64,000 bases of DNA, from IMG/VR virus record IMGVR_UViG_3300037067_008333, positions 1 to 64,000 of that record; one strand, 5' to 3'. The notes under the pieces are model-generated. The model saw only the letters and a program-made list of their open reading frames with translations. It made no database searches and was not told where the DNA came from. Origin of the DNA: a virus. Lineage: Duplodnaviria; Caudoviricetes. This document shows, piece by piece, positions 1-64,000 of the stretch (positions within the stretch are counted from its first letter, which is position 1; each line of letters begins with the position of its first letter). A program made the translations under genes and the position numbers.

Positions 1-1
1 T

Positions 2-1939
2 CGTCCGCGTAAGTTGAATATATTCAATCCGTTGATTAATACTCAACCGTCTTGGATGCCAGATAAGTTTCATGTTGGATCTCCTTTAGCAACAATGCCT
101 GAATCAGAATTACTTTTACCTGGTCAAGGCTACGAATCAGCACATGATGTTACGATGGATTTCCCTGTTTCGGCAGATATACTCGGTTTGAATCTTCCGG
201 ATACTGTACGGTCAATGTTGGGCCTTTATCCACATAATGCAAGTAAGTATGCCAGCAACAGTGATGTTGATAGAAAGAATAGAGAAATTCTTGCTGCAAG
301 CACAGTTTTTGATGCTAACCATAACATCAGTGGTATGCACGATGGTATTATCCGGTCTGGAAGATATAATGTTCTCCAGAAGATAAGGGGTCTTTCTGGT
401 AGCGATTTGGATAATTTTATTGGTCCTACAAATTCTGATGTTTCTGAAATGAACTGGTATTTGAAAGAAACAGGTGCTTCAGTTGGTGTTCTTTCTTATC
501 AGTTCAATGGCCAGGCTATTATGAATTATCCAGTTAAGTATTCTGCAGAGCGGTATTCTCAGGATATTGATACTGTTCGTAAGGCTCGGGTATATGCTCA
601 AAAAATGTATGAAAGTGGAGTGGGTTTTGGTTCTGAAGGGTATAGCCATATAGATCGGTTGAATATCTTGGCAAATGTGGCTCCATATTCAGATGAATAT
701 CGGACTGAAGAATTGCTGGTTCAGATGCAAATTAAGGCGGGTTATCCTCAAAAAGATCAACTCGAGAAGATTCGTAAGAAGAGAAAGGCTATCATGATGC
801 AACATGAGATGTATCCTTATCGATTTAAGGGTAATATTATGACTCCTGATAGTAAGTATAACAATCTTTCATTGAATGAGAATATAAAGGCTGCTGATCA
901 GTATTCTCTTCCAGAACGTATTGTGGGTGCAATGTGGGAAAATGTATCTCACATGAATACCCCGGTACATTCAAAATTTATGAATTACCGGACTCCACTT
1001 GAAGCTTATCAGCGCGGTTCTTTGTATGGACGTGATTTAAAAATGTGGTCGCATCCAATAGATCATTTCATGGATGCTTATGCGCGCGGGTTTATGTCTA
1101 AAACCGGTCCATTATCCGGAGGATGGGCAGGTGCAATGGCCGGTACATTAACGATGGGTCCTGGGTTTGGGACGGTGGTAGGTGCCGGTGTCGGTGCTGT
1201 TTATAGTGGTGTTCATGGAGTGTACCGGTCAATTACCGGGACAACATATATCCCGGGATCGGTTCGTGAGGCGCGTACCGTTAACCGTTATTTTGATAAG
1301 ATATCATATGTGAAAAATATGATGCTCTACAATGCAACAGGTGATGAGCGATATATGGAAGAGGCCCGCGGTACTATGACAGGCTTAAATCCTAGTGATC
1401 TTTCTCGCCAGGGTTGGTCGTATATGTATCGTGCTACACCTTCACAGGAACGTCCATATATTATTCCATTTATTACTGAAAGTGATCCAGAGGAACGTGA
1501 ACGGATTACAAAGTATGTTCCGGATGAAGTTTCTCAGATGTTGAGATCACGGTGGGCAGCTAGTGATACTCATGTTCGTAATACCCGTGTGTCTATGGGT
1601 AAAACAGATCCTATTCCTACTCCGGATTGGATTGGGTATAGTCCCGAAGTTCCACTTGAAGATGTGAAATTAAAATTTCTGGAAAATAAATCTATGGAAT
1701 ATCATGATTTTGGTTTAGGATTTCATGACCAGATGCAGCGGGTAAATGAATCTCCATGGCTTGATAGAATTGCGGTTGACATGAACGAACTTAGTAAACA
1801 GAGTGTGCCAATGATTAAGACTCAAAAGATCCATGAAATGAGAAGAACGTTGGAAGTAGCTATGAGGTCGCTGGGCTTGCAGGCTCAGATATCTATTACA
1901 CCAAGTGCGTTGAATACGGTAACGGTGGTAAATAACTAA
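2..1939 (+). CDS. Large virion-associated protein, 5'-truncated (possible tape-measure or ejection-type protein)
   Basis: The frame is open from base 2, so the track's TTG start at 14 is probably not the true start. It has a Gly/Ala-rich hydrophobic segment GGWAGAMAGTLTMGPGFGTVVGAGVGAVYSG (about 1118-1210). Its stop overlaps the next start (TAATG). Confidence 0.5.
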   Translation, partial: RPRKLNIFNPLINTQPSWMPDKFHVGSPLATMPESELLLPGQGYESAHDVTMDFPVSADILGLNLPDTVRSMLGLYPHNASKYASNSDVDRKNREILAASTVFDANHNISGMHDGIIRSGRYNVLQKIRGLSGSDLDNFIGPTNSDVSEMNWYLKETGASVGVLSYQFNGQAIMNYPVKYSAERYSQDIDTVRKARVYAQKMYESGVGFGSEGYSHIDRLNILANVAPYSDEYRTEELLVQMQIKAGYPQKDQLEKIRKKRKAIMMQHEMYPYRFKGNIMTPDSKYNNLSLNENIKAADQYSLPERIVGAMWENVSHMNTPVHSKFMNYRTPLEAYQRGSLYGRDLKMWSHPIDHFMDAYARGFMSKTGPLSGGWAGAMAGTLTMGPGFGTVVGAGVGAVYSGVHGVYRSITGTTYIPGSVREARTVNRYFDKISYVKNMMLYNATGDERYMEEARGTMTGLNPSDLSRQGWSYMYRATPSQERPYIIPFITESDPEERERITKYVPDEVSQMLRSRWAASDTHVRNTRVSMGKTDPIPTPDWIGYSPEVPLEDVKLKFLENKSMEYHDFGLGFHDQMQRVNESPWLDRIAVDMNELSKQSVPMIKTQKIHEMRRTLEVAMRSLGLQAQISITPSALNTVTVVNN

Positions 1940-4900
1940 TGTTCGGATACAAAGATTCCCGTGAGGATAAAAGTCATATATCACAACTGATTTCAGTTGG
2001 TGCTTTTTTACCTTTTGGAATCGGTATGATGAGATGGGTGAATTCATATGGGTATAAAACTAGAAAATTATTTGGTGTTGGTGTTTCTTATCCTACGAAT
2101 GTAAGGCAGGCTGCCAATGATGTATTCCAAGTAACCTCTTCTATGTTTACTCGGGATCCCGGAAGCCGGTTGTCTTCTCAGGATTTTGATCGTTATTTTC
2201 CAATGGTGAATCATTTACCAAACGAAATTGATGAAATAGAACGAGTTCGTGTTTTAATTGAAAAATATGAAAAAGAAGTTACGTCGATTCAGAATAATAT
2301 TCGTGATACCATTGATAAGATTTCTTCTAACATAGAATATCGAGTAAAGAAATTTAAAGAGATGGGATTAACAGAAAAGGAATATGTTGAACAGAATAAA
2401 TATCGTGTTGAAGTTTTCACGCAGTTCAAGGAGAGATTGGAATCCTATAAAAAAATGGATGTTGTGGAAGCTATTCAGGATCGTGTGCGGAAGAAATATC
2501 CTATTGCCAATTTTACACAACTTAACTTTCAGAATCTTAATGTTCTCGATGAATTTAAAGATGCTTTATTAGAAGGTATTGGAGATACGCGCAATACATT
2601 GAATACACTAAAACTTACCACAAGAGAGGTAGAAGTGTTTGATACCAATGTGGTGAATAAGTTCAAATCTATTGAAGATAATCTCATATTTGCGTATCGT
2701 ACAGATATATATACCAGGCCAATTGAACAGTTGACCACCTTGGAAGGTACTTCAGTTGATGTTGCTTCTTTATTGAAAAATTTTCCTGTTCTGGATGGTA
2801 GTATGAAAATGGATGGTCGTTATTTCCTGGAAAGGTTATGCGGTGATAAGTACGATTTCGTGAAATCTGCGTTGGATACAAGTGGTATACCATCATCAGC
2901 AGATACGGCTTTGCGGGATGTTCAGCGTTTGAAAAATCTTCTCCCGGAAGAGTTTGGTGGTCAGATCCATAGACTTTTCAAAGGTTTTGAAAAATTTGTG
3001 AAGAGCGGCAAGATTTCAGATGTTCAGATTTCATATAGGAATGTTTTTAATGCCAAAGAGATCATGTTTAAGGTACTTACCAAAGGACCTAAAGCCGGAG
3101 GAAATATAGGTGAATTCACATTTAGTTTGCTTGTTCCACATGAAGGTAGGTTGGGAAGCGGTATTCCTTATTTAACAGAGAATGTCATTGCTAATCAGGT
3201 CAAGGCAATTACTGATAATATCGATAGTATCGTGAATGGTTCTCTTCTTATGGAACGTCGAGAAGTTAATCAGAAATATATCAATATGCTGCAGCGCAAA
3301 GCTCTTCGGATGATTCCTGAAACTACGAGTCCTATTGAGAGTTTGAAATTGGCTTCTACTTCGGCCGGTAATATTATTTCATATACGAATATGGCTGGAT
3401 TAACTGAGAAGAAACTGAAAGATGCTTTTATGGAGATACACAAGTTTAAAGGATCTCGGATAGTGCATTTTATCGATGTTGGATTTGGTGACATCAAGCG
3501 TGGTCAGGAAACTGAGAGCATTGTGAAGGATATTGCTATTATTACTCAGGAACTTCGGGATGATGGAAGTATTAATATTCGGAGCGCTTGGCACGTTAAG
3601 GCAAGAGAATATGAGAAAGTGAATACTCTTTTCAGTGCTGATTTTGCTAGGAATGTTGGTTTTGAGAACTTGGAAGAAACCATGAAGTTTCTTAATATTA
3701 AGGATTTTGGTAGTATGACTGAGGAAGATCTTGTCCGGTTGCTCAATCACACTGTTGGAACTAATGGTACGATTGTTGGTAAAGCATTGCGGTTGAATAC
3801 GGCTAATGTGAAGGGTGATATCTATCGGTTAAAACAGTTGGCTAATAAGTACAAAGGTAAAGGTGTGAGCGATCTTCTCTATGCTTTGGATAACCGTATT
3901 GTTGATATGCAGCCGATGATGAGTTTGCAACTTACAGAGTTTCCTCCGGATCTTACTCCGGCCGGAAAGGGTATCGAAAGTATGGCGACGCGAATCAATA
4001 ATCTTCTGGGTTGGTTGAAGAAAAATGATGATAAGACCTATCATCAGGCATTGAATTACGTTAACTCTGTTGAACGCCGTATCTTTAATTTGAAAGGTCC
4101 TCTTACACCACGTCTTCGTCGGAAACTTATTGCCGCACATCGTTCGAAATATGATGTAACTTACACCGGTTTATATACGACATTGTTATCTAATTTCAGA
4201 TATAAAGATATAAATTCATTCAAAGATTTTATGGATTATATCAAATCACCTATTCCTGGATTTGAAGATAAGCAACTGATGTCACGGATATCTTCCAGCC
4301 AGGCGTTTGCTGGTAAAGTTAATGAGTTGCGTCCAGAGCAGATATTCCCCTTTGTTGAACTTGGATCACCATATACGAATAAGATGTATCAAGCATATAG
4401 TTCGGTACGAACTGATTATAAATTATCTAAACCTCTTCCAATTGTAACGTCTGGTGGATATCAATCATCTACGTTTGTTCCGGTTATCTCTGCTTGGGAT
4501 CCAGAAGTGAGTGAAGGTGGTGTTTGGGCAAATAAGAAATTCATCAAGAGTCAACATATATATGAGCATCGTCAGGTATTCTTAGTTGATGAGTTTCAGA
4601 ATATGGTTGATGGCATGAATAACGGTCATGTGATTAAGGCTACACCTGATGGTACGCCACACTGTATTGGTTATAGTGATGGAAAGCGGGTATTCTTGAG
4701 TGGAACTTCCGATGTTGAAATTGTGGATAAACCTATAGAGAGAGATCCATTTACGGGTAAAAGGGTCTTAATTGTCGAGGAAAAGGTACCAATTCATTAC
4801 GGTCAGAAGATTGGATTTTCAGCGACTGGTGCTGGTCTTGGATTAACGGATATGTTGGAAGATAATCTTCGTTGGGGTTTTTCTTATTCACCAGATGCTT

Positions 4901-7900
4901 TTAAGCGTAACGATTATGTTGCTGTTATTAATAATCTTTTGGGTAAGATAGATGCTTTTGTAGCTACGCGGCCCGATGCTATTTCTAAGGTTGTAGAAAG
5001 TGTGAATAAACATCTCACGTTTGAAGGAAAGCCAATCGTGACTCCAAAGCAGGTTGGTAGATACCTTGTTTTGGAGAGGAACTTGGGAGTTATAAATCCC
5101 GAAAATATCAATGAGAATACCATTCGTCATTTTCAAAATAAACTCTTTACAGTTTTAAAGGAGATTGGATCTACTCAGGCTCGTTTCATCGGTAATTACG
5201 ATTATATGCGCCGTCTTGCTAAGAAATCGGGTAAATATAAAGGTAATGTGGAGTGGTATGATCAGACTGTTCGGGCTGTTAAGGCAGCTAAAACAGGATC
5301 TCTTATGTCGTTTTTTAAGGATATGTCTGATACTGGCATCCTCACGCTTCAGGAATGGTTGCGGACTGGTAACTACAGTGATGAAGAACGGAAGATGTTT
5401 ATTGATGCTATAACAAAAGGTGATACTGAAATTGTTAACCGGCTTTGGGATAATCATGATCTTGTGAATCTTCTTGATGTTGATTTCTATGGGCCAGGTA
5501 AACCGCGGTTCCATGCTACTATTAATTTTAGTGAATCTGCATGGTTCTCTAGTACGTTACCATCCTGGGCTACTCGTAGTGGTATGGTGAAACTCAGTAA
5601 CCGACATATGGCGCTTTTGAAAAATCATCCTGGAGCCCAAAAGGGTTATTTTGAAGATGTTGTACGAGTTCTTAATGAACAGTCTGCCAATGTGGTTGGT
5701 AAAGGGTCTTATATTCTTAATATTGCTACACAAAAGGAATTTCAACCACATGGTTTTAATATTGGAGCATATATTGATGAGCTTGAAAAACGAGTAGATA
5801 GTGATGCTGAGAAAATAGCTTGGAAGAAATTCACTTTGGGTCAGTCACCTGAGTTATCTCAATTTTATGGAGATAATGTCATAGAATATCAGGGGCGGTA
5901 TTATACCGATGAACAATTCAGAAGTAAGTTTCCTGGAATTGATCCTGAATCTCTTCCCGAAACTAGTCGGGTGGATATTTCTCGTAGGATTCGTTCTCGC
6001 GAGAATGTAGAGTTTTTGGATATTCTCAATAAAAAAGGTGAAGGTTATTTTAATCTGAAAGGTAAAGCTGTTTTCGTGAATGTAAGTGGTAAATATCGTC
6101 CACAATTTAATAATTTACAATATTTTAAATCGGATTATGCAGTTCATCCTTTGGAGAATGTAAAACATGAACGGGGCAAGTTTGTGGTAATTTCAGAAGA
6201 AGCTATGACGCTGCAGAATATTGCTTTGAATCGGAATGATCCTTCAATGTTACCTGGTCATATCCAGCAACGGTGGGATGTCCTTATGAACCGTGTTATG
6301 AAAGAATCTCATGTAGCTTATGTTCCTGGTGTGAAGTCCCATGTTATGTTTGGAGAAGAATATGTTTTGGATCAGTTTGGTAGTCCTATGGTTGAATATA
6401 CCAAATCAACAACACTTCGCCAGGAATTACTCATTAATAAATCATATATGAAACAGCATCCTGATGCTTTTAGTAAGTCATTGGATGCCATGAGTGCCGA
6501 TGATCTTCATTTTGTTGAACAATATCATCGAAATTATAAAAGTGTGTTGGGTGGTGTTATTGGTGAACATCCATCTATGAAGGCCGCATCAATGGCTGAT
6601 GCTCGTAAGGCTTTTGAGACAAGTGCAGGTGTTACGTTGGATAAGTTCTTTGATATGTTGAAGAATACCCCAAATGGACTGTCTCAGGATCCTGAATTAA
6701 GAAAGTTATATTCGACAGCTGTGGATTATGGGTTAGTTGGACTGAAAGGTTTTATGGAAAAGCAACCTATAGCGACTACTGATAGTGTTGCTGGTAGTTA
6801 TGTGCTTGCTCGCAATGTGAAAATGCCGCGGTCAAAGAGTGGTGTTCAGGTAATTGGTCTTGTAAGTCGGGTGGCTGGTATGAAGATCCATATTGACCAA
6901 GACGGTGACTGGATAGATACTGTCATGACTGCTGAAGGTTGGCGCGGTATGATGGAATATAGTGGTCGGAAAACAGTATCGGAAACAGATGCTTTGCAGT
7001 ATCTTGGCACACATCTTCTTGAACACGGTGAGTTACCAGGATCAATTTCGAAAGATGAAGCAAGTGTTTTATTCTTCAATAATAGAATGAATGCTGTGAC
7101 CGCACTACCTATATCTTCAGCTATGCCTGTTATTGGTAAACAGGCTCGTCAAAATTTAAGTTTCATCTTTGATAAGGATGCGGCAAAAGAGGCATTTGAA
7201 CGGTCCCGTATGATTAAAGAGGGTGCTCCAAGGACATCTCGTATCATTTTTGCAGCATCTGATATGCTTCGTCAATTAGGTAAAGATATTCCGATTGAGG
7301 CTCAGCGTTCTTTATTTGACACATTAGGATCTCTTGCAGAATGGGGTCTTTCCCAGAAACGTGCCAGAGAGTTTCATAATGTTGTATTGTTGGATGATAT
7401 GTTTAGTAATATCCATGTTCCGGGGGGTGTGATAGACTTTGAACGAAAGATATTAGAAGCTAAGTCTGGAAAAGTTAATGGATTAATCGGTAAAGAAATA
7501 GAGAATCTACTTATTGATGCACCTCGGGAATATCATGGTTTCATTGAATCGAACGATCTTAAGAATCCATTGAGTAATCTTGCTTTGATATCATCAGTAG
7601 CGCGCAAATTTCCTGGATACGTGAAGTATGGTAGCCCTGATTATATTATTAATCATGGCATGCATGGATATATGGGAGATTTATATAAGCGAAATATTGC
7701 TGGGCAAATGATGGAAGACTATCCTACGGCTTTTCAGATAGGTGGTCCATTCAGGACTCCAGAAGAAGATTTTGGTAAGAATTTCAAGAGGGCTGTAAGA
7801 AATGTTGGTGGTCAAAAGGCGGTTGAGACCTTTATGACTGGTGGTAAGATGTTAGCTGCAGCCGGCGCTGCGTATTTGCTATTGAATATATTTAAACCTG

Positions 7901-8163
7901 ATCAGTCTGCATATCTTGGTCATATGCCGGGAAAGGGTGGTGAGTACTATGATTGGAATTTCACTAAACCTGAAATGGATTGGGCGCAGCTTATGCACAC
8001 TCCATTTGAGGATACTTTTGGGCCTGCTCCGGTTCATTTACGTCTTTATAATCCAGCGTATATGGATAATGGATTCAGGCGTCGCCGCCGCGACCAATTA
8101 CCATACCCTGAAGTCAGAAGGTTACAGGCAGCTCCCATAGATAGAAACGTGGTTGAATTTTAA
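1939..8163 (+). CDS. 2074-aa protein: candidate single-polypeptide two-barrel (DPBB) RNA polymerase with a degenerate DEDDh exonuclease domain
   Basis: Beta-like motifs: ISAWDPEVSEGGVWANKK (W853, E859) and EEKVPIHYGQK (K957). Beta'-like motifs: FMEKQP (K1608) and HIDQDGD (D1653-D1657, nt 6895-6909). Exonuclease-like motifs at D513, D627 and H734/D739. The ORF is certain; the function is inferred from motifs. Confidence 0.6.
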   Translation: MFGYKDSREDKSHISQLISVGAFLPFGIGMMRWVNSYGYKTRKLFGVGVSYPTNVRQAANDVFQVTSSMFTRDPGSRLSSQDFDRYFPMVNHLPNEIDEIERVRVLIEKYEKEVTSIQNNIRDTIDKISSNIEYRVKKFKEMGLTEKEYVEQNKYRVEVFTQFKERLESYKKMDVVEAIQDRVRKKYPIANFTQLNFQNLNVLDEFKDALLEGIGDTRNTLNTLKLTTREVEVFDTNVVNKFKSIEDNLIFAYRTDIYTRPIEQLTTLEGTSVDVASLLKNFPVLDGSMKMDGRYFLERLCGDKYDFVKSALDTSGIPSSADTALRDVQRLKNLLPEEFGGQIHRLFKGFEKFVKSGKISDVQISYRNVFNAKEIMFKVLTKGPKAGGNIGEFTFSLLVPHEGRLGSGIPYLTENVIANQVKAITDNIDSIVNGSLLMERREVNQKYINMLQRKALRMIPETTSPIESLKLASTSAGNIISYTNMAGLTEKKLKDAFMEIHKFKGSRIVHFIDVGFGDIKRGQETESIVKDIAIITQELRDDGSINIRSAWHVKAREYEKVNTLFSADFARNVGFENLEETMKFLNIKDFGSMTEEDLVRLLNHTVGTNGTIVGKALRLNTANVKGDIYRLKQLANKYKGKGVSDLLYALDNRIVDMQPMMSLQLTEFPPDLTPAGKGIESMATRINNLLGWLKKNDDKTYHQALNYVNSVERRIFNLKGPLTPRLRRKLIAAHRSKYDVTYTGLYTTLLSNFRYKDINSFKDFMDYIKSPIPGFEDKQLMSRISSSQAFAGKVNELRPEQIFPFVELGSPYTNKMYQAYSSVRTDYKLSKPLPIVTSGGYQSSTFVPVISAWDPEVSEGGVWANKKFIKSQHIYEHRQVFLVDEFQNMVDGMNNGHVIKATPDGTPHCIGYSDGKRVFLSGTSDVEIVDKPIERDPFTGKRVLIVEEKVPIHYGQKIGFSATGAGLGLTDMLEDNLRWGFSYSPDAFKRNDYVAVINNLLGKIDAFVATRPDAISKVVESVNKHLTFEGKPIVTPKQVGRYLVLERNLGVINPENINENTIRHFQNKLFTVLKEIGSTQARFIGNYDYMRRLAKKSGKYKGNVEWYDQTVRAVKAAKTGSLMSFFKDMSDTGILTLQEWLRTGNYSDEERKMFIDAITKGDTEIVNRLWDNHDLVNLLDVDFYGPGKPRFHATINFSESAWFSSTLPSWATRSGMVKLSNRHMALLKNHPGAQKGYFEDVVRVLNEQSANVVGKGSYILNIATQKEFQPHGFNIGAYIDELEKRVDSDAEKIAWKKFTLGQSPELSQFYGDNVIEYQGRYYTDEQFRSKFPGIDPESLPETSRVDISRRIRSRENVEFLDILNKKGEGYFNLKGKAVFVNVSGKYRPQFNNLQYFKSDYAVHPLENVKHERGKFVVISEEAMTLQNIALNRNDPSMLPGHIQQRWDVLMNRVMKESHVAYVPGVKSHVMFGEEYVLDQFGSPMVEYTKSTTLRQELLINKSYMKQHPDAFSKSLDAMSADDLHFVEQYHRNYKSVLGGVIGEHPSMKAASMADARKAFETSAGVTLDKFFDMLKNTPNGLSQDPELRKLYSTAVDYGLVGLKGFMEKQPIATTDSVAGSYVLARNVKMPRSKSGVQVIGLVSRVAGMKIHIDQDGDWIDTVMTAEGWRGMMEYSGRKTVSETDALQYLGTHLLEHGELPGSISKDEASVLFFNNRMNAVTALPISSAMPVIGKQARQNLSFIFDKDAAKEAFERSRMIKEGAPRTSRIIFAASDMLRQLGKDIPIEAQRSLFDTLGSLAEWGLSQKRAREFHNVVLLDDMFSNIHVPGGVIDFERKILEAKSGKVNGLIGKEIENLLIDAPREYHGFIESNDLKNPLSNLALISSVARKFPGYVKYGSPDYIINHGMHGYMGDLYKRNIAGQMMEDYPTAFQIGGPFRTPEEDFGKNFKRAVRNVGGQKAVETFMTGGKMLAAAGAAYLLLNIFKPDQSAYLGHMPGKGGEYYDWNFTKPEMDWAQLMHTPFEDTFGPAPVHLRLYNPAYMDNGFRRRRRDQLPYPEVRRLQAAPIDRNVVEF

Positions 8164-8184
8164 TGGATTTTGCATATATTATAT
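8153..8184 (+). promoter_or_regulatory. Promoter, TTGAAT-N18-TATTATA class (site 1 of 4)
   Basis: TTGAAT at 8153-8158, 18-nt spacer, TATTAT at 8177-8182. It lies just upstream of the ATG at 8188 and the 2484-aa gene. Confidence 0.65.
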
Positions 8185-8187
8185 ATC

Positions 8188-8373
8188 ATGCCTTATTCAA
8201 TAAATATTACCATTCGCGGAAGTAAAGATCCCAAAAAGATTGCGGATTATATTGCACAACTTATTGAAAATGCTACTGGTCAAAAGGTAAATATTTATCT
8301 TCATGATAGAAATGTGTTAAATCAACGAAAGACTGAAGAACTTCAAACCATAAATAGGAAACTACTTAAATGA
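8188..8373 (+). CDS. Small hypothetical protein (61 aa)
   Basis: ATG at 8188; the track extends it to a TTG at 8170 that lies inside the promoter. It fills the gap between two giant ORFs and has an ATGA overlap with the next gene. Confidence 0.6.
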   Translation: MPYSINITIRGSKDPKKIADYIAQLIENATGQKVNIYLHDRNVLNQRKTEELQTINRKLLK

Positions 8374-11300
8374 GTGAATTAGATAGAACATATCTTAACT
8401 CCGGGATATCAAATAAATTAATTAATGCAACCGTTACTAATATTGTAGATGGTGATACCATTGATGTTAGGTTGGATACGGGTGAAATAAGGCGTGTTCG
8501 TTTTGGCGGAGGTGTGAATGCTCCCGAAATGAGTACACCCGAAGGTTTAGTATCTAAAGCTTGGGTTGAAAAAAATATACCTATTGGTAGTACTACTTCC
8601 TTACTAGATTTTGCTGATGATAGTATTAGTTCAAGTGATTGTGATCCATATGGTAGATGGCCGTATCCTGTTGTTATGTCTGATGGAAAGATCGCCGATG
8701 TTGAACTAGTTAAGAATGGATTGGCAAATATTGACTATCTTAATAGTGGATTTCGTTCAACCGAATTAATTAATAAGAAGGCTATGCGGGATCTTTATTA
8801 TGGGATATATAAAGACAAGTCTATAGTTACAGCCACGGAAGTATCCCAAGTTCCATTAGAAAAGAAAATATTAGACACATGTGATATTTTAAAAATGGCT
8901 CAAGAAAAAGGATGGATAGATGAGAGTGGTATGAAGTTACCAGGGGCTTGTAAAATTGGTGTGGTATGGCTTCCAATTCCTCCATCTCACATTTGTGTTT
9001 CTGAAGTAAACGAGAATCGATCTATTAATACTATTAGAACTCCCGGTGATCCTAAAATTAAGACCGGTAGACAGGATATTCGCATAGAACTTGAGATGTT
9101 TTTTCCATCCATTCATGAGGTGAATACTAAACTTCGTCCATTACTTGCTCAGTTTATTCGGTCTCCATTTTTACCGTTAGAAAATGAACATATTCGTAAT
9201 CTGATTTATCCAGATGTTATGTGGAGTGAACCAACTCGTGTTACCAGAGAACGCGGACAAAATGGTATTTTAGATGCACATGTATATGAACGATATGCTG
9301 ATAAAGATATGACAAAGGGTGTTTTTACTCATGCGAATGAAAAATTTCAGCGCAAAGTATCTGATGAATTTACTAGGATCAGGGATTCATATTTTAATGA
9401 GCTTCGTAATCTTGGTGAAAATATCAAGAAAGAGACAAATGCAACAACTATAAAGTCTCTGGAGAAAAGACGTTTGGAAGTTATTAAATCTATAAAAGAA
9501 TTAAGAGTTGAAGATATAGCGCTACGGATGATTCGGGATGAAAAACCAGCTAATATATATGATGATACTCAATTGGCTGTTGTTTTGAGGGCCTTGGCTA
9601 TTACTACCGTTCCAGGATATCCCGAAACACTCCAGTGTAACATAACATTATCTGTTTTTAATTTTATACCTTATTCTGAAGATTTTTCATTTATTCAAGA
9701 TATAGATAGTGCCATTAAACAAATTGAATATTTTTCTGGAAGGGAAAATCTTAAATTTCCTGAAGATGTTCGTGAATATTTTAATTACACTGAATATCAG
9801 CGTCCAGAGTTAAAGGTTACAAAGAACCTGTCTGAATCTGAGCCATTTTTAGCGTATATTATGCCAATGCTTACCGGTGGTATTTTTTCCGCAGATCGTA
9901 CAGTAACAATGAAAACTGTTGATGGGAAGGATGAGGAAAAAACGACTGGATTCTTATTTGTTTCTCCTGAAAATTATCTTAGAAGTGTTGCTGATGTTGG
10001 TGAGTTTAAACGTTTTAATTTCGAATATGAAATATCTGAGATTTCTCTTGAAGAGAAAGAGATGTTTGATCTTTTACAGGATAGTATTCAGATGGAAACT
10101 TATCGATATTTTACCGATTTTTTACAGGGTTATATTGATAAAGATATTTTTTCTATATATGGAGAACGTCTTGGTGTAGCTTGGCGGACTATTGTTAGGG
10201 TTATGCTTTTCGAGACAATCAAAGATAAAGTCAAGTATACTCTTGATGCTATGAAAAATTATCAAGAAGAAATGATCGAACTTCCATTTCCAATTAAGGA
10301 GAAAGGTAAACCACCCATTATTGATGCTAATAAACCATATCGGGTTGCTGATTTTCTGGAACGGATCAAGAACGGTCTTCCATATGCTAATCAGATGTTG
10401 GCTAACTTAGGTGAAGTTCTGAGAGCCAAATCTTTGGAAACTTATGGTTATCAGAATATATATAAATTTAGTTTTACTGAAGATGCTGACACTGTAGTTA
10501 CTGGTATTACTGCTGCTTATGAAACTAAACTTGCTCCTATTTCTTTATTAAGTCATACACTTCCAACGTATCAATATATGGGAAAACACGATTGGGGTGT
10601 GAAACTTAATATTCAAACATGTAATGAGTCTTTAAAACGTATTCTACGTTCATTGTCAAGTAAAGCCGCTTATGGTCGTGTAATTAGAAATAGGTCTAAT
10701 AAAGGATGGTGGGTCAACAAGTCCAATAGTTTGTATTTGAATCCCGATACTTTTGGTAATGGAATATTTAAACTTCTTGGTGTGAATCATGTTTTGGTTG
10801 AAGATGTTGTTTATGAGGATGTAAAAGATAAGCCTGGTTGGTGGAATATTTCACTTTCTCTTGTTCAATCTGATCTTGATCTTTTCTTGTATGAGTCATT
10901 ATTGCCGATTAATTTTTTTGACAAAACCGTGGTAAATGATTTAAAGGTAGCAATGAAAAAGTCATATACTGGTAAACAAGATGAGATGTATACTAAGATC
11001 GCAGAAAAGTATCCTTATTTGGCTAAGTATATTTTTGACCAGATGCAGTCGTATGTTTATCGTCAAACATATAATGTTTTTTATGGTGGAAGTAGTGCGA
11101 CCCCAGAATTACCTCATACGACATCTACACCGTCTGGTCAGATTACCAGTTATTTTGGGTTTCGCACTAATCCCGTTACCGGAGAAAATCAAATTCATAA
11201 TGGTATCGATCTTACGGGAAATGTTAATACTCCCATTCCGTGTCTGGTTGATGGTATTGTAACTTTTGCTGGAGAGGCCGATATTAACGGTAACTTGGTA

Positions 11301-14300
11301 AAAGTAAAGCATTCTAATGGATATGAGACACGTTATGCTCACTTGAATTCTGTTTCTGTTCAGAATGGTGATCGTATAAAGAAAGGGCAGATTGTTGGTT
11401 ATATGGGAAATACGGGTCAGGTTACCGGTACTCATCTTCATTATGGTGTATATAAAGATGGTAATGCTGTTGATCCATTATTACAGCAAGATTTTGATCC
11501 ATATAATTTTCCATTTGTTAGTAATGTGGTTGCTAAAAGTAGAGGGTATATTGTTACAGACCAGGATGTTCAGGATATTGTTCGCGGGGGATTCAATAAG
11601 AATACTTTCAAACAGAAACTTATAGAGAAATTTAATGAGTTACCACCGACTATCAGTGCAACGAAAGTGGCTATGAATAATTTGGGTAATGTAGTTACTA
11701 CCGCTAAAGATTTTATTCGTGGTGGTTCTCAGCAAATGGCTTCAAATTCTGCTAATAAAGTTTTAGGAAAAGATTCAAATGCCATGAATAAAGTTGATAC
11801 GAAACTTCTTTATAATGGAGATGTTTTAAGTCAGCAAACATTCATGAATAGACTTGATGATAAATTTAAACTCATATCAACTATAAATGTTCCATTGTCA
11901 CAGGTTAACGAATTAATGGAAGCTAATTTTTTGCAGACATTGGCTATTCGGTATCTGTTAGTAGCTCCAAAGGAAGCATTGAATTTATTGGTAGATAACG
12001 GTAGTAAATATGCAATTAAAGATGTTATGCCTCAATGGAATGTCAACACTGTTGCCGGGGACACAACATATGATTTGTATAGTAATTATTTCGATTTGAA
12101 TCTTCCATCGTATAAAAGTGGGATTCTTTCCACTCCTGCTGATTTTTTCTATCGTCGTTTTGATAAGGTATTTTCTTTTGATGTTCTTGATGAACGTATT
12201 AGAAGAACAAAAGAAAATTATATGAATGCTTGGAAATTCCAATTAGTTGATGGATTTGCGATGTATGAAAAGCTTTCCAAAATACAGACGTATCCATTTG
12301 CTATGGGACCGGAAGATATGCGTATGGAAGAACATCATCTAAAGACTATGAAAAAGCGTATGGATGATATTGCATATGAGATCAGTAATATTCAATTTGT
12401 TGAAAAACAGTGGGATGCCAATGAGAAGATCCCGGCGCTGCGGGTTGAATATAATCATCTTAAGCGAAGTTATGACGAAGGCCAGACCGCACTTAGTCAG
12501 CAAATTAATACATTTAAAGGTAAAAATAAAAATTCCGAAAGTAATAAAGATCAGTATGAGAAAATAATTAATCTTGCTAAGACTGTTCATTCTCAATATG
12601 GTGAAGATGTTAAAAGGATGTCTATTGATAATAAAATGTCTTATGCTGCAGAACAGCGTATTTCGGTAATTCGACAGGCTATGGGGTTGGCTACTTGTTT
12701 ACGTTTAGCTGAAATCCAGAATGAACTTGAATTACAAGAGAGATCACTGAAGGTAAAAAGTGAAAGTGGTCAGCTTGGCCAGGGTATACCTCCTCAATAT
12801 AATCGTCTTTATCTGATTCGTCAGGATCTTATTTCTCAGGTAATGATGTTTTCTGAAATGCCCACACAAGATCTTTATGGTGTGGTGACACCATGGTCTT
12901 TGGAGGAATCTCAAGATATAATTGATAGGATCAGGGATGCATATAATGTATATAAAGCTAAAGACAAAACACACTCAATGGAACGTGCTTATCCTACATT
13001 AAAATTATATTTTATAGAAGAAGATTCAAAACAGTGGGGTCAATTTGATGATTATTATATGTATAACGCAATTGAGGATATCGAGGTTATTCATAGTAAA
13101 AATGCCGCAAGTTTTGTAGCAAATATAACAATCAGTAATATTTCACGGAATCTTTCAGATCCATATGCTATTTATAATGTTGAATCATCTACAAGTCAAC
13201 AGACGAGTGATGAACAGGCTTTATTTACCATGTATCTGAGGGAAGGTGTGACTATTATGATTAAGGCTGGATTCGATAATAATCCAGCTAATCTTAATAC
13301 AATTTTTATGGGAAAGATCATTTCTTGTTCTGCAGGTGATCGTGTAAGCATAGTAGCACAAAGTTTTGGTGCTGAACTTTTGGAACCTATTAATCAAGGT
13401 GTTGGTATTAAGCGTGGTTATTGTAGCCCATGTCGTACACATGGTGATATTGTTTTGTGGGCGGCTAATACATTGAGTGGTATGGAACATTTCGGTAGTC
13501 CTAATATGTATGAACGTCTTGGTTTTATTGATACTCATGGTGCTACGCCGTATTACGCAGCTCCTAAATGGCGGGCTTGGGATTTCTTAAAGAGCATGCA
13601 CCCAATTCTTGATGTTTATTTCAGGTTTGCTGTTTATGATCCGCGGTTTGAAAATGTTTATCTTCCATATTCAAAGCTTTGTATGTCTCCTATGAGCCAA
13701 GTGTTGGCTGACATGCTTGTTAATGCCGTTAAAGCTCCAGGAAAGGCTATTTTGAAAACTATTGCCGGGGTATCAGCATTAACGATTGGTGTTATAGGAT
13801 TAACATGTTTGGCATGTGCTTTACCGCTTGGTTTAAGCGCTGGTGCTGTTTTAAGTACTGTTGGTGGATTTTTGGTACCTGGAATTACAATTGGAACCGT
13901 TGTTAAATTGGGAACGTGTTTATTATTATCATATGCTTTTGGTACATTATTGGAAGGTTTGGGCCGGAATGATAACATGTTATTATTTTGGCATTCTACA
14001 TTTGATTGGGTTATCCCAGATGATACTTCATTGTGGGATCTTCTTCAAGAAGTTTCGCTTTATCATGATGATTTTATTACCACGGTTCTTCCATATAATG
14101 AATTTATTCCAGGTCAAGTTCGACAAACTTTGTATGTAGGCCCGCGGGATGGAGTATATAAGTATACTGATGTTTTTGACAATAAAGAGACATTTGATAG
14201 ATTTGTTAAAGATATTCAGTTTAAACGTAAGTTTATGGGCATGGTGATGGATCAGAGTGAACGTAAGAGAATCCAGAAGGAGTATGATTCTGTTGTAAAG

Positions 14301-15824
14301 GACGCAAACAAACTGAAAGCTAAGCAACAAAAGAATGGATTGGATTATTATGAGTTGGTACGTTATCATGATTTGTTAGCTCAAATTCGTGAGTACGAAA
14401 ATCTACGTCAGTATATTGCTCGGTATGAAGGTGTTCCTGAATTTGCTAGTGCATCTCAAAATGCTTTAGAAGTGGCAATGTATCAGCAGAGGTTGAATAA
14501 TATAAAGGATCCTAAAATTCGGAAAGAAGTACTTGCTGCTTTTAATGAGTTATCTCAGGTTGGTGCAAAAGAAGGCACGCCACAATTTAAAAAAACCATG
14601 AATGAACGCTTTTCTCGGGAAATCGGTAAAACTATAGATGAAATTGAAGAAGAGTATAGGGATAGTATGGGTGAGCAGAAATATGATATGACGCGATTGG
14701 ATTATATTAGTGCTTTTGTTGATTATAAATATGGTCATTTTATGACAAAAGATGAAGAGGATTTGAGGTATATACCATTTGAAACTAGCGGTATTATGTT
14801 TGCTATTAATAATCCCGAGGATTTGATGCATGAAGTTAATGGTAAAAAGTATTGTTCGTATCCCGGTTATATGAATGTTGTGAACTACTATTATATTGAT
14901 AGTTTCTCTCATATCATAAGTAATGATATCCGGGCTAGTGCTGAGGATGTTTATAATCATGTTATTGTCAAATATCCTCCTGATCCCACATTAAAACAGA
15001 CTACTGATCTTATGTCAAAAGAGTTTTGGGCAGATGATAATATTCGTGGTGGTAATGTTCGAACATACGTAAGTGAACAAAGGAACATAGATCCTTTGTC
15101 TGTTCCATTCTTACCTGGAGATTTTGAACAGTGGCTTGAATTTCGCCAGAAGGTTGGATCTAAAAAATTATATGGTAAATTACCACGAGTCTATCAGGTT
15201 GGATACAATATTCTGGCTAATCATATGCGCCCAATGTACCGTGGTTCTATTACAGTTATTGGCATGCCTTATGTTAAGCCGTATGATATTATCTTTATAA
15301 ACGATTATTATACGAATATGTGGGGGCCGATAGAAGTTGAGACGGTGAAACATAGATTCAATTCAGAAGGTTTTACTACTGAAATAGTTCCAAATGCTGT
15401 TATCTCATATATGCATCCTGGTAAGGTGGCTGAACTTGCTTTTATGCAGGGTTTGCAGCTTCCATTAATTGGACTTGAAATGATTAATTGGAGTATTGTA
15501 AAAACTATTGGTACTGTAAGTGGAGTTGCTGGTACAGCTGCTGGTATTGGTACAGCTGCTGGTGCTACGAGTGCCGCTCTTCCATGGGTTATTGGATTGG
15601 GTGGTTTTGGTGGAGCTCTTGGTCTTTGTTTATCGATGAGTATGTGGAACATGGGTGTAGGTAAGTTCCTGGGCCGCGATATCATAAATGTATGCGGATT
15701 ATGGTTAAATAGCCGGCCACTTACTGCTGGAATGGAAGGTGCATATAAAGATAATGTACAAGTACACATGCTTGATAATATTCAGAATCTTGTTGACTTT
15801 GATGTCATGATTCAGGGTGTATAA
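8370..15824 (+). CDS. Giant tail-tip/baseplate-hub protein with N-terminal thermonuclease (SNase) and internal M23 peptidase domains
   Basis: SNase motifs IVDGDTIDV, RRVRFGGGVNAPE and DPYGR (about 8420-8730). M23 zinc motifs HNGID (H943/D947) and HLH (H1022/H1024) at about 11142-11480. Hub-like segments IMIKAGFD...IFMGKI...VSIVAQ and YRGSITVIGMPYVKPYDIIFI...VETVKHRF. Two Gly/Ala hydrophobic stretches. Confidence 0.8.
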   Translation: MSELDRTYLNSGISNKLINATVTNIVDGDTIDVRLDTGEIRRVRFGGGVNAPEMSTPEGLVSKAWVEKNIPIGSTTSLLDFADDSISSSDCDPYGRWPYPVVMSDGKIADVELVKNGLANIDYLNSGFRSTELINKKAMRDLYYGIYKDKSIVTATEVSQVPLEKKILDTCDILKMAQEKGWIDESGMKLPGACKIGVVWLPIPPSHICVSEVNENRSINTIRTPGDPKIKTGRQDIRIELEMFFPSIHEVNTKLRPLLAQFIRSPFLPLENEHIRNLIYPDVMWSEPTRVTRERGQNGILDAHVYERYADKDMTKGVFTHANEKFQRKVSDEFTRIRDSYFNELRNLGENIKKETNATTIKSLEKRRLEVIKSIKELRVEDIALRMIRDEKPANIYDDTQLAVVLRALAITTVPGYPETLQCNITLSVFNFIPYSEDFSFIQDIDSAIKQIEYFSGRENLKFPEDVREYFNYTEYQRPELKVTKNLSESEPFLAYIMPMLTGGIFSADRTVTMKTVDGKDEEKTTGFLFVSPENYLRSVADVGEFKRFNFEYEISEISLEEKEMFDLLQDSIQMETYRYFTDFLQGYIDKDIFSIYGERLGVAWRTIVRVMLFETIKDKVKYTLDAMKNYQEEMIELPFPIKEKGKPPIIDANKPYRVADFLERIKNGLPYANQMLANLGEVLRAKSLETYGYQNIYKFSFTEDADTVVTGITAAYETKLAPISLLSHTLPTYQYMGKHDWGVKLNIQTCNESLKRILRSLSSKAAYGRVIRNRSNKGWWVNKSNSLYLNPDTFGNGIFKLLGVNHVLVEDVVYEDVKDKPGWWNISLSLVQSDLDLFLYESLLPINFFDKTVVNDLKVAMKKSYTGKQDEMYTKIAEKYPYLAKYIFDQMQSYVYRQTYNVFYGGSSATPELPHTTSTPSGQITSYFGFRTNPVTGENQIHNGIDLTGNVNTPIPCLVDGIVTFAGEADINGNLVKVKHSNGYETRYAHLNSVSVQNGDRIKKGQIVGYMGNTGQVTGTHLHYGVYKDGNAVDPLLQQDFDPYNFPFVSNVVAKSRGYIVTDQDVQDIVRGGFNKNTFKQKLIEKFNELPPTISATKVAMNNLGNVVTTAKDFIRGGSQQMASNSANKVLGKDSNAMNKVDTKLLYNGDVLSQQTFMNRLDDKFKLISTINVPLSQVNELMEANFLQTLAIRYLLVAPKEALNLLVDNGSKYAIKDVMPQWNVNTVAGDTTYDLYSNYFDLNLPSYKSGILSTPADFFYRRFDKVFSFDVLDERIRRTKENYMNAWKFQLVDGFAMYEKLSKIQTYPFAMGPEDMRMEEHHLKTMKKRMDDIAYEISNIQFVEKQWDANEKIPALRVEYNHLKRSYDEGQTALSQQINTFKGKNKNSESNKDQYEKIINLAKTVHSQYGEDVKRMSIDNKMSYAAEQRISVIRQAMGLATCLRLAEIQNELELQERSLKVKSESGQLGQGIPPQYNRLYLIRQDLISQVMMFSEMPTQDLYGVVTPWSLEESQDIIDRIRDAYNVYKAKDKTHSMERAYPTLKLYFIEEDSKQWGQFDDYYMYNAIEDIEVIHSKNAASFVANITISNISRNLSDPYAIYNVESSTSQQTSDEQALFTMYLREGVTIMIKAGFDNNPANLNTIFMGKIISCSAGDRVSIVAQSFGAELLEPINQGVGIKRGYCSPCRTHGDIVLWAANTLSGMEHFGSPNMYERLGFIDTHGATPYYAAPKWRAWDFLKSMHPILDVYFRFAVYDPRFENVYLPYSKLCMSPMSQVLADMLVNAVKAPGKAILKTIAGVSALTIGVIGLTCLACALPLGLSAGAVLSTVGGFLVPGITIGTVVKLGTCLLLSYAFGTLLEGLGRNDNMLLFWHSTFDWVIPDDTSLWDLLQEVSLYHDDFITTVLPYNEFIPGQVRQTLYVGPRDGVYKYTDVFDNKETFDRFVKDIQFKRKFMGMVMDQSERKRIQKEYDSVVKDANKLKAKQQKNGLDYYELVRYHDLLAQIREYENLRQYIARYEGVPEFASASQNALEVAMYQQRLNNIKDPKIRKEVLAAFNELSQVGAKEGTPQFKKTMNERFSREIGKTIDEIEEEYRDSMGEQKYDMTRLDYISAFVDYKYGHFMTKDEEDLRYIPFETSGIMFAINNPEDLMHEVNGKKYCSYPGYMNVVNYYYIDSFSHIISNDIRASAEDVYNHVIVKYPPDPTLKQTTDLMSKEFWADDNIRGGNVRTYVSEQRNIDPLSVPFLPGDFEQWLEFRQKVGSKKLYGKLPRVYQVGYNILANHMRPMYRGSITVIGMPYVKPYDIIFINDYYTNMWGPIEVETVKHRFNSEGFTTEIVPNAVISYMHPGKVAELAFMQGLQLPLIGLEMINWSIVKTIGTVSGVAGTAAGIGTAAGATSAALPWVIGLGGFGGALGLCLSMSMWNMGVGKFLGRDIINVCGLWLNSRPLTAGMEGAYKDNVQVHMLDNIQNLVDFDVMIQGV

Positions 15825-16492
15825 TGCTTAAAATACTTCAACTTAGTAATTTTACAATAGCATATCAGGATTTTGAAAAAAATGGCGATTATAATATTCG
15901 GATTTCATTTAAGCCGAATTTGGATGATCCCGTTGAAGCGAAATTTGGGTTTCAATATGGTTTGATATTATATCCTCATTTATTCGGTCAAATTGATACA
16001 ACAATTAATGATGATGATTATTATTGTTATATTCTTTACGATGATTTAGCAGCTAATGTTCAGAATAGTCCATATCCATATTTTGCATATTTTAAGAAAA
16101 AATTGGAAAAGGATATAAATGAAATAACACCGAATGAGCCAGCAAAGGTTGCTCAAGGTATAGATGAGCGGATTGGAGTCGAATTTCGTGCATTGAAAGG
16201 TCCTACTGGTGAAACGGGTGTAAATCTGGGTAGTGATGTTTTGGAAATGGTTGCTGGTGACAATAGGATGGTAATTAGTAATAAAGGTATATCATTTTAT
16301 GGTGAGGTTACAAATTATCGGTTACCCACAGATTCAATGGGAGGTATTTTTCAGCAGACTGGAATTATGCATTTGATTCCAGATGTTCCTCCTTTTGGTC
16401 AAATAAAGTATGTTCCAAATTCAAGTATGTTGATGCGTGTTAGTTCTATTTTAAATTTAGTTAAGATATTTCAACAGGGTATTGGTGGGTAG
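15824..16492 (+). CDS. Hypothetical baseplate-region protein (possibly spike-like)
   Basis: Sits between the hub-like gene and the gp25-like gene, has short beta-strand-like segments (EMVAGDNRMVISNKGISFYG), and overlaps the previous stop (TAATG). Confidence 0.45.
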   Translation: MLKILQLSNFTIAYQDFEKNGDYNIRISFKPNLDDPVEAKFGFQYGLILYPHLFGQIDTTINDDDYYCYILYDDLAANVQNSPYPYFAYFKKKLEKDINEITPNEPAKVAQGIDERIGVEFRALKGPTGETGVNLGSDVLEMVAGDNRMVISNKGISFYGEVTNYRLPTDSMGGIFQQTGIMHLIPDVPPFGQIKYVPNSSMLMRVSSILNLVKIFQQGIGG

Positions 16493-16504
16493 TGGAGGAA
16501 TCAG

Positions 16505-16963
16505 ATGAGCATGTTTTCTGGTGACATAAAATTGGATCAAGATGGAAATACAGTAATTGAGAATGGTGATTTTGTAATGACCGAAGATGATTCTCAATTT
16601 ATTCTTCATATGTTGACAACATCTCCCGGTAGTTGGTTATTACATCCTGAGCTTGGAGTTGGATTGCAGACTTATATTGGTAATTTTACCAATGTTGAGA
16701 CTATAAAGAAAATTAGATTTAGTATTTCTGATTTTTTTAAGAGATATGGGTTTTTTCCTGATATTACACTATATTATCTTGATGATGAGACATTGATTTG
16801 TTATTTAAATTTTCATATTTTAGGGGATGTTCAAACAACTGGAGTTACTTTTTCTTTTAATATGAAGAATGGTGGTATTACTTTTTTGACGGATGCCGAT
16901 AAGGTATCAGAGGATGTTACATTGGAAGTGCCAAAGAGTAAATATCTTCGGAGGCGGTCATGA
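16505..16963 (+). CDS. Baseplate wedge / sheath-initiator protein (gp25/GPW-like)
   Basis: GDIKLDQDG...GDF...LTTSPGSWLLHPELGVGLQTYIG pattern typical of gp25-like proteins, GGAGG RBS, and position just before baseplate J. Confidence 0.75.
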   Translation: MSMFSGDIKLDQDGNTVIENGDFVMTEDDSQFILHMLTTSPGSWLLHPELGVGLQTYIGNFTNVETIKKIRFSISDFFKRYGFFPDITLYYLDDETLICYLNFHILGDVQTTGVTFSFNMKNGGITFLTDADKVSEDVTLEVPKSKYLRRRS

Positions 16964-17094
16964 CTGTAAAGGTAAATAAGAAATTGAGAGTAAAATCGTC
17001 AGATAAAGTTAAACGTATAGATGGAGTATACAATCGCGCAAAAGAAAAAGACGTATTGCGGCGGTTAAAAAATGGAGATTATAATGGATACTAA
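16960..17094 (+). CDS. Small basic protein (44 aa), not in the ORF track
   Basis: Translation MTVKVNKKLRVKSSDKVKRIDGVYNRAKEKDVLRRLKNGDYNGY. GGAGG at 16950-16954, ATGA overlap with the upstream stop, and it fills an otherwise empty gap. Confidence 0.55.
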   Translation: MTVKVNKKLRVKSSDKVKRIDGVYNRAKEKDVLRRLKNGDYNGY

Positions 17095-18274
17095 TACATG
17101 GTTAACGGAATCATTAGATAGATTATCAACAAATAGTAAGTTTAAGGCTACGTCTGCGGGGGCCATTGCGCGTAATATGCTTGAAAGTTGGAATAGTATA
17201 ACTAATAGTGTTGCGTTTACATTGGATTTGAAGATTCTTGATGCTATTGTTACAACTGCAGCTGGAGATAATCTTGATAATATAGGTAAATTAGTAAATG
17301 TGGAACGGTTTGGGACTCAATATGCTTTAGGTTTAGTTAAGATTGGTATTGATTCTACTTTAGGGAAAACACTTGATGATTTGAAGGATCTAATCGAAGA
17401 TGCTACTGGAACTCGGCCCGAAGATATTATATTGGCGGCTGGCACTGAAATATCAAATGAAAATGGAAGTATTCTTTATCATACAGTGAGTGATGTGACT
17501 TTAATTGATGGTGATGTTTATGTTAATGCTTTGTGTTATCTGGAAGGCGTTTCTGGAAATATATCATCTGGTGTATTGAATAAATTCTCAAGTTTTTCTA
17601 ATTCACTTTTCCCTATTTATAACTACTTGATTGTAACAAATCCTAATCCAATAGATGCCGGATCAGATAAAGAGAGTGACGATAATTATAGGTATAGGAT
17701 TATTAACGCATTCACAGCCAGCGCTAAAGCTAATGAGATGTCAATAAGGCTTGCGGCACTTTCAGTGCCAGGTGTTGCTGATGTTATAATGAAGAGATAT
17801 GCGTATGGGATCGGTACAACTGGCGTGTTTGTTATATCTGAATCACCTATAGTTTCTCAAGGTATTGTAGATGCTGTATCTGTGGCAACTAATATGGTTT
17901 GTTCTTCAGGCGAGAAGACTATTGCTTCAGCTCCAAATTATAAAGCTATATATTCATCTATTGTTTTAGAATTTAAGTCAGATACTCCTGTGAGTGTTAA
18001 AGATTCAGTTTGTGTACAAGTTCGTAGTAATATTGTTTCTTATATAAATAATTTAAAGGTGAATGAAGAATTCGTATTACATCAACTTGAACAGGTTATT
18101 TTGAGTACATCTAATCGTATATACGATTATGTTATTCAAAAAATGGGTATTGGTGATTATAATTTTGATACGGGATTGATTGATTATTACCAAGATGTTG
18201 TTCCTGGGAATCAGGTTGTTGTTGATATGGATAAATGGGTGACTAATTCGAAACTTGTTGATGTCTGTTATTAG
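17084..18274 (+). CDS. Baseplate J-like protein (P2 gpJ / Mu gp47 family)
   Basis: TAAGDNLDNIGKLVNVER, AGTEIS, GNISSGVLNK, GSDKESDDNYRYRI and ALSVPGVADV motifs. ATG at 17084 follows GGAG; an alternative start exists at 17072. Confidence 0.85.
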   Translation: MDTNTWLTESLDRLSTNSKFKATSAGAIARNMLESWNSITNSVAFTLDLKILDAIVTTAAGDNLDNIGKLVNVERFGTQYALGLVKIGIDSTLGKTLDDLKDLIEDATGTRPEDIILAAGTEISNENGSILYHTVSDVTLIDGDVYVNALCYLEGVSGNISSGVLNKFSSFSNSLFPIYNYLIVTNPNPIDAGSDKESDDNYRYRIINAFTASAKANEMSIRLAALSVPGVADVIMKRYAYGIGTTGVFVISESPIVSQGIVDAVSVATNMVCSSGEKTIASAPNYKAIYSSIVLEFKSDTPVSVKDSVCVQVRSNIVSYINNLKVNEEFVLHQLEQVILSTSNRIYDYVIQKMGIGDYNFDTGLIDYYQDVVPGNQVVVDMDKWVTNSKLVDVCY

Positions 18275-18284
18275 GAGTTAAGAT

Positions 18285-19199
18285 ATGGAATCAAAATACA
18301 CTAAACGGATTTTGTCAGCGTTTCCAAATAATTTCGGCCTCGTTGAGAACAAGAAAGATCCATTACATATTATTGCTGATTTAGGTGGTATACTTGTAAC
18401 TCAATTTGAGAATGAAGAAAGTGGTAAAATTAAAAATCTATTTGTAGATAGTTGTGATCCAACTCTTCCATCTAGTGCTTATTATATAGATATGGAAGTT
18501 GAGAGTATGGATGGAGTTGCGATTGATGTGCTTACTAATGGTGGCGCAAAAATCGTATTTAACGAAAATAATTTTTTATCAAAAGAGATAACCGGATTCG
18601 ATTTGATTGATAATATTGAGCCCAGTGGAGTTATGTTATCCAGTCAAATTACAGGATTATCTCATGGGTTTGATTGGGATGATCCAAATGATTATATAAC
18701 TATGTCAGGATCACAGAATGTTTATGTGTATACTGATTTTGATGATACTCCATCTCTGATTGATTATTCTTATTTGATTCAATCTTATGATTATACTGGA
18801 TATGATGAGTATGTTAATATCATTGATGAGGATGGAACGAAAGTCGCATATCTATCCAGAGAAGATATATCTGATGTAACTATAATTGATGTTGCGAACT
18901 TACAAGATCCTAATAATCCAGATTCTGATGGCATAATTGTTAATTCTAGTGATTATACTGTAGATGATAACAAGATTACATTTGCCACTGAAAGATCCGA
19001 TTATAATCCTGCAGTATTAACCACGGTTGGTGATGCTCAAATGTATGTATATCCGGCGAATTATCAACCTGATAGATATTTTACGAGTGTGTATATAGCT
19101 GAATATAAATATAAGGTTAATGATAATCCGAGATATTTAACTCAATTACGCAAACTACATGATGTAGGGTTGAAAGATAATCCTATTGCCACATATTGA
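18285..19199 (+). CDS. Hypothetical virion (baseplate-region) protein
   Basis: 304-aa acidic, beta-rich ORF with AGGAG RBS directly after baseplate J. Confidence 0.55.
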   Translation: MESKYTKRILSAFPNNFGLVENKKDPLHIIADLGGILVTQFENEESGKIKNLFVDSCDPTLPSSAYYIDMEVESMDGVAIDVLTNGGAKIVFNENNFLSKEITGFDLIDNIEPSGVMLSSQITGLSHGFDWDDPNDYITMSGSQNVYVYTDFDDTPSLIDYSYLIQSYDYTGYDEYVNIIDEDGTKVAYLSREDISDVTIIDVANLQDPNNPDSDGIIVNSSDYTVDDNKITFATERSDYNPAVLTTVGDAQMYVYPANYQPDRYFTSVYIAEYKYKVNDNPRYLTQLRKLHDVGLKDNPIATY

Positions 19200-19227
19200 A
19201 ATTATTGTAATTTTGTATATATTATAA
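19196..19227 (+). promoter_or_regulatory. Promoter, TTGAAA-N18-TATTATAA class (site 2 of 4)
   Basis: TTGAAA at 19196-19201 and TATTAT at 19220-19225. TTTGTATATATTATAA is identical to site 4. Confidence 0.7.
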
Positions 19228-19241
19228 GTGTGGTATATAAT

Positions 19242-20183
19242 ATGGAAAGATCTAAAGTAGATGATTCAATATTAGTATATTCACCGTTTCAAATAAGGCC
19301 CGGTACTTCTTGTACTGTAGAAGTTACGTGTTATTCTAGTATTACGATTTCATGGGATTCTTCTACTACATTAAATGAAACAATATCGGGTTTTGTGGTG
19401 TCGGAATCTGTCAAGTCTACTGTGGATATTCCGGTTGAAAACATCACAATATCATATGTTGATGATGATTCTGTAGTTACCATAGATCCAATAAATAACG
19501 GTGTGATAGATCTTGATATATATTTTTATGTTAAAACTACAAATACAGTTATTTCTGAATCGGCATTTAATTCACTGAGCACGACTTATTATAAAGATTA
19601 TATTTTGATCGATAATGTTGTTATACCAAAGACTATAATACCTTTTGCTATAGATAGTAATGCCGTGGCTGTTAAGGTTACACCAGATGCTGATAATAAT
19701 GGCGTTGATTATTTTGGTGATGTCAAATTAACCATTAATAGTGAAGGATTGTTGGAATCTGAAGATTTTAAGTTGTATATACTAAAAACCGGTAGGGAAT
19801 GCGTGAGAGTTCCGATGGATTTTGATGGTCCATATATTATGATTGAAAATGGGATGAAGGTCATTGAAATAGACAATCAAGAATGGATAAGTGGATATAA
19901 TGAAGCCAGGGGATTATTGGTTTATGGTAATAATATTATTGTGACTACTAATAAATCATTATGTGTATTTGATATATATAGTGATTTTTCAGAGCCAATT
20001 TTAGAGGATATTCACATACAAGGTTATGATTTAACTTATTTTGAAGATGATACTATAGGAGTTGTTTCCGGATCATATATCCAGAAATATAAATTACGGC
20101 ATGATTTTATATATGTTGATAAAGAAAATAAACGTATATATTTTCGCGAGAAGGATCCAAGGATAAATATCACTCAAAATTAA
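19242..20183 (+). CDS. Hypothetical virion protein
   Basis: 313 aa from the ATG at 19242 (track start GTG 19230). Acidic, beta-rich composition within the structural block. Confidence 0.55.
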   Translation: MERSKVDDSILVYSPFQIRPGTSCTVEVTCYSSITISWDSSTTLNETISGFVVSESVKSTVDIPVENITISYVDDDSVVTIDPINNGVIDLDIYFYVKTTNTVISESAFNSLSTTYYKDYILIDNVVIPKTIIPFAIDSNAVAVKVTPDADNNGVDYFGDVKLTINSEGLLESEDFKLYILKTGRECVRVPMDFDGPYIMIENGMKVIEIDNQEWISGYNEARGLLVYGNNIIVTTNKSLCVFDIYSDFSEPILEDIHIQGYDLTYFEDDTIGVVSGSYIQKYKLRHDFIYVDKENKRIYFREKDPRINITQN

Positions 20184-20197
20184 TAGAGGTATAGAAA

Positions 20198-20989
20198 ATG
20201 TCAGATTTCTCATTTGTTAATAAAAGGTTACCTGGAGAAGAAGTTGATGTTGTTGATGTTAGAGTTATACCTTCCACTTCTCCTTATGAAGTAAGACTAA
20301 CTGAAGTTCCCCTAAGATATATTAGCACTATTACTACGGATGATATGGTGTTATATGAGCAGGTTGGATCTTTAAGTCCACTTCCTGGTAAATTTTTAGT
20401 TGATTATTCCAATGGTAGTATTACATTTAATGCTGCTCAGCTTGGGGAATCTGTCAGTATTTCATATCAGGGTACTGGGTCTGTAATATGGGCTGAAGAC
20501 TTTAATGAAATAATTGATGCACGTGGTAGTATGGATTCTTTGGATGAAAGATTGGATGTTTTTTTAAATGATGATGGTACTCCTCGTAGTTCTTGGATAA
20601 CTGTGGCTGCCAGTGGTACCATGGTAGCAGTTAAAGAAGATGATGTTGATGTTTCTACGTATCCTTCAGCTATTAGTTTTAATCATGGTTTTGATGTAGA
20701 TGTTGATGTGAATCCTACCGGTATTGTTTCTGTTGATATTGATGAGAGTGAGTTGGATCCGGAGCTTATTCCTGTAGTTCCGAGTGGATGGTTGAGTTCA
20801 ACAAATGTGCAAGATATTTTAGATGAAGTAATTACACGAGTCATTCTTCCGAGTTATACTCAAGCCGAAATTATAGCGTTGCCTGAAAGTGAAAAGGAAA
20901 TAGGTGAATTGTTTTATGTAACCGACGAAGAAACCGTTGGTATTTGGAATGGAATATCGGTTACATTATTAACTATTGGAGGTGAATAA
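20198..20989 (+). CDS. Hypothetical tail/baseplate protein
   Basis: 263 aa with GAGG RBS and a KFLVDYSNGSITF...SISYQG beta-sandwich-like segment. Confidence 0.55.
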   Translation: MSDFSFVNKRLPGEEVDVVDVRVIPSTSPYEVRLTEVPLRYISTITTDDMVLYEQVGSLSPLPGKFLVDYSNGSITFNAAQLGESVSISYQGTGSVIWAEDFNEIIDARGSMDSLDERLDVFLNDDGTPRSSWITVAASGTMVAVKEDDVDVSTYPSAISFNHGFDVDVDVNPTGIVSVDIDESELDPELIPVVPSGWLSSTNVQDILDEVITRVILPSYTQAEIIALPESEKEIGELFYVTDEETVGIWNGISVTLLTIGGE

Positions 20990-20991
20990 TT

Positions 20992-21243
20992 ATGTCATTA
21001 CCTACACCAGATGTTACTTTGATGGGTTTAATTGTAACTTTAGTTGAGTTTGTTAAGATTTACTTGCCCGATAATATTGAACCTAAAGCGGTTCCATTTA
21101 TATCGGTTATGGTTGGTGTTATTCTAGGACAATTTGCGAACATGGGTGGTTGGATGGTTGGCCTAGTAAGTGCTTTATCAGCAAGTGGATTGTATAGTGT
21201 TGCTTCTAACATGGTATCTAAGGTTGGATCTAATACAAAATAG
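20992..21243 (+). CDS. Holin-like membrane protein
   Basis: 83 aa with 2-3 hydrophobic helices and a GLVSALSASGLYS motif resembling small phage holins. GGAGG RBS. Confidence 0.7.
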   Translation: MSLPTPDVTLMGLIVTLVEFVKIYLPDNIEPKAVPFISVMVGVILGQFANMGGWMVGLVSALSASGLYSVASNMVSKVGSNTK

Positions 21244-21251
21244 GATGAATA

Positions 21252-21923
21252 ATGCTCCATTCTGGTAAAATTGGAAATTTAGTTTTAGGGAGTATATTTG
21301 GAAATTACGTTCTACGTAGATTTGAATTGTGGAACTCGTGGGATGATATTGCCCTGATTAAAGGTATTTATCGTCGTCCTAATGAAAGTAATATAGTTTT
21401 TAGAAGTAGATTTTTATCAGCTCATGATTATGATAGTACAAAACAAGGCATGATTAATTGGTTATGCGATAGTTTTGATATAGATAAATTTACAGTTGTA
21501 GATAAAACTATATTTTATTCCAAATATACTCCCTTATCTTATGTCTCGTACTTAAAACTAGATTCAGATGAAACTTATCTCCCACCTCAAGTTATTGCTG
21601 ATGATATAACTTATACGTTTCCCCAGGATGAATATAATATTGGTGATGTTCCTATAGAGTTTGATGGTTTTGATAGTACAGGGGAAGATTATAAATATTA
21701 TTGTAGTAACGAACGCACAGATATATATGATACAACTAAACTTAAGAAATTCACACTATGGAAAGATGTAGATCAATCATATTTTCCGATATGGGAATCT
21801 AATTTTGCTCCAGCTACAATAAAATTAATTTATCAAACTGTTATTGATGGTGAATTATTTGCCATTGAAGAATCATGTATAAGATATACGCGAGATGATC
21901 AGGGTAATATAGTGGAAGAATGA
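21252..21923 (+). CDS. Hypothetical protein
   Basis: 223-aa ORF in the operon; no recognised motif. Confidence 0.55.
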   Translation: MLHSGKIGNLVLGSIFGNYVLRRFELWNSWDDIALIKGIYRRPNESNIVFRSRFLSAHDYDSTKQGMINWLCDSFDIDKFTVVDKTIFYSKYTPLSYVSYLKLDSDETYLPPQVIADDITYTFPQDEYNIGDVPIEFDGFDSTGEDYKYYCSNERTDIYDTTKLKKFTLWKDVDQSYFPIWESNFAPATIKLIYQTVIDGELFAIEESCIRYTRDDQGNIVEE

Positions 21924-21924
21924 T

Positions 21925-22194
21925 ATGAGTAATATAATAAAAGTCACTAATGATGAACTATTTACCAGTGTTTCTTCAAGTGGTGTTATTGATATCATTC
22001 AAATGGATGAAGAAAATTTGAAGGCCATAGGTTGGTTAGATGAAAATTGTTGGCCCCAGGGTGATTTTCTCCAAGTTATTAGTGATTTAGATGATATTTT
22101 TCCTACTGATTTTGAGCATGGTGCTAAATTTTGGGATCAAATAAGTAAAGGATATAGTGTATACAATAATTTTCTAGAAGATGGTAATGAATAA
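21925..22194 (+). CDS. Small acidic hypothetical protein
   Basis: 89-aa ORF starting 1 nt after the previous stop. Confidence 0.55.
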   Translation: MSNIIKVTNDELFTSVSSSGVIDIIQMDEENLKAIGWLDENCWPQGDFLQVISDLDDIFPTDFEHGAKFWDQISKGYSVYNNFLEDGNE

Positions 22195-22208
22195 CTTGGA
22201 GGAAGCGA

Positions 22209-22547
22209 ATGTCAGATAAAATACCAGTGATACTTGAAAAGGTTATCAATATAGAAGATAAAATTGAATGTGTTAATATGAGGCTGGAAAAATTAGAATC
22301 ATTAAGAGATAGAGTGGTTGTACTTGAAACAATGTCAATTTCTCATGATTGTGATATTAAAGCATGTAAAAGTGGTTTGGAAACTATGAGTAAAATGGTC
22401 GGGAGTCTTGGGTGGAAAGGTATGGTTATTCTTTTTGGAGTTGTTACTCAGCTGGCTCTTTTTATATTTAATGTATACACGGTGCGTCAAGCACAACAGA
22501 GTGATTACCTGAAACCACATATTCAAAATACTACAACTGTGAAATAA
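22209..22547 (+). CDS. Coiled-coil plus single-TM protein (XhlA/holin-accessory-like)
   Basis: Heptad N-terminus followed by the hydrophobic segment GMVILFGVVTQLALFIFNVY. GGAGG RBS. Confidence 0.55.
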   Translation: MSDKIPVILEKVINIEDKIECVNMRLEKLESLRDRVVVLETMSISHDCDIKACKSGLETMSKMVGSLGWKGMVILFGVVTQLALFIFNVYTVRQAQQSDYLKPHIQNTTTVK

Positions 22548-22548
22548 A

Positions 22549-22821
22549 ATGAAATTATATGTTATATTTTCTGATGAACCCAATGTTAAGGTACCGTTAA
22601 ACATGAAAGTATTAGGTGAAGCGTGGGAGCAAAACAGAGATTTTTATATATTATTTTCAAAACGGAATAAAGAATATAATTCTATAGAAACCATTATAGA
22701 AGAATGTGCTCATCTATTCATTCGTGTATTATCTGGTATTGTTAAGGTCGAATGTTCTGTGCGTAAAGAACATCTGATTATTAAAGATGTAATTGAGGTG
22801 TTCAAGAAACATGGATTTTAA
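22549..22821 (+). CDS. Hypothetical protein (90 aa)
   Basis: Starts 1 nt after the upstream stop and overlaps the downstream start. Confidence 0.5.
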   Translation: MKLYVIFSDEPNVKVPLNMKVLGEAWEQNRDFYILFSKRNKEYNSIETIIEECAHLFIRVLSGIVKVECSVRKEHLIIKDVIEVFKKHGF

Positions 22822-23458
22822 AAATACCAATATTCTGAGTAATATAGTAATAGTTATACTTACTATACTTGTGATTTTTACATTTATTCATAAACTTAAA
22901 GATCAATCTAAAAATGACATTCTTTATAAATCCGGAACACTTGCAGAAGAACTTGCCATGAATGTTGAAGTTCTTCAGAATAGAGTTAATATAACATATA
23001 GGTCTACTGGTAGTTCTCAAGTCATTACACAAAGGGTATATGTACCATCTGAAGGTAAAGTGACAGTTACTCAACTTAAACCTGGAGTGGAAGTTAGTGT
23101 ACTTACTAAAAAGAGATCTTTAACTCATACACAATTTGAAGTTCCTGGAACAAGTGGAACTATAGTTGATATTCAGGATGCTGGTTTTACTTTTAAACCT
23201 GGTATGGGTATTATATATGATTTTACTGATACTAAGCTTCTGGGTAGTTTTGATATAAAATTTCTTTATTATAAACGTGTGAGTTTATTAACTTTTACTA
23301 CATTGGAAGATGGTGGTTTAGAAGCAAGTTATCATATTGATCAGTTTTTTCCTGAAAAGATGTCACCATATAATATTGAATTTACGACGTCTTATGGTAT
23401 AGATTATAAGGATTTGTCGAGGAAGAGATTTGGGGTTGGATTAAGGGTGAATTTCTAA
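22811..23458 (+). CDS. N-terminally anchored membrane protein with beta-strand-rich C-terminus ending in Phe (spanin or outer-membrane-protein-like)
   Basis: ATG at 22811, TM segment NIVIVILTILVIFTFI, and C-terminus RFGVGLRVNF resembling a beta-signal. Confidence 0.45.
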   Translation: MDFKNTNILSNIVIVILTILVIFTFIHKLKDQSKNDILYKSGTLAEELAMNVEVLQNRVNITYRSTGSSQVITQRVYVPSEGKVTVTQLKPGVEVSVLTKKRSLTHTQFEVPGTSGTIVDIQDAGFTFKPGMGIIYDFTDTKLLGSFDIKFLYYKRVSLLTFTTLEDGGLEASYHIDQFFPEKMSPYNIEFTTSYGIDYKDLSRKRFGVGLRVNF

Positions 23459-25869
23459 TGAGTGATTTTCTTAATGGTATAGGTTTTGGTGATGATCTTA
23501 AACCTATAGAACTTAGTGATGGGTACGCCAAAATTAAATCTGGATATGCATATATTAATAATGTTGAGTATTATATTCTATCCAGCGGTACGATTGTACC
23601 TATCACGTCAGATACAATAGAAGATTTACCTTATATGTTAGGATCACCTTATTTTGTAGTTGATAGTGCGACATATTTGAAAACTGGTAATGGTTTTAAG
23701 TACATAGATACATCGTATGCTTTACAGATAGAGTCTCCAAATTTTGCATATTGGGATATGATAGATGATGAATGGATATTTAAGCAGAGCGGATTCACTG
23801 GAAAATATTTAATCTATGATGGTTCTGATAGTTTTGAAATTAATAAATCTTTGGTTGAATCTCCTTATCTTGTATTAAGTGATGATGAAACTGAACCATA
23901 TGAAATAGTGGTTTCTCCGGTTATTTCATCTACTACAACTGAAGGATCACCTTTGAAATTTTTGTCCAAAGTATATGATAACAATGGAGCATTGTTGGAA
24001 AATATAATGGTCGATTGGTATAAGGTTTATGAGGTTGCACCTAGTGGAGTATTAACTGAAACACTTATTGTTAGTTCTACTACGGATGTTAATGGTGTGG
24101 CTTCAGTTGAATTATATGTAACTTCGGGAGAAGAAGATGTTTGCGTGTGTGCTAAATATGGAGATGTTGTATCTAATTTGTGTTGGATACAAGTAAATGT
24201 TGCAGTTAATTCTCAATCGAATATTTTTCAATTTGATAATAGTGATGTTTTTTTGATACCTCAAGATGTATATACTGCTATTGGATATGATGCATGGGGT
24301 AATTTTTGGGCGTCTGGTACATTAACTGAAGGATATGATGGTATTATTACAGGGCAACCTGAAAGATATCCTTATAATGTAACACGCGGTGATTGGAAGG
24401 AATATAATGCTAATTTTAGGCGTCCTCCTCTTACTATAGTTAATTATGATGGTATTGCACCATTGTTACCGCAGGAGTCTGATGATGTAGATGAGGTTTT
24501 GGGTATATGGAATATAGAAGATTTTGCTCTAGCTAATGATATTGGATATGGTGATATAGATAATTTTATAAATTCGCAATATGTGGCTGTACAAGGTTAT
24601 TGGGGCCAAGTTATAATTGATGGATATGATATTCGCAATGTTAGTGATTTTAATGATCATTGTTTAAATAAGTTTGATATTAGTGCTATTGGTAGTATTT
24701 GGGAAGAAAAAAATGTTAGTGGATATTGGTATGATGTAGCTATATCTGCGAGTGGTAGTATAATGACTGCAGTTAAATATAGTGATGGAATACATGTATC
24801 TAATGATGGAGGAGATACATGGACTGAAACTCTAGGTAGTAATTGGGGGTATACTTCAGTTGATATTTCTGCTAGTGGTACTATACAAGCGGTTGTAGTT
24901 GATAATAATTGGAAAGTATTTATATCTACAGATAGTGGTAGTTCATGGTCTCAAAAAGGATCGAATGGATACTACTCTGATGTAGCTGTATCAGCTGATG
25001 GTAGTATCATTACAATTGTTACGGGTCGTCCGCAAAGTACTCAAATTACGGGATACATATATGTATCAACTGATACGGGAGATACATGGACACAAAAAGG
25101 AAGTGTTAAATGTTGGACAGGTATAGCAATGTCAGCAGATGGCACAAAACAAACAGCGGTTGTATATGGTGGTCAGATATATGTATCAACTGATACGGGA
25201 AATACATGGGTTGCCAAGGATAGTAATCGAAATTGGTATAGCGTAGCAATGTCAGCGGATGGTAGTATACAAACAGCAGTTGCACTTGGTCATGGGATAT
25301 ATGTATCTACAGATGGTGGTAATACATGGTCGCAAAAAGAGGGTAATAGAGGTTGGGTGAGAGTTGATATGTCAGCGGATGGTAGTATACAAACAGCAGT
25401 TGAATATAACGGGCAAATATATGTATCAACTGATACGGGAGATACATGGTTACCAAAGGAAAGTGTCAGAGGTTGGAAGGGTGTAGCTGTATCAGCTGAT
25501 GGTAGTATAATGGCTGCTGCACCATGGGACGATCAAATATATGTATCTAGTCATAACGATTTAATGTATACTATATACCATTTAGATTCAAGTGGTACCA
25601 TTAATATATGGGGAAATGATTCTAATCAATTTGGTATAAAGGGATCGTGGAATGATATATACAATGAAGAGACTACTAAATATGATTCATTGTATTATGT
25701 TTTATATTGTCCTGGATACCAAGGTTCTGATCCAGAGTATTTTAAAACACATGATTTTTATTTTCGCGGATTAGCTTTAATGAATACCGATTCCGAAGAT
25801 GTAGATTATCTGAAACAGGATTACACTATTTACGATTTGATAACAGATACTCCATTGCAGGGATATTAG
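23458..25869 (+). CDS. Tail/baseplate appendage protein with Ig-like domain and 7-bladed beta-propeller (BNR/Asp-box repeats); candidate receptor-binding protein
   Basis: Seven ~40-aa repeats of the type W..VAMSADGS.QTAV....IYVSTD.G.TW. An Ig-like segment KVYDNNG.LL....V.W...TTDVNGVASV. Confidence 0.7.
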   Translation: MSDFLNGIGFGDDLKPIELSDGYAKIKSGYAYINNVEYYILSSGTIVPITSDTIEDLPYMLGSPYFVVDSATYLKTGNGFKYIDTSYALQIESPNFAYWDMIDDEWIFKQSGFTGKYLIYDGSDSFEINKSLVESPYLVLSDDETEPYEIVVSPVISSTTTEGSPLKFLSKVYDNNGALLENIMVDWYKVYEVAPSGVLTETLIVSSTTDVNGVASVELYVTSGEEDVCVCAKYGDVVSNLCWIQVNVAVNSQSNIFQFDNSDVFLIPQDVYTAIGYDAWGNFWASGTLTEGYDGIITGQPERYPYNVTRGDWKEYNANFRRPPLTIVNYDGIAPLLPQESDDVDEVLGIWNIEDFALANDIGYGDIDNFINSQYVAVQGYWGQVIIDGYDIRNVSDFNDHCLNKFDISAIGSIWEEKNVSGYWYDVAISASGSIMTAVKYSDGIHVSNDGGDTWTETLGSNWGYTSVDISASGTIQAVVVDNNWKVFISTDSGSSWSQKGSNGYYSDVAVSADGSIITIVTGRPQSTQITGYIYVSTDTGDTWTQKGSVKCWTGIAMSADGTKQTAVVYGGQIYVSTDTGNTWVAKDSNRNWYSVAMSADGSIQTAVALGHGIYVSTDGGNTWSQKEGNRGWVRVDMSADGSIQTAVEYNGQIYVSTDTGDTWLPKESVRGWKGVAVSADGSIMAAAPWDDQIYVSSHNDLMYTIYHLDSSGTINIWGNDSNQFGIKGSWNDIYNEETTKYDSLYYVLYCPGYQGSDPEYFKTHDFYFRGLALMNTDSEDVDYLKQDYTIYDLITDTPLQGY
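24727..25548 (+). repeat. Intragenic tandem repeats, ~120-bp period (propeller blades)
   Basis: ATATATGTATCAACTGATACGGGA is identical at 25057-25080, 25177-25200 and 25417-25440. The repeats are in frame, 40 codons apart. Confidence 0.85.
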
Positions 25870-25878
25870 GAGGTTATA

Positions 25879-26367
25879 ATGTATTCTGGTAGTTTATTGT
25901 ATCCAAGTTTTTATTCTATAAGTGAAGTTCCATCATCTCTTAAATTTAACACAATATGTGATGCTATACGATATTCTAATGATGCTTTGAAATACCATAC
26001 ACATTCTGGTGGAAATGATGGAATGGTTCTTGGGTCCGAAGCATTATCTGATGATTCTATCACAGAAGATAAAATTTTAGATGATAATATCACTGTTGAT
26101 AAGTTGGCACATAATTTAGATGGTGTTTCCATTGGATTTGATTCAGATAAAGTTGATGGATATCATGTAGGTAATGATAGTGGAAAAATACCCATTAATA
26201 ATGGTACTGTCAATACTAATCTCAATGCCGATAAACTTGATGGTAAAGATATAATTGATGTTAAGGTCGATGCAAGAACATATAATAGTGAATTTGTGAT
26301 AGAAGTGAGAACTTCAGATCCATCTACTCCTGCAACTGGTAGAATGTGGATTAGATCTGATTTATAA
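25879..26367 (+). CDS. Short tail-fibre-like protein
   Basis: HTH motif (YHTHSG) and repeated DKVDG/ADKLDG motifs typical of trimeric fibres. AGGAGG RBS. Confidence 0.6.
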   Translation: MYSGSLLYPSFYSISEVPSSLKFNTICDAIRYSNDALKYHTHSGGNDGMVLGSEALSDDSITEDKILDDNITVDKLAHNLDGVSIGFDSDKVDGYHVGNDSGKIPINNGTVNTNLNADKLDGKDIIDVKVDARTYNSEFVIEVRTSDPSTPATGRMWIRSDL

Positions 26368-26378
26368 AGGGAATTTAA

Positions 26379-27278
26379 ATGGTTACGAGATCTATTTTTT
26401 ATCCAGATTTAGTGTCATCTATGACAACCACTCCTCCTTCAGATAGCTATAGTTATCAAGAAATTGATGGATATCATGAATATTGTAGTGGTGTTGCTTT
26501 TACACTTTCTATGTTTGTTCGTGTATATTTAGTTCAAACTTATCCATATGAATCAGCTTTATTATTATATACATACAACTATTTAAGTGACATAGATTAT
26601 CCATTTCCGGGAAATCCAATATATGGTGGATCTGGAGAATCATCAATTAATATACCAGTTATTACAATTCCATCTTTTGTTAGTGGAGCGTTTATACAAG
26701 ATCCAATGAAAGTTAGGATGAATAATAAATTAAGAATGTCAGTTACTTTAAATATTACAAATCATGGTTTATATACAGATACTACTAATTATATTGGTGT
26801 AATAACTCCCCAGTATAGTCAATCTAATAATGGACCCATATTGGGGGCCGTTAAAATATCTTCTTATTCTACTAATGCGTGGTATATAAAAGTCAATCCA
26901 CACATACAATGGAGTGGTACATTTTATCCCGAATATGGATGGCACCGTATTAATGTTAAATATGGGTTATTTTGTGGATCATCTAATATGTATCTTTCAA
27001 CAACATATGTACCAGGAGTAGATATAGGTCTTAGAGTTAAAAAAAATTCTGGAATTGCTAAAGTTGCTTGCTTATCTCCAGGTTCAGATTATGATGTTTA
27101 TGAGACATCTCAAAGTATGTGCGATCAGATAATACGTATATCTAAGAATAATACGATTTACGATGTATGTGCTTATGGTAATAGTAGTAGTGATTTTGGA
27201 ACTTCCGGATATATTGAGAAAATGCCACGTATAAGAGCTACTGGGAAGTTACTTTATATGCAAGAGTATGATATATAA
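26379..27278 (+). CDS. Hypothetical virion protein (possible fibre tip or adhesin)
   Basis: 299 aa, Tyr/Ser-rich and beta-rich, following the fibre-like gene. Confidence 0.5.
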   Translation: MVTRSIFYPDLVSSMTTTPPSDSYSYQEIDGYHEYCSGVAFTLSMFVRVYLVQTYPYESALLLYTYNYLSDIDYPFPGNPIYGGSGESSINIPVITIPSFVSGAFIQDPMKVRMNNKLRMSVTLNITNHGLYTDTTNYIGVITPQYSQSNNGPILGAVKISSYSTNAWYIKVNPHIQWSGTFYPEYGWHRINVKYGLFCGSSNMYLSTTYVPGVDIGLRVKKNSGIAKVACLSPGSDYDVYETSQSMCDQIIRISKNNTIYDVCAYGNSSSDFGTSGYIEKMPRIRATGKLLYMQEYDI

Positions 27279-29623
27279 TGGAAATAAAATATCAACAAAA
27301 AATTAATAATTCAATATGTATATCAAAAAATCGTATTAATATATATCCTATGGTTATGGATTATAGTAATATATATAAACATAATCAATATGATGTTATA
27401 GGGTTAATTGATGCTGAAATTCAAGTTGATGGTGATATTAAATATATATCTGATCCAGCTATTACTAATAGTAATATAAGTATAACCACTAAAGTTGATT
27501 CTTGGGGTAATCCTTTATTTTACCAATATCAACTTAAATATGATTGTAAATATCCGGATAATATACAAGTATATGATAAAGATGGTAAGTTAATTCCATT
27601 CGTATTAGAATATGGTAGCGTTGAATCAGAACATATTTTATTGAGTCATAATACCGAAAAATTATATGACCCTTTGGATAATTATACAATGTATGGTCAA
27701 ATTGTAACTACTCCTGTTTATAATTCAATTTCGGTTTATGGTGAGCTTCCATTTACTATATATGGTGGGTGTTTTTCTTCTGGTGAGATATACTATTCTA
27801 ATGATACGATATCATCGTTAGATGCCAATGTATTTTCTATATACTTTCTTTATAAGGAAGTTGATGATGATTACAATGAGCAATTTATATTCAATGAACG
27901 CGGTACTATAAATATTGTTAATAGTGGTGGTAGTAAAAGTCTCAATTTTAATATAGATGGTAATATTGATAGCTGTAGTATTACATACGGTAGGTGGTAT
28001 CGTCTCGATTATTATTATAATAATATTACTGATACTTCTTCAGCTATTATATATGATTTAACTTCACCTTCATCTCCTGTAGATACATTATCATTCTCAG
28101 CATCGTTATTTAATACTTCTAGTGATCTTCACATGAAAATAACTTATAATGCTTGTTTTGATGTTGGATTTTTCAAAGATTCATTACCAGATTCCGATAT
28201 GCCTTTATATGTGCATAGGTATAGTAAATCTATAACATGGAATGAAAGTGTTCCAGATAGTGATAGTTATAGAATAAGACTATTATTTCAAAGTAATATG
28301 CCGGCTATAATTCATTATGATGGTATTGATAGTGATGGTAATCTTTTACAAAATCGTAGAGAAGAAATAAATTACCAGTTAGTTTATAAGAAGTATTATA
28401 ATGCGACAGTTAATGATTGGACTTGGTCCGAAAATAAAGTTCTTTGCACTAGTACTTTGTATGATGAAATAAGTGAAGGAGATGTGGTATATGTTTATCC
28501 AGATATATCTAATCAAGTGAGAGTTTTTTATGATAGTGTGGATAAAAAAATACACGTTTCTAATGGAGAGTTTTTATCTGACGATTATGATGGTTTAAAT
28601 AATCTTTACTATTATAATATTCCCGAATATGAAAATGTGGCTTTTGCTACAGATGGTCAAAATAAATTTAAACCGTATTATATAAAGGTTGTACGAGAAC
28701 GAGTAAATCTAATTTCACCTTACACTATTCAATTAGGTCAGTTTTTTATATATGAAGGGAGTTATCCTGATTATGTAATACCTAACACATATGAAATATA
28801 TCGTTATTATGATAACAATGGTAATTTACAAAAGTTAGTGACTGACGTAGAATCCAATTATATAACTTCTAGGGGAATTAATATATATAAAAATGGTACA
28901 TTGTTATCAAATTCTGATATTGTAAATTATAATATGTATAATGGTACAATTACGATGCGTAATAAATTCAATGCTGATGATAAAGTTGAAGTGACTTACT
29001 TGAGAAGTGCTCCAGATTTTATATTGACTTATCCTATTATAGATCCTTTAATTTCTGAGGATGATGGTGGTGTGGGATCTAATCTTGCTTTTAGACTTTA
29101 TCTTCGTCCAAACTATCCTAATTATGAAATAGAGAATCCCAATGATACCCAGGTTGACAGGTTGTGTTATAAATTTTTAGTAGATGGCGAACCAACTGGT
29201 GATTACCGTAGTTGTTTTAGTAATCTAACATTTAATCCTACTATAATAACTAAACACGAGGATTATATTATTCCAATCGCAGATGTTTCTATTATTATGG
29301 ATAGATCATTTGAGGATATACGTGAACGTGGCGGTGGAATTTTGGAAACTAAGGTTGATTCTTATTCAAAGAGTCCCGCATTTCTGGATGTTGGATATGG
29401 TGTAAATGGTAAAATGTTACCACAATCTATAGTATTCATAAAGATTCCAAATAGTATTCTTACATATTTAACCGAGACATATTATAACAATGATGAAGAT
29501 AGTGCTATTATTTATATAAAGGAATCCATAGAAAGATATATAAGTTCTGGTGTATTTTATATACTTATAGATGAAGATAATAATTTGTGGAAAAAGCCGT
29601 ATCCTCTTGGGATAAAAATATAA
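27278..29623 (+). CDS. Large hypothetical structural protein
   Basis: 781 aa with an NGTITM...DKVEVTY beta-sandwich segment and a C-terminal DIRERGGGI motif. TAATG overlap with the previous gene. Confidence 0.55.
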   Translation: MEIKYQQKINNSICISKNRINIYPMVMDYSNIYKHNQYDVIGLIDAEIQVDGDIKYISDPAITNSNISITTKVDSWGNPLFYQYQLKYDCKYPDNIQVYDKDGKLIPFVLEYGSVESEHILLSHNTEKLYDPLDNYTMYGQIVTTPVYNSISVYGELPFTIYGGCFSSGEIYYSNDTISSLDANVFSIYFLYKEVDDDYNEQFIFNERGTINIVNSGGSKSLNFNIDGNIDSCSITYGRWYRLDYYYNNITDTSSAIIYDLTSPSSPVDTLSFSASLFNTSSDLHMKITYNACFDVGFFKDSLPDSDMPLYVHRYSKSITWNESVPDSDSYRIRLLFQSNMPAIIHYDGIDSDGNLLQNRREEINYQLVYKKYYNATVNDWTWSENKVLCTSTLYDEISEGDVVYVYPDISNQVRVFYDSVDKKIHVSNGEFLSDDYDGLNNLYYYNIPEYENVAFATDGQNKFKPYYIKVVRERVNLISPYTIQLGQFFIYEGSYPDYVIPNTYEIYRYYDNNGNLQKLVTDVESNYITSRGINIYKNGTLLSNSDIVNYNMYNGTITMRNKFNADDKVEVTYLRSAPDFILTYPIIDPLISEDDGGVGSNLAFRLYLRPNYPNYEIENPNDTQVDRLCYKFLVDGEPTGDYRSCFSNLTFNPTIITKHEDYIIPIADVSIIMDRSFEDIRERGGGILETKVDSYSKSPAFLDVGYGVNGKMLPQSIVFIKIPNSILTYLTETYYNNDEDSAIIYIKESIERYISSGVFYILIDEDNNLWKKPYPLGIKI

Positions 29624-29624
29624 T

Positions 29625-31175
29625 ATGAAAATATTAAATCAGATAACTTCGGTATTCAATACTAAACAGAAAAAACTTTTAGAAGAGTTTCTGTTTAAAA
29701 AGGTTGGATCGGGCCTTATCCAATGGAAAGAAGTTTTTCTTCAACAATTTAAAAAGAGACTTCCTAATTTAGCTGACGGTTTGAAGTTAAATAAAATTCC
29801 AGGTGAGAGTAAAATAGATATTAATTCTGTAAACGAACAACTTGAGGATATAGAAATAACTTTGACATCCTTGGCTGCTGAAGATGAGGTTATAAACACA
29901 ACACTCCATCGTCATGAAATGTTTCGTAAAGATGATGTTAAGGTATTTTTTAATATATCCCAGAATTATATGGATATGATTAACAATGAAATTAAGGATT
30001 ATAGAACAAATAATGTTACAGTTGAGAATGGCATCATTGAGATGCTCCCTACTACAATAATGGATTTTAGTATAAAAACAGTGGATGTGACTTATTTTCC
30101 GGATAATTTAATAGATCGATCTGGTAATGATCCTACTCCAGATAATATAATCCCAGGGACTGATGCGGATTATTGGCTATCTCAAATAGTAACTCAACAT
30201 AAATCTCAAGTTGGTGCTGTTGTTACTTTCGGATTCAATGGTTATATAAAATTTAATATCTTACAGTTTTCTACAGCGGGAAAATATCCGCTTAGGGTGA
30301 GTAAAGTTGAGATAGAAGAAGGTAATGGTATTTGGGTTGAGAAAACATTCAGTTTAAATTATTCGGGTAAATACATTCAGTTGATTGCCATGGATGGTGA
30401 TATTCCTACTACACATTCAACTGAATATGTAAGGGTAACTTTTGTCCAGGATCGCGCGGATTTTTTGTGGGAACATACGGTTACAAATGAACGTGAAGTT
30501 CTTGAAGATATGGATACCGAGAAGGATAAGTGTATTACATCATTAATATATAAAGATACATTTGATTTAATTGAAGAAAAAATAGTTAAAAATGTATATA
30601 GTTATATATTCGGATTATATTATGCTCGCATTTTGTTAAAAACATACGATGGTGATAATACCGGTAATTTTTATAGTCGTAAATTTACTCTTGATAATGG
30701 ATTTGAATTTGTTAATATAAAGACAACAGAATATAATCCAAGTCCCTTTACAATTGAATATAAATTAATACAACACGATGGTAGTTATGCTAATACTGGA
30801 ATAACTACAGGTAATATATTACCAAATACGAAAGTTAAATTGTTAGATATATTTAAAGACACTCGTGTATTTTCTGGAATGAATGGTAATAGTATATCCT
30901 TACAGCATGCTCCAATAAAAAATAATTTTAGTTGTTATTTGAATGGTAAAAGTGTGAGATTAGTGGATGAGTTCGATGAGACTAATGATTATCAGGTTAT
31001 GATAGTAGGTAAGTTTCTATATTTTAATAAAGCGTTAGTATCTAGTGATACATTGCGTGTATTTTATTCTTATAGAACGGATTATATTATTGTTAAGATT
31101 ACACTAAAAACTAATACGGTATATCAAAGTCCAAATTGTCCTAAAGTTCTGGATTTTAATGTGGAGTTATCATGA
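29625..31175 (+). CDS. Structural protein, paralog family with shared C-terminal motif (1 of 4)
   Basis: 516 aa ending VKITLKT...CPKVLDFNVEL. Confidence 0.55.
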   Translation: MKILNQITSVFNTKQKKLLEEFLFKKVGSGLIQWKEVFLQQFKKRLPNLADGLKLNKIPGESKIDINSVNEQLEDIEITLTSLAAEDEVINTTLHRHEMFRKDDVKVFFNISQNYMDMINNEIKDYRTNNVTVENGIIEMLPTTIMDFSIKTVDVTYFPDNLIDRSGNDPTPDNIIPGTDADYWLSQIVTQHKSQVGAVVTFGFNGYIKFNILQFSTAGKYPLRVSKVEIEEGNGIWVEKTFSLNYSGKYIQLIAMDGDIPTTHSTEYVRVTFVQDRADFLWEHTVTNEREVLEDMDTEKDKCITSLIYKDTFDLIEEKIVKNVYSYIFGLYYARILLKTYDGDNTGNFYSRKFTLDNGFEFVNIKTTEYNPSPFTIEYKLIQHDGSYANTGITTGNILPNTKVKLLDIFKDTRVFSGMNGNSISLQHAPIKNNFSCYLNGKSVRLVDEFDETNDYQVMIVGKFLYFNKALVSSDTLRVFYSYRTDYIIVKITLKTNTVYQSPNCPKVLDFNVELS

Positions 31176-32758
31176 TAGAATATATAGAATCTATTATTCT
31201 TAGTACCAAAGAACGTATAAGGTTTACTATAGATGATTTGAAATTTAAATTCAAGAGTCTAACTGGATTTTTTGAATATATTGACAAACCTTTGGTTAGT
31301 AGTATAAAACCTCTACGTGAAAATCATACTCCTTCTTCTATTGCATATAATAAATTTTTGAGTTATGTAGAAAATGATGTAAATTTAATACATAAAATTC
31401 AGGATCAGATAAAGGACAACATGTTAATGTCGTGGAATGTTTCTGAAACTAGTTATCCAGGACAAATAAAAGAAGACGACGAATATGATGATGGTTTCAT
31501 ATTAGAACATGATTCGGCCACAGTTTTAACTGATAGATTGACTTCTGGTGTTAATAATTTTATAGATGCTATACCATTTATAAAAGATAAACCAATTTTG
31601 AAAGCTGAAAGTTCTGATCCCAATATACCAGTTTATTATGGGAAGATGTTTGGTAGTTATATTTATGGGAATGAATCAGGTGAGGATGGTATTCGTTTTG
31701 AGAATAATGATGGTTCTCTTATAGTTGATGGTAAGGATACATTCTGGGAGTGTGAAGCCATGGTATTGCAAGAATATAGGGATGATACTTTATTCTTTCA
31801 AAAAGTATATGATAAGGATATATCTCTTACGACAACTATAAAAATTATATTCAAAGAACCAGTTGCTATTAATACACTTGTTATTATTCCTTATAGTGGC
31901 GCAGCTAGCGCTTATTATAAATTAATGAAGATAGAACTATCTGATGGAATTAAAGTTTTATCGGTAGATGTTAAGGAAACATTTATACTAGGTGAAACTA
32001 ATTTTATATTCAATATACCTGAAGAGTTTACTGATAAAAAAGTTAGGTCTATGTTTATAACTCTCAAACAAGAAAATGGTTATTATATGAAGTATATGCT
32101 TGGTTATTTTAAGATTAAAAATAACGAATCGTGGTTAGATATAACCGGACCACATGTTTGTGAAATGGCCAGGGCCTATGGTGATAATTTTAATAACAAT
32201 GTTACACATTTTATCAATAATATAAATGAGTGGATCTTGAATTATTGGATGCCGGGAACATCATTCACAGAATTACCGGAATTAGTAAATTCCGTTGGAG
32301 ATGAAGGATACGCTTTAGTTCCTAGTTCTGAGAGTAAGAGAAAACGATATACTATTGGTATATCTGATATAAAAGTGGGATTTAATGAGTATTCTGAAGT
32401 ATCAGAGAAAGTTACCGATGAAATAGAAATACCTGAAGGTTATAATTCCATATCATTGGATGTTAATGATCAGGGTGATAATTATTATTTTCTTTCGTTT
32501 GATAATGGAATGACATGGAATCGTATTATACCAGTTGGAAAGGAACCAGTTAGAAATTCTGATTTATATCTGGTGCCAGATAAATTATATATAAATTCAG
32601 ATATCTCTCTTAAACGTAAACAAAATTCGGTGTCTGGTGAAAGGGCTTTTATATCTACTACAAATAAAAGTTTACGTGTTAGATTCGTATTACAACGCGG
32701 TGCCAATGGTCTTCTCCCGAGTGTGTTTAATTGGAAAGTAAATTTTGGTGTTAATTAG
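31172..32758 (+). CDS. Structural protein, paralog family (2 of 4)
   Basis: 528 aa ending LRVRFVLQR...LPSVFNWKVNF. ATGA overlap with the previous gene. Confidence 0.55.
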   Translation: MIEYIESIILSTKERIRFTIDDLKFKFKSLTGFFEYIDKPLVSSIKPLRENHTPSSIAYNKFLSYVENDVNLIHKIQDQIKDNMLMSWNVSETSYPGQIKEDDEYDDGFILEHDSATVLTDRLTSGVNNFIDAIPFIKDKPILKAESSDPNIPVYYGKMFGSYIYGNESGEDGIRFENNDGSLIVDGKDTFWECEAMVLQEYRDDTLFFQKVYDKDISLTTTIKIIFKEPVAINTLVIIPYSGAASAYYKLMKIELSDGIKVLSVDVKETFILGETNFIFNIPEEFTDKKVRSMFITLKQENGYYMKYMLGYFKIKNNESWLDITGPHVCEMARAYGDNFNNNVTHFINNINEWILNYWMPGTSFTELPELVNSVGDEGYALVPSSESKRKRYTIGISDIKVGFNEYSEVSEKVTDEIEIPEGYNSISLDVNDQGDNYYFLSFDNGMTWNRIIPVGKEPVRNSDLYLVPDKLYINSDISLKRKQNSVSGERAFISTTNKSLRVRFVLQRGANGLLPSVFNWKVNFGVN

Positions 32759-32767
32759 GAGAAATGA

Positions 32768-34516
32768 ATGTCACGTTTTGTTGATTTATTCAATTTTAAA
32801 TTATCTCAAATACAATCTATGATTGAAATTTTATATGAAAATGTAAAAACTCAATATCTGAAGCAGTTATCAAAGTCATTTGCTTCGTATATAGAATTAC
32901 GGCATGTATATCCTAAGCGTGAGGATTTTTCTGATGATTTCCAAGATACTACTAGAGTTGAAGTTGAAGATAATATTATACTGGACCGCGATGGTTATAG
33001 TCTGGGTTATAAGATAACTGAGAAAAAGTTCATGTCAAATTTATATAAAATAACCACGTATCCAATGGTGATGCCTGGAGGTGAAATAATACCGGGTAGT
33101 AATTTTTCTGATATATTCAATGAGAATATAGGATTTTGGGGATATAAAAATAGTAATGAAGTTGAGTCATACTTCACTGTAGATTTATCTAAGAAAGATG
33201 CTATTAATAAGGTTTTTTTGAGTTCTAACAATGTATTAGATATTGATCTTTATGTCAAAGAGGACTATGATAAAGAATGGATAAAAATTGGCACGCGAAG
33301 TGGTTTGGATCATATGTGGAATTTTAAACCAACAAGTTGTGTCTCATTGAAATTCCAGTCAAATACTTCATTGTTTTCTGTATCTAGGTTGCAGGCCGGT
33401 TTAGCGCAATATCAACAAAATGGAAAGTTAGAAAGTCAGTATTATGCTATTTCTGATTTATATAAGTTAAAACTAGATCGAGATGATGATATTCCAGAAA
33501 ATACTATTATAGATTATAGTATTAGTGTCAGTGGTCAACTTACGGAATATGCTATTGAAGATAATCTTATCATAAGTGGAGGTGTATTATGGCATACATC
33601 TAGTGGTACTTTGTCGTCTTATTCGCTACCGTCAACTTATGTTGAGGATAGTTTAACGGTGCGTGTGGGATATAATGAATGGGATATTGTATCCACATAT
33701 GATTGGTTGTGGACCATTGTTCCTGATTCTGATTTTAGTTTTAGTGAGGGGGTTATAACTATATCTGAGGAATATAGTATAGTAGAAGGATCATTGCAAA
33801 GAGTGGTTTTAGGTAATACAATTTTTAATGAAAATGTAGATTATTCTGTAATATACAACATAAGCGGTAATGAAATAACTATAAAATTACTAGATAATAG
33901 TAATATACCTTCCGTAGAATTAGATAACTTGAGTTTTTCTATTTTAGCTAAAAAACAAGAACCGGTTAATCAATTGCGGGCATATGTTGACCTTGAAAAT
34001 AATGGAGATATAATTATACAGGGATTAACAATACCATTTAGGATAAGACATGTTGTTATAAATAACGGTATTGTTAAAGATAGTACTCAAGAAATAAACT
34101 CTGATAATATGTCAATTTTCTTAGAAAGTATAGACGGTGTGACCTCATATGTATTAGACGGTATTGCGGGTACTAATTTAGTTGAATTGGAGTATCTAGA
34201 TGATAATGATGATACTTATATACCAGATATTTTACCGAGTATATCGAATGTTGAATATTTTTCCAAGAGGTATTTTTTACTGGAAGTTGCATCGGATCCA
34301 ACCGAATATGAGTATGTTTTAGATACAGTTATAGATTCTTCCGGAGTTATTCAATATTATGAATTAACTCCAGGTACATCGGGTACCCTATGGTTTAATT
34401 ATGCCGAATCTTTTGGGATTGATACTAATGTGAAACTTATTGCTTCTTTTACTAGCACCGATGGTAAAAATACACCAACATTAAGGTCATATAATATTGA
34501 AAATTATATAAAATGA
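32768..34516 (+). CDS. Structural protein, paralog family (3 of 4)
   Basis: 582 aa ending VKLIASFTS...TPTLRSYNIE. AGGAG RBS. Confidence 0.55.
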   Translation: MSRFVDLFNFKLSQIQSMIEILYENVKTQYLKQLSKSFASYIELRHVYPKREDFSDDFQDTTRVEVEDNIILDRDGYSLGYKITEKKFMSNLYKITTYPMVMPGGEIIPGSNFSDIFNENIGFWGYKNSNEVESYFTVDLSKKDAINKVFLSSNNVLDIDLYVKEDYDKEWIKIGTRSGLDHMWNFKPTSCVSLKFQSNTSLFSVSRLQAGLAQYQQNGKLESQYYAISDLYKLKLDRDDDIPENTIIDYSISVSGQLTEYAIEDNLIISGGVLWHTSSGTLSSYSLPSTYVEDSLTVRVGYNEWDIVSTYDWLWTIVPDSDFSFSEGVITISEEYSIVEGSLQRVVLGNTIFNENVDYSVIYNISGNEITIKLLDNSNIPSVELDNLSFSILAKKQEPVNQLRAYVDLENNGDIIIQGLTIPFRIRHVVINNGIVKDSTQEINSDNMSIFLESIDGVTSYVLDGIAGTNLVELEYLDDNDDTYIPDILPSISNVEYFSKRYFLLEVASDPTEYEYVLDTVIDSSGVIQYYELTPGTSGTLWFNYAESFGIDTNVKLIASFTSTDGKNTPTLRSYNIENYIK

Positions 34517-34528
34517 TATATATTATAA
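34497..34528 (+). promoter_or_regulatory. Promoter, TTGAAA-N18-TATTATAA class (site 3 of 4)
   Basis: TTGAAA at 34497-34502 and TATTAT at 34521-34526, upstream of the ATG at 34538. Confidence 0.65.
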
Positions 34529-34537
34529 GGGTATATT

Positions 34538-34750
34538 ATGCTAAGAACATATAGAATTAATTTTCGTAAAAATTGGGTCATCCAGCCTTCAGTTTGGAAT
34601 AAATTTTTTACCAATTTGGAGTTGGATCTTATTGATTTGAAAGCTGAGTTTGATGCTCAGATATTTTCTGCAACTACATTTCATACAGCTTCCGAGGACA
34701 TTATTACAGATGGAGGCAAAGATAATAGGATAAAACATCCTAATTTATAA
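34538..34750 (+). CDS. Small hypothetical protein (70 aa)
   Basis: First ORF after promoter site 3. Confidence 0.5.
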   Translation: MLRTYRINFRKNWVIQPSVWNKFFTNLELDLIDLKAEFDAQIFSATTFHTASEDIITDGGKDNRIKHPNL

Positions 34751-34759
34751 AGGTGATTT

Positions 34760-35797
34760 ATGGATAATATTGATTTACATGATTACGAAATAGAAGATAA
34801 CGATCCCTATACATCTGATTTTTTAAATCAGGTTGTTAGTGATTTTAGTAACAACATAGTTTCTTTATATGTTGATTATAAGGCCTTAGTAAAAAGATAC
34901 ACGGATTTTGTAACTAATATGAATACGGGATTAGATTGGTTAACTAGTCAAGTTAGTGTAATGTCGTCTGGAACGTATACCGTTTCCGGATATTCTGATC
35001 CGGTGGATTTGGATAATATTCATGTAGATAAATTATTCGGTGAAATATACCTGCAAGATTTTAATGTTGAATCTAAAATTGGAAGGTATACTAATAATTA
35101 TGGTATAGTTACAGCTTATAACTCTAACAGTGTTTATTATTATAACACCGATACCTCTACATGGGTTGAAGATTCTGACATGCTAAAATTTATAAATAAC
35201 AAAGATGATATATGGTCAAAAACACATTCTAGTGATGAGTTATATATAGATATTATAACTTCAACTGTTTCAGATTATAAGGCTAATATAATCGAATTGT
35301 TTCCATTTGCCGGTACTTTAATTAAAACTATTGAATATAAAACATCTTCAGGAACATACGAAGAAATAGAAGTTAATTCTAAGTTACCTGTTAAAATATT
35401 GGGTGATTTTTCGTATAGTAGTGAATTTCGTGTTAAATTAGGTGGAGTTAGCTCTGGTGATGGCCAGTATTATTATTCTCTTAGGTATGTTGATATATAT
35501 CGCGCGGATTTTATGGATAGTGGGACAGTTACATATGATATTGGATCATACGATACTATAAATAGTATAACTTTAAATGATGATTATGCTGAAGATGATA
35601 TAAAATTACTTAAACCTATTCGTATTGAGATCTTATCTGATGATGAGAGTTATACATATTATGATTCTAACGTAGATCCATTTCCTATACAGAGTGCTAT
35701 ATCCATTGAGGTCGAACCTGTTAATTTGAGGTTACGTCTTACGTTATATAAGAAGGAGGGTGTTACGCCTGTAGTAAAATTTATAGATATAGAGTAA
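34760..35797 (+). CDS. Structural protein, paralog family (4 of 4)
   Basis: 345 aa ending LRLRLTLYKKEGVTPVVKFIDIE. AAGGTG RBS. Confidence 0.55.
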   Translation: MDNIDLHDYEIEDNDPYTSDFLNQVVSDFSNNIVSLYVDYKALVKRYTDFVTNMNTGLDWLTSQVSVMSSGTYTVSGYSDPVDLDNIHVDKLFGEIYLQDFNVESKIGRYTNNYGIVTAYNSNSVYYYNTDTSTWVEDSDMLKFINNKDDIWSKTHSSDELYIDIITSTVSDYKANIIELFPFAGTLIKTIEYKTSSGTYEEIEVNSKLPVKILGDFSYSSEFRVKLGGVSSGDGQYYYSLRYVDIYRADFMDSGTVTYDIGSYDTINSITLNDDYAEDDIKLLKPIRIEILSDDESYTYYDSNVDPFPIQSAISIEVEPVNLRLRLTLYKKEGVTPVVKFIDIE

Positions 35798-35799
35798 TT

Positions 35800-36054
35800 A
35801 TGAATAATGAAAAAATAGAAACAAGTGAATATATTACGCGAGAAGAATTCGAACAATTTAAGAAGTTATACTATCAACAATTCAATAGTATTGGTTCGCA
35901 GATTATAGCACTAAAAGAACAAATGGTGACTATTTCGCCAAAGACTCCTATAACTCCTGTTGCCAGGGAAATTTTAGTTAGAAATTTTGATCGTATGTAC
36001 CGTGATGTAGAATTCTTGAAGCAACAATTTAATAAATTTGGAGTTAAAAAATAA
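35800..36054 (+). CDS. Small coiled-coil protein
   Basis: 84 aa; EFEQFKK...QFNSIGSQIIAL resembles the N-terminus of the next gene. Confidence 0.55.
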   Translation: MNNEKIETSEYITREEFEQFKKLYYQQFNSIGSQIIALKEQMVTISPKTPITPVAREILVRNFDRMYRDVEFLKQQFNKFGVKK

Positions 36055-36935
36055 TGGGTGTTGATAATAAAACATTTGTTGAATTTAAACATAGTGTTGA
36101 TGAGCAAATCCAGGCTATAAATTCTCAGATACAAATTTTAAGAGCTGAGAATGATGCTGAAATTGATCAACTTTCATTTGTAGCTTTTAAAAATGATATT
36201 TTAAATCGTATAAATGCCATCAATAGGCAAATTCAACGTATACAGATAACAAATTCATCAGAATCTCCGGATGTGTCCTATCTACGTTCAGAATTCAATA
36301 ATAAAATAAATGCTATTAATAGACAGATTCAGCAAATGCAAACATCTATAAATACACCTGCGGATTTAATAGAAGAATTTCAAGATATGCTTAATACAGA
36401 GGCCAACGCTGGTAAAATAAAGGGGTATGTTATAAATTTGTCAAACTTAAAGCATAGGGTTGTGTTGGTTTATAATAATATAACTAGGCAATTTGAGTGT
36501 GAAGTTATGAGGACCCCAAAACATATAGAAGAACACATAGTGAATCCTCCGATAAATTTAGATAATATAGGTATAGCTTATAGTGGATCTACTGATGATG
36601 GTATTTTCAATGAGATATTTATAGATGAAACTGATAGATATGATATAAATGAAAATCAGACTGTTGGTTTTATATATACTGTGGTTGCCAGGGAAGTGGG
36701 TGGGAATGGAGATAATGCCTTTTTTAAGATAGAAGGTGCTATACAACGTAATACTGGTGAAAATGTTGAATTGATTGGAACTCCAACAATTACAATAATT
36801 ACGCGTAGTAATAAGGTTTCGTGGTATGTAAATGCATCCGCGGATACTGTTAACAATGCATTGATATTGAGAGTTAAAGGTGAATCGGGTAAAGATATAA
36901 ATTGGAATGGTGTATTAAATACGGTGGTAATATGA
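36054..36935 (+). CDS. Fibre-like protein: N-terminal coiled-coil repeats plus C-terminal beta-sandwich
   Basis: The (I)(Q/N)AIN(S/R)QIQ repeat occurs three times. The C-terminal domain FKIEGAIQR...ALILRVKGESGKDINW resembles tail-fibre end domains. Confidence 0.55.
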   Translation: MGVDNKTFVEFKHSVDEQIQAINSQIQILRAENDAEIDQLSFVAFKNDILNRINAINRQIQRIQITNSSESPDVSYLRSEFNNKINAINRQIQQMQTSINTPADLIEEFQDMLNTEANAGKIKGYVINLSNLKHRVVLVYNNITRQFECEVMRTPKHIEEHIVNPPINLDNIGIAYSGSTDDGIFNEIFIDETDRYDINENQTVGFIYTVVAREVGGNGDNAFFKIEGAIQRNTGENVELIGTPTITIITRSNKVSWYVNASADTVNNALILRVKGESGKDINWNGVLNTVVI

Positions 36936-38548
36936 AAAAATTATTACTTATATTATTTGGATTATTTTATTTTAATTTAGTATTGCAGGCTGTTGGTATA
37001 GAATATAATGAAGATTCTTTAGATATAGATGGGCTTATAAAGACTACCAGTGGATACGTATGTCCAGATGGAACTATTTTAACTTCTACTAATACATTAG
37101 GTTGTGGTGCTACAACTTACGTACGTAAAGAAGGCGATACAATGCCGGGACCTTTGAGTATAACATATGCAGTTGAAAGTTCATCTGGAATAACTGATAT
37201 ATTACCTATTTCCGATTATTATAGAGGTTGGAATTACCCATCTTTATCAACTCATTATGATAGTCTCATTGATGGTTTGGATACTACATACATACAAACT
37301 GAATCAGAACCATATAGTTCTCCATTGGAGAACTATCTAGATATGTTTGATATAAATATTAGTAGTATATCCGATGATAGTTGTATCACATCAATAACCG
37401 TTTATGCTAGATGTTTATTTAATGCACCTGTGAATAATCCTACCGCTGATTTTAAGGTTGCTGTTCTTACTGATGGTGTAACATATTATGGAGATGTTGT
37501 GCACTTTACCCAATCTTCTGAGTGGGGGTGGGTTTCTCATACATTTGAGTATAATCCATATACAGAACAAGCCTGGTCAGTATCCGATCTTTCTGATTTA
37601 AAAATAGGAATAAATGTTTGTCCTAGTGTAACGTGGATTTCATGTAGATGTTCTGAAATATATCTGCAGATATATTATAAAGAAGTTTCTCCGGCACTTA
37701 ATGTATCTGGCATGATTAGTTCCAATTTAGGATATATTTTCCCAGATGGTTCTATTTTAATTTCTGGAATATTCAATACAGATGTTACTAAAAATTATAA
37801 TTGGACCGGACAACATAATTTTTCAAGATCATTATATGTTTCTGATCTTATTCATAGTACATCTGGATACGTATGTCCAGATGGAACTATTTTAACTTCA
37901 ACGACAACATTGGGTGGATCTTTACCTGATAATATAGTAGTAACGACAATAACTACTCCTTCTGTTTCTAGTTCTACTATACTATATCCATCTGCTAATG
38001 GTGATGAAATTACATGGGATGATGTAGGTGAAATATCAAACTGGGTAGATGTAAATGGGGGTGGAGTGGGAATAATGTATGGTGGATGGTATAGAGATTT
38101 GTATGAAATTGACGATACAATATTGATTAATATATCATCAATAACAATAACTCTATCATATGCTGTTGGTTCTGGGAATATAGCGTTTTCTTTAAAGTCT
38201 GGAAACTACGTTATTGATATTGATACACAAGCATGTATAGATGATTTAGGTGAACATTCAATATCTACTACTCTTGAAACAAGTCCGTTTACTGGTAACA
38301 TATGGACTCCATCAGAGATAAATTCTTTACAAGCCGGTATGAAGGCAAGTGCTGGTGGTACACCGATAATTGTAATTGGGTATAATATAAGAATATCAGG
38401 TAGTAGAGCTGGAAATTTGAATGTTAGTGGTGGATTGAATGTTAGTGGTCCAATATCAGGAGAATTTATTTTATATGATGTTTATTATCCTACATCATCA
38501 TATAAATTAATAGTTGCATCTGGAACATTAGAACTTATTCCACGTTAG
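36932..38548 (+). CDS. Secreted or surface protein with Sec-type signal peptide and internal duplication
   Basis: Probable start ATG 36932 (ATGA overlap), giving MKKLLLILFGLFYFNLVLQA. TSGYVCPDGTILTST occurs twice. NPYTEQAWSVSDLSDLKIG resembles SPFTGNIWTPSEINSLQAG. Confidence 0.65.
   Translation: MKKLLLILFGLFYFNLVLQAVGIEYNEDSLDIDGLIKTTSGYVCPDGTILTSTNTLGCGATTYVRKEGDTMPGPLSITYAVESSSGITDILPISDYYRGWNYPSLSTHYDSLIDGLDTTYIQTESEPYSSPLENYLDMFDINISSISDDSCITSITVYARCLFNAPVNNPTADFKVAVLTDGVTYYGDVVHFTQSSEWGWVSHTFEYNPYTEQAWSVSDLSDLKIGINVCPSVTWISCRCSEIYLQIYYKEVSPALNVSGMISSNLGYIFPDGSILISGIFNTDVTKNYNWTGQHNFSRSLYVSDLIHSTSGYVCPDGTILTSTTTLGGSLPDNIVVTTITTPSVSSSTILYPSANGDEITWDDVGEISNWVDVNGGGVGIMYGGWYRDLYEIDDTILINISSITITLSYAVGSGNIAFSLKSGNYVIDIDTQACIDDLGEHSISTTLETSPFTGNIWTPSEINSLQAGMKASAGGTPIIVIGYNIRISGSRAGNLNVSGGLNVSGPISGEFILYDVYYPTSSYKLIVASGTLELIPR
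37051..37899 (+). repeat. 36-bp exact direct repeat (37051-37086 and 37864-37899)
   Basis: TGGATACGTATGTCCAGATGGAACTATTTTAACTTC occurs twice, in frame, 813 bp apart. Confidence 0.9.
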
Positions 38549-38561
38549 TTTTATAATATAA

Positions 38562-38597
38562 AAATAAGGGGCCAAGAATATACCTGGCCCCTTATTT
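38562..38597. terminator. Probable bidirectional intrinsic terminator between the convergent blocks
   Basis: 13-bp perfect inverted repeat AAATAAGGGGCCA / TGGCCCCTTATTT with a 10-nt loop and A/T flanks, lying between the stops at 38548 (+) and 38614 (-). Confidence 0.85.
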
Positions 38598-38613
38598 AAT
38601 TATATCAGTTTAT

Positions 38614-38883
38614 TTATATTACTCTTATATCATTTTGTCCGGATGGCAAAGGTTTATTTGATTCTTGTAACTTTCTTTCTATAATCTTCGCACATTTATC
38701 AGAAAATGAAATTTCATTTTCTATCTTGTTTATTCTTTTTCTATGTTCTTCTGCAGCTGCCGGCTCCGTAATCATTATAAGTTGGCCTTCCATTACCTCC
38801 TTTACAGTTTCCTGTAGAATCACGTTGCTTTGCAGCTTGTGCATCTCTGTTTCCAGGTTTTTACGTACATCTTCGTGCATCAT
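38614..38883 (-). CDS. Small coiled-coil hypothetical protein
   Basis: 89 aa; ATGA overlap with the upstream gene and GGAGG RBS. Confidence 0.6.
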   Translation of the reverse strand: MMHEDVRKNLETEMHKLQSNVILQETVKEVMEGQLIMITEPAAAEEHRKRINKIENEISFSDKCAKIIERKLQESNKPLPSGQNDIRVI

Positions 38884-39107
38884 TGTTTTTCCTCCATTTT
38901 GATGAGTTTTGCCTTAACTGCAGCTATAGTAAGCTTGTTAAGGTCAATTTGTGATTGCGTCCATTTCTTCTGATTGGCCACTTGTTCTGCCATAGTTCCA
39001 TTGATTGGCATTTGATTCAAAACTTCGAGCTGGGCTTCTAAGATGAAACTTGTAGCTTCAAGTTGGTCACATTCATCTTCTACTAATTGTTTAATTTTAC
39101 TGTTCAC
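38880..39107 (-). CDS. Small coiled-coil hypothetical protein
   Basis: 75 aa; AAGGAGG upstream of a GTG start. Confidence 0.6.
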   Translation of the reverse strand: MNSKIKQLVEDECDQLEATSFILEAQLEVLNQMPINGTMAEQVANQKKWTQSQIDLNKLTIAAVKAKLIKMEEKQ

Positions 39108-39120
39108 TTGGTTCCTCCTT

Positions 39121-39354
39121 TCATTTATTTTGGCTTTCCTCTTGTTTATATCCCATTATTTGCATAGTTGTAATTAGGCACATTAGCGCCATGGCTTCAT
39201 TGTGTGTAATTTCAAGAATGGTACCACCAAGAACTATGTCATAACCTTCACCATTTTCCCATTCTGTTATGATACCTTGGCTCTGGCCCTCTCCTGGCCA
39301 GTTGTCGTAAGTAATAATGGAATGTTTTATTTCTCGGTCTTGTTTAACTTTCAT
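39121..39354 (-). CDS. Hypothetical protein
   Basis: 77 aa; AAGGAG RBS. Confidence 0.6.
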   Translation of the reverse strand: MKVKQDREIKHSIITYDNWPGEGQSQGIITEWENGEGYDIVLGGTILEITHNEAMALMCLITTMQIMGYKQEESQNK

Positions 39355-39363
39355 GGTATCTCC

Positions 39364-40224
39364 TTATAAGTAGGTATCTTCGCGGCATCGGTCAAGCCAG
39401 TTGCAATAAGAACATTCCTGATCTTGTCCGTAACCTACGGTTGAAAATTGCTCAAACTTTGATTTTGATATTTTCTTATTTTTATAAAGTTCTTTTAATT
39501 CATCAGTATTATAAAAGTTATGGTAATCGCACGGAGGAAGTGTATTGATGGTAATGTATTTATCGAGTTGAAGATACCGTTGATATATCGATTCAACATT
39601 AACAATATACATTACTTCACCATCTATAACTGGAAAACCTGATTGTAGCTTTATACGAAACTCATTTGTATCTCCCGATCCTCTGTCAATGTAGATGATA
39701 TAACACTCATCGAATGGATATTCTGGATGATTTCGAAATCCATCTAGATAAAGTATAACTTGTAACAGGTTACCAAACCGTGGTGATCCCGGCTCTGTAT
39801 TGCTTCCCCAAATTTGTTTCGAAAAGTAATATCCGCCTCCGGTTTTATATTCCATTCCTTTTGGAAGAAGATCCATTTGTCCGATACCATCTATTTTTCC
39901 ACGGATCCTAATACCTTCGATTTTCTTTTCAAATGGTACTTGACGTGCTAAAAGTAGACCTGATTTCTGAGCTTGTTCTAGTTCAAAATCTTCTATAGAA
40001 CAACCATATTTCATTTTTCGGATGCTTGCAGTTGATGGTGGATTTGTCATAACCGTTCTTTTTATATTATAGAAAGAGTTACGGAGACAGGTACCAACTA
40101 CATTGCCATTGGCAAGAATAGCGTTTGCCTGGGAAGGCCAATAAACACCACGTTCCCGTGAAGGTTTATTTTGTTCATCCGAAATATAATTGTTATAAAT
40201 GAATGTGTTGATATCGTTAATCAT
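39364..40224 (-). CDS. Cas4-like PD-(D/E)XK exonuclease (RecB-type, probable 4Fe-4S)
   Basis: GTCLR (first Cys), GKIDG...MEYKT, LQVILY (QxxxY) and a C-terminal CSYCNWLDRC. Confidence 0.8.
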   Translation of the reverse strand: MINDINTFIYNNYISDEQNKPSRERGVYWPSQANAILANGNVVGTCLRNSFYNIKRTVMTNPPSTASIRKMKYGCSIEDFELEQAQKSGLLLARQVPFEKKIEGIRIRGKIDGIGQMDLLPKGMEYKTGGGYYFSKQIWGSNTEPGSPRFGNLLQVILYLDGFRNHPEYPFDECYIIYIDRGSGDTNEFRIKLQSGFPVIDGEVMYIVNVESIYQRYLQLDKYITINTLPPCDYHNFYNTDELKELYKNKKISKSKFEQFSTVGYGQDQECSYCNWLDRCREDTYL

Positions 40225-40522
40225 GATGTATACAATTTTTATGGATATAACTACCAGATTGTTTGATCAATGGTCCCGTGGTTGAATTGCAAGTGCCGTT
40301 ATTACATATGATGCAAACGATAGTGTTTCCATGACGTATACGTTTTTTTTCGATCATTTGTTCGAGTTTTCTTTCGGCCCATTGATGTGCTGATTCATCG
40401 CTATCAAATTCTTGTCCCGTTTCTTTTGCGCGGACAATGAGTTGTTGCAAGATAGTTTCAATTTTAATTGCACAATCAACTGATACATTTTCTTCCTGTG
40501 GTATTTTACTTTCTTCTTGCAT
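40217..40522 (-). CDS. Hypothetical protein with possible C-terminal zinc finger
   Basis: CIICNNGTC...YIHKNC motif; AGGAG RBS. Confidence 0.55.
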   Translation of the reverse strand: MQEESKIPQEENVSVDCAIKIETILQQLIVRAKETGQEFDSDESAHQWAERKLEQMIEKKRIRHGNTIVCIICNNGTCNSTTGPLIKQSGSYIHKNCIHHD

Positions 40523-40533
40523 GAAATTTCTCC

Positions 40534-43053
40534 TTAGAAACTGAAATTTTTCAAGTTATTGGGTGGTTCTGCTTGAGCTATTTGTTGACAGTTTTTAAAT
40601 AATGATGTTAGTTCTGGTTTGGGTCCTGGTCTTTTTACGAGATCCATTGGTGGTGGATCGTTGTAAAATCTATGTTGACCTTTAATGTTGTTATATTCTT
40701 CTTCGGATATTTCATAAAATTCAGAATGATCGGTACGGAATCTGAATCTTTGGATGCCCTTCCATCCGCTTTCTTTATTCTTTGCATACTGAAGTTCATT
40801 AATCGGCATATCCTTGTTATCATAATCAGTACGTCCGACCCATACATCATCTGTACTGGGGTTTATATGTAATTCTTGATGCATAAGCCAAATGACATCA
40901 CAATCATATTCAATGTCAATCGTGTCTTTGATGTCTTGAATTGTTGGACGATTGACAGATTGCATGAACTTACGCAGTTCAAGAACATTGAGTATGGGAA
41001 TGTTATAGATAGTAGTGAGGTCTTTAATCCGTCCACTGATCGCTGTATATTTAGATCGTTCTGAAAGATCCGGAAAGTCACGGAGTTTATGAAAGTTATC
41101 TACAACGCAGAATAGTTTTTTATTCGGTAATCTTTGTTTGTAGTATTTAATACACTTCTCAAGTGCTACTGTCGTGCTACCATCTTCTATATCCCTTACA
41201 ACAAGATTCTCGCTTAACGCATTGAATTGTCTCCATCCTTCTTTCCAGAGTTCCATCTTTCCAGGATTGTTCCATATGCGTTTGCGGGCTCTTCTTATGT
41301 CTGATATACTGAGGCCGGTGAGAAGTGAGAGATAACCCGGAATAACTTTTTGAAATGGATCGTCGATACTCATAACAATGACTAGAATATCTTCATTTTT
41401 CTTGGCCAGTTCCAATGTCAAGGAACGCATGAAGGATGTTTTACCGATGTTTGAAATACCAGCGAGACCAATCATCGATGCTTTCTTTGGTATCCCTTCA
41501 AGGTTTCTTGAAAGTTCTTGGTATTTACCGCAATTGAATCCTGGGTCCACATCAGCTGCTATTTCTTCTTTTAATTCTGTGATACGAATATGATAGCTTT
41601 CCATATCATTGCGGCTAAAATCTTCAGCATCTATTTTTTCATCAAGTTCATTCTTTCTGCGTGTGACACGCTGAGCAAGATCGGATAGATTTTTGGCGCG
41701 TTTGATATCCTTATCAATCTGTTCCTGGAGTTCTTTAAACTCCATGTGTTTCTGGAAATCCTGTTGGCTGGTTAGGTTTCTTACTTCGCGATCTATAATC
41801 TCAATTGGGAAATCAGTACGCGCAGAGAGAGCTGATACCATGTTTGATTGTTCTGCCGGTGATTTTTCCGTTGCGATATACTCAACCATTTCTTGAACGA
41901 TCTTGGTTTTATCAGCATCGAATTTATACAGTGATAGTTTGTAGTTAAACGGTTTCAATAGTGGGAGTTTCAAAAAAGCATCAATACCGAATTTTCGTAT
42001 GTAGTTATCAGGATCGTCATGTCCTTCCGGTATAACGCAGACACGTACATTGAAATTCTTATATTCGCAAAGAATCTCCAATGTATGATTCATGCCGGTG
42101 ATGCCACCAGAATCATTGTCCAGGCAAAGAATAATGTCGTTGACGTTGTATTTTTTTAAGAGTTCAACGTGGCTGGCATCTTCATTGTCTGTGAAGTTGG
42201 TGCTTCCTATACCACACGCATTGAATAGTTTTCCTTCATATGCGGTTACACTATCAGCATAACCTTCGAATATCCAAAGAGGTGGCGTGAAGGTTTTAGC
42301 CTGATAGAAGTTATAAAGGATATTTCCCTTTTGATAAATGAGGCTGGTGCGTGAATTGAGATATTTTGGTGCAGGTTTACCGTCAGAATATGTCTTTCCT
42401 TTAAACCACTTCATATCCCTGGCCGCGAAGCCGCACGGCCGGCCTTTATCATCACAAACTACAAAGATGAGATTATCTTTGTTGAGTATGTATCCGTTCA
42501 TCAACTCGATTTGCATTAGGTAATCTTTACGCCATCCCAATGCTTCCATCTTCGCAATAAAATCATCTTTGTTTTCAACACACCCGATCATTAATGTTTG
42601 AGCTATTTCTTTGTTCCATCCTCGTTCTTTCAGATATTGATAAATTAATGATTCAGGATTTTCCGGATAGGTGCAAAGTATGCTGGCAGCATCTTTGTAT
42701 GCTCTATACATTTCGTATTTTTCTTTAAGATCTTCATTGATGTCATCTGGATTATAGGGAATATTGAATAACTTAGCAAGATGAGCTACATTCTTTGTCC
42801 AGAATTCCATACCATTGATAGGAAGGCCTTCATAGAAATGTGCGAGATGGAAGATATTACCACTGGCATTGCATCCAAAACAATGCCAGGTTTCAGTATT
42901 TCTTGGGTTAACATGACATGACGGAATACCATCTTCATGTTTTCCAGTAGGACATTTGAAGAATTCATTTGATTTTAAATCAAGTTTAAGGTGGTTGATA
43001 ATATATTCAGACAGTTTACCTGATAGTATATCTATAATTTCTTTGTTTTCCAC
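40534..43053 (-). CDS. DNA primase-helicase fusion (CHC2 zinc finger, TOPRIM, DnaB-like helicase)
   Basis: CP..KHED...SC...WHCFGC zinc finger, FEGYAD and DNDSGG TOPRIM motifs, Walker A GISNIGKTS, Walker B VVDNF, and IEYDCD. GTG start after GGAGG. Confidence 0.9.
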   Translation of the reverse strand: MENKEIIDILSGKLSEYIINHLKLDLKSNEFFKCPTGKHEDGIPSCHVNPRNTETWHCFGCNASGNIFHLAHFYEGLPINGMEFWTKNVAHLAKLFNIPYNPDDINEDLKEKYEMYRAYKDAASILCTYPENPESLIYQYLKERGWNKEIAQTLMIGCVENKDDFIAKMEALGWRKDYLMQIELMNGYILNKDNLIFVVCDDKGRPCGFAARDMKWFKGKTYSDGKPAPKYLNSRTSLIYQKGNILYNFYQAKTFTPPLWIFEGYADSVTAYEGKLFNACGIGSTNFTDNEDASHVELLKKYNVNDIILCLDNDSGGITGMNHTLEILCEYKNFNVRVCVIPEGHDDPDNYIRKFGIDAFLKLPLLKPFNYKLSLYKFDADKTKIVQEMVEYIATEKSPAEQSNMVSALSARTDFPIEIIDREVRNLTSQQDFQKHMEFKELQEQIDKDIKRAKNLSDLAQRVTRRKNELDEKIDAEDFSRNDMESYHIRITELKEEIAADVDPGFNCGKYQELSRNLEGIPKKASMIGLAGISNIGKTSFMRSLTLELAKKNEDILVIVMSIDDPFQKVIPGYLSLLTGLSISDIRRARKRIWNNPGKMELWKEGWRQFNALSENLVVRDIEDGSTTVALEKCIKYYKQRLPNKKLFCVVDNFHKLRDFPDLSERSKYTAISGRIKDLTTIYNIPILNVLELRKFMQSVNRPTIQDIKDTIDIEYDCDVIWLMHQELHINPSTDDVWVGRTDYDNKDMPINELQYAKNKESGWKGIQRFRFRTDHSEFYEISEEEYNNIKGQHRFYNDPPPMDLVKRPGPKPELTSLFKNCQQIAQAEPPNNLKNFSF

Positions 43054-43119
43054 TGAGCCTCCACCAATCGTATATAGGTGTGATGAGCGGTTAGTATTAT
43101 TGAAAATGTGATTTATGAA

Positions 43120-43584
43120 TTATCGTCCACAAGCATTAACAAGCATGTATTTGATAAAATCATCAATGGTAGCCGGGGTCAGGATATTGAACTTGGTAAT
43201 ATTACCTTTACTCCATTTATTAACCCATATATCAAAATCATCATTGTCGGTTATGTTCATGGTACTCTTTATGAGTTTCATATTATCAATTTGATCCTGA
43301 CGCCAATCTAGAGGGTCTACGACTATTTGTGTGGTTGGAATACTACCATCCGGTATATTTTCTTTATTTACCGGTTGTTCCGGAACCGGTGGTATTTCTA
43401 TAGTGTGTTGTTGGGAAGGTATTGCTTCTTGCTTGAGTTTTAATTCGGCAACAAGAAGAGAAGACATTCTTAAGAACATGTTGCGAAATCCATCTGGTGT
43501 AATGATTATCCTGTCACCTTCACGCACAAACTCAATCTCAACTTTTACGTCACCGTAATACAATACATTACGTTCAACTTGCAT
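43120..43584 (-). CDS. Hypothetical protein behind a consensus sigma70/sigmaA promoter
   Basis: 154 aa; AGGAGG at 43589-43594. Confidence 0.7.
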   Translation of the reverse strand: MQVERNVLYYGDVKVEIEFVREGDRIIITPDGFRNMFLRMSSLLVAELKLKQEAIPSQQHTIEIPPVPEQPVNKENIPDGSIPTTQIVVDPLDWRQDQIDNMKLIKSTMNITDNDDFDIWVNKWSKGNITKFNILTPATIDDFIKYMLVNACGR

Positions 43585-43617
43585 GAAGCCTCCTAAAATT
43601 ATATATTATTGGTATAT

Positions 43618-43646
43618 ATTATAGAATTTTTTTTTATGTTTGTCAA
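43618..43646 (-). promoter_or_regulatory. Perfect sigma70/sigmaA consensus promoter TTGACA-N17-TATAAT
   Basis: On the + strand, TGTCAA at 43641-43646 and ATTATA at 43618-43623 with a 17-nt spacer, in the intergenic gap upstream of 43584. Confidence 0.9.
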
Positions 43647-43664
43647 TGTTTATTTTTTGATGTA

Positions 43665-44348
43665 TTAATCTGGTTTTTCGAGATCATCAAGAATTATACC
43701 GGAACCGAGTAGTTTATCTTTGGCTTTATTTTTTAATTCCTGTAAGTAGACTCTATGAATATCTAAAAGCTCCGATATTTCATCCATGGTTAGTTTTTTT
43801 CCATACGATAAGTATAAAATGTATTTTTCTAATTGAGTTAATGGAGTTTTTTCAGTTAAACATATATTCTCATATTCCTTTATGTCTTTATAGTTTTCTT
43901 CTATATCTTCATCAGATTCTATGAAGTGAGTATTAACTGAATTCAGGGCATCATGGCTAAGATAAGCAATCCATTCTTTAACCATAAACTTATAATATTG
44001 TGATAGATATCCAACGAAATATGGTCCTTCTTTACGTCTAGTGAACAGTTTTATACTTTCCAAGAAAATCAAATAAAGCTGATTAAATATTTCAGAGAAA
44101 TCCCAGGTGTCGAATATTTTAAGTATGGGGCTGTTATGAATATCTGATATATTAAGCATCTTCATAAGACTGTGAAGATCTTTATCTTTTGGGAAGGCTT
44201 TGATATATCTATATTTTAGAAAGTGCGCGTATTTTAAAATAAAACCTTCAAATGCTTTGAATATTTCCAGTGATACTTCAGGGGTTGGTGTTTTTTTATA
44301 TTCAGCTATAAGTTCGTCTATCTCTTTCCTGGTGTAAATTTTATTCAT
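43665..44348 (-). CDS. Phage-encoded sigma70-family RNA polymerase sigma factor
   Basis: Region-2-like EIFNQLYLIFLESIKLF...YFVGYL and region-4 HTH LTQLEKYILYLSYGKKLTMDEISELLDIHRVYLQELKNKAKDKL. Confidence 0.75.
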   Translation of the reverse strand: MNKIYTRKEIDELIAEYKKTPTPEVSLEIFKAFEGFILKYAHFLKYRYIKAFPKDKDLHSLMKMLNISDIHNSPILKIFDTWDFSEIFNQLYLIFLESIKLFTRRKEGPYFVGYLSQYYKFMVKEWIAYLSHDALNSVNTHFIESDEDIEENYKDIKEYENICLTEKTPLTQLEKYILYLSYGKKLTMDEISELLDIHRVYLQELKNKAKDKLLGSGIILDDLEKPD

Positions 44349-44701
44349 AGAATACCCTTTTGTTTTCTTTTAATGTAATCTTCAGTTTGCATGTAATCTC
44401 GACTATAAGTATATGTATTAACTTGTGGAGTTTTTACAAGTAATTTAATTTTAACTGGACTGAAAATTGTTGTTTGTTGAATAAATAAAAATAACGTTTC
44501 CCATTCTTTATCATCCTCGACATATTTGAAATTCGATGTTGATATTATGCGGCCGGCACCCCATTCTATCTTTTCAATGTATTTAGCTCCATCGTATACA
44601 TTTAAAAGCGCTGCATAGTCTTTTCCACAATCACTAAGGATACCCATACATAAAAATCGTGGATCATTGGTGGCACATGGTTTATCTGTAACTAATTGCA
44701 T
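44345..44701 (-). CDS. Hypothetical protein
   Basis: 118 aa; overlaps both neighbours (TAATG and ATGA type). Confidence 0.6.
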   Translation of the reverse strand: MQLVTDKPCATNDPRFLCMGILSDCGKDYAALLNVYDGAKYIEKIEWGAGRIISTSNFKYVEDDKEWETLFLFIQQTTIFSPVKIKLLVKTPQVNTYTYSRDYMQTEDYIKRKQKGIL

Positions 44702-45435
44702 TATAGTTTCCTGTAATAGTTCCCGGTTGTTTTCGTTTCCGCGGAAAGTCGTTTATATATTTCAAAGCTTGCTTTTCGTTCCATTTCTTTTTCATCCTCA
44801 CTCATGATTTTAGGTACTTTTCCTATTTCTATGGGAATAATATATTTCTGTGATTCAAGAACATGTGGTATACCTTGATTTTTTGGTAATAAACCAACAT
44901 TTGTTATACGATCAAATTGTTCTCTAGCACCATAATAATATCTAGTGAATCTATCATCAATACCACCCACCTTTTCTATGACTCTTCTAGTGTAATATAA
45001 TAATTGTGATGAATGTTCTTTCATCCATGCAACTTGTATATTTCCAATAGAATCAATTTGCAATGGTGGTTCTTCCATAAGGTTCAATTTTTTATAGGTA
45101 AAGTATGGAATATTTGAAAGAGCAGATGCCAGGGTATACAATTCAACCCAGTTGGGACTAATGATTTCCATGTCATCTTCAATGATAAACATAGCATTGA
45201 ATTGTGAGAATCTTCTGATAATCCTATTCTTATTTCTGTTAGGTCCTACCGTGGGGCCATAAGTGAACTCAATTCCCTCTTTCATGAGCATTTCTACGGT
45301 TCCATCTGTGGATCCATCTACCGCGCAAAATAGGTGATATGATATGTTCTGTGTATTTTTCCTGATGCTATTAATAAGGATCTTCAGGCTTTCTTTTCTG
45401 TTGTACGTGGTGATTCCCAATCCTATCCGTATCAT
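44701..45435 (-). CDS. Glycosyltransferase, GT2 family
   Basis: GITTYNR, VDGSTDGT, FIIEDD and VGGIDDRF motifs. ATG at 45435 follows AGGAG (track start 45483). Confidence 0.85.
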   Translation of the reverse strand: MIRIGLGITTYNRKESLKILINSIRKNTQNISYHLFCAVDGSTDGTVEMLMKEGIEFTYGPTVGPNRNKNRIIRRFSQFNAMFIIEDDMEIISPNWVELYTLASALSNIPYFTYKKLNLMEEPPLQIDSIGNIQVAWMKEHSSQLLYYTRRVIEKVGGIDDRFTRYYYGAREQFDRITNVGLLPKNQGIPHVLESQKYIIPIEIGKVPKIMSEDEKEMERKASFEIYKRLSAETKTTGNYYRKL

Positions 45436-45443
45436 ATTTTCTC

Positions 45444-46415
45444 CTATATAAATTTCTGATGCATCAACTTTCCAGAATCCCATAAAAGATTAAGGATATT
45501 ATTATAGTCAGAATAGTAACATTTTACACACCTGCTACCATCGAAGTATTTTTGTTGTGCATATACTTGATACATATCATCTGCGGTAGACATTACAAAT
45601 TCTTTAGTAAAATCGTAGGATGGTTTCTTTTGCGCGTACTGGATTCCACAACATGGAAGCCAGTTTCCCAAAGGATCAATGTTTGGTTTAAGAAGACTAA
45701 TAAGACAGCGTTTATGACCTTTGGTATAATTTTTTCGGCCTTGATATATAACTCGGCAATCGTTTACATCGTTATAAGAGATAAAATCTTGTACTTTATC
45801 TATATTTGAAGCTTTATTGGATAGTATATTATCCACAATACGAATATGGCTGAAGTTGTATTTATTAGCGTATATAATACAATTTAGTAGATTTCCCAGG
45901 TTATCGTTATCAGTAAGTACATAACTAAAAGCCCAATCAATTTTAGCTTCCATTAATGGTGTGAGATGCTCTTTATTTAGTTTTTGTTCGTCACTGACGG
46001 ATATTCTACACCATGTAAGTTTCTTCAATGATTCCATTTTTAGTTTATTAAATAAGACCCCATTGGTGACTAATCCGATATCTATATGTTTTTTGGTAAT
46101 ATAGTCAATTAGTTCATTGATGTGTGGGTATGCTAGAGGATCTCCACCACCTGTTATTGTGATAGCTTCCGTTCCCATGATATGAAATTCATTAATTATT
46201 TGTTTAGCGAGATCTAGATCCATCACATCTTTTTTATTACGTTTATCACAACTACAAAAAGAACAATGTAATGGACATACATTGGTTGGATTCAACTGAA
46301 CGTGTATGGGACGGATGGTATGCTCTTTTACTAATTTTATAATGCTTTCGTTTGAGATAATCTTCTTCGGTAACGTGCTTGCCGCTGTAAAGGAACTAAT
46401 GTCAAAACCTGTCAT
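45444..46415 (-). CDS. Radical SAM protein with SPASM/twitch-like C-terminus
   Basis: CPLHCSFC, ITGGGDPL and LVTNG motifs, plus C-terminal PCCG...CVKC. Confidence 0.9.
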   Translation of the reverse strand: MTGFDISSFTAASTLPKKIISNESIIKLVKEHTIRPIHVQLNPTNVCPLHCSFCSCDKRNKKDVMDLDLAKQIINEFHIMGTEAITITGGGDPLAYPHINELIDYITKKHIDIGLVTNGVLFNKLKMESLKKLTWCRISVSDEQKLNKEHLTPLMEAKIDWAFSYVLTDNDNLGNLLNCIIYANKYNFSHIRIVDNILSNKASNIDKVQDFISYNDVNDCRVIYQGRKNYTKGHKRCLISLLKPNIDPLGNWLPCCGIQYAQKKPSYDFTKEFVMSTADDMYQVYAQQKYFDGSRCVKCYYSDYNNILNLLWDSGKLMHQKFI

Positions 46416-46444
46416 AATATCTCCTTATCTTTATGTCCTTTGTA

Positions 46445-46476
46445 TTATAATATATACAAATATTGATTTTTTTCAA
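46445..46476 (-). promoter_or_regulatory. Promoter, TTGAAA-N18-TATTATAA class (site 4 of 4)
   Basis: On the + strand, TTTCAA at 46471-46476 and ATAATA at 46447-46452, upstream of the ATG at 46415. Confidence 0.7.
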
Positions 46477-46919
46477 CCAATTTTTTTCTTGAAAAAGGAG
46501 ATGTAATCACTACAGAGTCCGAAAACATTTCTATATTCTATTTTCATATTTTTATCCTGGGGTAGACAGATGCAAGGATGGCAACATTTTATTTCTTTAC
46601 CTGGATAGATCCAGATGATTCCCTTTGACGTAAGAGTAGCCGCATCAGTATTATGGTAGAATGTATTGAGCTTTAATCGCATCAATTCGGAAAGTGTTTG
46701 GAGGTCTTTAGCATGACACCAGAGACCTTTCATAGATAGGAATGTTTGCGGGATATTGTATTGAGGAAAATCATGGCCCAGGAAGAAATTGATACCGTTG
46801 AACCACACATCAATCTCAACATCATATCCTTTATTGAGTACACTGATGATGCGCCGGGGTTTATTTTCTTGGTTTGGTACTCGGCCGTTAATGTTCCCGC
46901 GGTGACTGATAAATATCAT
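46473..46919 (-). CDS. Short GDPD/PLC-like phosphodiesterase-fold protein
   Basis: ISHRGN...EN...GYDVEIDVW...LGHD, the GDPD-type N-terminal motifs. Confidence 0.7.
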   Translation of the reverse strand: MIFISHRGNINGRVPNQENKPRRIISVLNKGYDVEIDVWFNGINFFLGHDFPQYNIPQTFLSMKGLWCHAKDLQTLSELMRLKLNTFYHNTDAATLTSKGIIWIYPGKEIKCCHPCICLPQDKNMKIEYRNVFGLCSDYISFFKKKIG

Positions 46920-47632
46920 GGTTTTGACCTTGATGTATCAGTATGTTGGTGATAAATAATACCATCACTATAATTATAAGAGTAATAGACATTATCTTCA
47001 TTGAGTCGTATTACTTTTTTATGAAAGTCGGGGCCCGTACATCTTGATAGTTCATCTCCCAGACATTGTTCGGAAGTATATTTATTGGTAATTGGAATTG
47101 ATGCAAATGTTTTATGTTGACATGCAAATTCTCCATCAATAATAAATATACTACATGAAAAATCAGCTATATTCATGTGTTGATAACGACCTCCACATTT
47201 TCCAAGTAAGGGATTTGAATCCACAGCGTGAAATGATTGTCCAATAGCCTGAGAAACAGCAGCTATAGCACCGCGACTCTTAATTTTTTTATAAAGTCTG
47301 TCAAAATTTGTGGCATCGGTGATTACGGTATCTCCAGTGAACGCAACAATGTATTCGGTATTTTGTTCAAGGGAATAAAATGTGGAAAAACCCAATGAAT
47401 AGTTACGGGAAATAGCATAGGATGGAAGTTCAAATCTGTTATAAATAGTGCCAAGATTCGGAAGGTGATAATATTTATTAACCAATTTTTTGATCTCTTG
47501 TAATTCGGACGATTCTTTGTCATAGGAATGACAAAGAATGATACAAGTATCTTGAAAATTATTTCGAATGTTTCTCAAGGAACTAAGTACCTGTTTATGT
47601 TCATCATACATTGTACACACGAATGTTTTCAT
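46916..47632 (-). CDS. Hypothetical protein, possibly GT-A fold
   Basis: 238 aa within the glycan island with FTGDTVI at a DxD-like position; weak evidence. Confidence 0.45.
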   Translation of the reverse strand: MKTFVCTMYDEHKQVLSSLRNIRNNFQDTCIILCHSYDKESSELQEIKKLVNKYYHLPNLGTIYNRFELPSYAISRNYSLGFSTFYSLEQNTEYIVAFTGDTVITDATNFDRLYKKIKSRGAIAAVSQAIGQSFHAVDSNPLLGKCGGRYQHMNIADFSCSIFIIDGEFACQHKTFASIPITNKYTSEQCLGDELSRCTGPDFHKKVIRLNEDNVYYSYNYSDGIIYHQHTDTSRSKP

Positions 47633-48747
47633 ATAATCTCCACTTGTGGATTAATAGATTTTAGTTTATTGATAATTTCTTGATTATAAATTCCCATTCT
47701 ACATATAACAATGGGATTAATATTATCTTTGATGCATTCTGGATTATATATTGGAAAGGTATATCCGTAAAGGAACTTACCCTGTTTTAATTTCGAGTTA
47801 TCCAGAAAAGCTTGAATATTAAACATTTGCAATCCTGATTGTAGAAGATATTGTGAAGCTGAATGAGCGGCATAAAGGTAGACTTCTTTCTTACCCTTTA
47901 TTTTTTGGTTTACTTCACGCATATCTTTTTGGATATTATCAAAAAACGTATATAATCTACTTATAGCTGATCTATTGAATGGAGCTGGTAGATTAAGTTT
48001 ATTTGCTTTCTGAGCTGCAACGAATATGGCGTGGTTTTTATGGTGGATGAGATTCACAATTCTAAATCCAGTATTTGCAATCATAGCTTCAAGACCGGAT
48101 TGCGTTAGGTAATATGTGTGTTCAAAGTGCATATTATAAGGTGGCATTAAATCATGATCGGCAATATATTCCATATTAGGGAATGAGAGAATAATTTGTC
48201 CGTTTTCAGGAAGAATATCATAAAGTTTTTCTAGTATTTCCCGGGGTTGGTATAGATGCTCTAAAACATGTGAAAATACTACTGTATCTACCTTTTCCTT
48301 TATTAGTGTACTAGTATCAAAATAGGAATGTTTTATAGTTAATTTATCAGATATGATTGCATTGGGTGATGGAGTTTGTTCGTATATTGTCCAATGTTCC
48401 AAAGATTCATTGTTCACTTTTGAAAATAGTTCACCCGTTGGACTTCCAATTTCCAGGACATTTTTTGGATTATGTTTTTTAATGAATTCACTAAAAGCTT
48501 CCATGTGAGTTTTCCATGTTTCACCGACAGTTGTATAATTAAGATTAACCATATAAACACGGTATGGTTCGGCCAAATAACCAAGTTGAATTGTTTCACA
48601 TTTACGGCAGAAACAAAATTGCAACACTTCGAAATCATCTACTACGGGTTTATCTAAACAACTCATTGAAACTGGCATGGATATTTCTCTGAATGGGATC
48701 AGTTGAATATCTCCACAGAATACACATTTATCTCGTTTTATCATCAT
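47629..48747 (-). CDS. NDP-sugar C-methyltransferase-like class I SAM methyltransferase
   Basis: N-terminal CVFCG...CRKCETIQL zinc motif, VLEIGS, FSHVLEHL, HTYY and a C-terminal YLYAA...FLDNSKLKQG domain. Confidence 0.75.
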   Translation of the reverse strand: MMIKRDKCVFCGDIQLIPFREISMPVSMSCLDKPVVDDFEVLQFCFCRKCETIQLGYLAEPYRVYMVNLNYTTVGETWKTHMEAFSEFIKKHNPKNVLEIGSPTGELFSKVNNESLEHWTIYEQTPSPNAIISDKLTIKHSYFDTSTLIKEKVDTVVFSHVLEHLYQPREILEKLYDILPENGQIILSFPNMEYIADHDLMPPYNMHFEHTYYLTQSGLEAMIANTGFRIVNLIHHKNHAIFVAAQKANKLNLPAPFNRSAISRLYTFFDNIQKDMREVNQKIKGKKEVYLYAAHSASQYLLQSGLQMFNIQAFLDNSKLKQGKFLYGYTFPIYNPECIKDNINPIVICRMGIYNQEIINKLKSINPQVEII

Positions 48748-49459
48748 TCCTCCTCAAGTATATTTCCAGATCTTCTGGAGTGCCTATTCCCCACATTTCA
48801 TTCACCATGTACGGAAGAACCATTTTACTCATTCCTATAAGTTCGTTGAACACCGGGCATGTGTAGAACTCATTGTTGACCCTAATGTTTTTGGCAATCA
48901 TTTGTTCCGCGGCTTGAACAAAATCACTTCCTCGTTTGAAATAATAGATACCCACTGTAGCTAGATTACTAATAGGATCTTTCTCTGCAACTCGTATGAT
49001 CCGTTCTTCCTTTACTTCGGCGTAGCTCCATTTTTTTCCTTCTGCCAGGAAACAAAGAATTCCACCGTCTGCTTTTTTAGATTCGAAGTATCGTGCTGAG
49101 AGTGTCATATACATGTAATCTTTTACGATTTGATCACAATTTGCCAGTATTAATTCTTGATCGTTGTTAATGTACTTTTTTGCAAGAAGGATGGTGCACG
49201 CTGCTCCTTCAGTAATTCCAGGAGTTAAAACAACATTGAAGTTAATATTATTTTTATCCATGATATCTATGAATCTCTCATAGTGTGTATACCAAAATTC
49301 TTCAAGACAAATAAATGTATATGTTCCATAGATGTTTAGATTTTTTACCACACGTTCAATCATCGGAACACCTTCAACGTTGATAAATGGTTTTGGTTCT
49401 TTGTATCCTTTTTCTACGAACCGGCTTCCCCGGCCGGCCATGGGGATAACTATTTGCAT
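48728..49459 (-). CDS. Sugar-phosphate nucleotidyltransferase-fold protein
   Basis: IPMAGRGSRF...PKPFINVEGVPMIERV, TEGAACT, ANCDQ and GIGTPEDL motifs. Confidence 0.85.
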   Translation of the reverse strand: MQIVIPMAGRGSRFVEKGYKEPKPFINVEGVPMIERVVKNLNIYGTYTFICLEEFWYTHYERFIDIMDKNNINFNVVLTPGITEGAACTILLAKKYINNDQELILANCDQIVKDYMYMTLSARYFESKKADGGILCFLAEGKKWSYAEVKEERIIRVAEKDPISNLATVGIYYFKRGSDFVQAAEQMIAKNIRVNNEFYTCPVFNELIGMSKMVLPYMVNEMWGIGTPEDLEIYLRRNDDKTR

Positions 49460-50070
49460 TTAAGTTCCTCGATTCTTTTTATGATATTTTCATAAGTAAC
49501 TTCACTGCTGTTTTTAACACGGAGAACATGGGCTCCGGATGCCAAGGCTGATTTTATTCCGTTATCACTGTCTTCTACAATGAGTGTTTCAAGTGGTGAT
49601 ATTCCCATGAATGCCATTGCCTGAAGATAGGGAGACGGATTTGGTTTTGGGAATTTTGTTGTTTCATTTCCCTGGATGTATTCAAGATAATAATTTAGGT
49701 CGGATCGAACAAGCATCTCATAAGCTGTTTTGTAAATGCTATTTGTAACACATGCTTTTCTGTAATCTACGAGTTGGGCCATCATATCCACTTTTTGTGG
49801 GTCAGGTTTACATTGTGCATGAATGATATTTAAGGTGTGATGTTGTTTAAGAATAAATATCTTATCATGATCGTTGTTTTTCAAGATACCTTCGGTTGTA
49901 AGCATTTTCAACTTTGTCTTTGTAGTGAGTCCATTGTATGTTTCGATGTGTTTATCATAAGGTATAACATAACCGCAAATGTCATTCAGAGCCCTATTGA
50001 GCGCCTGGTAATGCCAATCCTGTGCTTCTATAAGAACACCATCTAGATCAAACAATATACTGGTTATCAT
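49450..50070 (-). CDS. HAD-family phosphatase
   Basis: FDLDGVL, VTNS, KPNP and VEDS...G motifs I-IV. Confidence 0.9.
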   Translation of the reverse strand: MITSILFDLDGVLIEAQDWHYQALNRALNDICGYVIPYDKHIETYNGLTTKTKLKMLTTEGILKNNDHDKIFILKQHHTLNIIHAQCKPDPQKVDMMAQLVDYRKACVTNSIYKTAYEMLVRSDLNYYLEYIQGNETTKFPKPNPSPYLQAMAFMGISPLETLIVEDSDNGIKSALASGAHVLRVKNSSEVTYENIIKRIEELKCK

Positions 50071-51140
50071 TTGTAGAGCTTTTCGAGCATATCCTTGTTA
50101 TCTTCAATCCACTTGAGTATCTTAACATAACCCTGTTTTATGCCAACTATGGGTTCCCATCCGATATATTTTTTAATTTTACGGATATCGGATATATAAA
50201 CACAGTGGTCTGCTTTTCGGACATTAGGAACTATCGTCACTTCCGTTGTGTTTCCGGTTAGCTCAGCCAACATATCACATGCTTCCAAGAGCGATATGGA
50301 TTTGTCACCACCTCCACCAATATTGAAAGCTTGGCCGGCAACATTGTCTATATTTTTCATTTCCATATCAACTAAGTTACATATGTCACTGATATAGAGT
50401 GCATCACGAACCTGTTTTCCGTTCCATCCAAATAGGGTCAATGGTAGGTTAAAACGGTAGGCGATAGCGAACCAGGTAACCCATCCCTGCTCACATTTTC
50501 CCCATTGCCGTGGGCCATAGAGACAGCTGAACCGGTTGATAACAGTCTTGACACCAAAGGCGTCGAAATATTCCTGGCACATGAGGTCACCCATTACCTT
50601 GCTCAGACCATAGATACTGTGCTGACCACCGTCAATAGTGAGTTCGTTACTGAATCCGTATCCATAAGTGAATCCCACTGGAGTTTTATAATCTGTATGA
50701 TATCCGGCTGTAAGGTCCCAATTCCATCGTTTGTCGAATTCTTTCAATGGTATTGAATTGACAATATCTCCGCTATAAACCTTATTGGTTGACCAGTAGA
50801 TGACTGCTGAACCGTTCTTCCTGGCAAATTCCAATACATTCAACAAACCAACGGTATTGTTGGTGATATCAAACATTGGATTCTTGTAGCCTTCCGTGGC
50901 GCTGGGTTGAGCACTGCATTCACAAATAAAGTCTACCCTTGGGAGTTGTTCAAAATCTTCTGGGCAACGTACATCTCCGTGAATAAATGTAATACCCCGC
51001 TCTTTTAAGGCTGGTAGATTGAATTCACTTCCCCGGCGTACAAGATTATCCATAGCAATAACGTCGTGACCGCGCTCTTTGAGATAAAACGCTAAATTTG
51101 CACCTACGAATCCTGCACCACCCGTAATCAATATTTTCAT
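50067..51140 (-). CDS. rfbE: NAD-dependent epimerase/dehydratase, CDP-paratose 2-epimerase-like
   Basis: ITGGAGFVG, DNLVRRGS, STNKVY, YGLSK and RFSCLYGPRQWG..EQGWVTWF motifs. ATG at 51140 follows AGGAG. Confidence 0.75.
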   Translation of the reverse strand: MKILITGGAGFVGANLAFYLKERGHDVIAMDNLVRRGSEFNLPALKERGITFIHGDVRCPEDFEQLPRVDFICECSAQPSATEGYKNPMFDITNNTVGLLNVLEFARKNGSAVIYWSTNKVYSGDIVNSIPLKEFDKRWNWDLTAGYHTDYKTPVGFTYGYGFSNELTIDGGQHSIYGLSKVMGDLMCQEYFDAFGVKTVINRFSCLYGPRQWGKCEQGWVTWFAIAYRFNLPLTLFGWNGKQVRDALYISDICNLVDMEMKNIDNVAGQAFNIGGGGDKSISLLEACDMLAELTGNTTEVTIVPNVRKADHCVYISDIRKIKKYIGWEPIVGIKQGYVKILKWIEDNKDMLEKLYK

Positions 51141-51150
51141 GATGTCTCCT

Positions 51151-51963
51151 TTATTCATCTTTCCAATTGACACCTATAGCTATACCACCATTGAATTGCT
51201 CATTAGTAACTAATTGACCATTTTCATCACGTCTATAATTACCCAATGAAGAGGATCCTGGTCGTGCCATGGTTTGAACATATGTATCTACTGTTGTTCC
51301 CCATTTCCATCCGAATTCATATCCTTTGTATTGCATGACAGCTTCATAACTGTGGGCATACTGAAGTGGAACTTTTTCTTTTTTCAGGTTGTTTACAAAT
51401 CCTCCTATTTCATTGAAGAAACGTTTATTAAGAAACCAGTTACCTCCCCACTCTGATACGTAACCTTCTACTTTTCCATCTTTGCTTTTATACATTTCTG
51501 GTACATATTGTTTCATCTTCTCATAATCGCCAGGTGCTGCCCAGTGATTGAAACCGGAAATTATTCTAACTTTATATTTTTCTGCCCATTCACTATCCAA
51601 CATATCAACTAAAACATCGGTCCATCCTGTACGATAAAATAAATCATCAGCACCTAAAAGCATATATGGAAATGCTGGATTAGAGTTGTCTATTCCGGCT
51701 TTATATGCTCTTTCCACACACCCGGTGAGTTCATGCACTGGTATATTTGCCCTGTGAGGTAAAAGTATTATTTTATCATATAATCCCTCATTTTTCATTT
51801 GTTGGTATTTTTCTACGTGGTTTGGTTCGCTACCGCCATCCACAATTACTATTTCTTTCGGTTCATATGAAGTTCTCAATTTTAAATTTCTCAGGCTTTC
51901 TTGCAACATATCTGGCCTATTGTAAGTTGGTATTATTATAGATACGCCTTTTAATTCATTCAT
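51151..51963 (-). CDS. Glycosyltransferase, GT2 family
   Basis: SIIIPTYNR, IVDGGS and GADD motifs. Confidence 0.85.
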   Translation of the reverse strand: MNELKGVSIIIPTYNRPDMLQESLRNLKLRTSYEPKEIVIVDGGSEPNHVEKYQQMKNEGLYDKIILLPHRANIPVHELTGCVERAYKAGIDNSNPAFPYMLLGADDLFYRTGWTDVLVDMLDSEWAEKYKVRIISGFNHWAAPGDYEKMKQYVPEMYKSKDGKVEGYVSEWGGNWFLNKRFFNEIGGFVNNLKKEKVPLQYAHSYEAVMQYKGYEFGWKWGTTVDTYVQTMARPGSSSLGNYRRDENGQLVTNEQFNGGIAIGVNWKDE

Positions 51964-52817
51964 ATAATCTCCTTAATATTTTTTATTTCTACGGCACATT
52001 TACCAGCTTCTAAAAATCTGTTAGCTTTTAATTTTACATCACAAGGATTACATGTTCCAAATTTATTACAAACTCTATAAATAGAATCGATTTGTAAATG
52101 TTTATTTGCGATGTTATCTATAGGATATTCATCTTCGTATAAATCTCTATGACATTTATATATATTACCTTCGGGACCTATTAGTAGTTCATTACTTTTA
52201 CATTCACACGATTTAATCACTCCAGATATTGATTCCGGATATTTATAATATCCAAATATATTGTTGTCATAATTTCCTAAAAAATCCTTTATAAAAAAAT
52301 ATATTTTTTTATTTCTGGCAATTTCTGACATTATTATATTATATTTTGTATTTAATGGGTGGTTGATACCGAATAATCCTATAGAAAATCCTGCGTCTTG
52401 TAAAGCTACACAACGTGATATTATATCATTTGGATCCATACTTATAGGATGATAACTTACACGTATAGATTTATAAGCCGCATTATCACAACTATAGAAT
52501 ATCGACGGAGATATTTTGGATATGAATTCATTGATATTAAATTGTAAATTCGTCAAGAGATCTATTTTTATTTCGGGTTTTAATAGTTTCACGAATTCAT
52601 AAAAATCAGTTCGCGTAGTAGGTTCTCCCCCACCTATCGTTAGCGGTATATTGGTAAAGTCTATCATATTAAGATTTTCAGAAAGTTGTTTAATATCTAT
52701 TTCAGTTCTATTTCTTTTTATTCCTGAAAAAGTATTAATACAGTATGGACATTTTAAATTACATTTTAATGTAAAATACAATTCAACATAGTTTATTGTT
52801 TTAGGTAGATTTATCAT
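51960..52817 (-). CDS. Radical SAM protein
   Basis: CNLKCPYC, IGGGEPT and LLTNL motifs, plus C-terminal C...GNIYKCH...CNPCD. Confidence 0.85.
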   Translation of the reverse strand: MINLPKTINYVELYFTLKCNLKCPYCINTFSGIKRNRTEIDIKQLSENLNMIDFTNIPLTIGGGEPTTRTDFYEFVKLLKPEIKIDLLTNLQFNINEFISKISPSIFYSCDNAAYKSIRVSYHPISMDPNDIISRCVALQDAGFSIGLFGINHPLNTKYNIIMSEIARNKKIYFFIKDFLGNYDNNIFGYYKYPESISGVIKSCECKSNELLIGPEGNIYKCHRDLYEDEYPIDNIANKHLQIDSIYRVCNKFGTCNPCDVKLKANRFLEAGKCAVEIKNIKEII

Positions 52818-53287
52818 TTTAGTTTTTTAAGAGTTAAAAATCCCGGGTTATTACTTTTATACATGTCTATCACCGCAGATTCAACTTCCTCCTTTGTAGT
52901 AGGTTCATACACTTTTATATTTGGTAATGATTTTATCATTTGAGTAGAATTAATATCCATGTGAGTTATTCCTTGTTCTGGATAATCACAATAACCAACA
53001 AGTTTAACATTTACATTTTGGGCCGATATATCTATTTTTATTTGTTCAAATGCTCTCTCCACAAGAAATGGTGTTATAGTATATACCCACGGGCGCAATC
53101 CTTTTAATGCCATCCCGGAAGCAATACTTATCATTGATTGTTCTATTGTACCGAAATTTATGAATCTATCCGGAGAATTTTTTCTGAAATTATCAAATAT
53201 ACCAAACCCTATATCTCCTGCCACAACATATACTCTATCATCATTCAGAGATACGTCAGCTAAAGTTTTTCCGAATATGTATCTCAT
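52814..53287 (-). CDS. Transketolase-like subunit, pyrimidine-binding domain only
   Basis: FINFGTIEQSMISIASGMAL, PFLVERAFEQIKID and GITH motifs. At 157 aa it lacks the usual C-terminal domain. Confidence 0.8.
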   Translation of the reverse strand: MRYIFGKTLADVSLNDDRVYVVAGDIGFGIFDNFRKNSPDRFINFGTIEQSMISIASGMALKGLRPWVYTITPFLVERAFEQIKIDISAQNVNVKLVGYCDYPEQGITHMDINSTQMIKSLPNIKVYEPTTKEEVESAVIDMYKSNNPGFLTLKKLK

Positions 53288-53922
53288 TACAATACCTCCT
53301 TAATTGCATTTTGATATTCTTCCGCGGTTAATGTGTGTACATGCCAATCAGGATGGTGTTTGAATATACTTAGCGGTTCTCCCTTTATAGACGTTATAAT
53401 CTCGATATTGAGTTCGGGAAATGCTTTCTTGAAACGGTGTATTGAATCTGAATAGATGGTTTTCTCTAAAGCCTGGTATTGGTTGTGATCTATAATGATA
53501 AACAAATTTTTTAAACTGTGTTTTATAGCAAAGTTTGCCGATTCCCATGTTGTTCCCTCGGCACATTCGCCATCACCCATTAAAACATAGACATTACCAT
53601 CTTCTTTTCGTAATTTGGTAGCATAAGCAATACCACATGCGATGGGTAATCCGTGACCTAAGCTTCCAGTTGTGCAAGATATACCGTTATCTACATCTAT
53701 ATCCGGGTGACTTTTGGTTATATTCGGTTTATATCCATATGATTCCAATACCGCATATAATGATGGACATCCATGACCTTTGCTTAATATAAATGTGTCT
53801 TTTTCCAAGTTCATATGTCTATAGCACTTTTCAATAATTGGAAGTGCTGAGATAGCACTGGCCAAATGGCTATTTTTAGCTTCAAAACAAATTTGGATAG
53901 TTCTTTCATAAAGGTTCATCAT
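53287..53922 (-). CDS. Transketolase-like N-terminal (TPP-binding) subunit
   Basis: SHL...FILSKGH, TGSLGHGL and GDGECAEG...N TPP-binding motifs. Confidence 0.9.
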   Translation of the reverse strand: MMNLYERTIQICFEAKNSHLASAISALPIIEKCYRHMNLEKDTFILSKGHGCPSLYAVLESYGYKPNITKSHPDIDVDNGISCTTGSLGHGLPIACGIAYATKLRKEDGNVYVLMGDGECAEGTTWESANFAIKHSLKNLFIIIDHNQYQALEKTIYSDSIHRFKKAFPELNIEIITSIKGEPLSIFKHHPDWHVHTLTAEEYQNAIKEVL

Positions 53923-55019
53923 ATGAAGTTAATTCCTTTCGGTTTAGTTATGTAGTTGTCAATAAACTTATTACACGCATCCAATCTACAAGATCCAAAA
54001 CATCCAGTTGTAGAATTAAATTCATTCCTGAATTTTTTTATGATATCCCAATATCTTTCCGACTCAAATATTTCTTTGAAAGTCTTGTCGTGGATATTTC
54101 CAAATTTATATTGATCATATTCGCGTTTACCTCCGAAAAAATAACCACAAGGAAACCAATCTCCATTTCCTGAGATTTCGGAAATTAAAGGAACTGCAGG
54201 ACAATGACGATAAAGTCTTTCACCCTTTCTTTCAATTGTTTTCCATTTAGGAATGATTTGTGTCTTTTCTGTAGAGTAGCTTTCGGCTTCTTTCAAAGCT
54301 GCTATTACATTTTCGTCACTGTAAGAGTTAATATCAAAGTGAACAGCTCCTACAGATTCGTTGTTTTTAGGTAAAGAACATTGTTTTATAACAAAATAAT
54401 CAACCCCGAGTTCCACTGCTAATTTCGCTTCTTTTATAGTATCATCGTTCATGAGCCCGGGTATAAATACAGATTGTAACCCTATATCGCATTTGTAGCC
54501 TTTTTTGTCTCTTAACGCTACTATTTTTTTCATATTTTCAACTACTATATCAAATTTGTCAACTCTATGAATTTTTTTATATCCTTCCCTATCTCCCGCG
54601 GATATAGAAAAACGAGCCCAATCGCAACAATCTAATACAACTTCTCTTTTTTCGTCCGTATCCAAAGCAACACCACTTGTAGATATAGCCATGGATATGT
54701 TGCCATTTTTTCCTGTTTTGAGAGCATCGTATAGATTGGGGTTAAGAGTAGGTTCACCATCTCCTACGAAAGCTATACTCTTAACTCCGCATTCTCCGGC
54801 TTCTTTAATTGATTTAAGTAAAGCGTCTCTTTGTATGTATTCTCTTTTAAGATTTTGAAATATTCCAAAACAAAACACACAATTTACATTGCAAAATTTG
54901 GACAAACCCCAATCTATATGTATAGGAGGTACACGTTCCCCCTTATCAAAATGTTGTATAACTCTTTCCATGTGCCACAGTAACTTAGTATCATCCATAT
55001 GTCTATTTTCTTTTGTCAT
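53919..55019 (-). CDS. Radical SAM protein with SPASM domain
   Basis: CNVNCVFC and VGDGEPTL motifs, plus C...GDWFPCG...GNIHD...CFGSC...C. Confidence 0.9.
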   Translation of the reverse strand: MTKENRHMDDTKLLWHMERVIQHFDKGERVPPIHIDWGLSKFCNVNCVFCFGIFQNLKREYIQRDALLKSIKEAGECGVKSIAFVGDGEPTLNPNLYDALKTGKNGNISMAISTSGVALDTDEKREVVLDCCDWARFSISAGDREGYKKIHRVDKFDIVVENMKKIVALRDKKGYKCDIGLQSVFIPGLMNDDTIKEAKLAVELGVDYFVIKQCSLPKNNESVGAVHFDINSYSDENVIAALKEAESYSTEKTQIIPKWKTIERKGERLYRHCPAVPLISEISGNGDWFPCGYFFGGKREYDQYKFGNIHDKTFKEIFESERYWDIIKKFRNEFNSTTGCFGSCRLDACNKFIDNYITKPKGINFI

Positions 55020-55032
55020 TTATTACTCCTTT

Positions 55033-55527
55033 TTATTTTATTGCTACTACTGAAAATGACCAATAAAGATCGCGTTCACTGTATAAAATAGATTTAAACT
55101 TGAGATCTTCTAGTAATATTTTCATTTGTTCAGGATTGAATGTATGAAGATGTTTCTTGTTATTTTGCGGCAACCAATAAGACATATCAGGGTGGGGAAG
55201 ATACAAGAACAATACTCCACCTTTTTTGATATGATCTTTCCAGTATTCTAAAGCATTGACATAATTTTCTAGATGTTCTAATGTATGTGAGCTAAATATA
55301 TAATCATACTTCCTATCAGGTAGATGATATGCATCCCATTTATCTTTGTTGACTATATTGATTGCTTGGGCTCCAGGAAAAGTCCAGTCCAAGTATCCAC
55401 CTATATCTAAACCTTTACCTTTACAAAAACACTGGGCAAATGGAACAACAAAGCTACACGCATTGCCATTTTTTATATAATTTGGATATACTACTTTTTT
55501 GTATGTAAATGTATATTTGTTATTCAT
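55033..55527 (-). CDS. Class I SAM-dependent methyltransferase
   Basis: GLDIGG, YDYIFSSHTLEH and KGGVLFLYLP motifs. Confidence 0.85.
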   Translation of the reverse strand: MNNKYTFTYKKVVYPNYIKNGNACSFVVPFAQCFCKGKGLDIGGYLDWTFPGAQAINIVNKDKWDAYHLPDRKYDYIFSSHTLEHLENYVNALEYWKDHIKKGGVLFLYLPHPDMSYWLPQNNKKHLHTFNPEQMKILLEDLKFKSILYSERDLYWSFSVVAIK

Positions 55528-56716
55528 GGTTTGATTTTAATTCAGAAATACATCCATTATACTCATTTTTGTAAAATTTGTCAATTTTATTCCGGTATTT
55601 TTTCACGAAATAACCTATGGCTTTTTCTACACCATGTATATGAGTATCATCAAAGTATATTAATCCTCCAGATTTATTTAACAACGAGATTGCTATATCA
55701 ATATCTACTATAATATCATTATAATGATGGGAACCATCTATAAGAATTGTCGAAACATTCATGTTATGAAAATTATTTTTATTGCCATCTAAGTATTGTT
55801 TTGATGTCATCTCATATGTTTTTACATTTGGTAGGTCCTTTATATTATGTATGGTATTTTCTTTTTCTTCAGATAGAATTTTTCCTATTTCTTGATCTGG
55901 AGTATTACCATCTGAGATATAAGGATCTACACCATAAAACTCTCTATCAGGAAATTTGCGCGCTAATATAGCTAGAGCTGCACCATTGTATACACCAATT
56001 TCAAAGTATCCTCCTGGGTGGTGGGTGAGATAATCTTGTATAGCTATTATAGCCGGCCAACAACATAATTTTCCTTTGATTGCATATTTTTCTTTATATG
56101 CAAAAATGTTATTATAATTATTTATAGATAATTCCTTTATTATTGGCGTGAGAATAAGAAATCCCTGCTGTTTATTGTTTCTATGAATATCATGCGATTT
56201 TGAAAATAATTCCACTATAGATTCTATGCCGTCACAATGATATTTTTTATCGATGTTACCTAATTCATAATTACCGATCTCATACATTCTTAAATCATCT
56301 ATTATGAAAACATCTTTATTATTTGGTCTATAAGTTGATATTACTTGTAACTCAGCTTCGAGTGGTGTTTTTATATGACAATCTAATATATCATCGTAAC
56401 TTCCAAGTTGATAATCAGCTCCTGGGAAATGAGCATCAAGCCAGAAGAGTATATTATCTTGTTGATTTACCTTACTCATGATAGTTTTTAATCCATCTAT
56501 TGAGTTATTATTTATTAATTCTAGTTTACTACTATGGAATTTTTTTATATTCTTGTCATATAGTTCTTTCATTATTTCTATCGAGTATATTTTTTTAAAA
56601 GGAAATGTAAGGGCGTATGATAGACCAAAACCCATGCCTGTACCGGTTTCTACGAATGTATTAAGATTATATTCTTTTATATAATGGTTTAAATCAAATG
56701 TGTTGAGTTCACCCAT
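55520..56716 (-). CDS. Tandem two-domain methyltransferase-like protein
   Basis: Domain 1 has FVETGT...WLDAH...IDD. Domain 2 has FEIGVYNG...GVDPY...IDGSH...YFDD. ATG at 56716 follows GGAGG. Confidence 0.75.
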   Translation of the reverse strand: MGELNTFDLNHYIKEYNLNTFVETGTGMGFGLSYALTFPFKKIYSIEIMKELYDKNIKKFHSSKLELINNNSIDGLKTIMSKVNQQDNILFWLDAHFPGADYQLGSYDDILDCHIKTPLEAELQVISTYRPNNKDVFIIDDLRMYEIGNYELGNIDKKYHCDGIESIVELFSKSHDIHRNNKQQGFLILTPIIKELSINNYNNIFAYKEKYAIKGKLCCWPAIIAIQDYLTHHPGGYFEIGVYNGAALAILARKFPDREFYGVDPYISDGNTPDQEIGKILSEEKENTIHNIKDLPNVKTYEMTSKQYLDGNKNNFHNMNVSTILIDGSHHYNDIIVDIDIAISLLNKSGGLIYFDDTHIHGVEKAIGYFVKKYRNKIDKFYKNEYNGCISELKSNHE

Positions 56717-57405
56717 TTTAAATATTCCTCCATTGTATGAACTGTTTTCCATGGTTTAGAAAACAAATGCCGTGTAGCAATATATGTTGGTACTTCATTT
56801 TCTTTGCCAAAATTTCGTGAGAATAATATCATTTCTTTTGCTTTTACATCAAGTTTTTCTATAATTAATGTAAAACATGTATCGACAAAATATAGATTGG
56901 TTGCATGTTCAATTATATTACACCAATCAAACGGAGTAAATCCAGAGATGAATTCTATTTCAATAGTCGGAAGATCATTCATTATAGGTATATCTATATC
57001 TCGAACATCCGGTGGTGAAGCAAATTTTTTACAGATAAGATTATATTCCATAGGTTGTATTTTCAATTGCTCTTCTTTTTGAATGTTTCTACGAAAGTTA
57101 AAATACTTAGACCAGTCGGAATAATCTAGGTTTCCTGCCATTTTATATTTTGCATCCATACACGATATACCATGATAAAAGTGTCCAGCACTCTCAAGAT
57201 CAAGTGTTTCGCAAGATCCATACCATGTATCGGTGAGTTTGCAAAACGATACTCCTGGTGTTTTGATATAATTACCTACCCATTCATATTGGGGAATAAC
57301 AGGCCATACCACATCATAGCCATGGTTGACATATTCAGTAGCTATTTTTTGACAAAAAATAATATCTCCAAGTCCTGCTGGTTGTTGAATGATACACCGT
57401 TTCAT
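56689..57405 (-). CDS. Hypothetical protein, GT-B/GT9-like N-terminal motif
   Basis: IIQQPAGLGDIIF...YFVDTCF motifs, located in the glycan island. Confidence 0.5.
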   Translation of the reverse strand: MKRCIIQQPAGLGDIIFCQKIATEYVNHGYDVVWPVIPQYEWVGNYIKTPGVSFCKLTDTWYGSCETLDLESAGHFYHGISCMDAKYKMAGNLDYSDWSKYFNFRRNIQKEEQLKIQPMEYNLICKKFASPPDVRDIDIPIMNDLPTIEIEFISGFTPFDWCNIIEHATNLYFVDTCFTLIIEKLDVKAKEMILFSRNFGKENEVPTYIATRHLFSKPWKTVHTMEEYLKWVNSTHLI

Positions 57406-57406
57406 G

Positions 57407-57973
57407 TTATCCTCGGGTTTCTGTTACTGCACTATTGAAGTCATAGAAATATAAAACCTTATCTATCCTGACTTCATTTCGGACATCTTTGCAGGCCCTG
57501 ACGACCCAATTGACATCCTCTCCGTAATTTAGATTGGGGTACATGTGGCGTTTGGCTATGGCTGATTTCCATACCATTGTATGAGCTGGTTTTCCTTTCC
57601 ACTGGTCACCTATCTGACCATATTCATACCTTATACTATATTGAGAATACGTTTTTTGTCCACCATTTATTGTCGTAATACAGTCGAATACAACTACATC
57701 GACGGTAGGATTTGCATATAATGTATCCATGATGGATTGCACATAATCATTCGCTACCCTGTCATCGTCATCAATAAAGGTAAGGTATTCACCTGTTGCC
57801 AGGTTCAGTAAGGCATTTCGTTTCTGACCTACAGTACGGCGTTTATTATCATAGAGGCCGATTATTTCAACATCAGGACGGTTATTAACCTGATCCTGGA
57901 GTTGTTTAATAAGACGTGGAAAGAATGTTTCAAGTCTTGATGGTACGGTTGCAACAAGAATTGATAGTTTCAT
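57407..57973 (-). CDS. Glycosyltransferase, GT2 family
   Basis: LSILVAT, GQKRNALL...GEYLTFIDDDD and GEDVNW motifs. Confidence 0.85.
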   Translation of the reverse strand: MKLSILVATVPSRLETFFPRLIKQLQDQVNNRPDVEIIGLYDNKRRTVGQKRNALLNLATGEYLTFIDDDDRVANDYVQSIMDTLYANPTVDVVVFDCITTINGGQKTYSQYSIRYEYGQIGDQWKGKPAHTMVWKSAIAKRHMYPNLNYGEDVNWVVRACKDVRNEVRIDKVLYFYDFNSAVTETRG

Positions 57974-58947
57974 TATTTCCTCGCAAGAAGTTTTTCATAT
58001 TCCTGGACTATTCTGGTGACAACGTTTTTGGCTGACCATGTTTCTTGCATGAATTTTCTGACAGCCTTTCCACGTTCTTCTAGGATGCCCAGGTTTTCTG
58101 AATAAAAAACAATACGTTCAGCAATTTCATTGATGTTACGAACACGTTCAAATGGATAAAAGTCAGTTTGGAAAAACTCACGGAAGACTTTATCGAACTC
58201 TGGACAAATATTACACATAGTTGGTACACCAAGTGCAAGATTTTCTACGGTGGTCATACCGTGGTATTCTCTCCAAAGTGCATCGAATCCTAGGTTAATC
58301 ATTTTCTTTCTGCGGATAATATGCTCGTGTGGTAAATCAGTTTCAATGATGGCTTTAACAGGGTATTTTTGAACAGCGATTTCAATTCCTTTTCGGAGTT
58401 CCATGGTATTCTTGTTATTGCCGCCTCCTGTTGGGAAATGGCCGATAGTAACATTATGATAGTCACGGAATGTATTCATATCGAATTCAGAAGATTTTTC
58501 ATCTACGATATCAGGAATGTAAATACAACCATCGTAGATGTGGATAGCCTGGGGAATGGAAGAGAAGATAGCATCATAACCTATATCCTGGCGCTTATTC
58601 CAATAGTCCTTTGCCTTAGCACGTTCTCTCCAACCTCCTGGAAAACTACAATAGTCATGGAATATCTTGATTTTTCCTTTGAGTTCTTGTTCCCAATTAA
58701 AACCCCAGACATGCGAGCTAGTATAGGTATGGGTCGCTGAGCAGAAGTGAATGACATCAGATTCACGTATAATCTGAACAAACTCATCGCGGTTGTAGTT
58801 ATCAGGAGTAATATCAGTATCATAATTAAACGTCCTTACTGCTCTGAAATGCCTGGCTTGCCAGTTGGTGTACTTGGAAATTGCACGGGCCTGCCTGATT
58901 GAGACTCCAGCTGCATCCCACGCTGGGTTAACAAAAAGAACTCTCAT
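57973..58947 (-). CDS. Glycosyltransferase, GT-B fold (GT4-like)
   Basis: MRVLFVNP...IGHFPT...YHGMTTVENLALGVPT motifs. Confidence 0.7.
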   Translation of the reverse strand: MRVLFVNPAWDAAGVSIRQARAISKYTNWQARHFRAVRTFNYDTDITPDNYNRDEFVQIIRESDVIHFCSATHTYTSSHVWGFNWEQELKGKIKIFHDYCSFPGGWRERAKAKDYWNKRQDIGYDAIFSSIPQAIHIYDGCIYIPDIVDEKSSEFDMNTFRDYHNVTIGHFPTGGGNNKNTMELRKGIEIAVQKYPVKAIIETDLPHEHIIRRKKMINLGFDALWREYHGMTTVENLALGVPTMCNICPEFDKVFREFFQTDFYPFERVRNINEIAERIVFYSENLGILEERGKAVRKFMQETWSAKNVVTRIVQEYEKLLARK

Positions 58948-59627
58948 AATTCTCTCCTTTTTCTGGCATTCGCCAGTACTTCAACAGTATCATCATATCC
59001 CTTAACATGACTTACTGTTGCCGGGTGATCACGGTAATATCCTAATATAATCGGTATATGGTATAGATTCATCCTCTCTTCGCATTTCAAAGCAAAGTCA
59101 TAATCCTGGGCTGTAAAGCGCGTATCAAATCCTCCAAGCTGGTCAAAAAGTTGTTTGCGCCACATGAAGCAAAGACCTATATGGCATCCGGTAAGTAATA
59201 ATCCTTTGGTATATGGCGGTCGCAGTATTGCCTCACCGATAATTCCATTTTCATTTATAAACTGGAAGTCCGAATAGACAAACCCAACGTCCGGTTTTCC
59301 ATCTAGTATATTCGCCAGGATTCGGATAAACATGGTAAAGTAAATATTATCTGAGCTTACATAGGTATGATATTTACCTTTGGCTTTGGAGAATCCATAG
59401 TTAAGAGCGCTACCAGTGCCGCCATTTTCTTTATAATGATACTCTATTTTATCTGGATACTGGATTGCATAATCCATAGCAATGGTTGCCGTATCATCAG
59501 TTGAACCATCGTTGATAATATAGAGTTTCCAATCATCACAATCTTGTTTAAGGATACTTTCAATAGCTTCCGGCAAAAACTTAGCTTGATTATATGCCGG
59601 CATTACGCAACTAATTGTTTCCATCAC
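58944..59627 (-). CDS. Glycosyltransferase, GT2 family
   Basis: VMPAYNQ, INDGSTD, YVSSDN and QDYDF motifs. Confidence 0.9.
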   Translation of the reverse strand: MMETISCVMPAYNQAKFLPEAIESILKQDCDDWKLYIINDGSTDDTATIAMDYAIQYPDKIEYHYKENGGTGSALNYGFSKAKGKYHTYVSSDNIYFTMFIRILANILDGKPDVGFVYSDFQFINENGIIGEAILRPPYTKGLLLTGCHIGLCFMWRKQLFDQLGGFDTRFTAQDYDFALKCEERMNLYHIPIILGYYRDHPATVSHVKGYDDTVEVLANARKRREL

Positions 59628-59974
59628 TCCTCCGTTTTGTTTTCAATAATAAAGAATTTTGTTATTGATTTATTTTCATCAAGGTCATATGCTACACAAC
59701 CCCATCCTTTCTTTGGACCGTCATCAAAACTTCCAAATAATCCATTGAGGATACCAACCATACCAACCGTGAAATCACTGAATCCTGATGGTATCTGGTT
59801 TGGACCAACGAGGTTTTTGACAGCACCACATTGTACTGTAGGGTGGTTTGCCATAGCTTCTGAACATGATTGCTTCGTTATGACTACTTTCGTAATGGCA
59901 TCTCGGTCAATTTCTAAAAGACTATTAAGAAAATCTACTACTTCTTGCGGTGTGACGTGTTCTTTTATTGACAT
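59624..59974 (-). CDS. Hypothetical protein inserted in the glycan island
   Basis: Probable ATG at 59974 after GGAGG; no glycan-enzyme motif. Confidence 0.6.
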   Translation of the reverse strand: MSIKEHVTPQEVVDFLNSLLEIDRDAITKVVITKQSCSEAMANHPTVQCGAVKNLVGPNQIPSGFSDFTVGMVGILNGLFGSFDDGPKKGWGCVAYDLDENKSITKFFIIENKTEE

Positions 59975-60795
59975 CTGTTCCTCCAAAATTCTTCAGTTTC
60001 TTGTATCTGTTTTGATATATCAGATTTTGTTTTTCCATCACTATCACGAGCACACACTTTATTTTTCCATAGAGCATATTCAAGATCATTTTCGTGGGGA
60101 TGTTCTATATAAGCTGTTTCGAGTATTTGCCATGTGTAACCGTGTTTATTAAGGTCTTGCAGATAATACGCTTCATCACCCGCATATACACCCATTACTT
60201 TATATCCCCCAATTTCTTTCCAAGCTTTTAAATTCAAGAAAAAACAACCACCTGCAATATGAGCTGCCGGTGTTGGCCATATAACTCGTTCCTTCATGTT
60301 GAAAGAATTCGTGTATTCAAATGAGTTTTTACAGTTTTCAATGACATGGCAGTTATATCCAGTCATATTTGGGGCTACAACACCACACGGTTTATGTTTG
60401 TGAGATTCCATTTGCTGCACACATTCAAGTAATCGTTTCAAAATGACACTCGAACCTTCTGGAATCTTCATATCTGAATCCATTGTGAACATATAATCAT
60501 ATGGTTTATCTTTCAATGCGGCACACACTAGATGATTAACTACAAAAGCTTTACCATAATTCTTATCGTGAAATTGAATAAGTTTTACTTCACCAGATGG
60601 ATTATGGCTCCAGAACGGTAGAAATTTTATAGTATCCGTTATTTGTTTTTTGTAATCATCATTAGCGGCATAACCACCAAAGTAAAGTTCACAATCTATT
60701 GTTTTGAAATTACGTATTGACGTTATGGATTCCAGATTCCGTTCCAGACGTTTTTTATCTGGAGCAAATATTGGTTGTGTTATTAATATTCTCAT
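59965..60795 (-). CDS. GT-A fold glycosyltransferase-like protein
   Basis: NYGKAFVVN, FTMDSD (DxD), GGCFFL...IGGY and AGDE motifs. Confidence 0.7.
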   Translation of the reverse strand: MRILITQPIFAPDKKRLERNLESITSIRNFKTIDCELYFGGYAANDDYKKQITDTIKFLPFWSHNPSGEVKLIQFHDKNYGKAFVVNHLVCAALKDKPYDYMFTMDSDMKIPEGSSVILKRLLECVQQMESHKHKPCGVVAPNMTGYNCHVIENCKNSFEYTNSFNMKERVIWPTPAAHIAGGCFFLNLKAWKEIGGYKVMGVYAGDEAYYLQDLNKHGYTWQILETAYIEHPHENDLEYALWKNKVCARDSDGKTKSDISKQIQETEEFWRNRCQ

Positions 60796-62344
60796 ATTTT
60801 TCCTCTGCTATTTTATGATAAAATTCCAGTGTCGGAAGATGATTTGGATCTTTCATGTCTTCCGTTAAATTTATATCCGGTTCTAGAAGTTCCTTGTACC
60901 ACTTACTTACAAAATATGGACGATCATGCAACATTATTTCTCTGGATGGTTCACCGCGGGTGGCGCTGCATACATGATATAATGTTGAATATGGAGTATA
61001 TATTATTTTATATCCAAGCTTCTTTACTTTCATACAAAGATCCACGTCCTGGAACTCTATCATATACTCGGGATCGAAACCACCCACTTGCTCGAAGATC
61101 TCACGTTTGATCATGAGGCATGCTCCGGTAACTGACGATACTTCTCTGATGTAATTTACGTGGGGAAAACTAACTTGTGCATTGAGATGTATGTGTCCAG
61201 CAATACCCCCAAGTCCAAGGGCTACACCAGCATGTTGAATTGTCTTATTAGCATAAATAAGCCTGGAACCAACGATACCTACTTCCGGTCGTTGTATGTG
61301 TTTGACCATTTCGCTTAAAAAATAAGGAGTAGCTATTGTATCGTTATTTAAGAAAAGAAGATATTTAAAATTAGCTTTTGTTACTGTTTTATTATTTGTT
61401 TTTGAAAAGTGAAACGTATCATGTAATACCGTGTGATATGTCGTATTAATAATATTCAAAGCTTCTGTATTTGTTGAACCTGTGTCTACAATAATAACTT
61501 CATGTGGATAATCAGCATTATGTTCTATACTACTAATACAATTTCTCAGTAATGTAGGTTGATCTTTTGTGAGAATTATTATAGATACTGGTTCTGTAGT
61601 TTCAATTGTACGATCTATATGCCAGTGTGTTTTAATGATACTCGCTTTAATAGACCCCTTTATTCCGCGGCGTTTCATGGTTTCTTCTACTACAGTTTTA
61701 CTGTTTGCAAATACTCGATCATCAATACCCATGGTTGTTGTGGAGATTTTTGATTGTCTCCAACTATATAGAACGCGGCGCAGGTGACCTATTTTATATT
61801 TTTCAGAGATACGCAGAATTAGATCGTAGTCCTGGGCTCCGCTAAAACGAACTGGTAAGAATTCCTTAACAGTTGCGGCCTTAATAAGCTTGAAATGGTT
61901 GATATACATTTTAGAAAGAAGAAGATCATCATTATAATCTTCTTTATAAGTGTAATGGATTAGCTTATCATTCTTATCTATAAATTCTTCATCGGTATAG
62001 ACCATCGAATACTCAGGATGATCTTTGAGATATTTCACGCATTCTTCAACGCAAGTTAACTTAAGCGTATCATCGTGATCTACGAAACCAATATATTCAC
62101 CGGTTGCAATCTCTATGCCTTTTGTGGTTGCTTCAGCTATACCTTTATTTTCATCGAGATAGACATATTTAAACCTATCTCTGTTTGTGAAAAGAGAGTG
62201 ATGATCTTTCTTTTTTGAACCATCATCGATAATTATAACTTCAAGATTAATATATGTTTGGTCGATAATAGATCTAAAAGTTTTATCAAGAAATTTCACG
62301 TTAGAATTATATGTTGGTACGATGAGTGTTACTTTTTTATCCAT
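60755..62344 (-). CDS. Bifunctional GT2-GT2 glycosyltransferase
   Basis: N domain has VPTYN...DDGS...FVDHDD...QDYD. C domain has SIII...DTGS...FLNND...TGACLM...QDVDLC. Confidence 0.9.
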   Translation of the reverse strand: MDKKVTLIVPTYNSNVKFLDKTFRSIIDQTYINLEVIIIDDGSKKKDHHSLFTNRDRFKYVYLDENKGIAEATTKGIEIATGEYIGFVDHDDTLKLTCVEECVKYLKDHPEYSMVYTDEEFIDKNDKLIHYTYKEDYNDDLLLSKMYINHFKLIKAATVKEFLPVRFSGAQDYDLILRISEKYKIGHLRRVLYSWRQSKISTTTMGIDDRVFANSKTVVEETMKRRGIKGSIKASIIKTHWHIDRTIETTEPVSIIILTKDQPTLLRNCISSIEHNADYPHEVIIVDTGSTNTEALNIINTTYHTVLHDTFHFSKTNNKTVTKANFKYLLFLNNDTIATPYFLSEMVKHIQRPEVGIVGSRLIYANKTIQHAGVALGLGGIAGHIHLNAQVSFPHVNYIREVSSVTGACLMIKREIFEQVGGFDPEYMIEFQDVDLCMKVKKLGYKIIYTPYSTLYHVCSATRGEPSREIMLHDRPYFVSKWYKELLEPDINLTEDMKDPNHLPTLEFYHKIAEEKYENINNTTNICSR

Positions 62345-64000
62345 GTTTTAAATCTCCAATGTCAGGTGGATTTTTCCAATATTCGATGAGTTTATAATTA
62401 TTTGGATTATAATAAAGTATAGGAGTATAAGGATCTCCTTTAATCATTTCATTATACCACTGTGCGACAAAATATGGACGATCATTCAATGCATCATGGA
62501 TATTTACATTACCACGAGTAACACCAGCCAAGTGATAAACAATAGATTTAGGTTGATAAATAACTTTATAACCCATTCGTCTTACTTTCATACAAAGATC
62601 AACATCCTGAAATTCGATAATATATTTTTCATCGAATTTACCGACTTTTTCAAAAATATCACGTTTTATCATAAGGCATGCTCCGGTTACAGCTGAAACT
62701 TCCCGGGCATAATTAGCAGGTTTGTAATTAAAAGGTTTACCGATATAGAGATGCCCAGCTAGTCCATTATTTCCCACCATAACACCTGCATGTTGAATGG
62801 TTTTATTGGGGAAAAGAAGTTTTGATCCTACAATACCAACTTTTTCATCCTGAAGGACCTTCAACATTTCACTAAGCCATGTTGGATTAACAAGTGTATC
62901 ATTGTTTAGGAAAAGCAACGTGTTATATTTAGCATATTTAAGGATCATATTGTTTGCTATTGAGAAATTGAACGTTGCAAGATTTGACTTAAATATTTGA
63001 ATATTTTTATGTGATTTAATTCGTTCATAATAAGCAAGAACATTTCTATCTGTACTTCCTGTATCATGGATTAAAATTTCGAATATACCATTTGTATATT
63101 TAAGTATGCTCTCTACACATTTTATTATAAGTTCAGGTTTGTCTTTTGTACAAATGATTATACTTACCGGTTCTTTTGGTTCTTTATTTGTATATTTCCA
63201 TTCATTAAGCTGTGGAATATATGGGATCTTATCTCCAGTTGTTGTAATGGGTATAGAATCAAAGAGATTAATCCATTGTTTTTTTACTACATTGAAGTCA
63301 AAACGTTGTACGGATTTCCGGGATTCCCGGCGAAGATGTTCAATCTTGTTATCATATACCATTTGATAACAATCAATTAAATCTTCGATTTTTGGTATAG
63401 CACGTTTCACATTCGTAATGATATCTATATAATACGCAATGGGTTTGAGTTTAAGTGTTCCCTTATCAAATTGAGAAAGCTCCGAATAATCTGTAATGAT
63501 AACCGGAATACCTGCAGCCAAGGCCTGGCAATTATGAACGGTTGCTACACCATTAACAAGAAAGCTATGATCATTTTCAACGGTAAGATTGTAAACGAAA
63601 CCGTTATACCTATATACTCGCGTAGACTTGATGGGTGTAGTGATATACGTGACTCTGTGTTCAATGCCAGCGTAGTGTGAATACTTCGTTTTGTATTTTT
63701 GTGGTAGAATTTTTATAGCCCATTTATTATTTATATCATAAACTGAATTGTAAATGGGATGTTCATTGTTAATAAGGATGTCACGATATTTGAAAATAAG
63801 ATTCTTATCATCACTGTAGAATGCTCTTTTCTCCAATAAGATTTTCTTTATAGTTTCATCTATAGGTTCGCGTATGATTGGATACTTTAGCAAATCTCCT
63901 GCTCTAAGATCAAGAGCTTTGTGCCCAAAATACCGGAATGGCTCCTTGGTATTTCCTTTGATTGCCATGATCTTTTCAAGAATAGTGGTTGAAAAAGCCG
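62337..64000 (-). CDS. GT4-GT2 bifunctional glycosyltransferase containing an intein; 5' part lies beyond the window
   Basis: The frame is open to the window edge. After the intein come CQALAAGIPVIITDYS (GT4 C-terminal motif) and a GT2 domain closely similar to that of the adjacent gene. Confidence 0.85.
   Translation of the reverse strand, partial: AFSTTILEKIMAIKGNTKEPFRYFGHKALDLRAGDLLKYPIIREPIDETIKKILLEKRAFYSDDKNLIFKYRDILINNEHPIYNSVYDINNKWAIKILPQKYKTKYSHYAGIEHRVTYITTPIKSTRVYRYNGFVYNLTVENDHSFLVNGVATVHNCQALAAGIPVIITDYSELSQFDKGTLKLKPIAYYIDIITNVKRAIPKIEDLIDCYQMVYDNKIEHLRRESRKSVQRFDFNVVKKQWINLFDSIPITTTGDKIPYIPQLNEWKYTNKEPKEPVSIIICTKDKPELIIKCVESILKYTNGIFEILIHDTGSTDRNVLAYYERIKSHKNIQIFKSNLATFNFSIANNMILKYAKYNTLLFLNNDTLVNPTWLSEMLKVLQDEKVGIVGSKLLFPNKTIQHAGVMVGNNGLAGHLYIGKPFNYKPANYAREVSAVTGACLMIKRDIFEKVGKFDEKYIIEFQDVDLCMKVRRMGYKVIYQPKSIVYHLAGVTRGNVNIHDALNDRPYFVAQWYNEMIKGDPYTPILYYNPNNYKLIEYWKNPPDIGDLKHG
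63531..64000 (-). mobile_element. Intein, C-terminal portion (no homing-endonuclease motif in the visible part)
   Basis: Block F VYNLTVENDHSFLVNG and block G VHN followed by +1 Cys (63528-63530). KALDLRAGDLLKYP matches the A.DL..GD.L motif that follows block B. Confidence 0.9.

Follow-up and report, generated by a model that had tools for sequence, protein, structure and literature searches.

The window, i.e., the whole stretch of 64,000 nucleotides that was analyzed, begins within the tail module of a phage with a contractile tail and contains three consecutive genes for giant proteins, designated A, B and C. Protein B (P0001) is the subject of the present analysis. The features of this protein and of its surroundings are as follows:

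2..1939, + strand: last 645 aa of giant protein A, in whose gene the contig begins; a homologue of the virion protein ORF145 of phage 0305phi8-36
1939..8163, + strand: giant protein B (P0001), 2074 aa, a tape-measure-slot protein with an RNA-polymerase-like module (ORF, family search, gene order)
4486..4539, + strand: motif (i), aa 850-867, a candidate beta 'NFED'-like strand with acidic residue 859 (conserved in 9/10 members; low pLDDT)
4558..4791, + strand: aa 874-951, a predicted barrel-sandwich hybrid domain similar to the Rpb2 wall / RNAP beta flap insert
4777..4833, + strand: motif (ii), aa 947-965, with G-x-K957, resembling the beta 'GDK...K' loop; A965 replaces the second basic residue
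5707..6333, + strand: aa 1257-1465, confidently modeled and weakly similar to the clamp portion at the N-terminus of the largest RNAP subunit
6742..6948, + strand: aa 1602-1670, a segment that may form the beta'-type barrel (DPBB-A) (predicted secondary structure, family HMM, hhalign)
6760..6768, + strand: K1608-Q-P1610, the [RK]xP motif, with invariant P
6895..6909, + strand: D1653-Q-D1655-G-D1657, candidate Mg-binding catalytic triad, with three invariant Asp
7174..7350, + strand: long helices, aa 1746-1804, with invariant K1760, E1801 and K1807, a putative bridge-helix candidate
7801..8028, + strand: C-terminal module (…LGHMPGxGGE…), the best-conserved part of the family, possibly with a role in tail or hub attachment or membrane contact
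8370..15824, + strand: giant protein C, 2484 aa, with an SNase-like N-terminus, an M23 peptidase and TM segments; a homologue of 0305phi8-36 gp147
17072..18274, + strand: baseplate J / wedge protein, contractile-tail context (phrog_6, 6.5e-32; tblastn to 0305phi8-36 ORF151)
43665..44348, - strand: sigma-like ORF (Sigma70_r4, 3e-4; the genome search gave 5.3e-6, narrowly below its cut-off)

Giant protein A matches 0305phi8-36 ORF145 (blastp, 1.6e-21), has at least 139 homologues of ∼2000 aa and carries a Gly-zipper. Giant protein C matches gp147 of the same phage (2e-12), which is assigned as a gp27-like hub or tail lysin (PMC2147016). Since its neighbors are homologous to ORF145 and gp147, P0001 occupies the slot of ORF146, a virion protein assigned as the tape measure (PMC2147016), and the RNAP-like module lies inside a protein at this position. 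In 0305phi8-36, the proteins of slots A and B were detected in virions by mass spectrometry, according to the annotation; for P0001, we infer virion presence from gene position only. The gene order A-B-C-baseplate is conserved in the relatives and homologous to that of 0305phi8-36, and tail-chaperone-sized genes are located upstream of the slot in the relatives, with Baseplate_J downstream. The original prediction had assigned the protein to the tail module of a phage that has a contractile tail and encodes its own sigma factor, in agreement with the downstream Baseplate_J/wedge genes, the 0305phi8-36-like order and the sigma-like ORF with its Sigma70_r4 match. The phage also encodes a DnaG-type primase-helicase.

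P0001 is encoded by a single 2074-aa ORF, as originally described, and belongs to a rare family (exhaustive phmmer) of proteins of ∼2000-2300 aa that are 15-35% identical. The protein itself has no match in Pfam, PHROG, PDB or phage BLAST, and none of the Pfam RNAP domains exceeds any threshold. It contains a total of two cysteines, and Zn-binding cysteines are absent. The C-terminal LGHMPGxGGE module is common to two distant same-slot proteins (L031_B and L033_B) and is not found in 0305phi8-36 ORF146.

What the family and the distant same-slot proteins conserve best is a beta'-type signature, in which an [RK]xP motif is followed, ∼40 aa later, by DxDxD. In P0001 it consists of FMEKQP (aa 1605-1610) and HIDQDGD (aa 1651-1657), which had been likened to NRAP and NADFDGD of E. 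coli RpoC; these two strings do occur in RpoC, at 424 and 458. The DxDxD motif alone says little, because 0.45 copies are expected by chance in a protein of the size and composition of P0001. Its D.DGD copy is the sole one among the ORFs of at least 100 aa in the 88-kb contig. The pair is raised above chance by its invariance within the family and its recurrence elsewhere, and the conservation in homologs that the original prediction had proposed to check is evident: none of the 12 family members spanning this region departs from D1653, D1655, D1657 or P1610. The three Asp and the Pro are also among the 26 invariant columns of an eight-sequence alignment, whose members are 16-27% identical to its first sequence. 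The distance from [RK]xP to DxDxD is 38-46 aa within the family, compared with 35 aa in RpoC (R425 to D460). The Lys at the Arg position (1608), correctly pointed out earlier as a departure from RxP, is a frequent and hence tolerated variant, present in 5 of the 12 members.

Four distant proteins of the same slot, reached via the neighboring gene A, carry the [RK]xP...DxDGD signature with a spacing of 37-48 aa. These include L031_B and L033_B, together with L030_B (RYP...NVDFDGDKLFLTMP) and L032_B (RHP...KVDMDGDQLFL), the latter two having no detectable similarity to the P0001 family beyond the signature. That the triad never varies among proteins of 15-35% identity speaks for selective maintenance of metal binding throughout the family, P0001 included. 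In unrelated proteins, acidic loops of the D-x-D-x-D type serve as Ca2+ sites, and the triad might instead be a Ca2+/Mg2+ site of a non-polymerase (a structural cation site, or a hydrolytic or transfer enzyme), in which case the likeness to RNAPs would be convergent or coincidental. The chance expectation for DxDxD is compatible with such an origin, but the occurrence of [RK]xP 37-48 aa before the triad in 16 of 16 proteins (12 family members and the four distant ones) represents more than DxDxD alone.

No statistically solid homology to any RNAP family is evident; the matches were all weak, and they stem largely from the very DxDGD motif with which the search began. Each weak database signal for the DxDxD segment leads to two-barrel RNA polymerases. 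When nine such segments were compared with 24,736 Pfam models, the sole model touched was PF05183 (RdRP, the QDE-1 two-barrel family; E=0.064), and the top PHROG for the segment, among 38,880, was 'RNA polymerase beta subunit' (E=0.046). In E. coli RpoC, the best location for the aa 1595-1685 family HMM was 444-468, exactly the NADFDGD site (P=7e-4). In gp96 of Thermus phage P23-45, the family HMM landed on DFDGD (P=0.008, with a match of just 16-20 residues), and the whole-family HMM found nothing. Using hhalign, 16 segments were aligned with the crAss virion RNAP barrel from RxP through DxDxD (55 columns, P=0.0095); with 12 sequences, the values against crAss virion RNAPs were P=0.09-0.46. 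Against the crAss profile, the hhalign probability was at most 0.3% for long family regions and 4.3% for the best barrel-segment comparison. Neither tblastn nor PHROG matched P0001 to the crAss gp66 orthologues.

The two beta-like motifs are present at the residues originally given, motif (i) as ISAWDPEVSEGGVWANKK (aa 850-867) and motif (ii) as EEKVPIHYGQK (aa 947-957), and the E. coli RpoB strings with which they had been compared are genuine (804-821, 1055-1065 and GDKMAGRHGNKGV at 1063-1075). Their gap-free identities to RpoB (2/18 and 4/11, respectively) are not above chance by themselves, however, and family HMMs of aa 840-975, 845-870 and 940-975 found nothing at the correct place in RpoB. 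Position 859 is acidic in 9 of 10 family members. Position 957 is K or R in all seven rows of alignment A4; in three further full-length rows of alignment A2 it is K (P0004 and P0006) or H (P0009). Most members have a second basic residue (K/R) eight positions past 957. The Ala found there in P0001 (A965), which had been rightly noted as a caveat, is peculiar to this protein, and the strict beta motif G-x-K-x7-[KR]-G is seen in three family members only. P0001 also has an Ala where most members have a Pro following the Asp strand.

The lone Ala at the second basic position and the missing Pro could be taken as signs of decay. P0001 would then be mainly a tape measure or ejection scaffold, in which a dead, RNAP-derived remnant is kept for folding or for DNA binding during ejection. 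Its location in the 0305phi8-36 tape-measure slot is in line with this explanation, as is the existence of same-slot proteins without any DxDxD: 0305phi8-36 ORF146 and L029_B lack it, so the motif is unneeded for the structural role of the slot. Moreover, phage sigma-like factors and the host RNAP could suffice. Evidence against decay, however, comes from K957, the Asp triad and the KxP proline, all unaltered in P0001, from the tolerance of Lys at 1608 and from the selection on metal binding suggested by the strictly invariant triad, and we consider a dead remnant rather unlikely.

The AF2 model of P0001 is mediocre (pLDDT 58.6, pTM 0.38). The pLDDT is below 50 near aa 850-867, 950-990 and 1604-1695 (∼30 in the last), i.e., exactly at both putative barrel cores, and for this reason no double-psi barrel was actually seen at either core. 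The prediction gives strand-strand-strand-short helix before the Asp triad (pLDDT ∼30) and a hydrophobic strand after it. The modeled domain at aa 874-951 can be superposed on the Rpb2 wall and on the beta flap, which in RpoB are located between the same two motifs; it fits the earlier suggestion that motifs (i) and (ii) flank a sandwich-barrel insert. Further along the chain, aa 1257-1934 align with beta'/Rpb1/A', in order, and a weak co-linear alignment of the model extends over beta' 24-1344. RNAP chains account for 8 of the best 50 non-redundant PDB rows. The long helices comprise a 38-residue helix (aa 1746-1783) and a second one at aa 1786-1804 (model 947-984 and 987-1005; pLDDT 70-89), and the model of aa 870-1600 consists of mixed alpha/beta globular parts, not one long helix.

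Structure prediction, which had been proposed as a means of verification, yielded a flap-like insert and weak co-linear beta and beta' matches, but both barrel cores were of low pLDDT. A non-polymerase cation site would be consistent with these poorly modeled cores, neither of which is resolved by AF2, and with the lack of any significant profile or fold match to an RNAP. Conversely, the strand-strand-strand-helix pattern followed by a hydrophobic strand is the same as in beta', gp66, gp96 and orf99, the sole Pfam and top PHROG matches are RNAP families, and the weak beta and beta' fold matches are co-linear. A cation site unrelated to polymerases appears distinctly improbable.

In our preferred reading, to which we assign a probability of roughly 0.65, P0001 is the tape-measure-slot giant of a large contractile-tailed 0305phi8-36-like phage and contains a very divergent single-chain two-barrel RNAP module. 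It is probably a virion RNA polymerase in the tape-measure slot, and would add a new version to the kind known from P23-45 gp96 and crAss gp66. A conserved catalytic signature in a protein of this slot suggests that the phage probably injects its own transcription enzyme, of putative fold and activity. The divergent injected RNAP of the original prediction is supported in part, by the signature, the slot and the sigma-like ORF; motifs (i) and (ii) have no statistical support, and neither barrel core is confidently predicted.

The beta-like part, at ∼aa 850-970, would comprise an acidic strand, a flap/wall-like barrel-sandwich insert and then the G-x-K loop. In the beta'-like part, at ∼aa 1257-1930, the [RK]xP...DxDxD barrel (1602-1670) would be preceded by a clamp-like region and followed by the long helices. 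P0001 would be incorporated in the virion (tail lumen) alongside giant proteins A and C, and would leave it together with the DNA on ejection. The three Asp would hold Mg2+ as the protein transcribes the first phage genes, after which the phage sigma-like factors would redirect the host polymerase. The motifs, with their invariance and recurrence, and the gene order are observed; we infer the folds of the barrels, packaging in virions, ejection, the template and the activity. As to the template, an active two-barrel polymerase might be RNA-dependent, primer-synthesizing (QDE-1-like) or specific for another polymer, rather than a DNA transcriptase of early genes. The sole Pfam match is indeed to the QDE-1/RDR family, QDE-1 itself having DNA-templated as well as RNA-templated activities (PMC9508822), and the second beta-type basic residue is missing from P0001. 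In contrast, both characterized single-chain two-barrel virion RNAPs, phi14:2 gp66 and P23-45 gp96, transcribe DNA, and the phage has its own DnaG-type primase-helicase; we regard this alternative as very improbable.

The closest parallel to the proposed injected RNAP is P23-45 gp96, a tape-measure-fused virion RNA polymerase, some relatives of which lack the module (Chaban et al. 2024, PMC10770324). Like P0001, gp96 is a giant protein of the tail module that takes the tape-measure position and contains a two-barrel-type signature (RNP...DFDGD...LPKG), has relatives without the module, and is associated with an M23 peptidase and TM segments; past the motif, homology is not detectable. The tail of P23-45 is that of a siphovirus, whereas that of the P0001 phage is contractile. 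Furthermore, the RNAP module is N-terminal in gp96 but occupies the C-terminal two-thirds of P0001, and the gp96 chain itself includes the peptidase and the TM segments, which belong to the neighboring protein C here. The candidate barrels of P0001 are separated by ∼700 aa, unlike those of gp96, so its layout looks closer to a beta-beta' fusion. Also in contrast to P23-45, the complete 203-kb genome of a relative (G001), whose B protein bears DxDxD, contains no PF05183 or PF00623 gene, and no second (non-virion) RNAP was found in it.

The gp66 protein of crAss-like phage phi14:2 (PDB 6VR4; bioRxiv 10.1101/2020.03.07.982082) is of similar size (2180 versus 2074 aa) and, like P0001, is a single chain encoded among giant virion-protein genes, adjoining a peptidase-bearing giant protein. 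An R-x-P-x-x-G ... DxDxD ... P pattern is also shared, although the overall similarity is not significant. gp66, from a podovirus, has DFDID and a 140-aa barrel connector; P0001, from a myovirus, has DQDGD and the much longer interval. The order of elements in E. coli RpoB/RpoC matches that proposed for P0001, from the acidic strand through the flap-like insert and the G-x-K loop to the clamp-like region, RxP...DxDGD and the long helices. The E. coli subunits are two chains, however, and in the single chain of P0001 the flap-like insert is cut to ∼80 aa and the second lysine of beta is absent.

In 0305phi8-36, ORF146 is likewise situated between homologues of A and C, but it lacks DxDxD and has no detectable similarity to P0001. 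The phage encodes instead a QDE-1/RdRP-family RNAP, orf99, which matches PF05183 (1.1e-20) and whose RSP...ADTDGD resembles the P0001 family signature. Unlike the P0001 gene, that of orf99 (1246 aa) stands apart from the tail module, and beyond the motif no homology between orf99 and P0001 is detectable. 0305phi8-36 and G001 show a complementary pattern: 0305phi8-36 has a stand-alone RNAP and no DxDxD in the slot, and G001 has the reverse. We tentatively suggest, as a scenario with somewhat less than even odds, that in a 0305phi8-36-like supergroup of ∼200-kb phages the slot protein repeatedly carries a modular two-barrel virion RNAP, and sometimes lacks it. This would be a separate, undescribed single-chain lineage, traveling through a contractile tail, with a shrunken beta-beta' layout and swapping with the stand-alone QDE-1-like orf99. 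If so, its layout (flap-like insert, clamp-like region, ∼700 aa between the barrels) would set the lineage apart from the short-connector QDE-1/gp66/gp96 type. The spacing from K957 to D1653 in P0001 is 696 aa, compared with 737 aa in a virtual E. coli beta-beta' fusion.

P0001, the 2074-aa product of the middle of three giant genes (A, B and C), is probably (about 0.65) a virion protein of the tape-measure slot in which a very divergent, single-chain, two-barrel RNA polymerase is embedded. Such a protein would be ejected together with the DNA and would then transcribe the first phage genes. Its proposed action is like that of P23-45 gp96 and crAss gp66, although it is a member of neither family. 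The phage is represented by a single contig of 87,924 bp (CheckV completeness, 43%), whose initial 64 kb form the window; the contig starts within an ORF and finishes among 14 clustered tRNA genes. All four sequence strings on which the original prediction of a virion polymerase was based occur at the residues claimed, with DQDGD at nt 6895-6909, and the E. coli RpoB and RpoC strings quoted there were correct.

The three giant genes of the window.
2-1939: giant gene A (P0003), upstream of P0001; only the last 645 aa are on the contig
1939..8163, plus strand: giant gene B (P0001), 2074 aa
8370-15824: giant gene C (P0002), downstream of P0001, 2484 aa

Gene C is followed by small genes and then by a Baseplate_J/wedge gene; in related contigs, gene A has small genes of tail-chaperone size upstream of it. 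All of the related contigs keep the order A, B, an ORF of ~60 aa, C, 223 aa, 151 aa and Baseplate_J. Among named phages the closest is Bacillus myovirus 0305phi8-36 (219 kb), in which ORF145 is homologous to giant protein A (blastp, 1.6e-21) and gp147, containing a T4 gp27-like hub domain (PMC2147016), to giant protein C (2e-12). Between them lies ORF146, the assigned tape measure of that phage, and both ORF145 and ORF146 were detected in its virions by mass spectrometry (PMC2147016). By this correspondence, P0001 occupies the tape-measure slot. Giant protein C was rejected as the tape measure, being a homologue of the gp27-hub/lysin protein gp147. Its N-terminus is SNase-like (phrog_452, aa 18-121), and it further carries an M23 peptidase (942-1036) and strong transmembrane segments (block 1791-1862 and 2402-2425).

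The P0001 family is wholly missed by standard annotation, with no match of P0001 in Pfam, PHROGs or PDB sequences, nor by tblastn among 50,697 phage records. The whole protein and the family profile gave chance-level matches alone in Pfam, PHROG and PDB sequences (coiled-coil-like families and a poxvirus DNA polymerase). Word-indexed homologue searches, by single sequence or profile, returned the query and nothing else, a scan of genome contigs found no relatives, and an ESM Atlas feature search with aa 1380-1830 yielded unrelated hypothetical proteins throughout (scores ~0.83). The family was uncovered by exhaustive phmmer of aa 800-1999 against 1.84 billion representatives, which gave eight relatives, mostly of 2100-2300 aa; pattern scans then brought in three viral loci and eight metagenomic ones. 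After deduplication it comprises ~11 full-length and four partial members, with 15-35% identity to P0001, and no paper describing such proteins was found. One relative has a split B gene, consisting of a 541-aa ORF (L025:1804-3429), which corresponds to the N-terminal portion of this family (HMM, 2.9e-13), and a 1742-aa ORF (L025:3462-8690), which begins ~450 residues into the family alignment.

An alignment of eight sequences contains 26 invariant columns in all, including P1610, D1653, D1655 and D1657. Every one of the 12 members covering this site shows the pattern [RK]-x-P, followed after 38-46 residues by D-x-D-x-D. The triad occurs as DQDGD, DMDGD, DSDGD, DTDGD, DADFD, DYDAD or DFDSD, followed by a hydrophobic strand and, in most members, a Pro. 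Chance alone would give 0.45 isolated DxDxD motifs in such a protein; the signal lies in the invariance of the motif and not in its presence. For mutagenesis, the family, if active, would offer D1653, D1655, D1657, K957 and P1610 as targets. P0001 itself retains the triad, but has Lys at position 1608 and Ala at 965 and is missing the post-triad Pro; these three features would fit a polymerase module that has decayed and become inactive in this particular phage, which we consider unlikely. It is slightly less likely again that the triad forms a non-polymerase metal site. Two candidates for the triad, a lytic domain of the MltA '3D' type and a Ca loop of the EF-hand type, were rejected, both being without Pfam support and unfit in spacing and flanks.

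The surroundings of the triad were compared with known RNA polymerases. Of RpoB, RpoC and phi14:2 gp66, the family HMM of aa 1595-1685 best matched RpoC at 444-468 (P=7e-4), i.e., a strand plus NADFDGD; it also matched P23-45 gp96 at DFDGD (P=0.008) and 0305phi8-36 orf99 at ADTDGD (P=0.009). Nine segments compared with all of Pfam (E <= 10) matched one family, PF05183 RdRP (E=0.064, profile 429-484), the QDE-1 two-barrel family, and the top PHROG for the triad segments was "RNA polymerase beta subunit" (E=0.046). In hhalign comparisons with a crAss RNAP profile (phi14:2 gp66 and eight crAss-like homologues), RxP through DxDxD was aligned every time, with P of 0.09-0.46 for 12 sequences (not significant) and 0.0095-0.038 for 16. 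By sequence, the triad segment resembles RNA polymerases weakly, but consistently; no single signal suffices, and each is partly driven by the very DxDGD motif behind the question. That the protein is a two-barrel enzyme using another template or making another product is very improbable.

For the beta-like half, the gap-free RpoB matches of the original prediction, at aa 850-867 and 947-957, do not exceed chance level (2/18 and 4/11 identities), and no match in RpoB, gp66 or gp96 came from family HMMs covering this half. Conservation within the family lends a measure of support: position 859 is acidic in nine of 10 members. Position 957 is K/R in all seven rows of one alignment, and in three further full-length rows of another it is K in two and H in the third (P0009). 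Eight residues past 957 most members have K/R (Ala in P0001), and three contain G-x-K-x7-[KR]-G, like the GDK...NKG of RpoB. The distance from K957 to D1653 is 696 aa, versus 737 aa in an end-to-end E. coli beta-beta' fusion. A beta-like barrel at aa 850-970 is plausible but unproven. Giant protein A was rejected as a missing beta-like half, being an ORF145 homologue with a Gly-zipper and inteins and without RNAP signal.

Single-sequence AF2 of aa 800-1799 gave a pLDDT of 36; with a 14-row alignment, aa 800-1999 reached a mean pLDDT of 58.6 (pTM 0.38). Confident blocks comprised aa 879-949, 999-1059, 1229-1459, 1509-1599 and 1749-1929, while pLDDT was below 50 at the places of greatest importance here, aa 850-867 and 950-990 and aa 1604-1695, the last including the Asp triad; the model therefore neither bears out nor contradicts the barrels of the original prediction. 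The predicted complex of aa 830-1000 with aa 1570-1720 (score 0.27, mark 0.32) permits no call either way. Foldseek of the model against PDB and BFVD gave nothing at E <= 0.001; an uncharacterised protein of an Acinetobacter jumbo phage headed the BFVD rows (E 0.08), and the second-largest subunits of RNAPs (Pol I A135, Rpb2, plastid and E. coli beta, giant-virus beta) were frequent among the weak rows. The RpoB flap sits exactly between the NFED strand (804-821) and the GDK loop (1063-1075). The sandwich-barrel insert originally proposed fits the AF2 model, in which a barrel-sandwich domain (aa 874-951) lies exactly between the two beta-like motifs, a segment matched equally well by RNAP flaps and by generic barrel-sandwich proteins (aminoacylase-3, NqrA/RnfC).

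Gene A is conserved far above gene B (47-55% identity over the last 645 aa); its homologues of ~2000 aa number at least 139, many of them encoded on contigs of 200-230 kb. It served as a handle to find the slot-B proteins, encoded between A and C, of more distant phages.

Slot-B proteins and the signature.
L031_B, 2125 aa: KYP...DKDGD; recognisable P0001-family member
L033_B, 2167 aa: RDP...DIDGD; recognisable P0001-family member
L030_B, 3133 aa: RYPTF...(37 aa)...NVDFDGDKLFLTMP; otherwise without detectable similarity to the P0001 family
L032_B, 4205 aa (first 3329 read): RHPVF...(37 aa)...KVDMDGDQLFL; otherwise without detectable similarity to the P0001 family
L029_B, 2222 aa: signature absent
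0305phi8-36 ORF146, 2537 aa: signature absent

The distant, DFDGD-bearing L030_B had no match in Pfam. It shares a C-terminal module with ORF146 and L029_B, both lacking the signature, so that a protein of "tape-measure" type may carry or lack it; in P23-45-like phages the RNAP part of gp96 is likewise present or absent (PMC10770324). Slot-B C-termini comprise two unrelated conserved modules: '...LGHMPGxGGE...', ending in F-E-F, in the window family (window 7801-8163), L031_B and L033_B, and 'G-[YF]-x-x-KVSAK' in ORF146, L029_B and L030_B. The RNAP-like signature is found alongside either. In relatives, as many as two or three inteins carrying LAGLIDADG endonucleases break up gene A (L003:3-3413, L005:1437-9989, L009:2-4450), at positions that correspond to P0003 residues ~224-230, 350 and 399; the window copy is intein-free. 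Inteins are unusual in a virion/tail protein and identify these positions as critical for function.

The phage-encoded sigma factor of the original prediction has a counterpart in a sigma-like ORF (227 aa, minus strand), whose sigma-70 region-4-like helix-turn-helix (window 43713-43841, minus strand) falls just below the Pfam cut-off. A similar helix-turn-helix in an 80-aa frame (G000:C1:67251-67361, minus strand) lies above it. A complete relative of 203 kb (G001) encodes four sigma-region-4-like ORFs; its slot-B protein carries DxDxD, and neither a PF05183 nor a PF00623 gene was found in this complete genome. Conversely, slot B of 0305phi8-36 lacks DxDxD and the phage has a stand-alone RNAP of the PF05183 family, orf99 (1.1e-20), recorded previously (PMC2147016). 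This complementary distribution, in two genomes, is a hint and not a rule.

To our knowledge, virion-delivered two-barrel RNAPs have been demonstrated in few lineages, namely crAss-like podoviruses, P23-45-like siphoviruses and the multisubunit phiKZ/AR9 enzymes. A single siphovirus lineage (P23-45; PMC10770324) is known to have one linked to the tape measure. If active, the P0001 family would extend the idea of a tape-measure-associated polymerase to contractile-tailed giant phages, would constitute a new, extremely divergent branch of the RNA polymerase superfamily and would raise the question how an enzyme of 230 kDa traverses the tail tube. Its presence or absence versus that of a stand-alone QDE-1-like gene would then offer a natural experiment on the choice between an injected and an early-expressed polymerase.

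Encoded on the minus strand are the replication genes DnaG-DnaB, PolB, RNR and SNF2. LAGLIDADG inteins are borne by both the RNR large subunit (L001:4401-7586, minus strand; contig 68.4-71.6 kb) and the family B DNA polymerase (L002:2436-5939, minus strand; contig 78.4-81.9 kb), and an intein splicing domain is also present in a glycosyltransferase (window 62337-63998). A long island of co-oriented genes (window 44701-64000, minus strand) for glycosyltransferases, methyltransferases, radical SAM enzymes and an epimerase/dehydratase represents a sugar-modification pathway encoded by the phage. Among the tRNA genes (L002:6629-11864, minus strand; contig ~82.6-87.9 kb) are a 90-nt tRNA-Ile(UAU) and pairs of isoacceptors for Gln, Gly, Ala and Pro.
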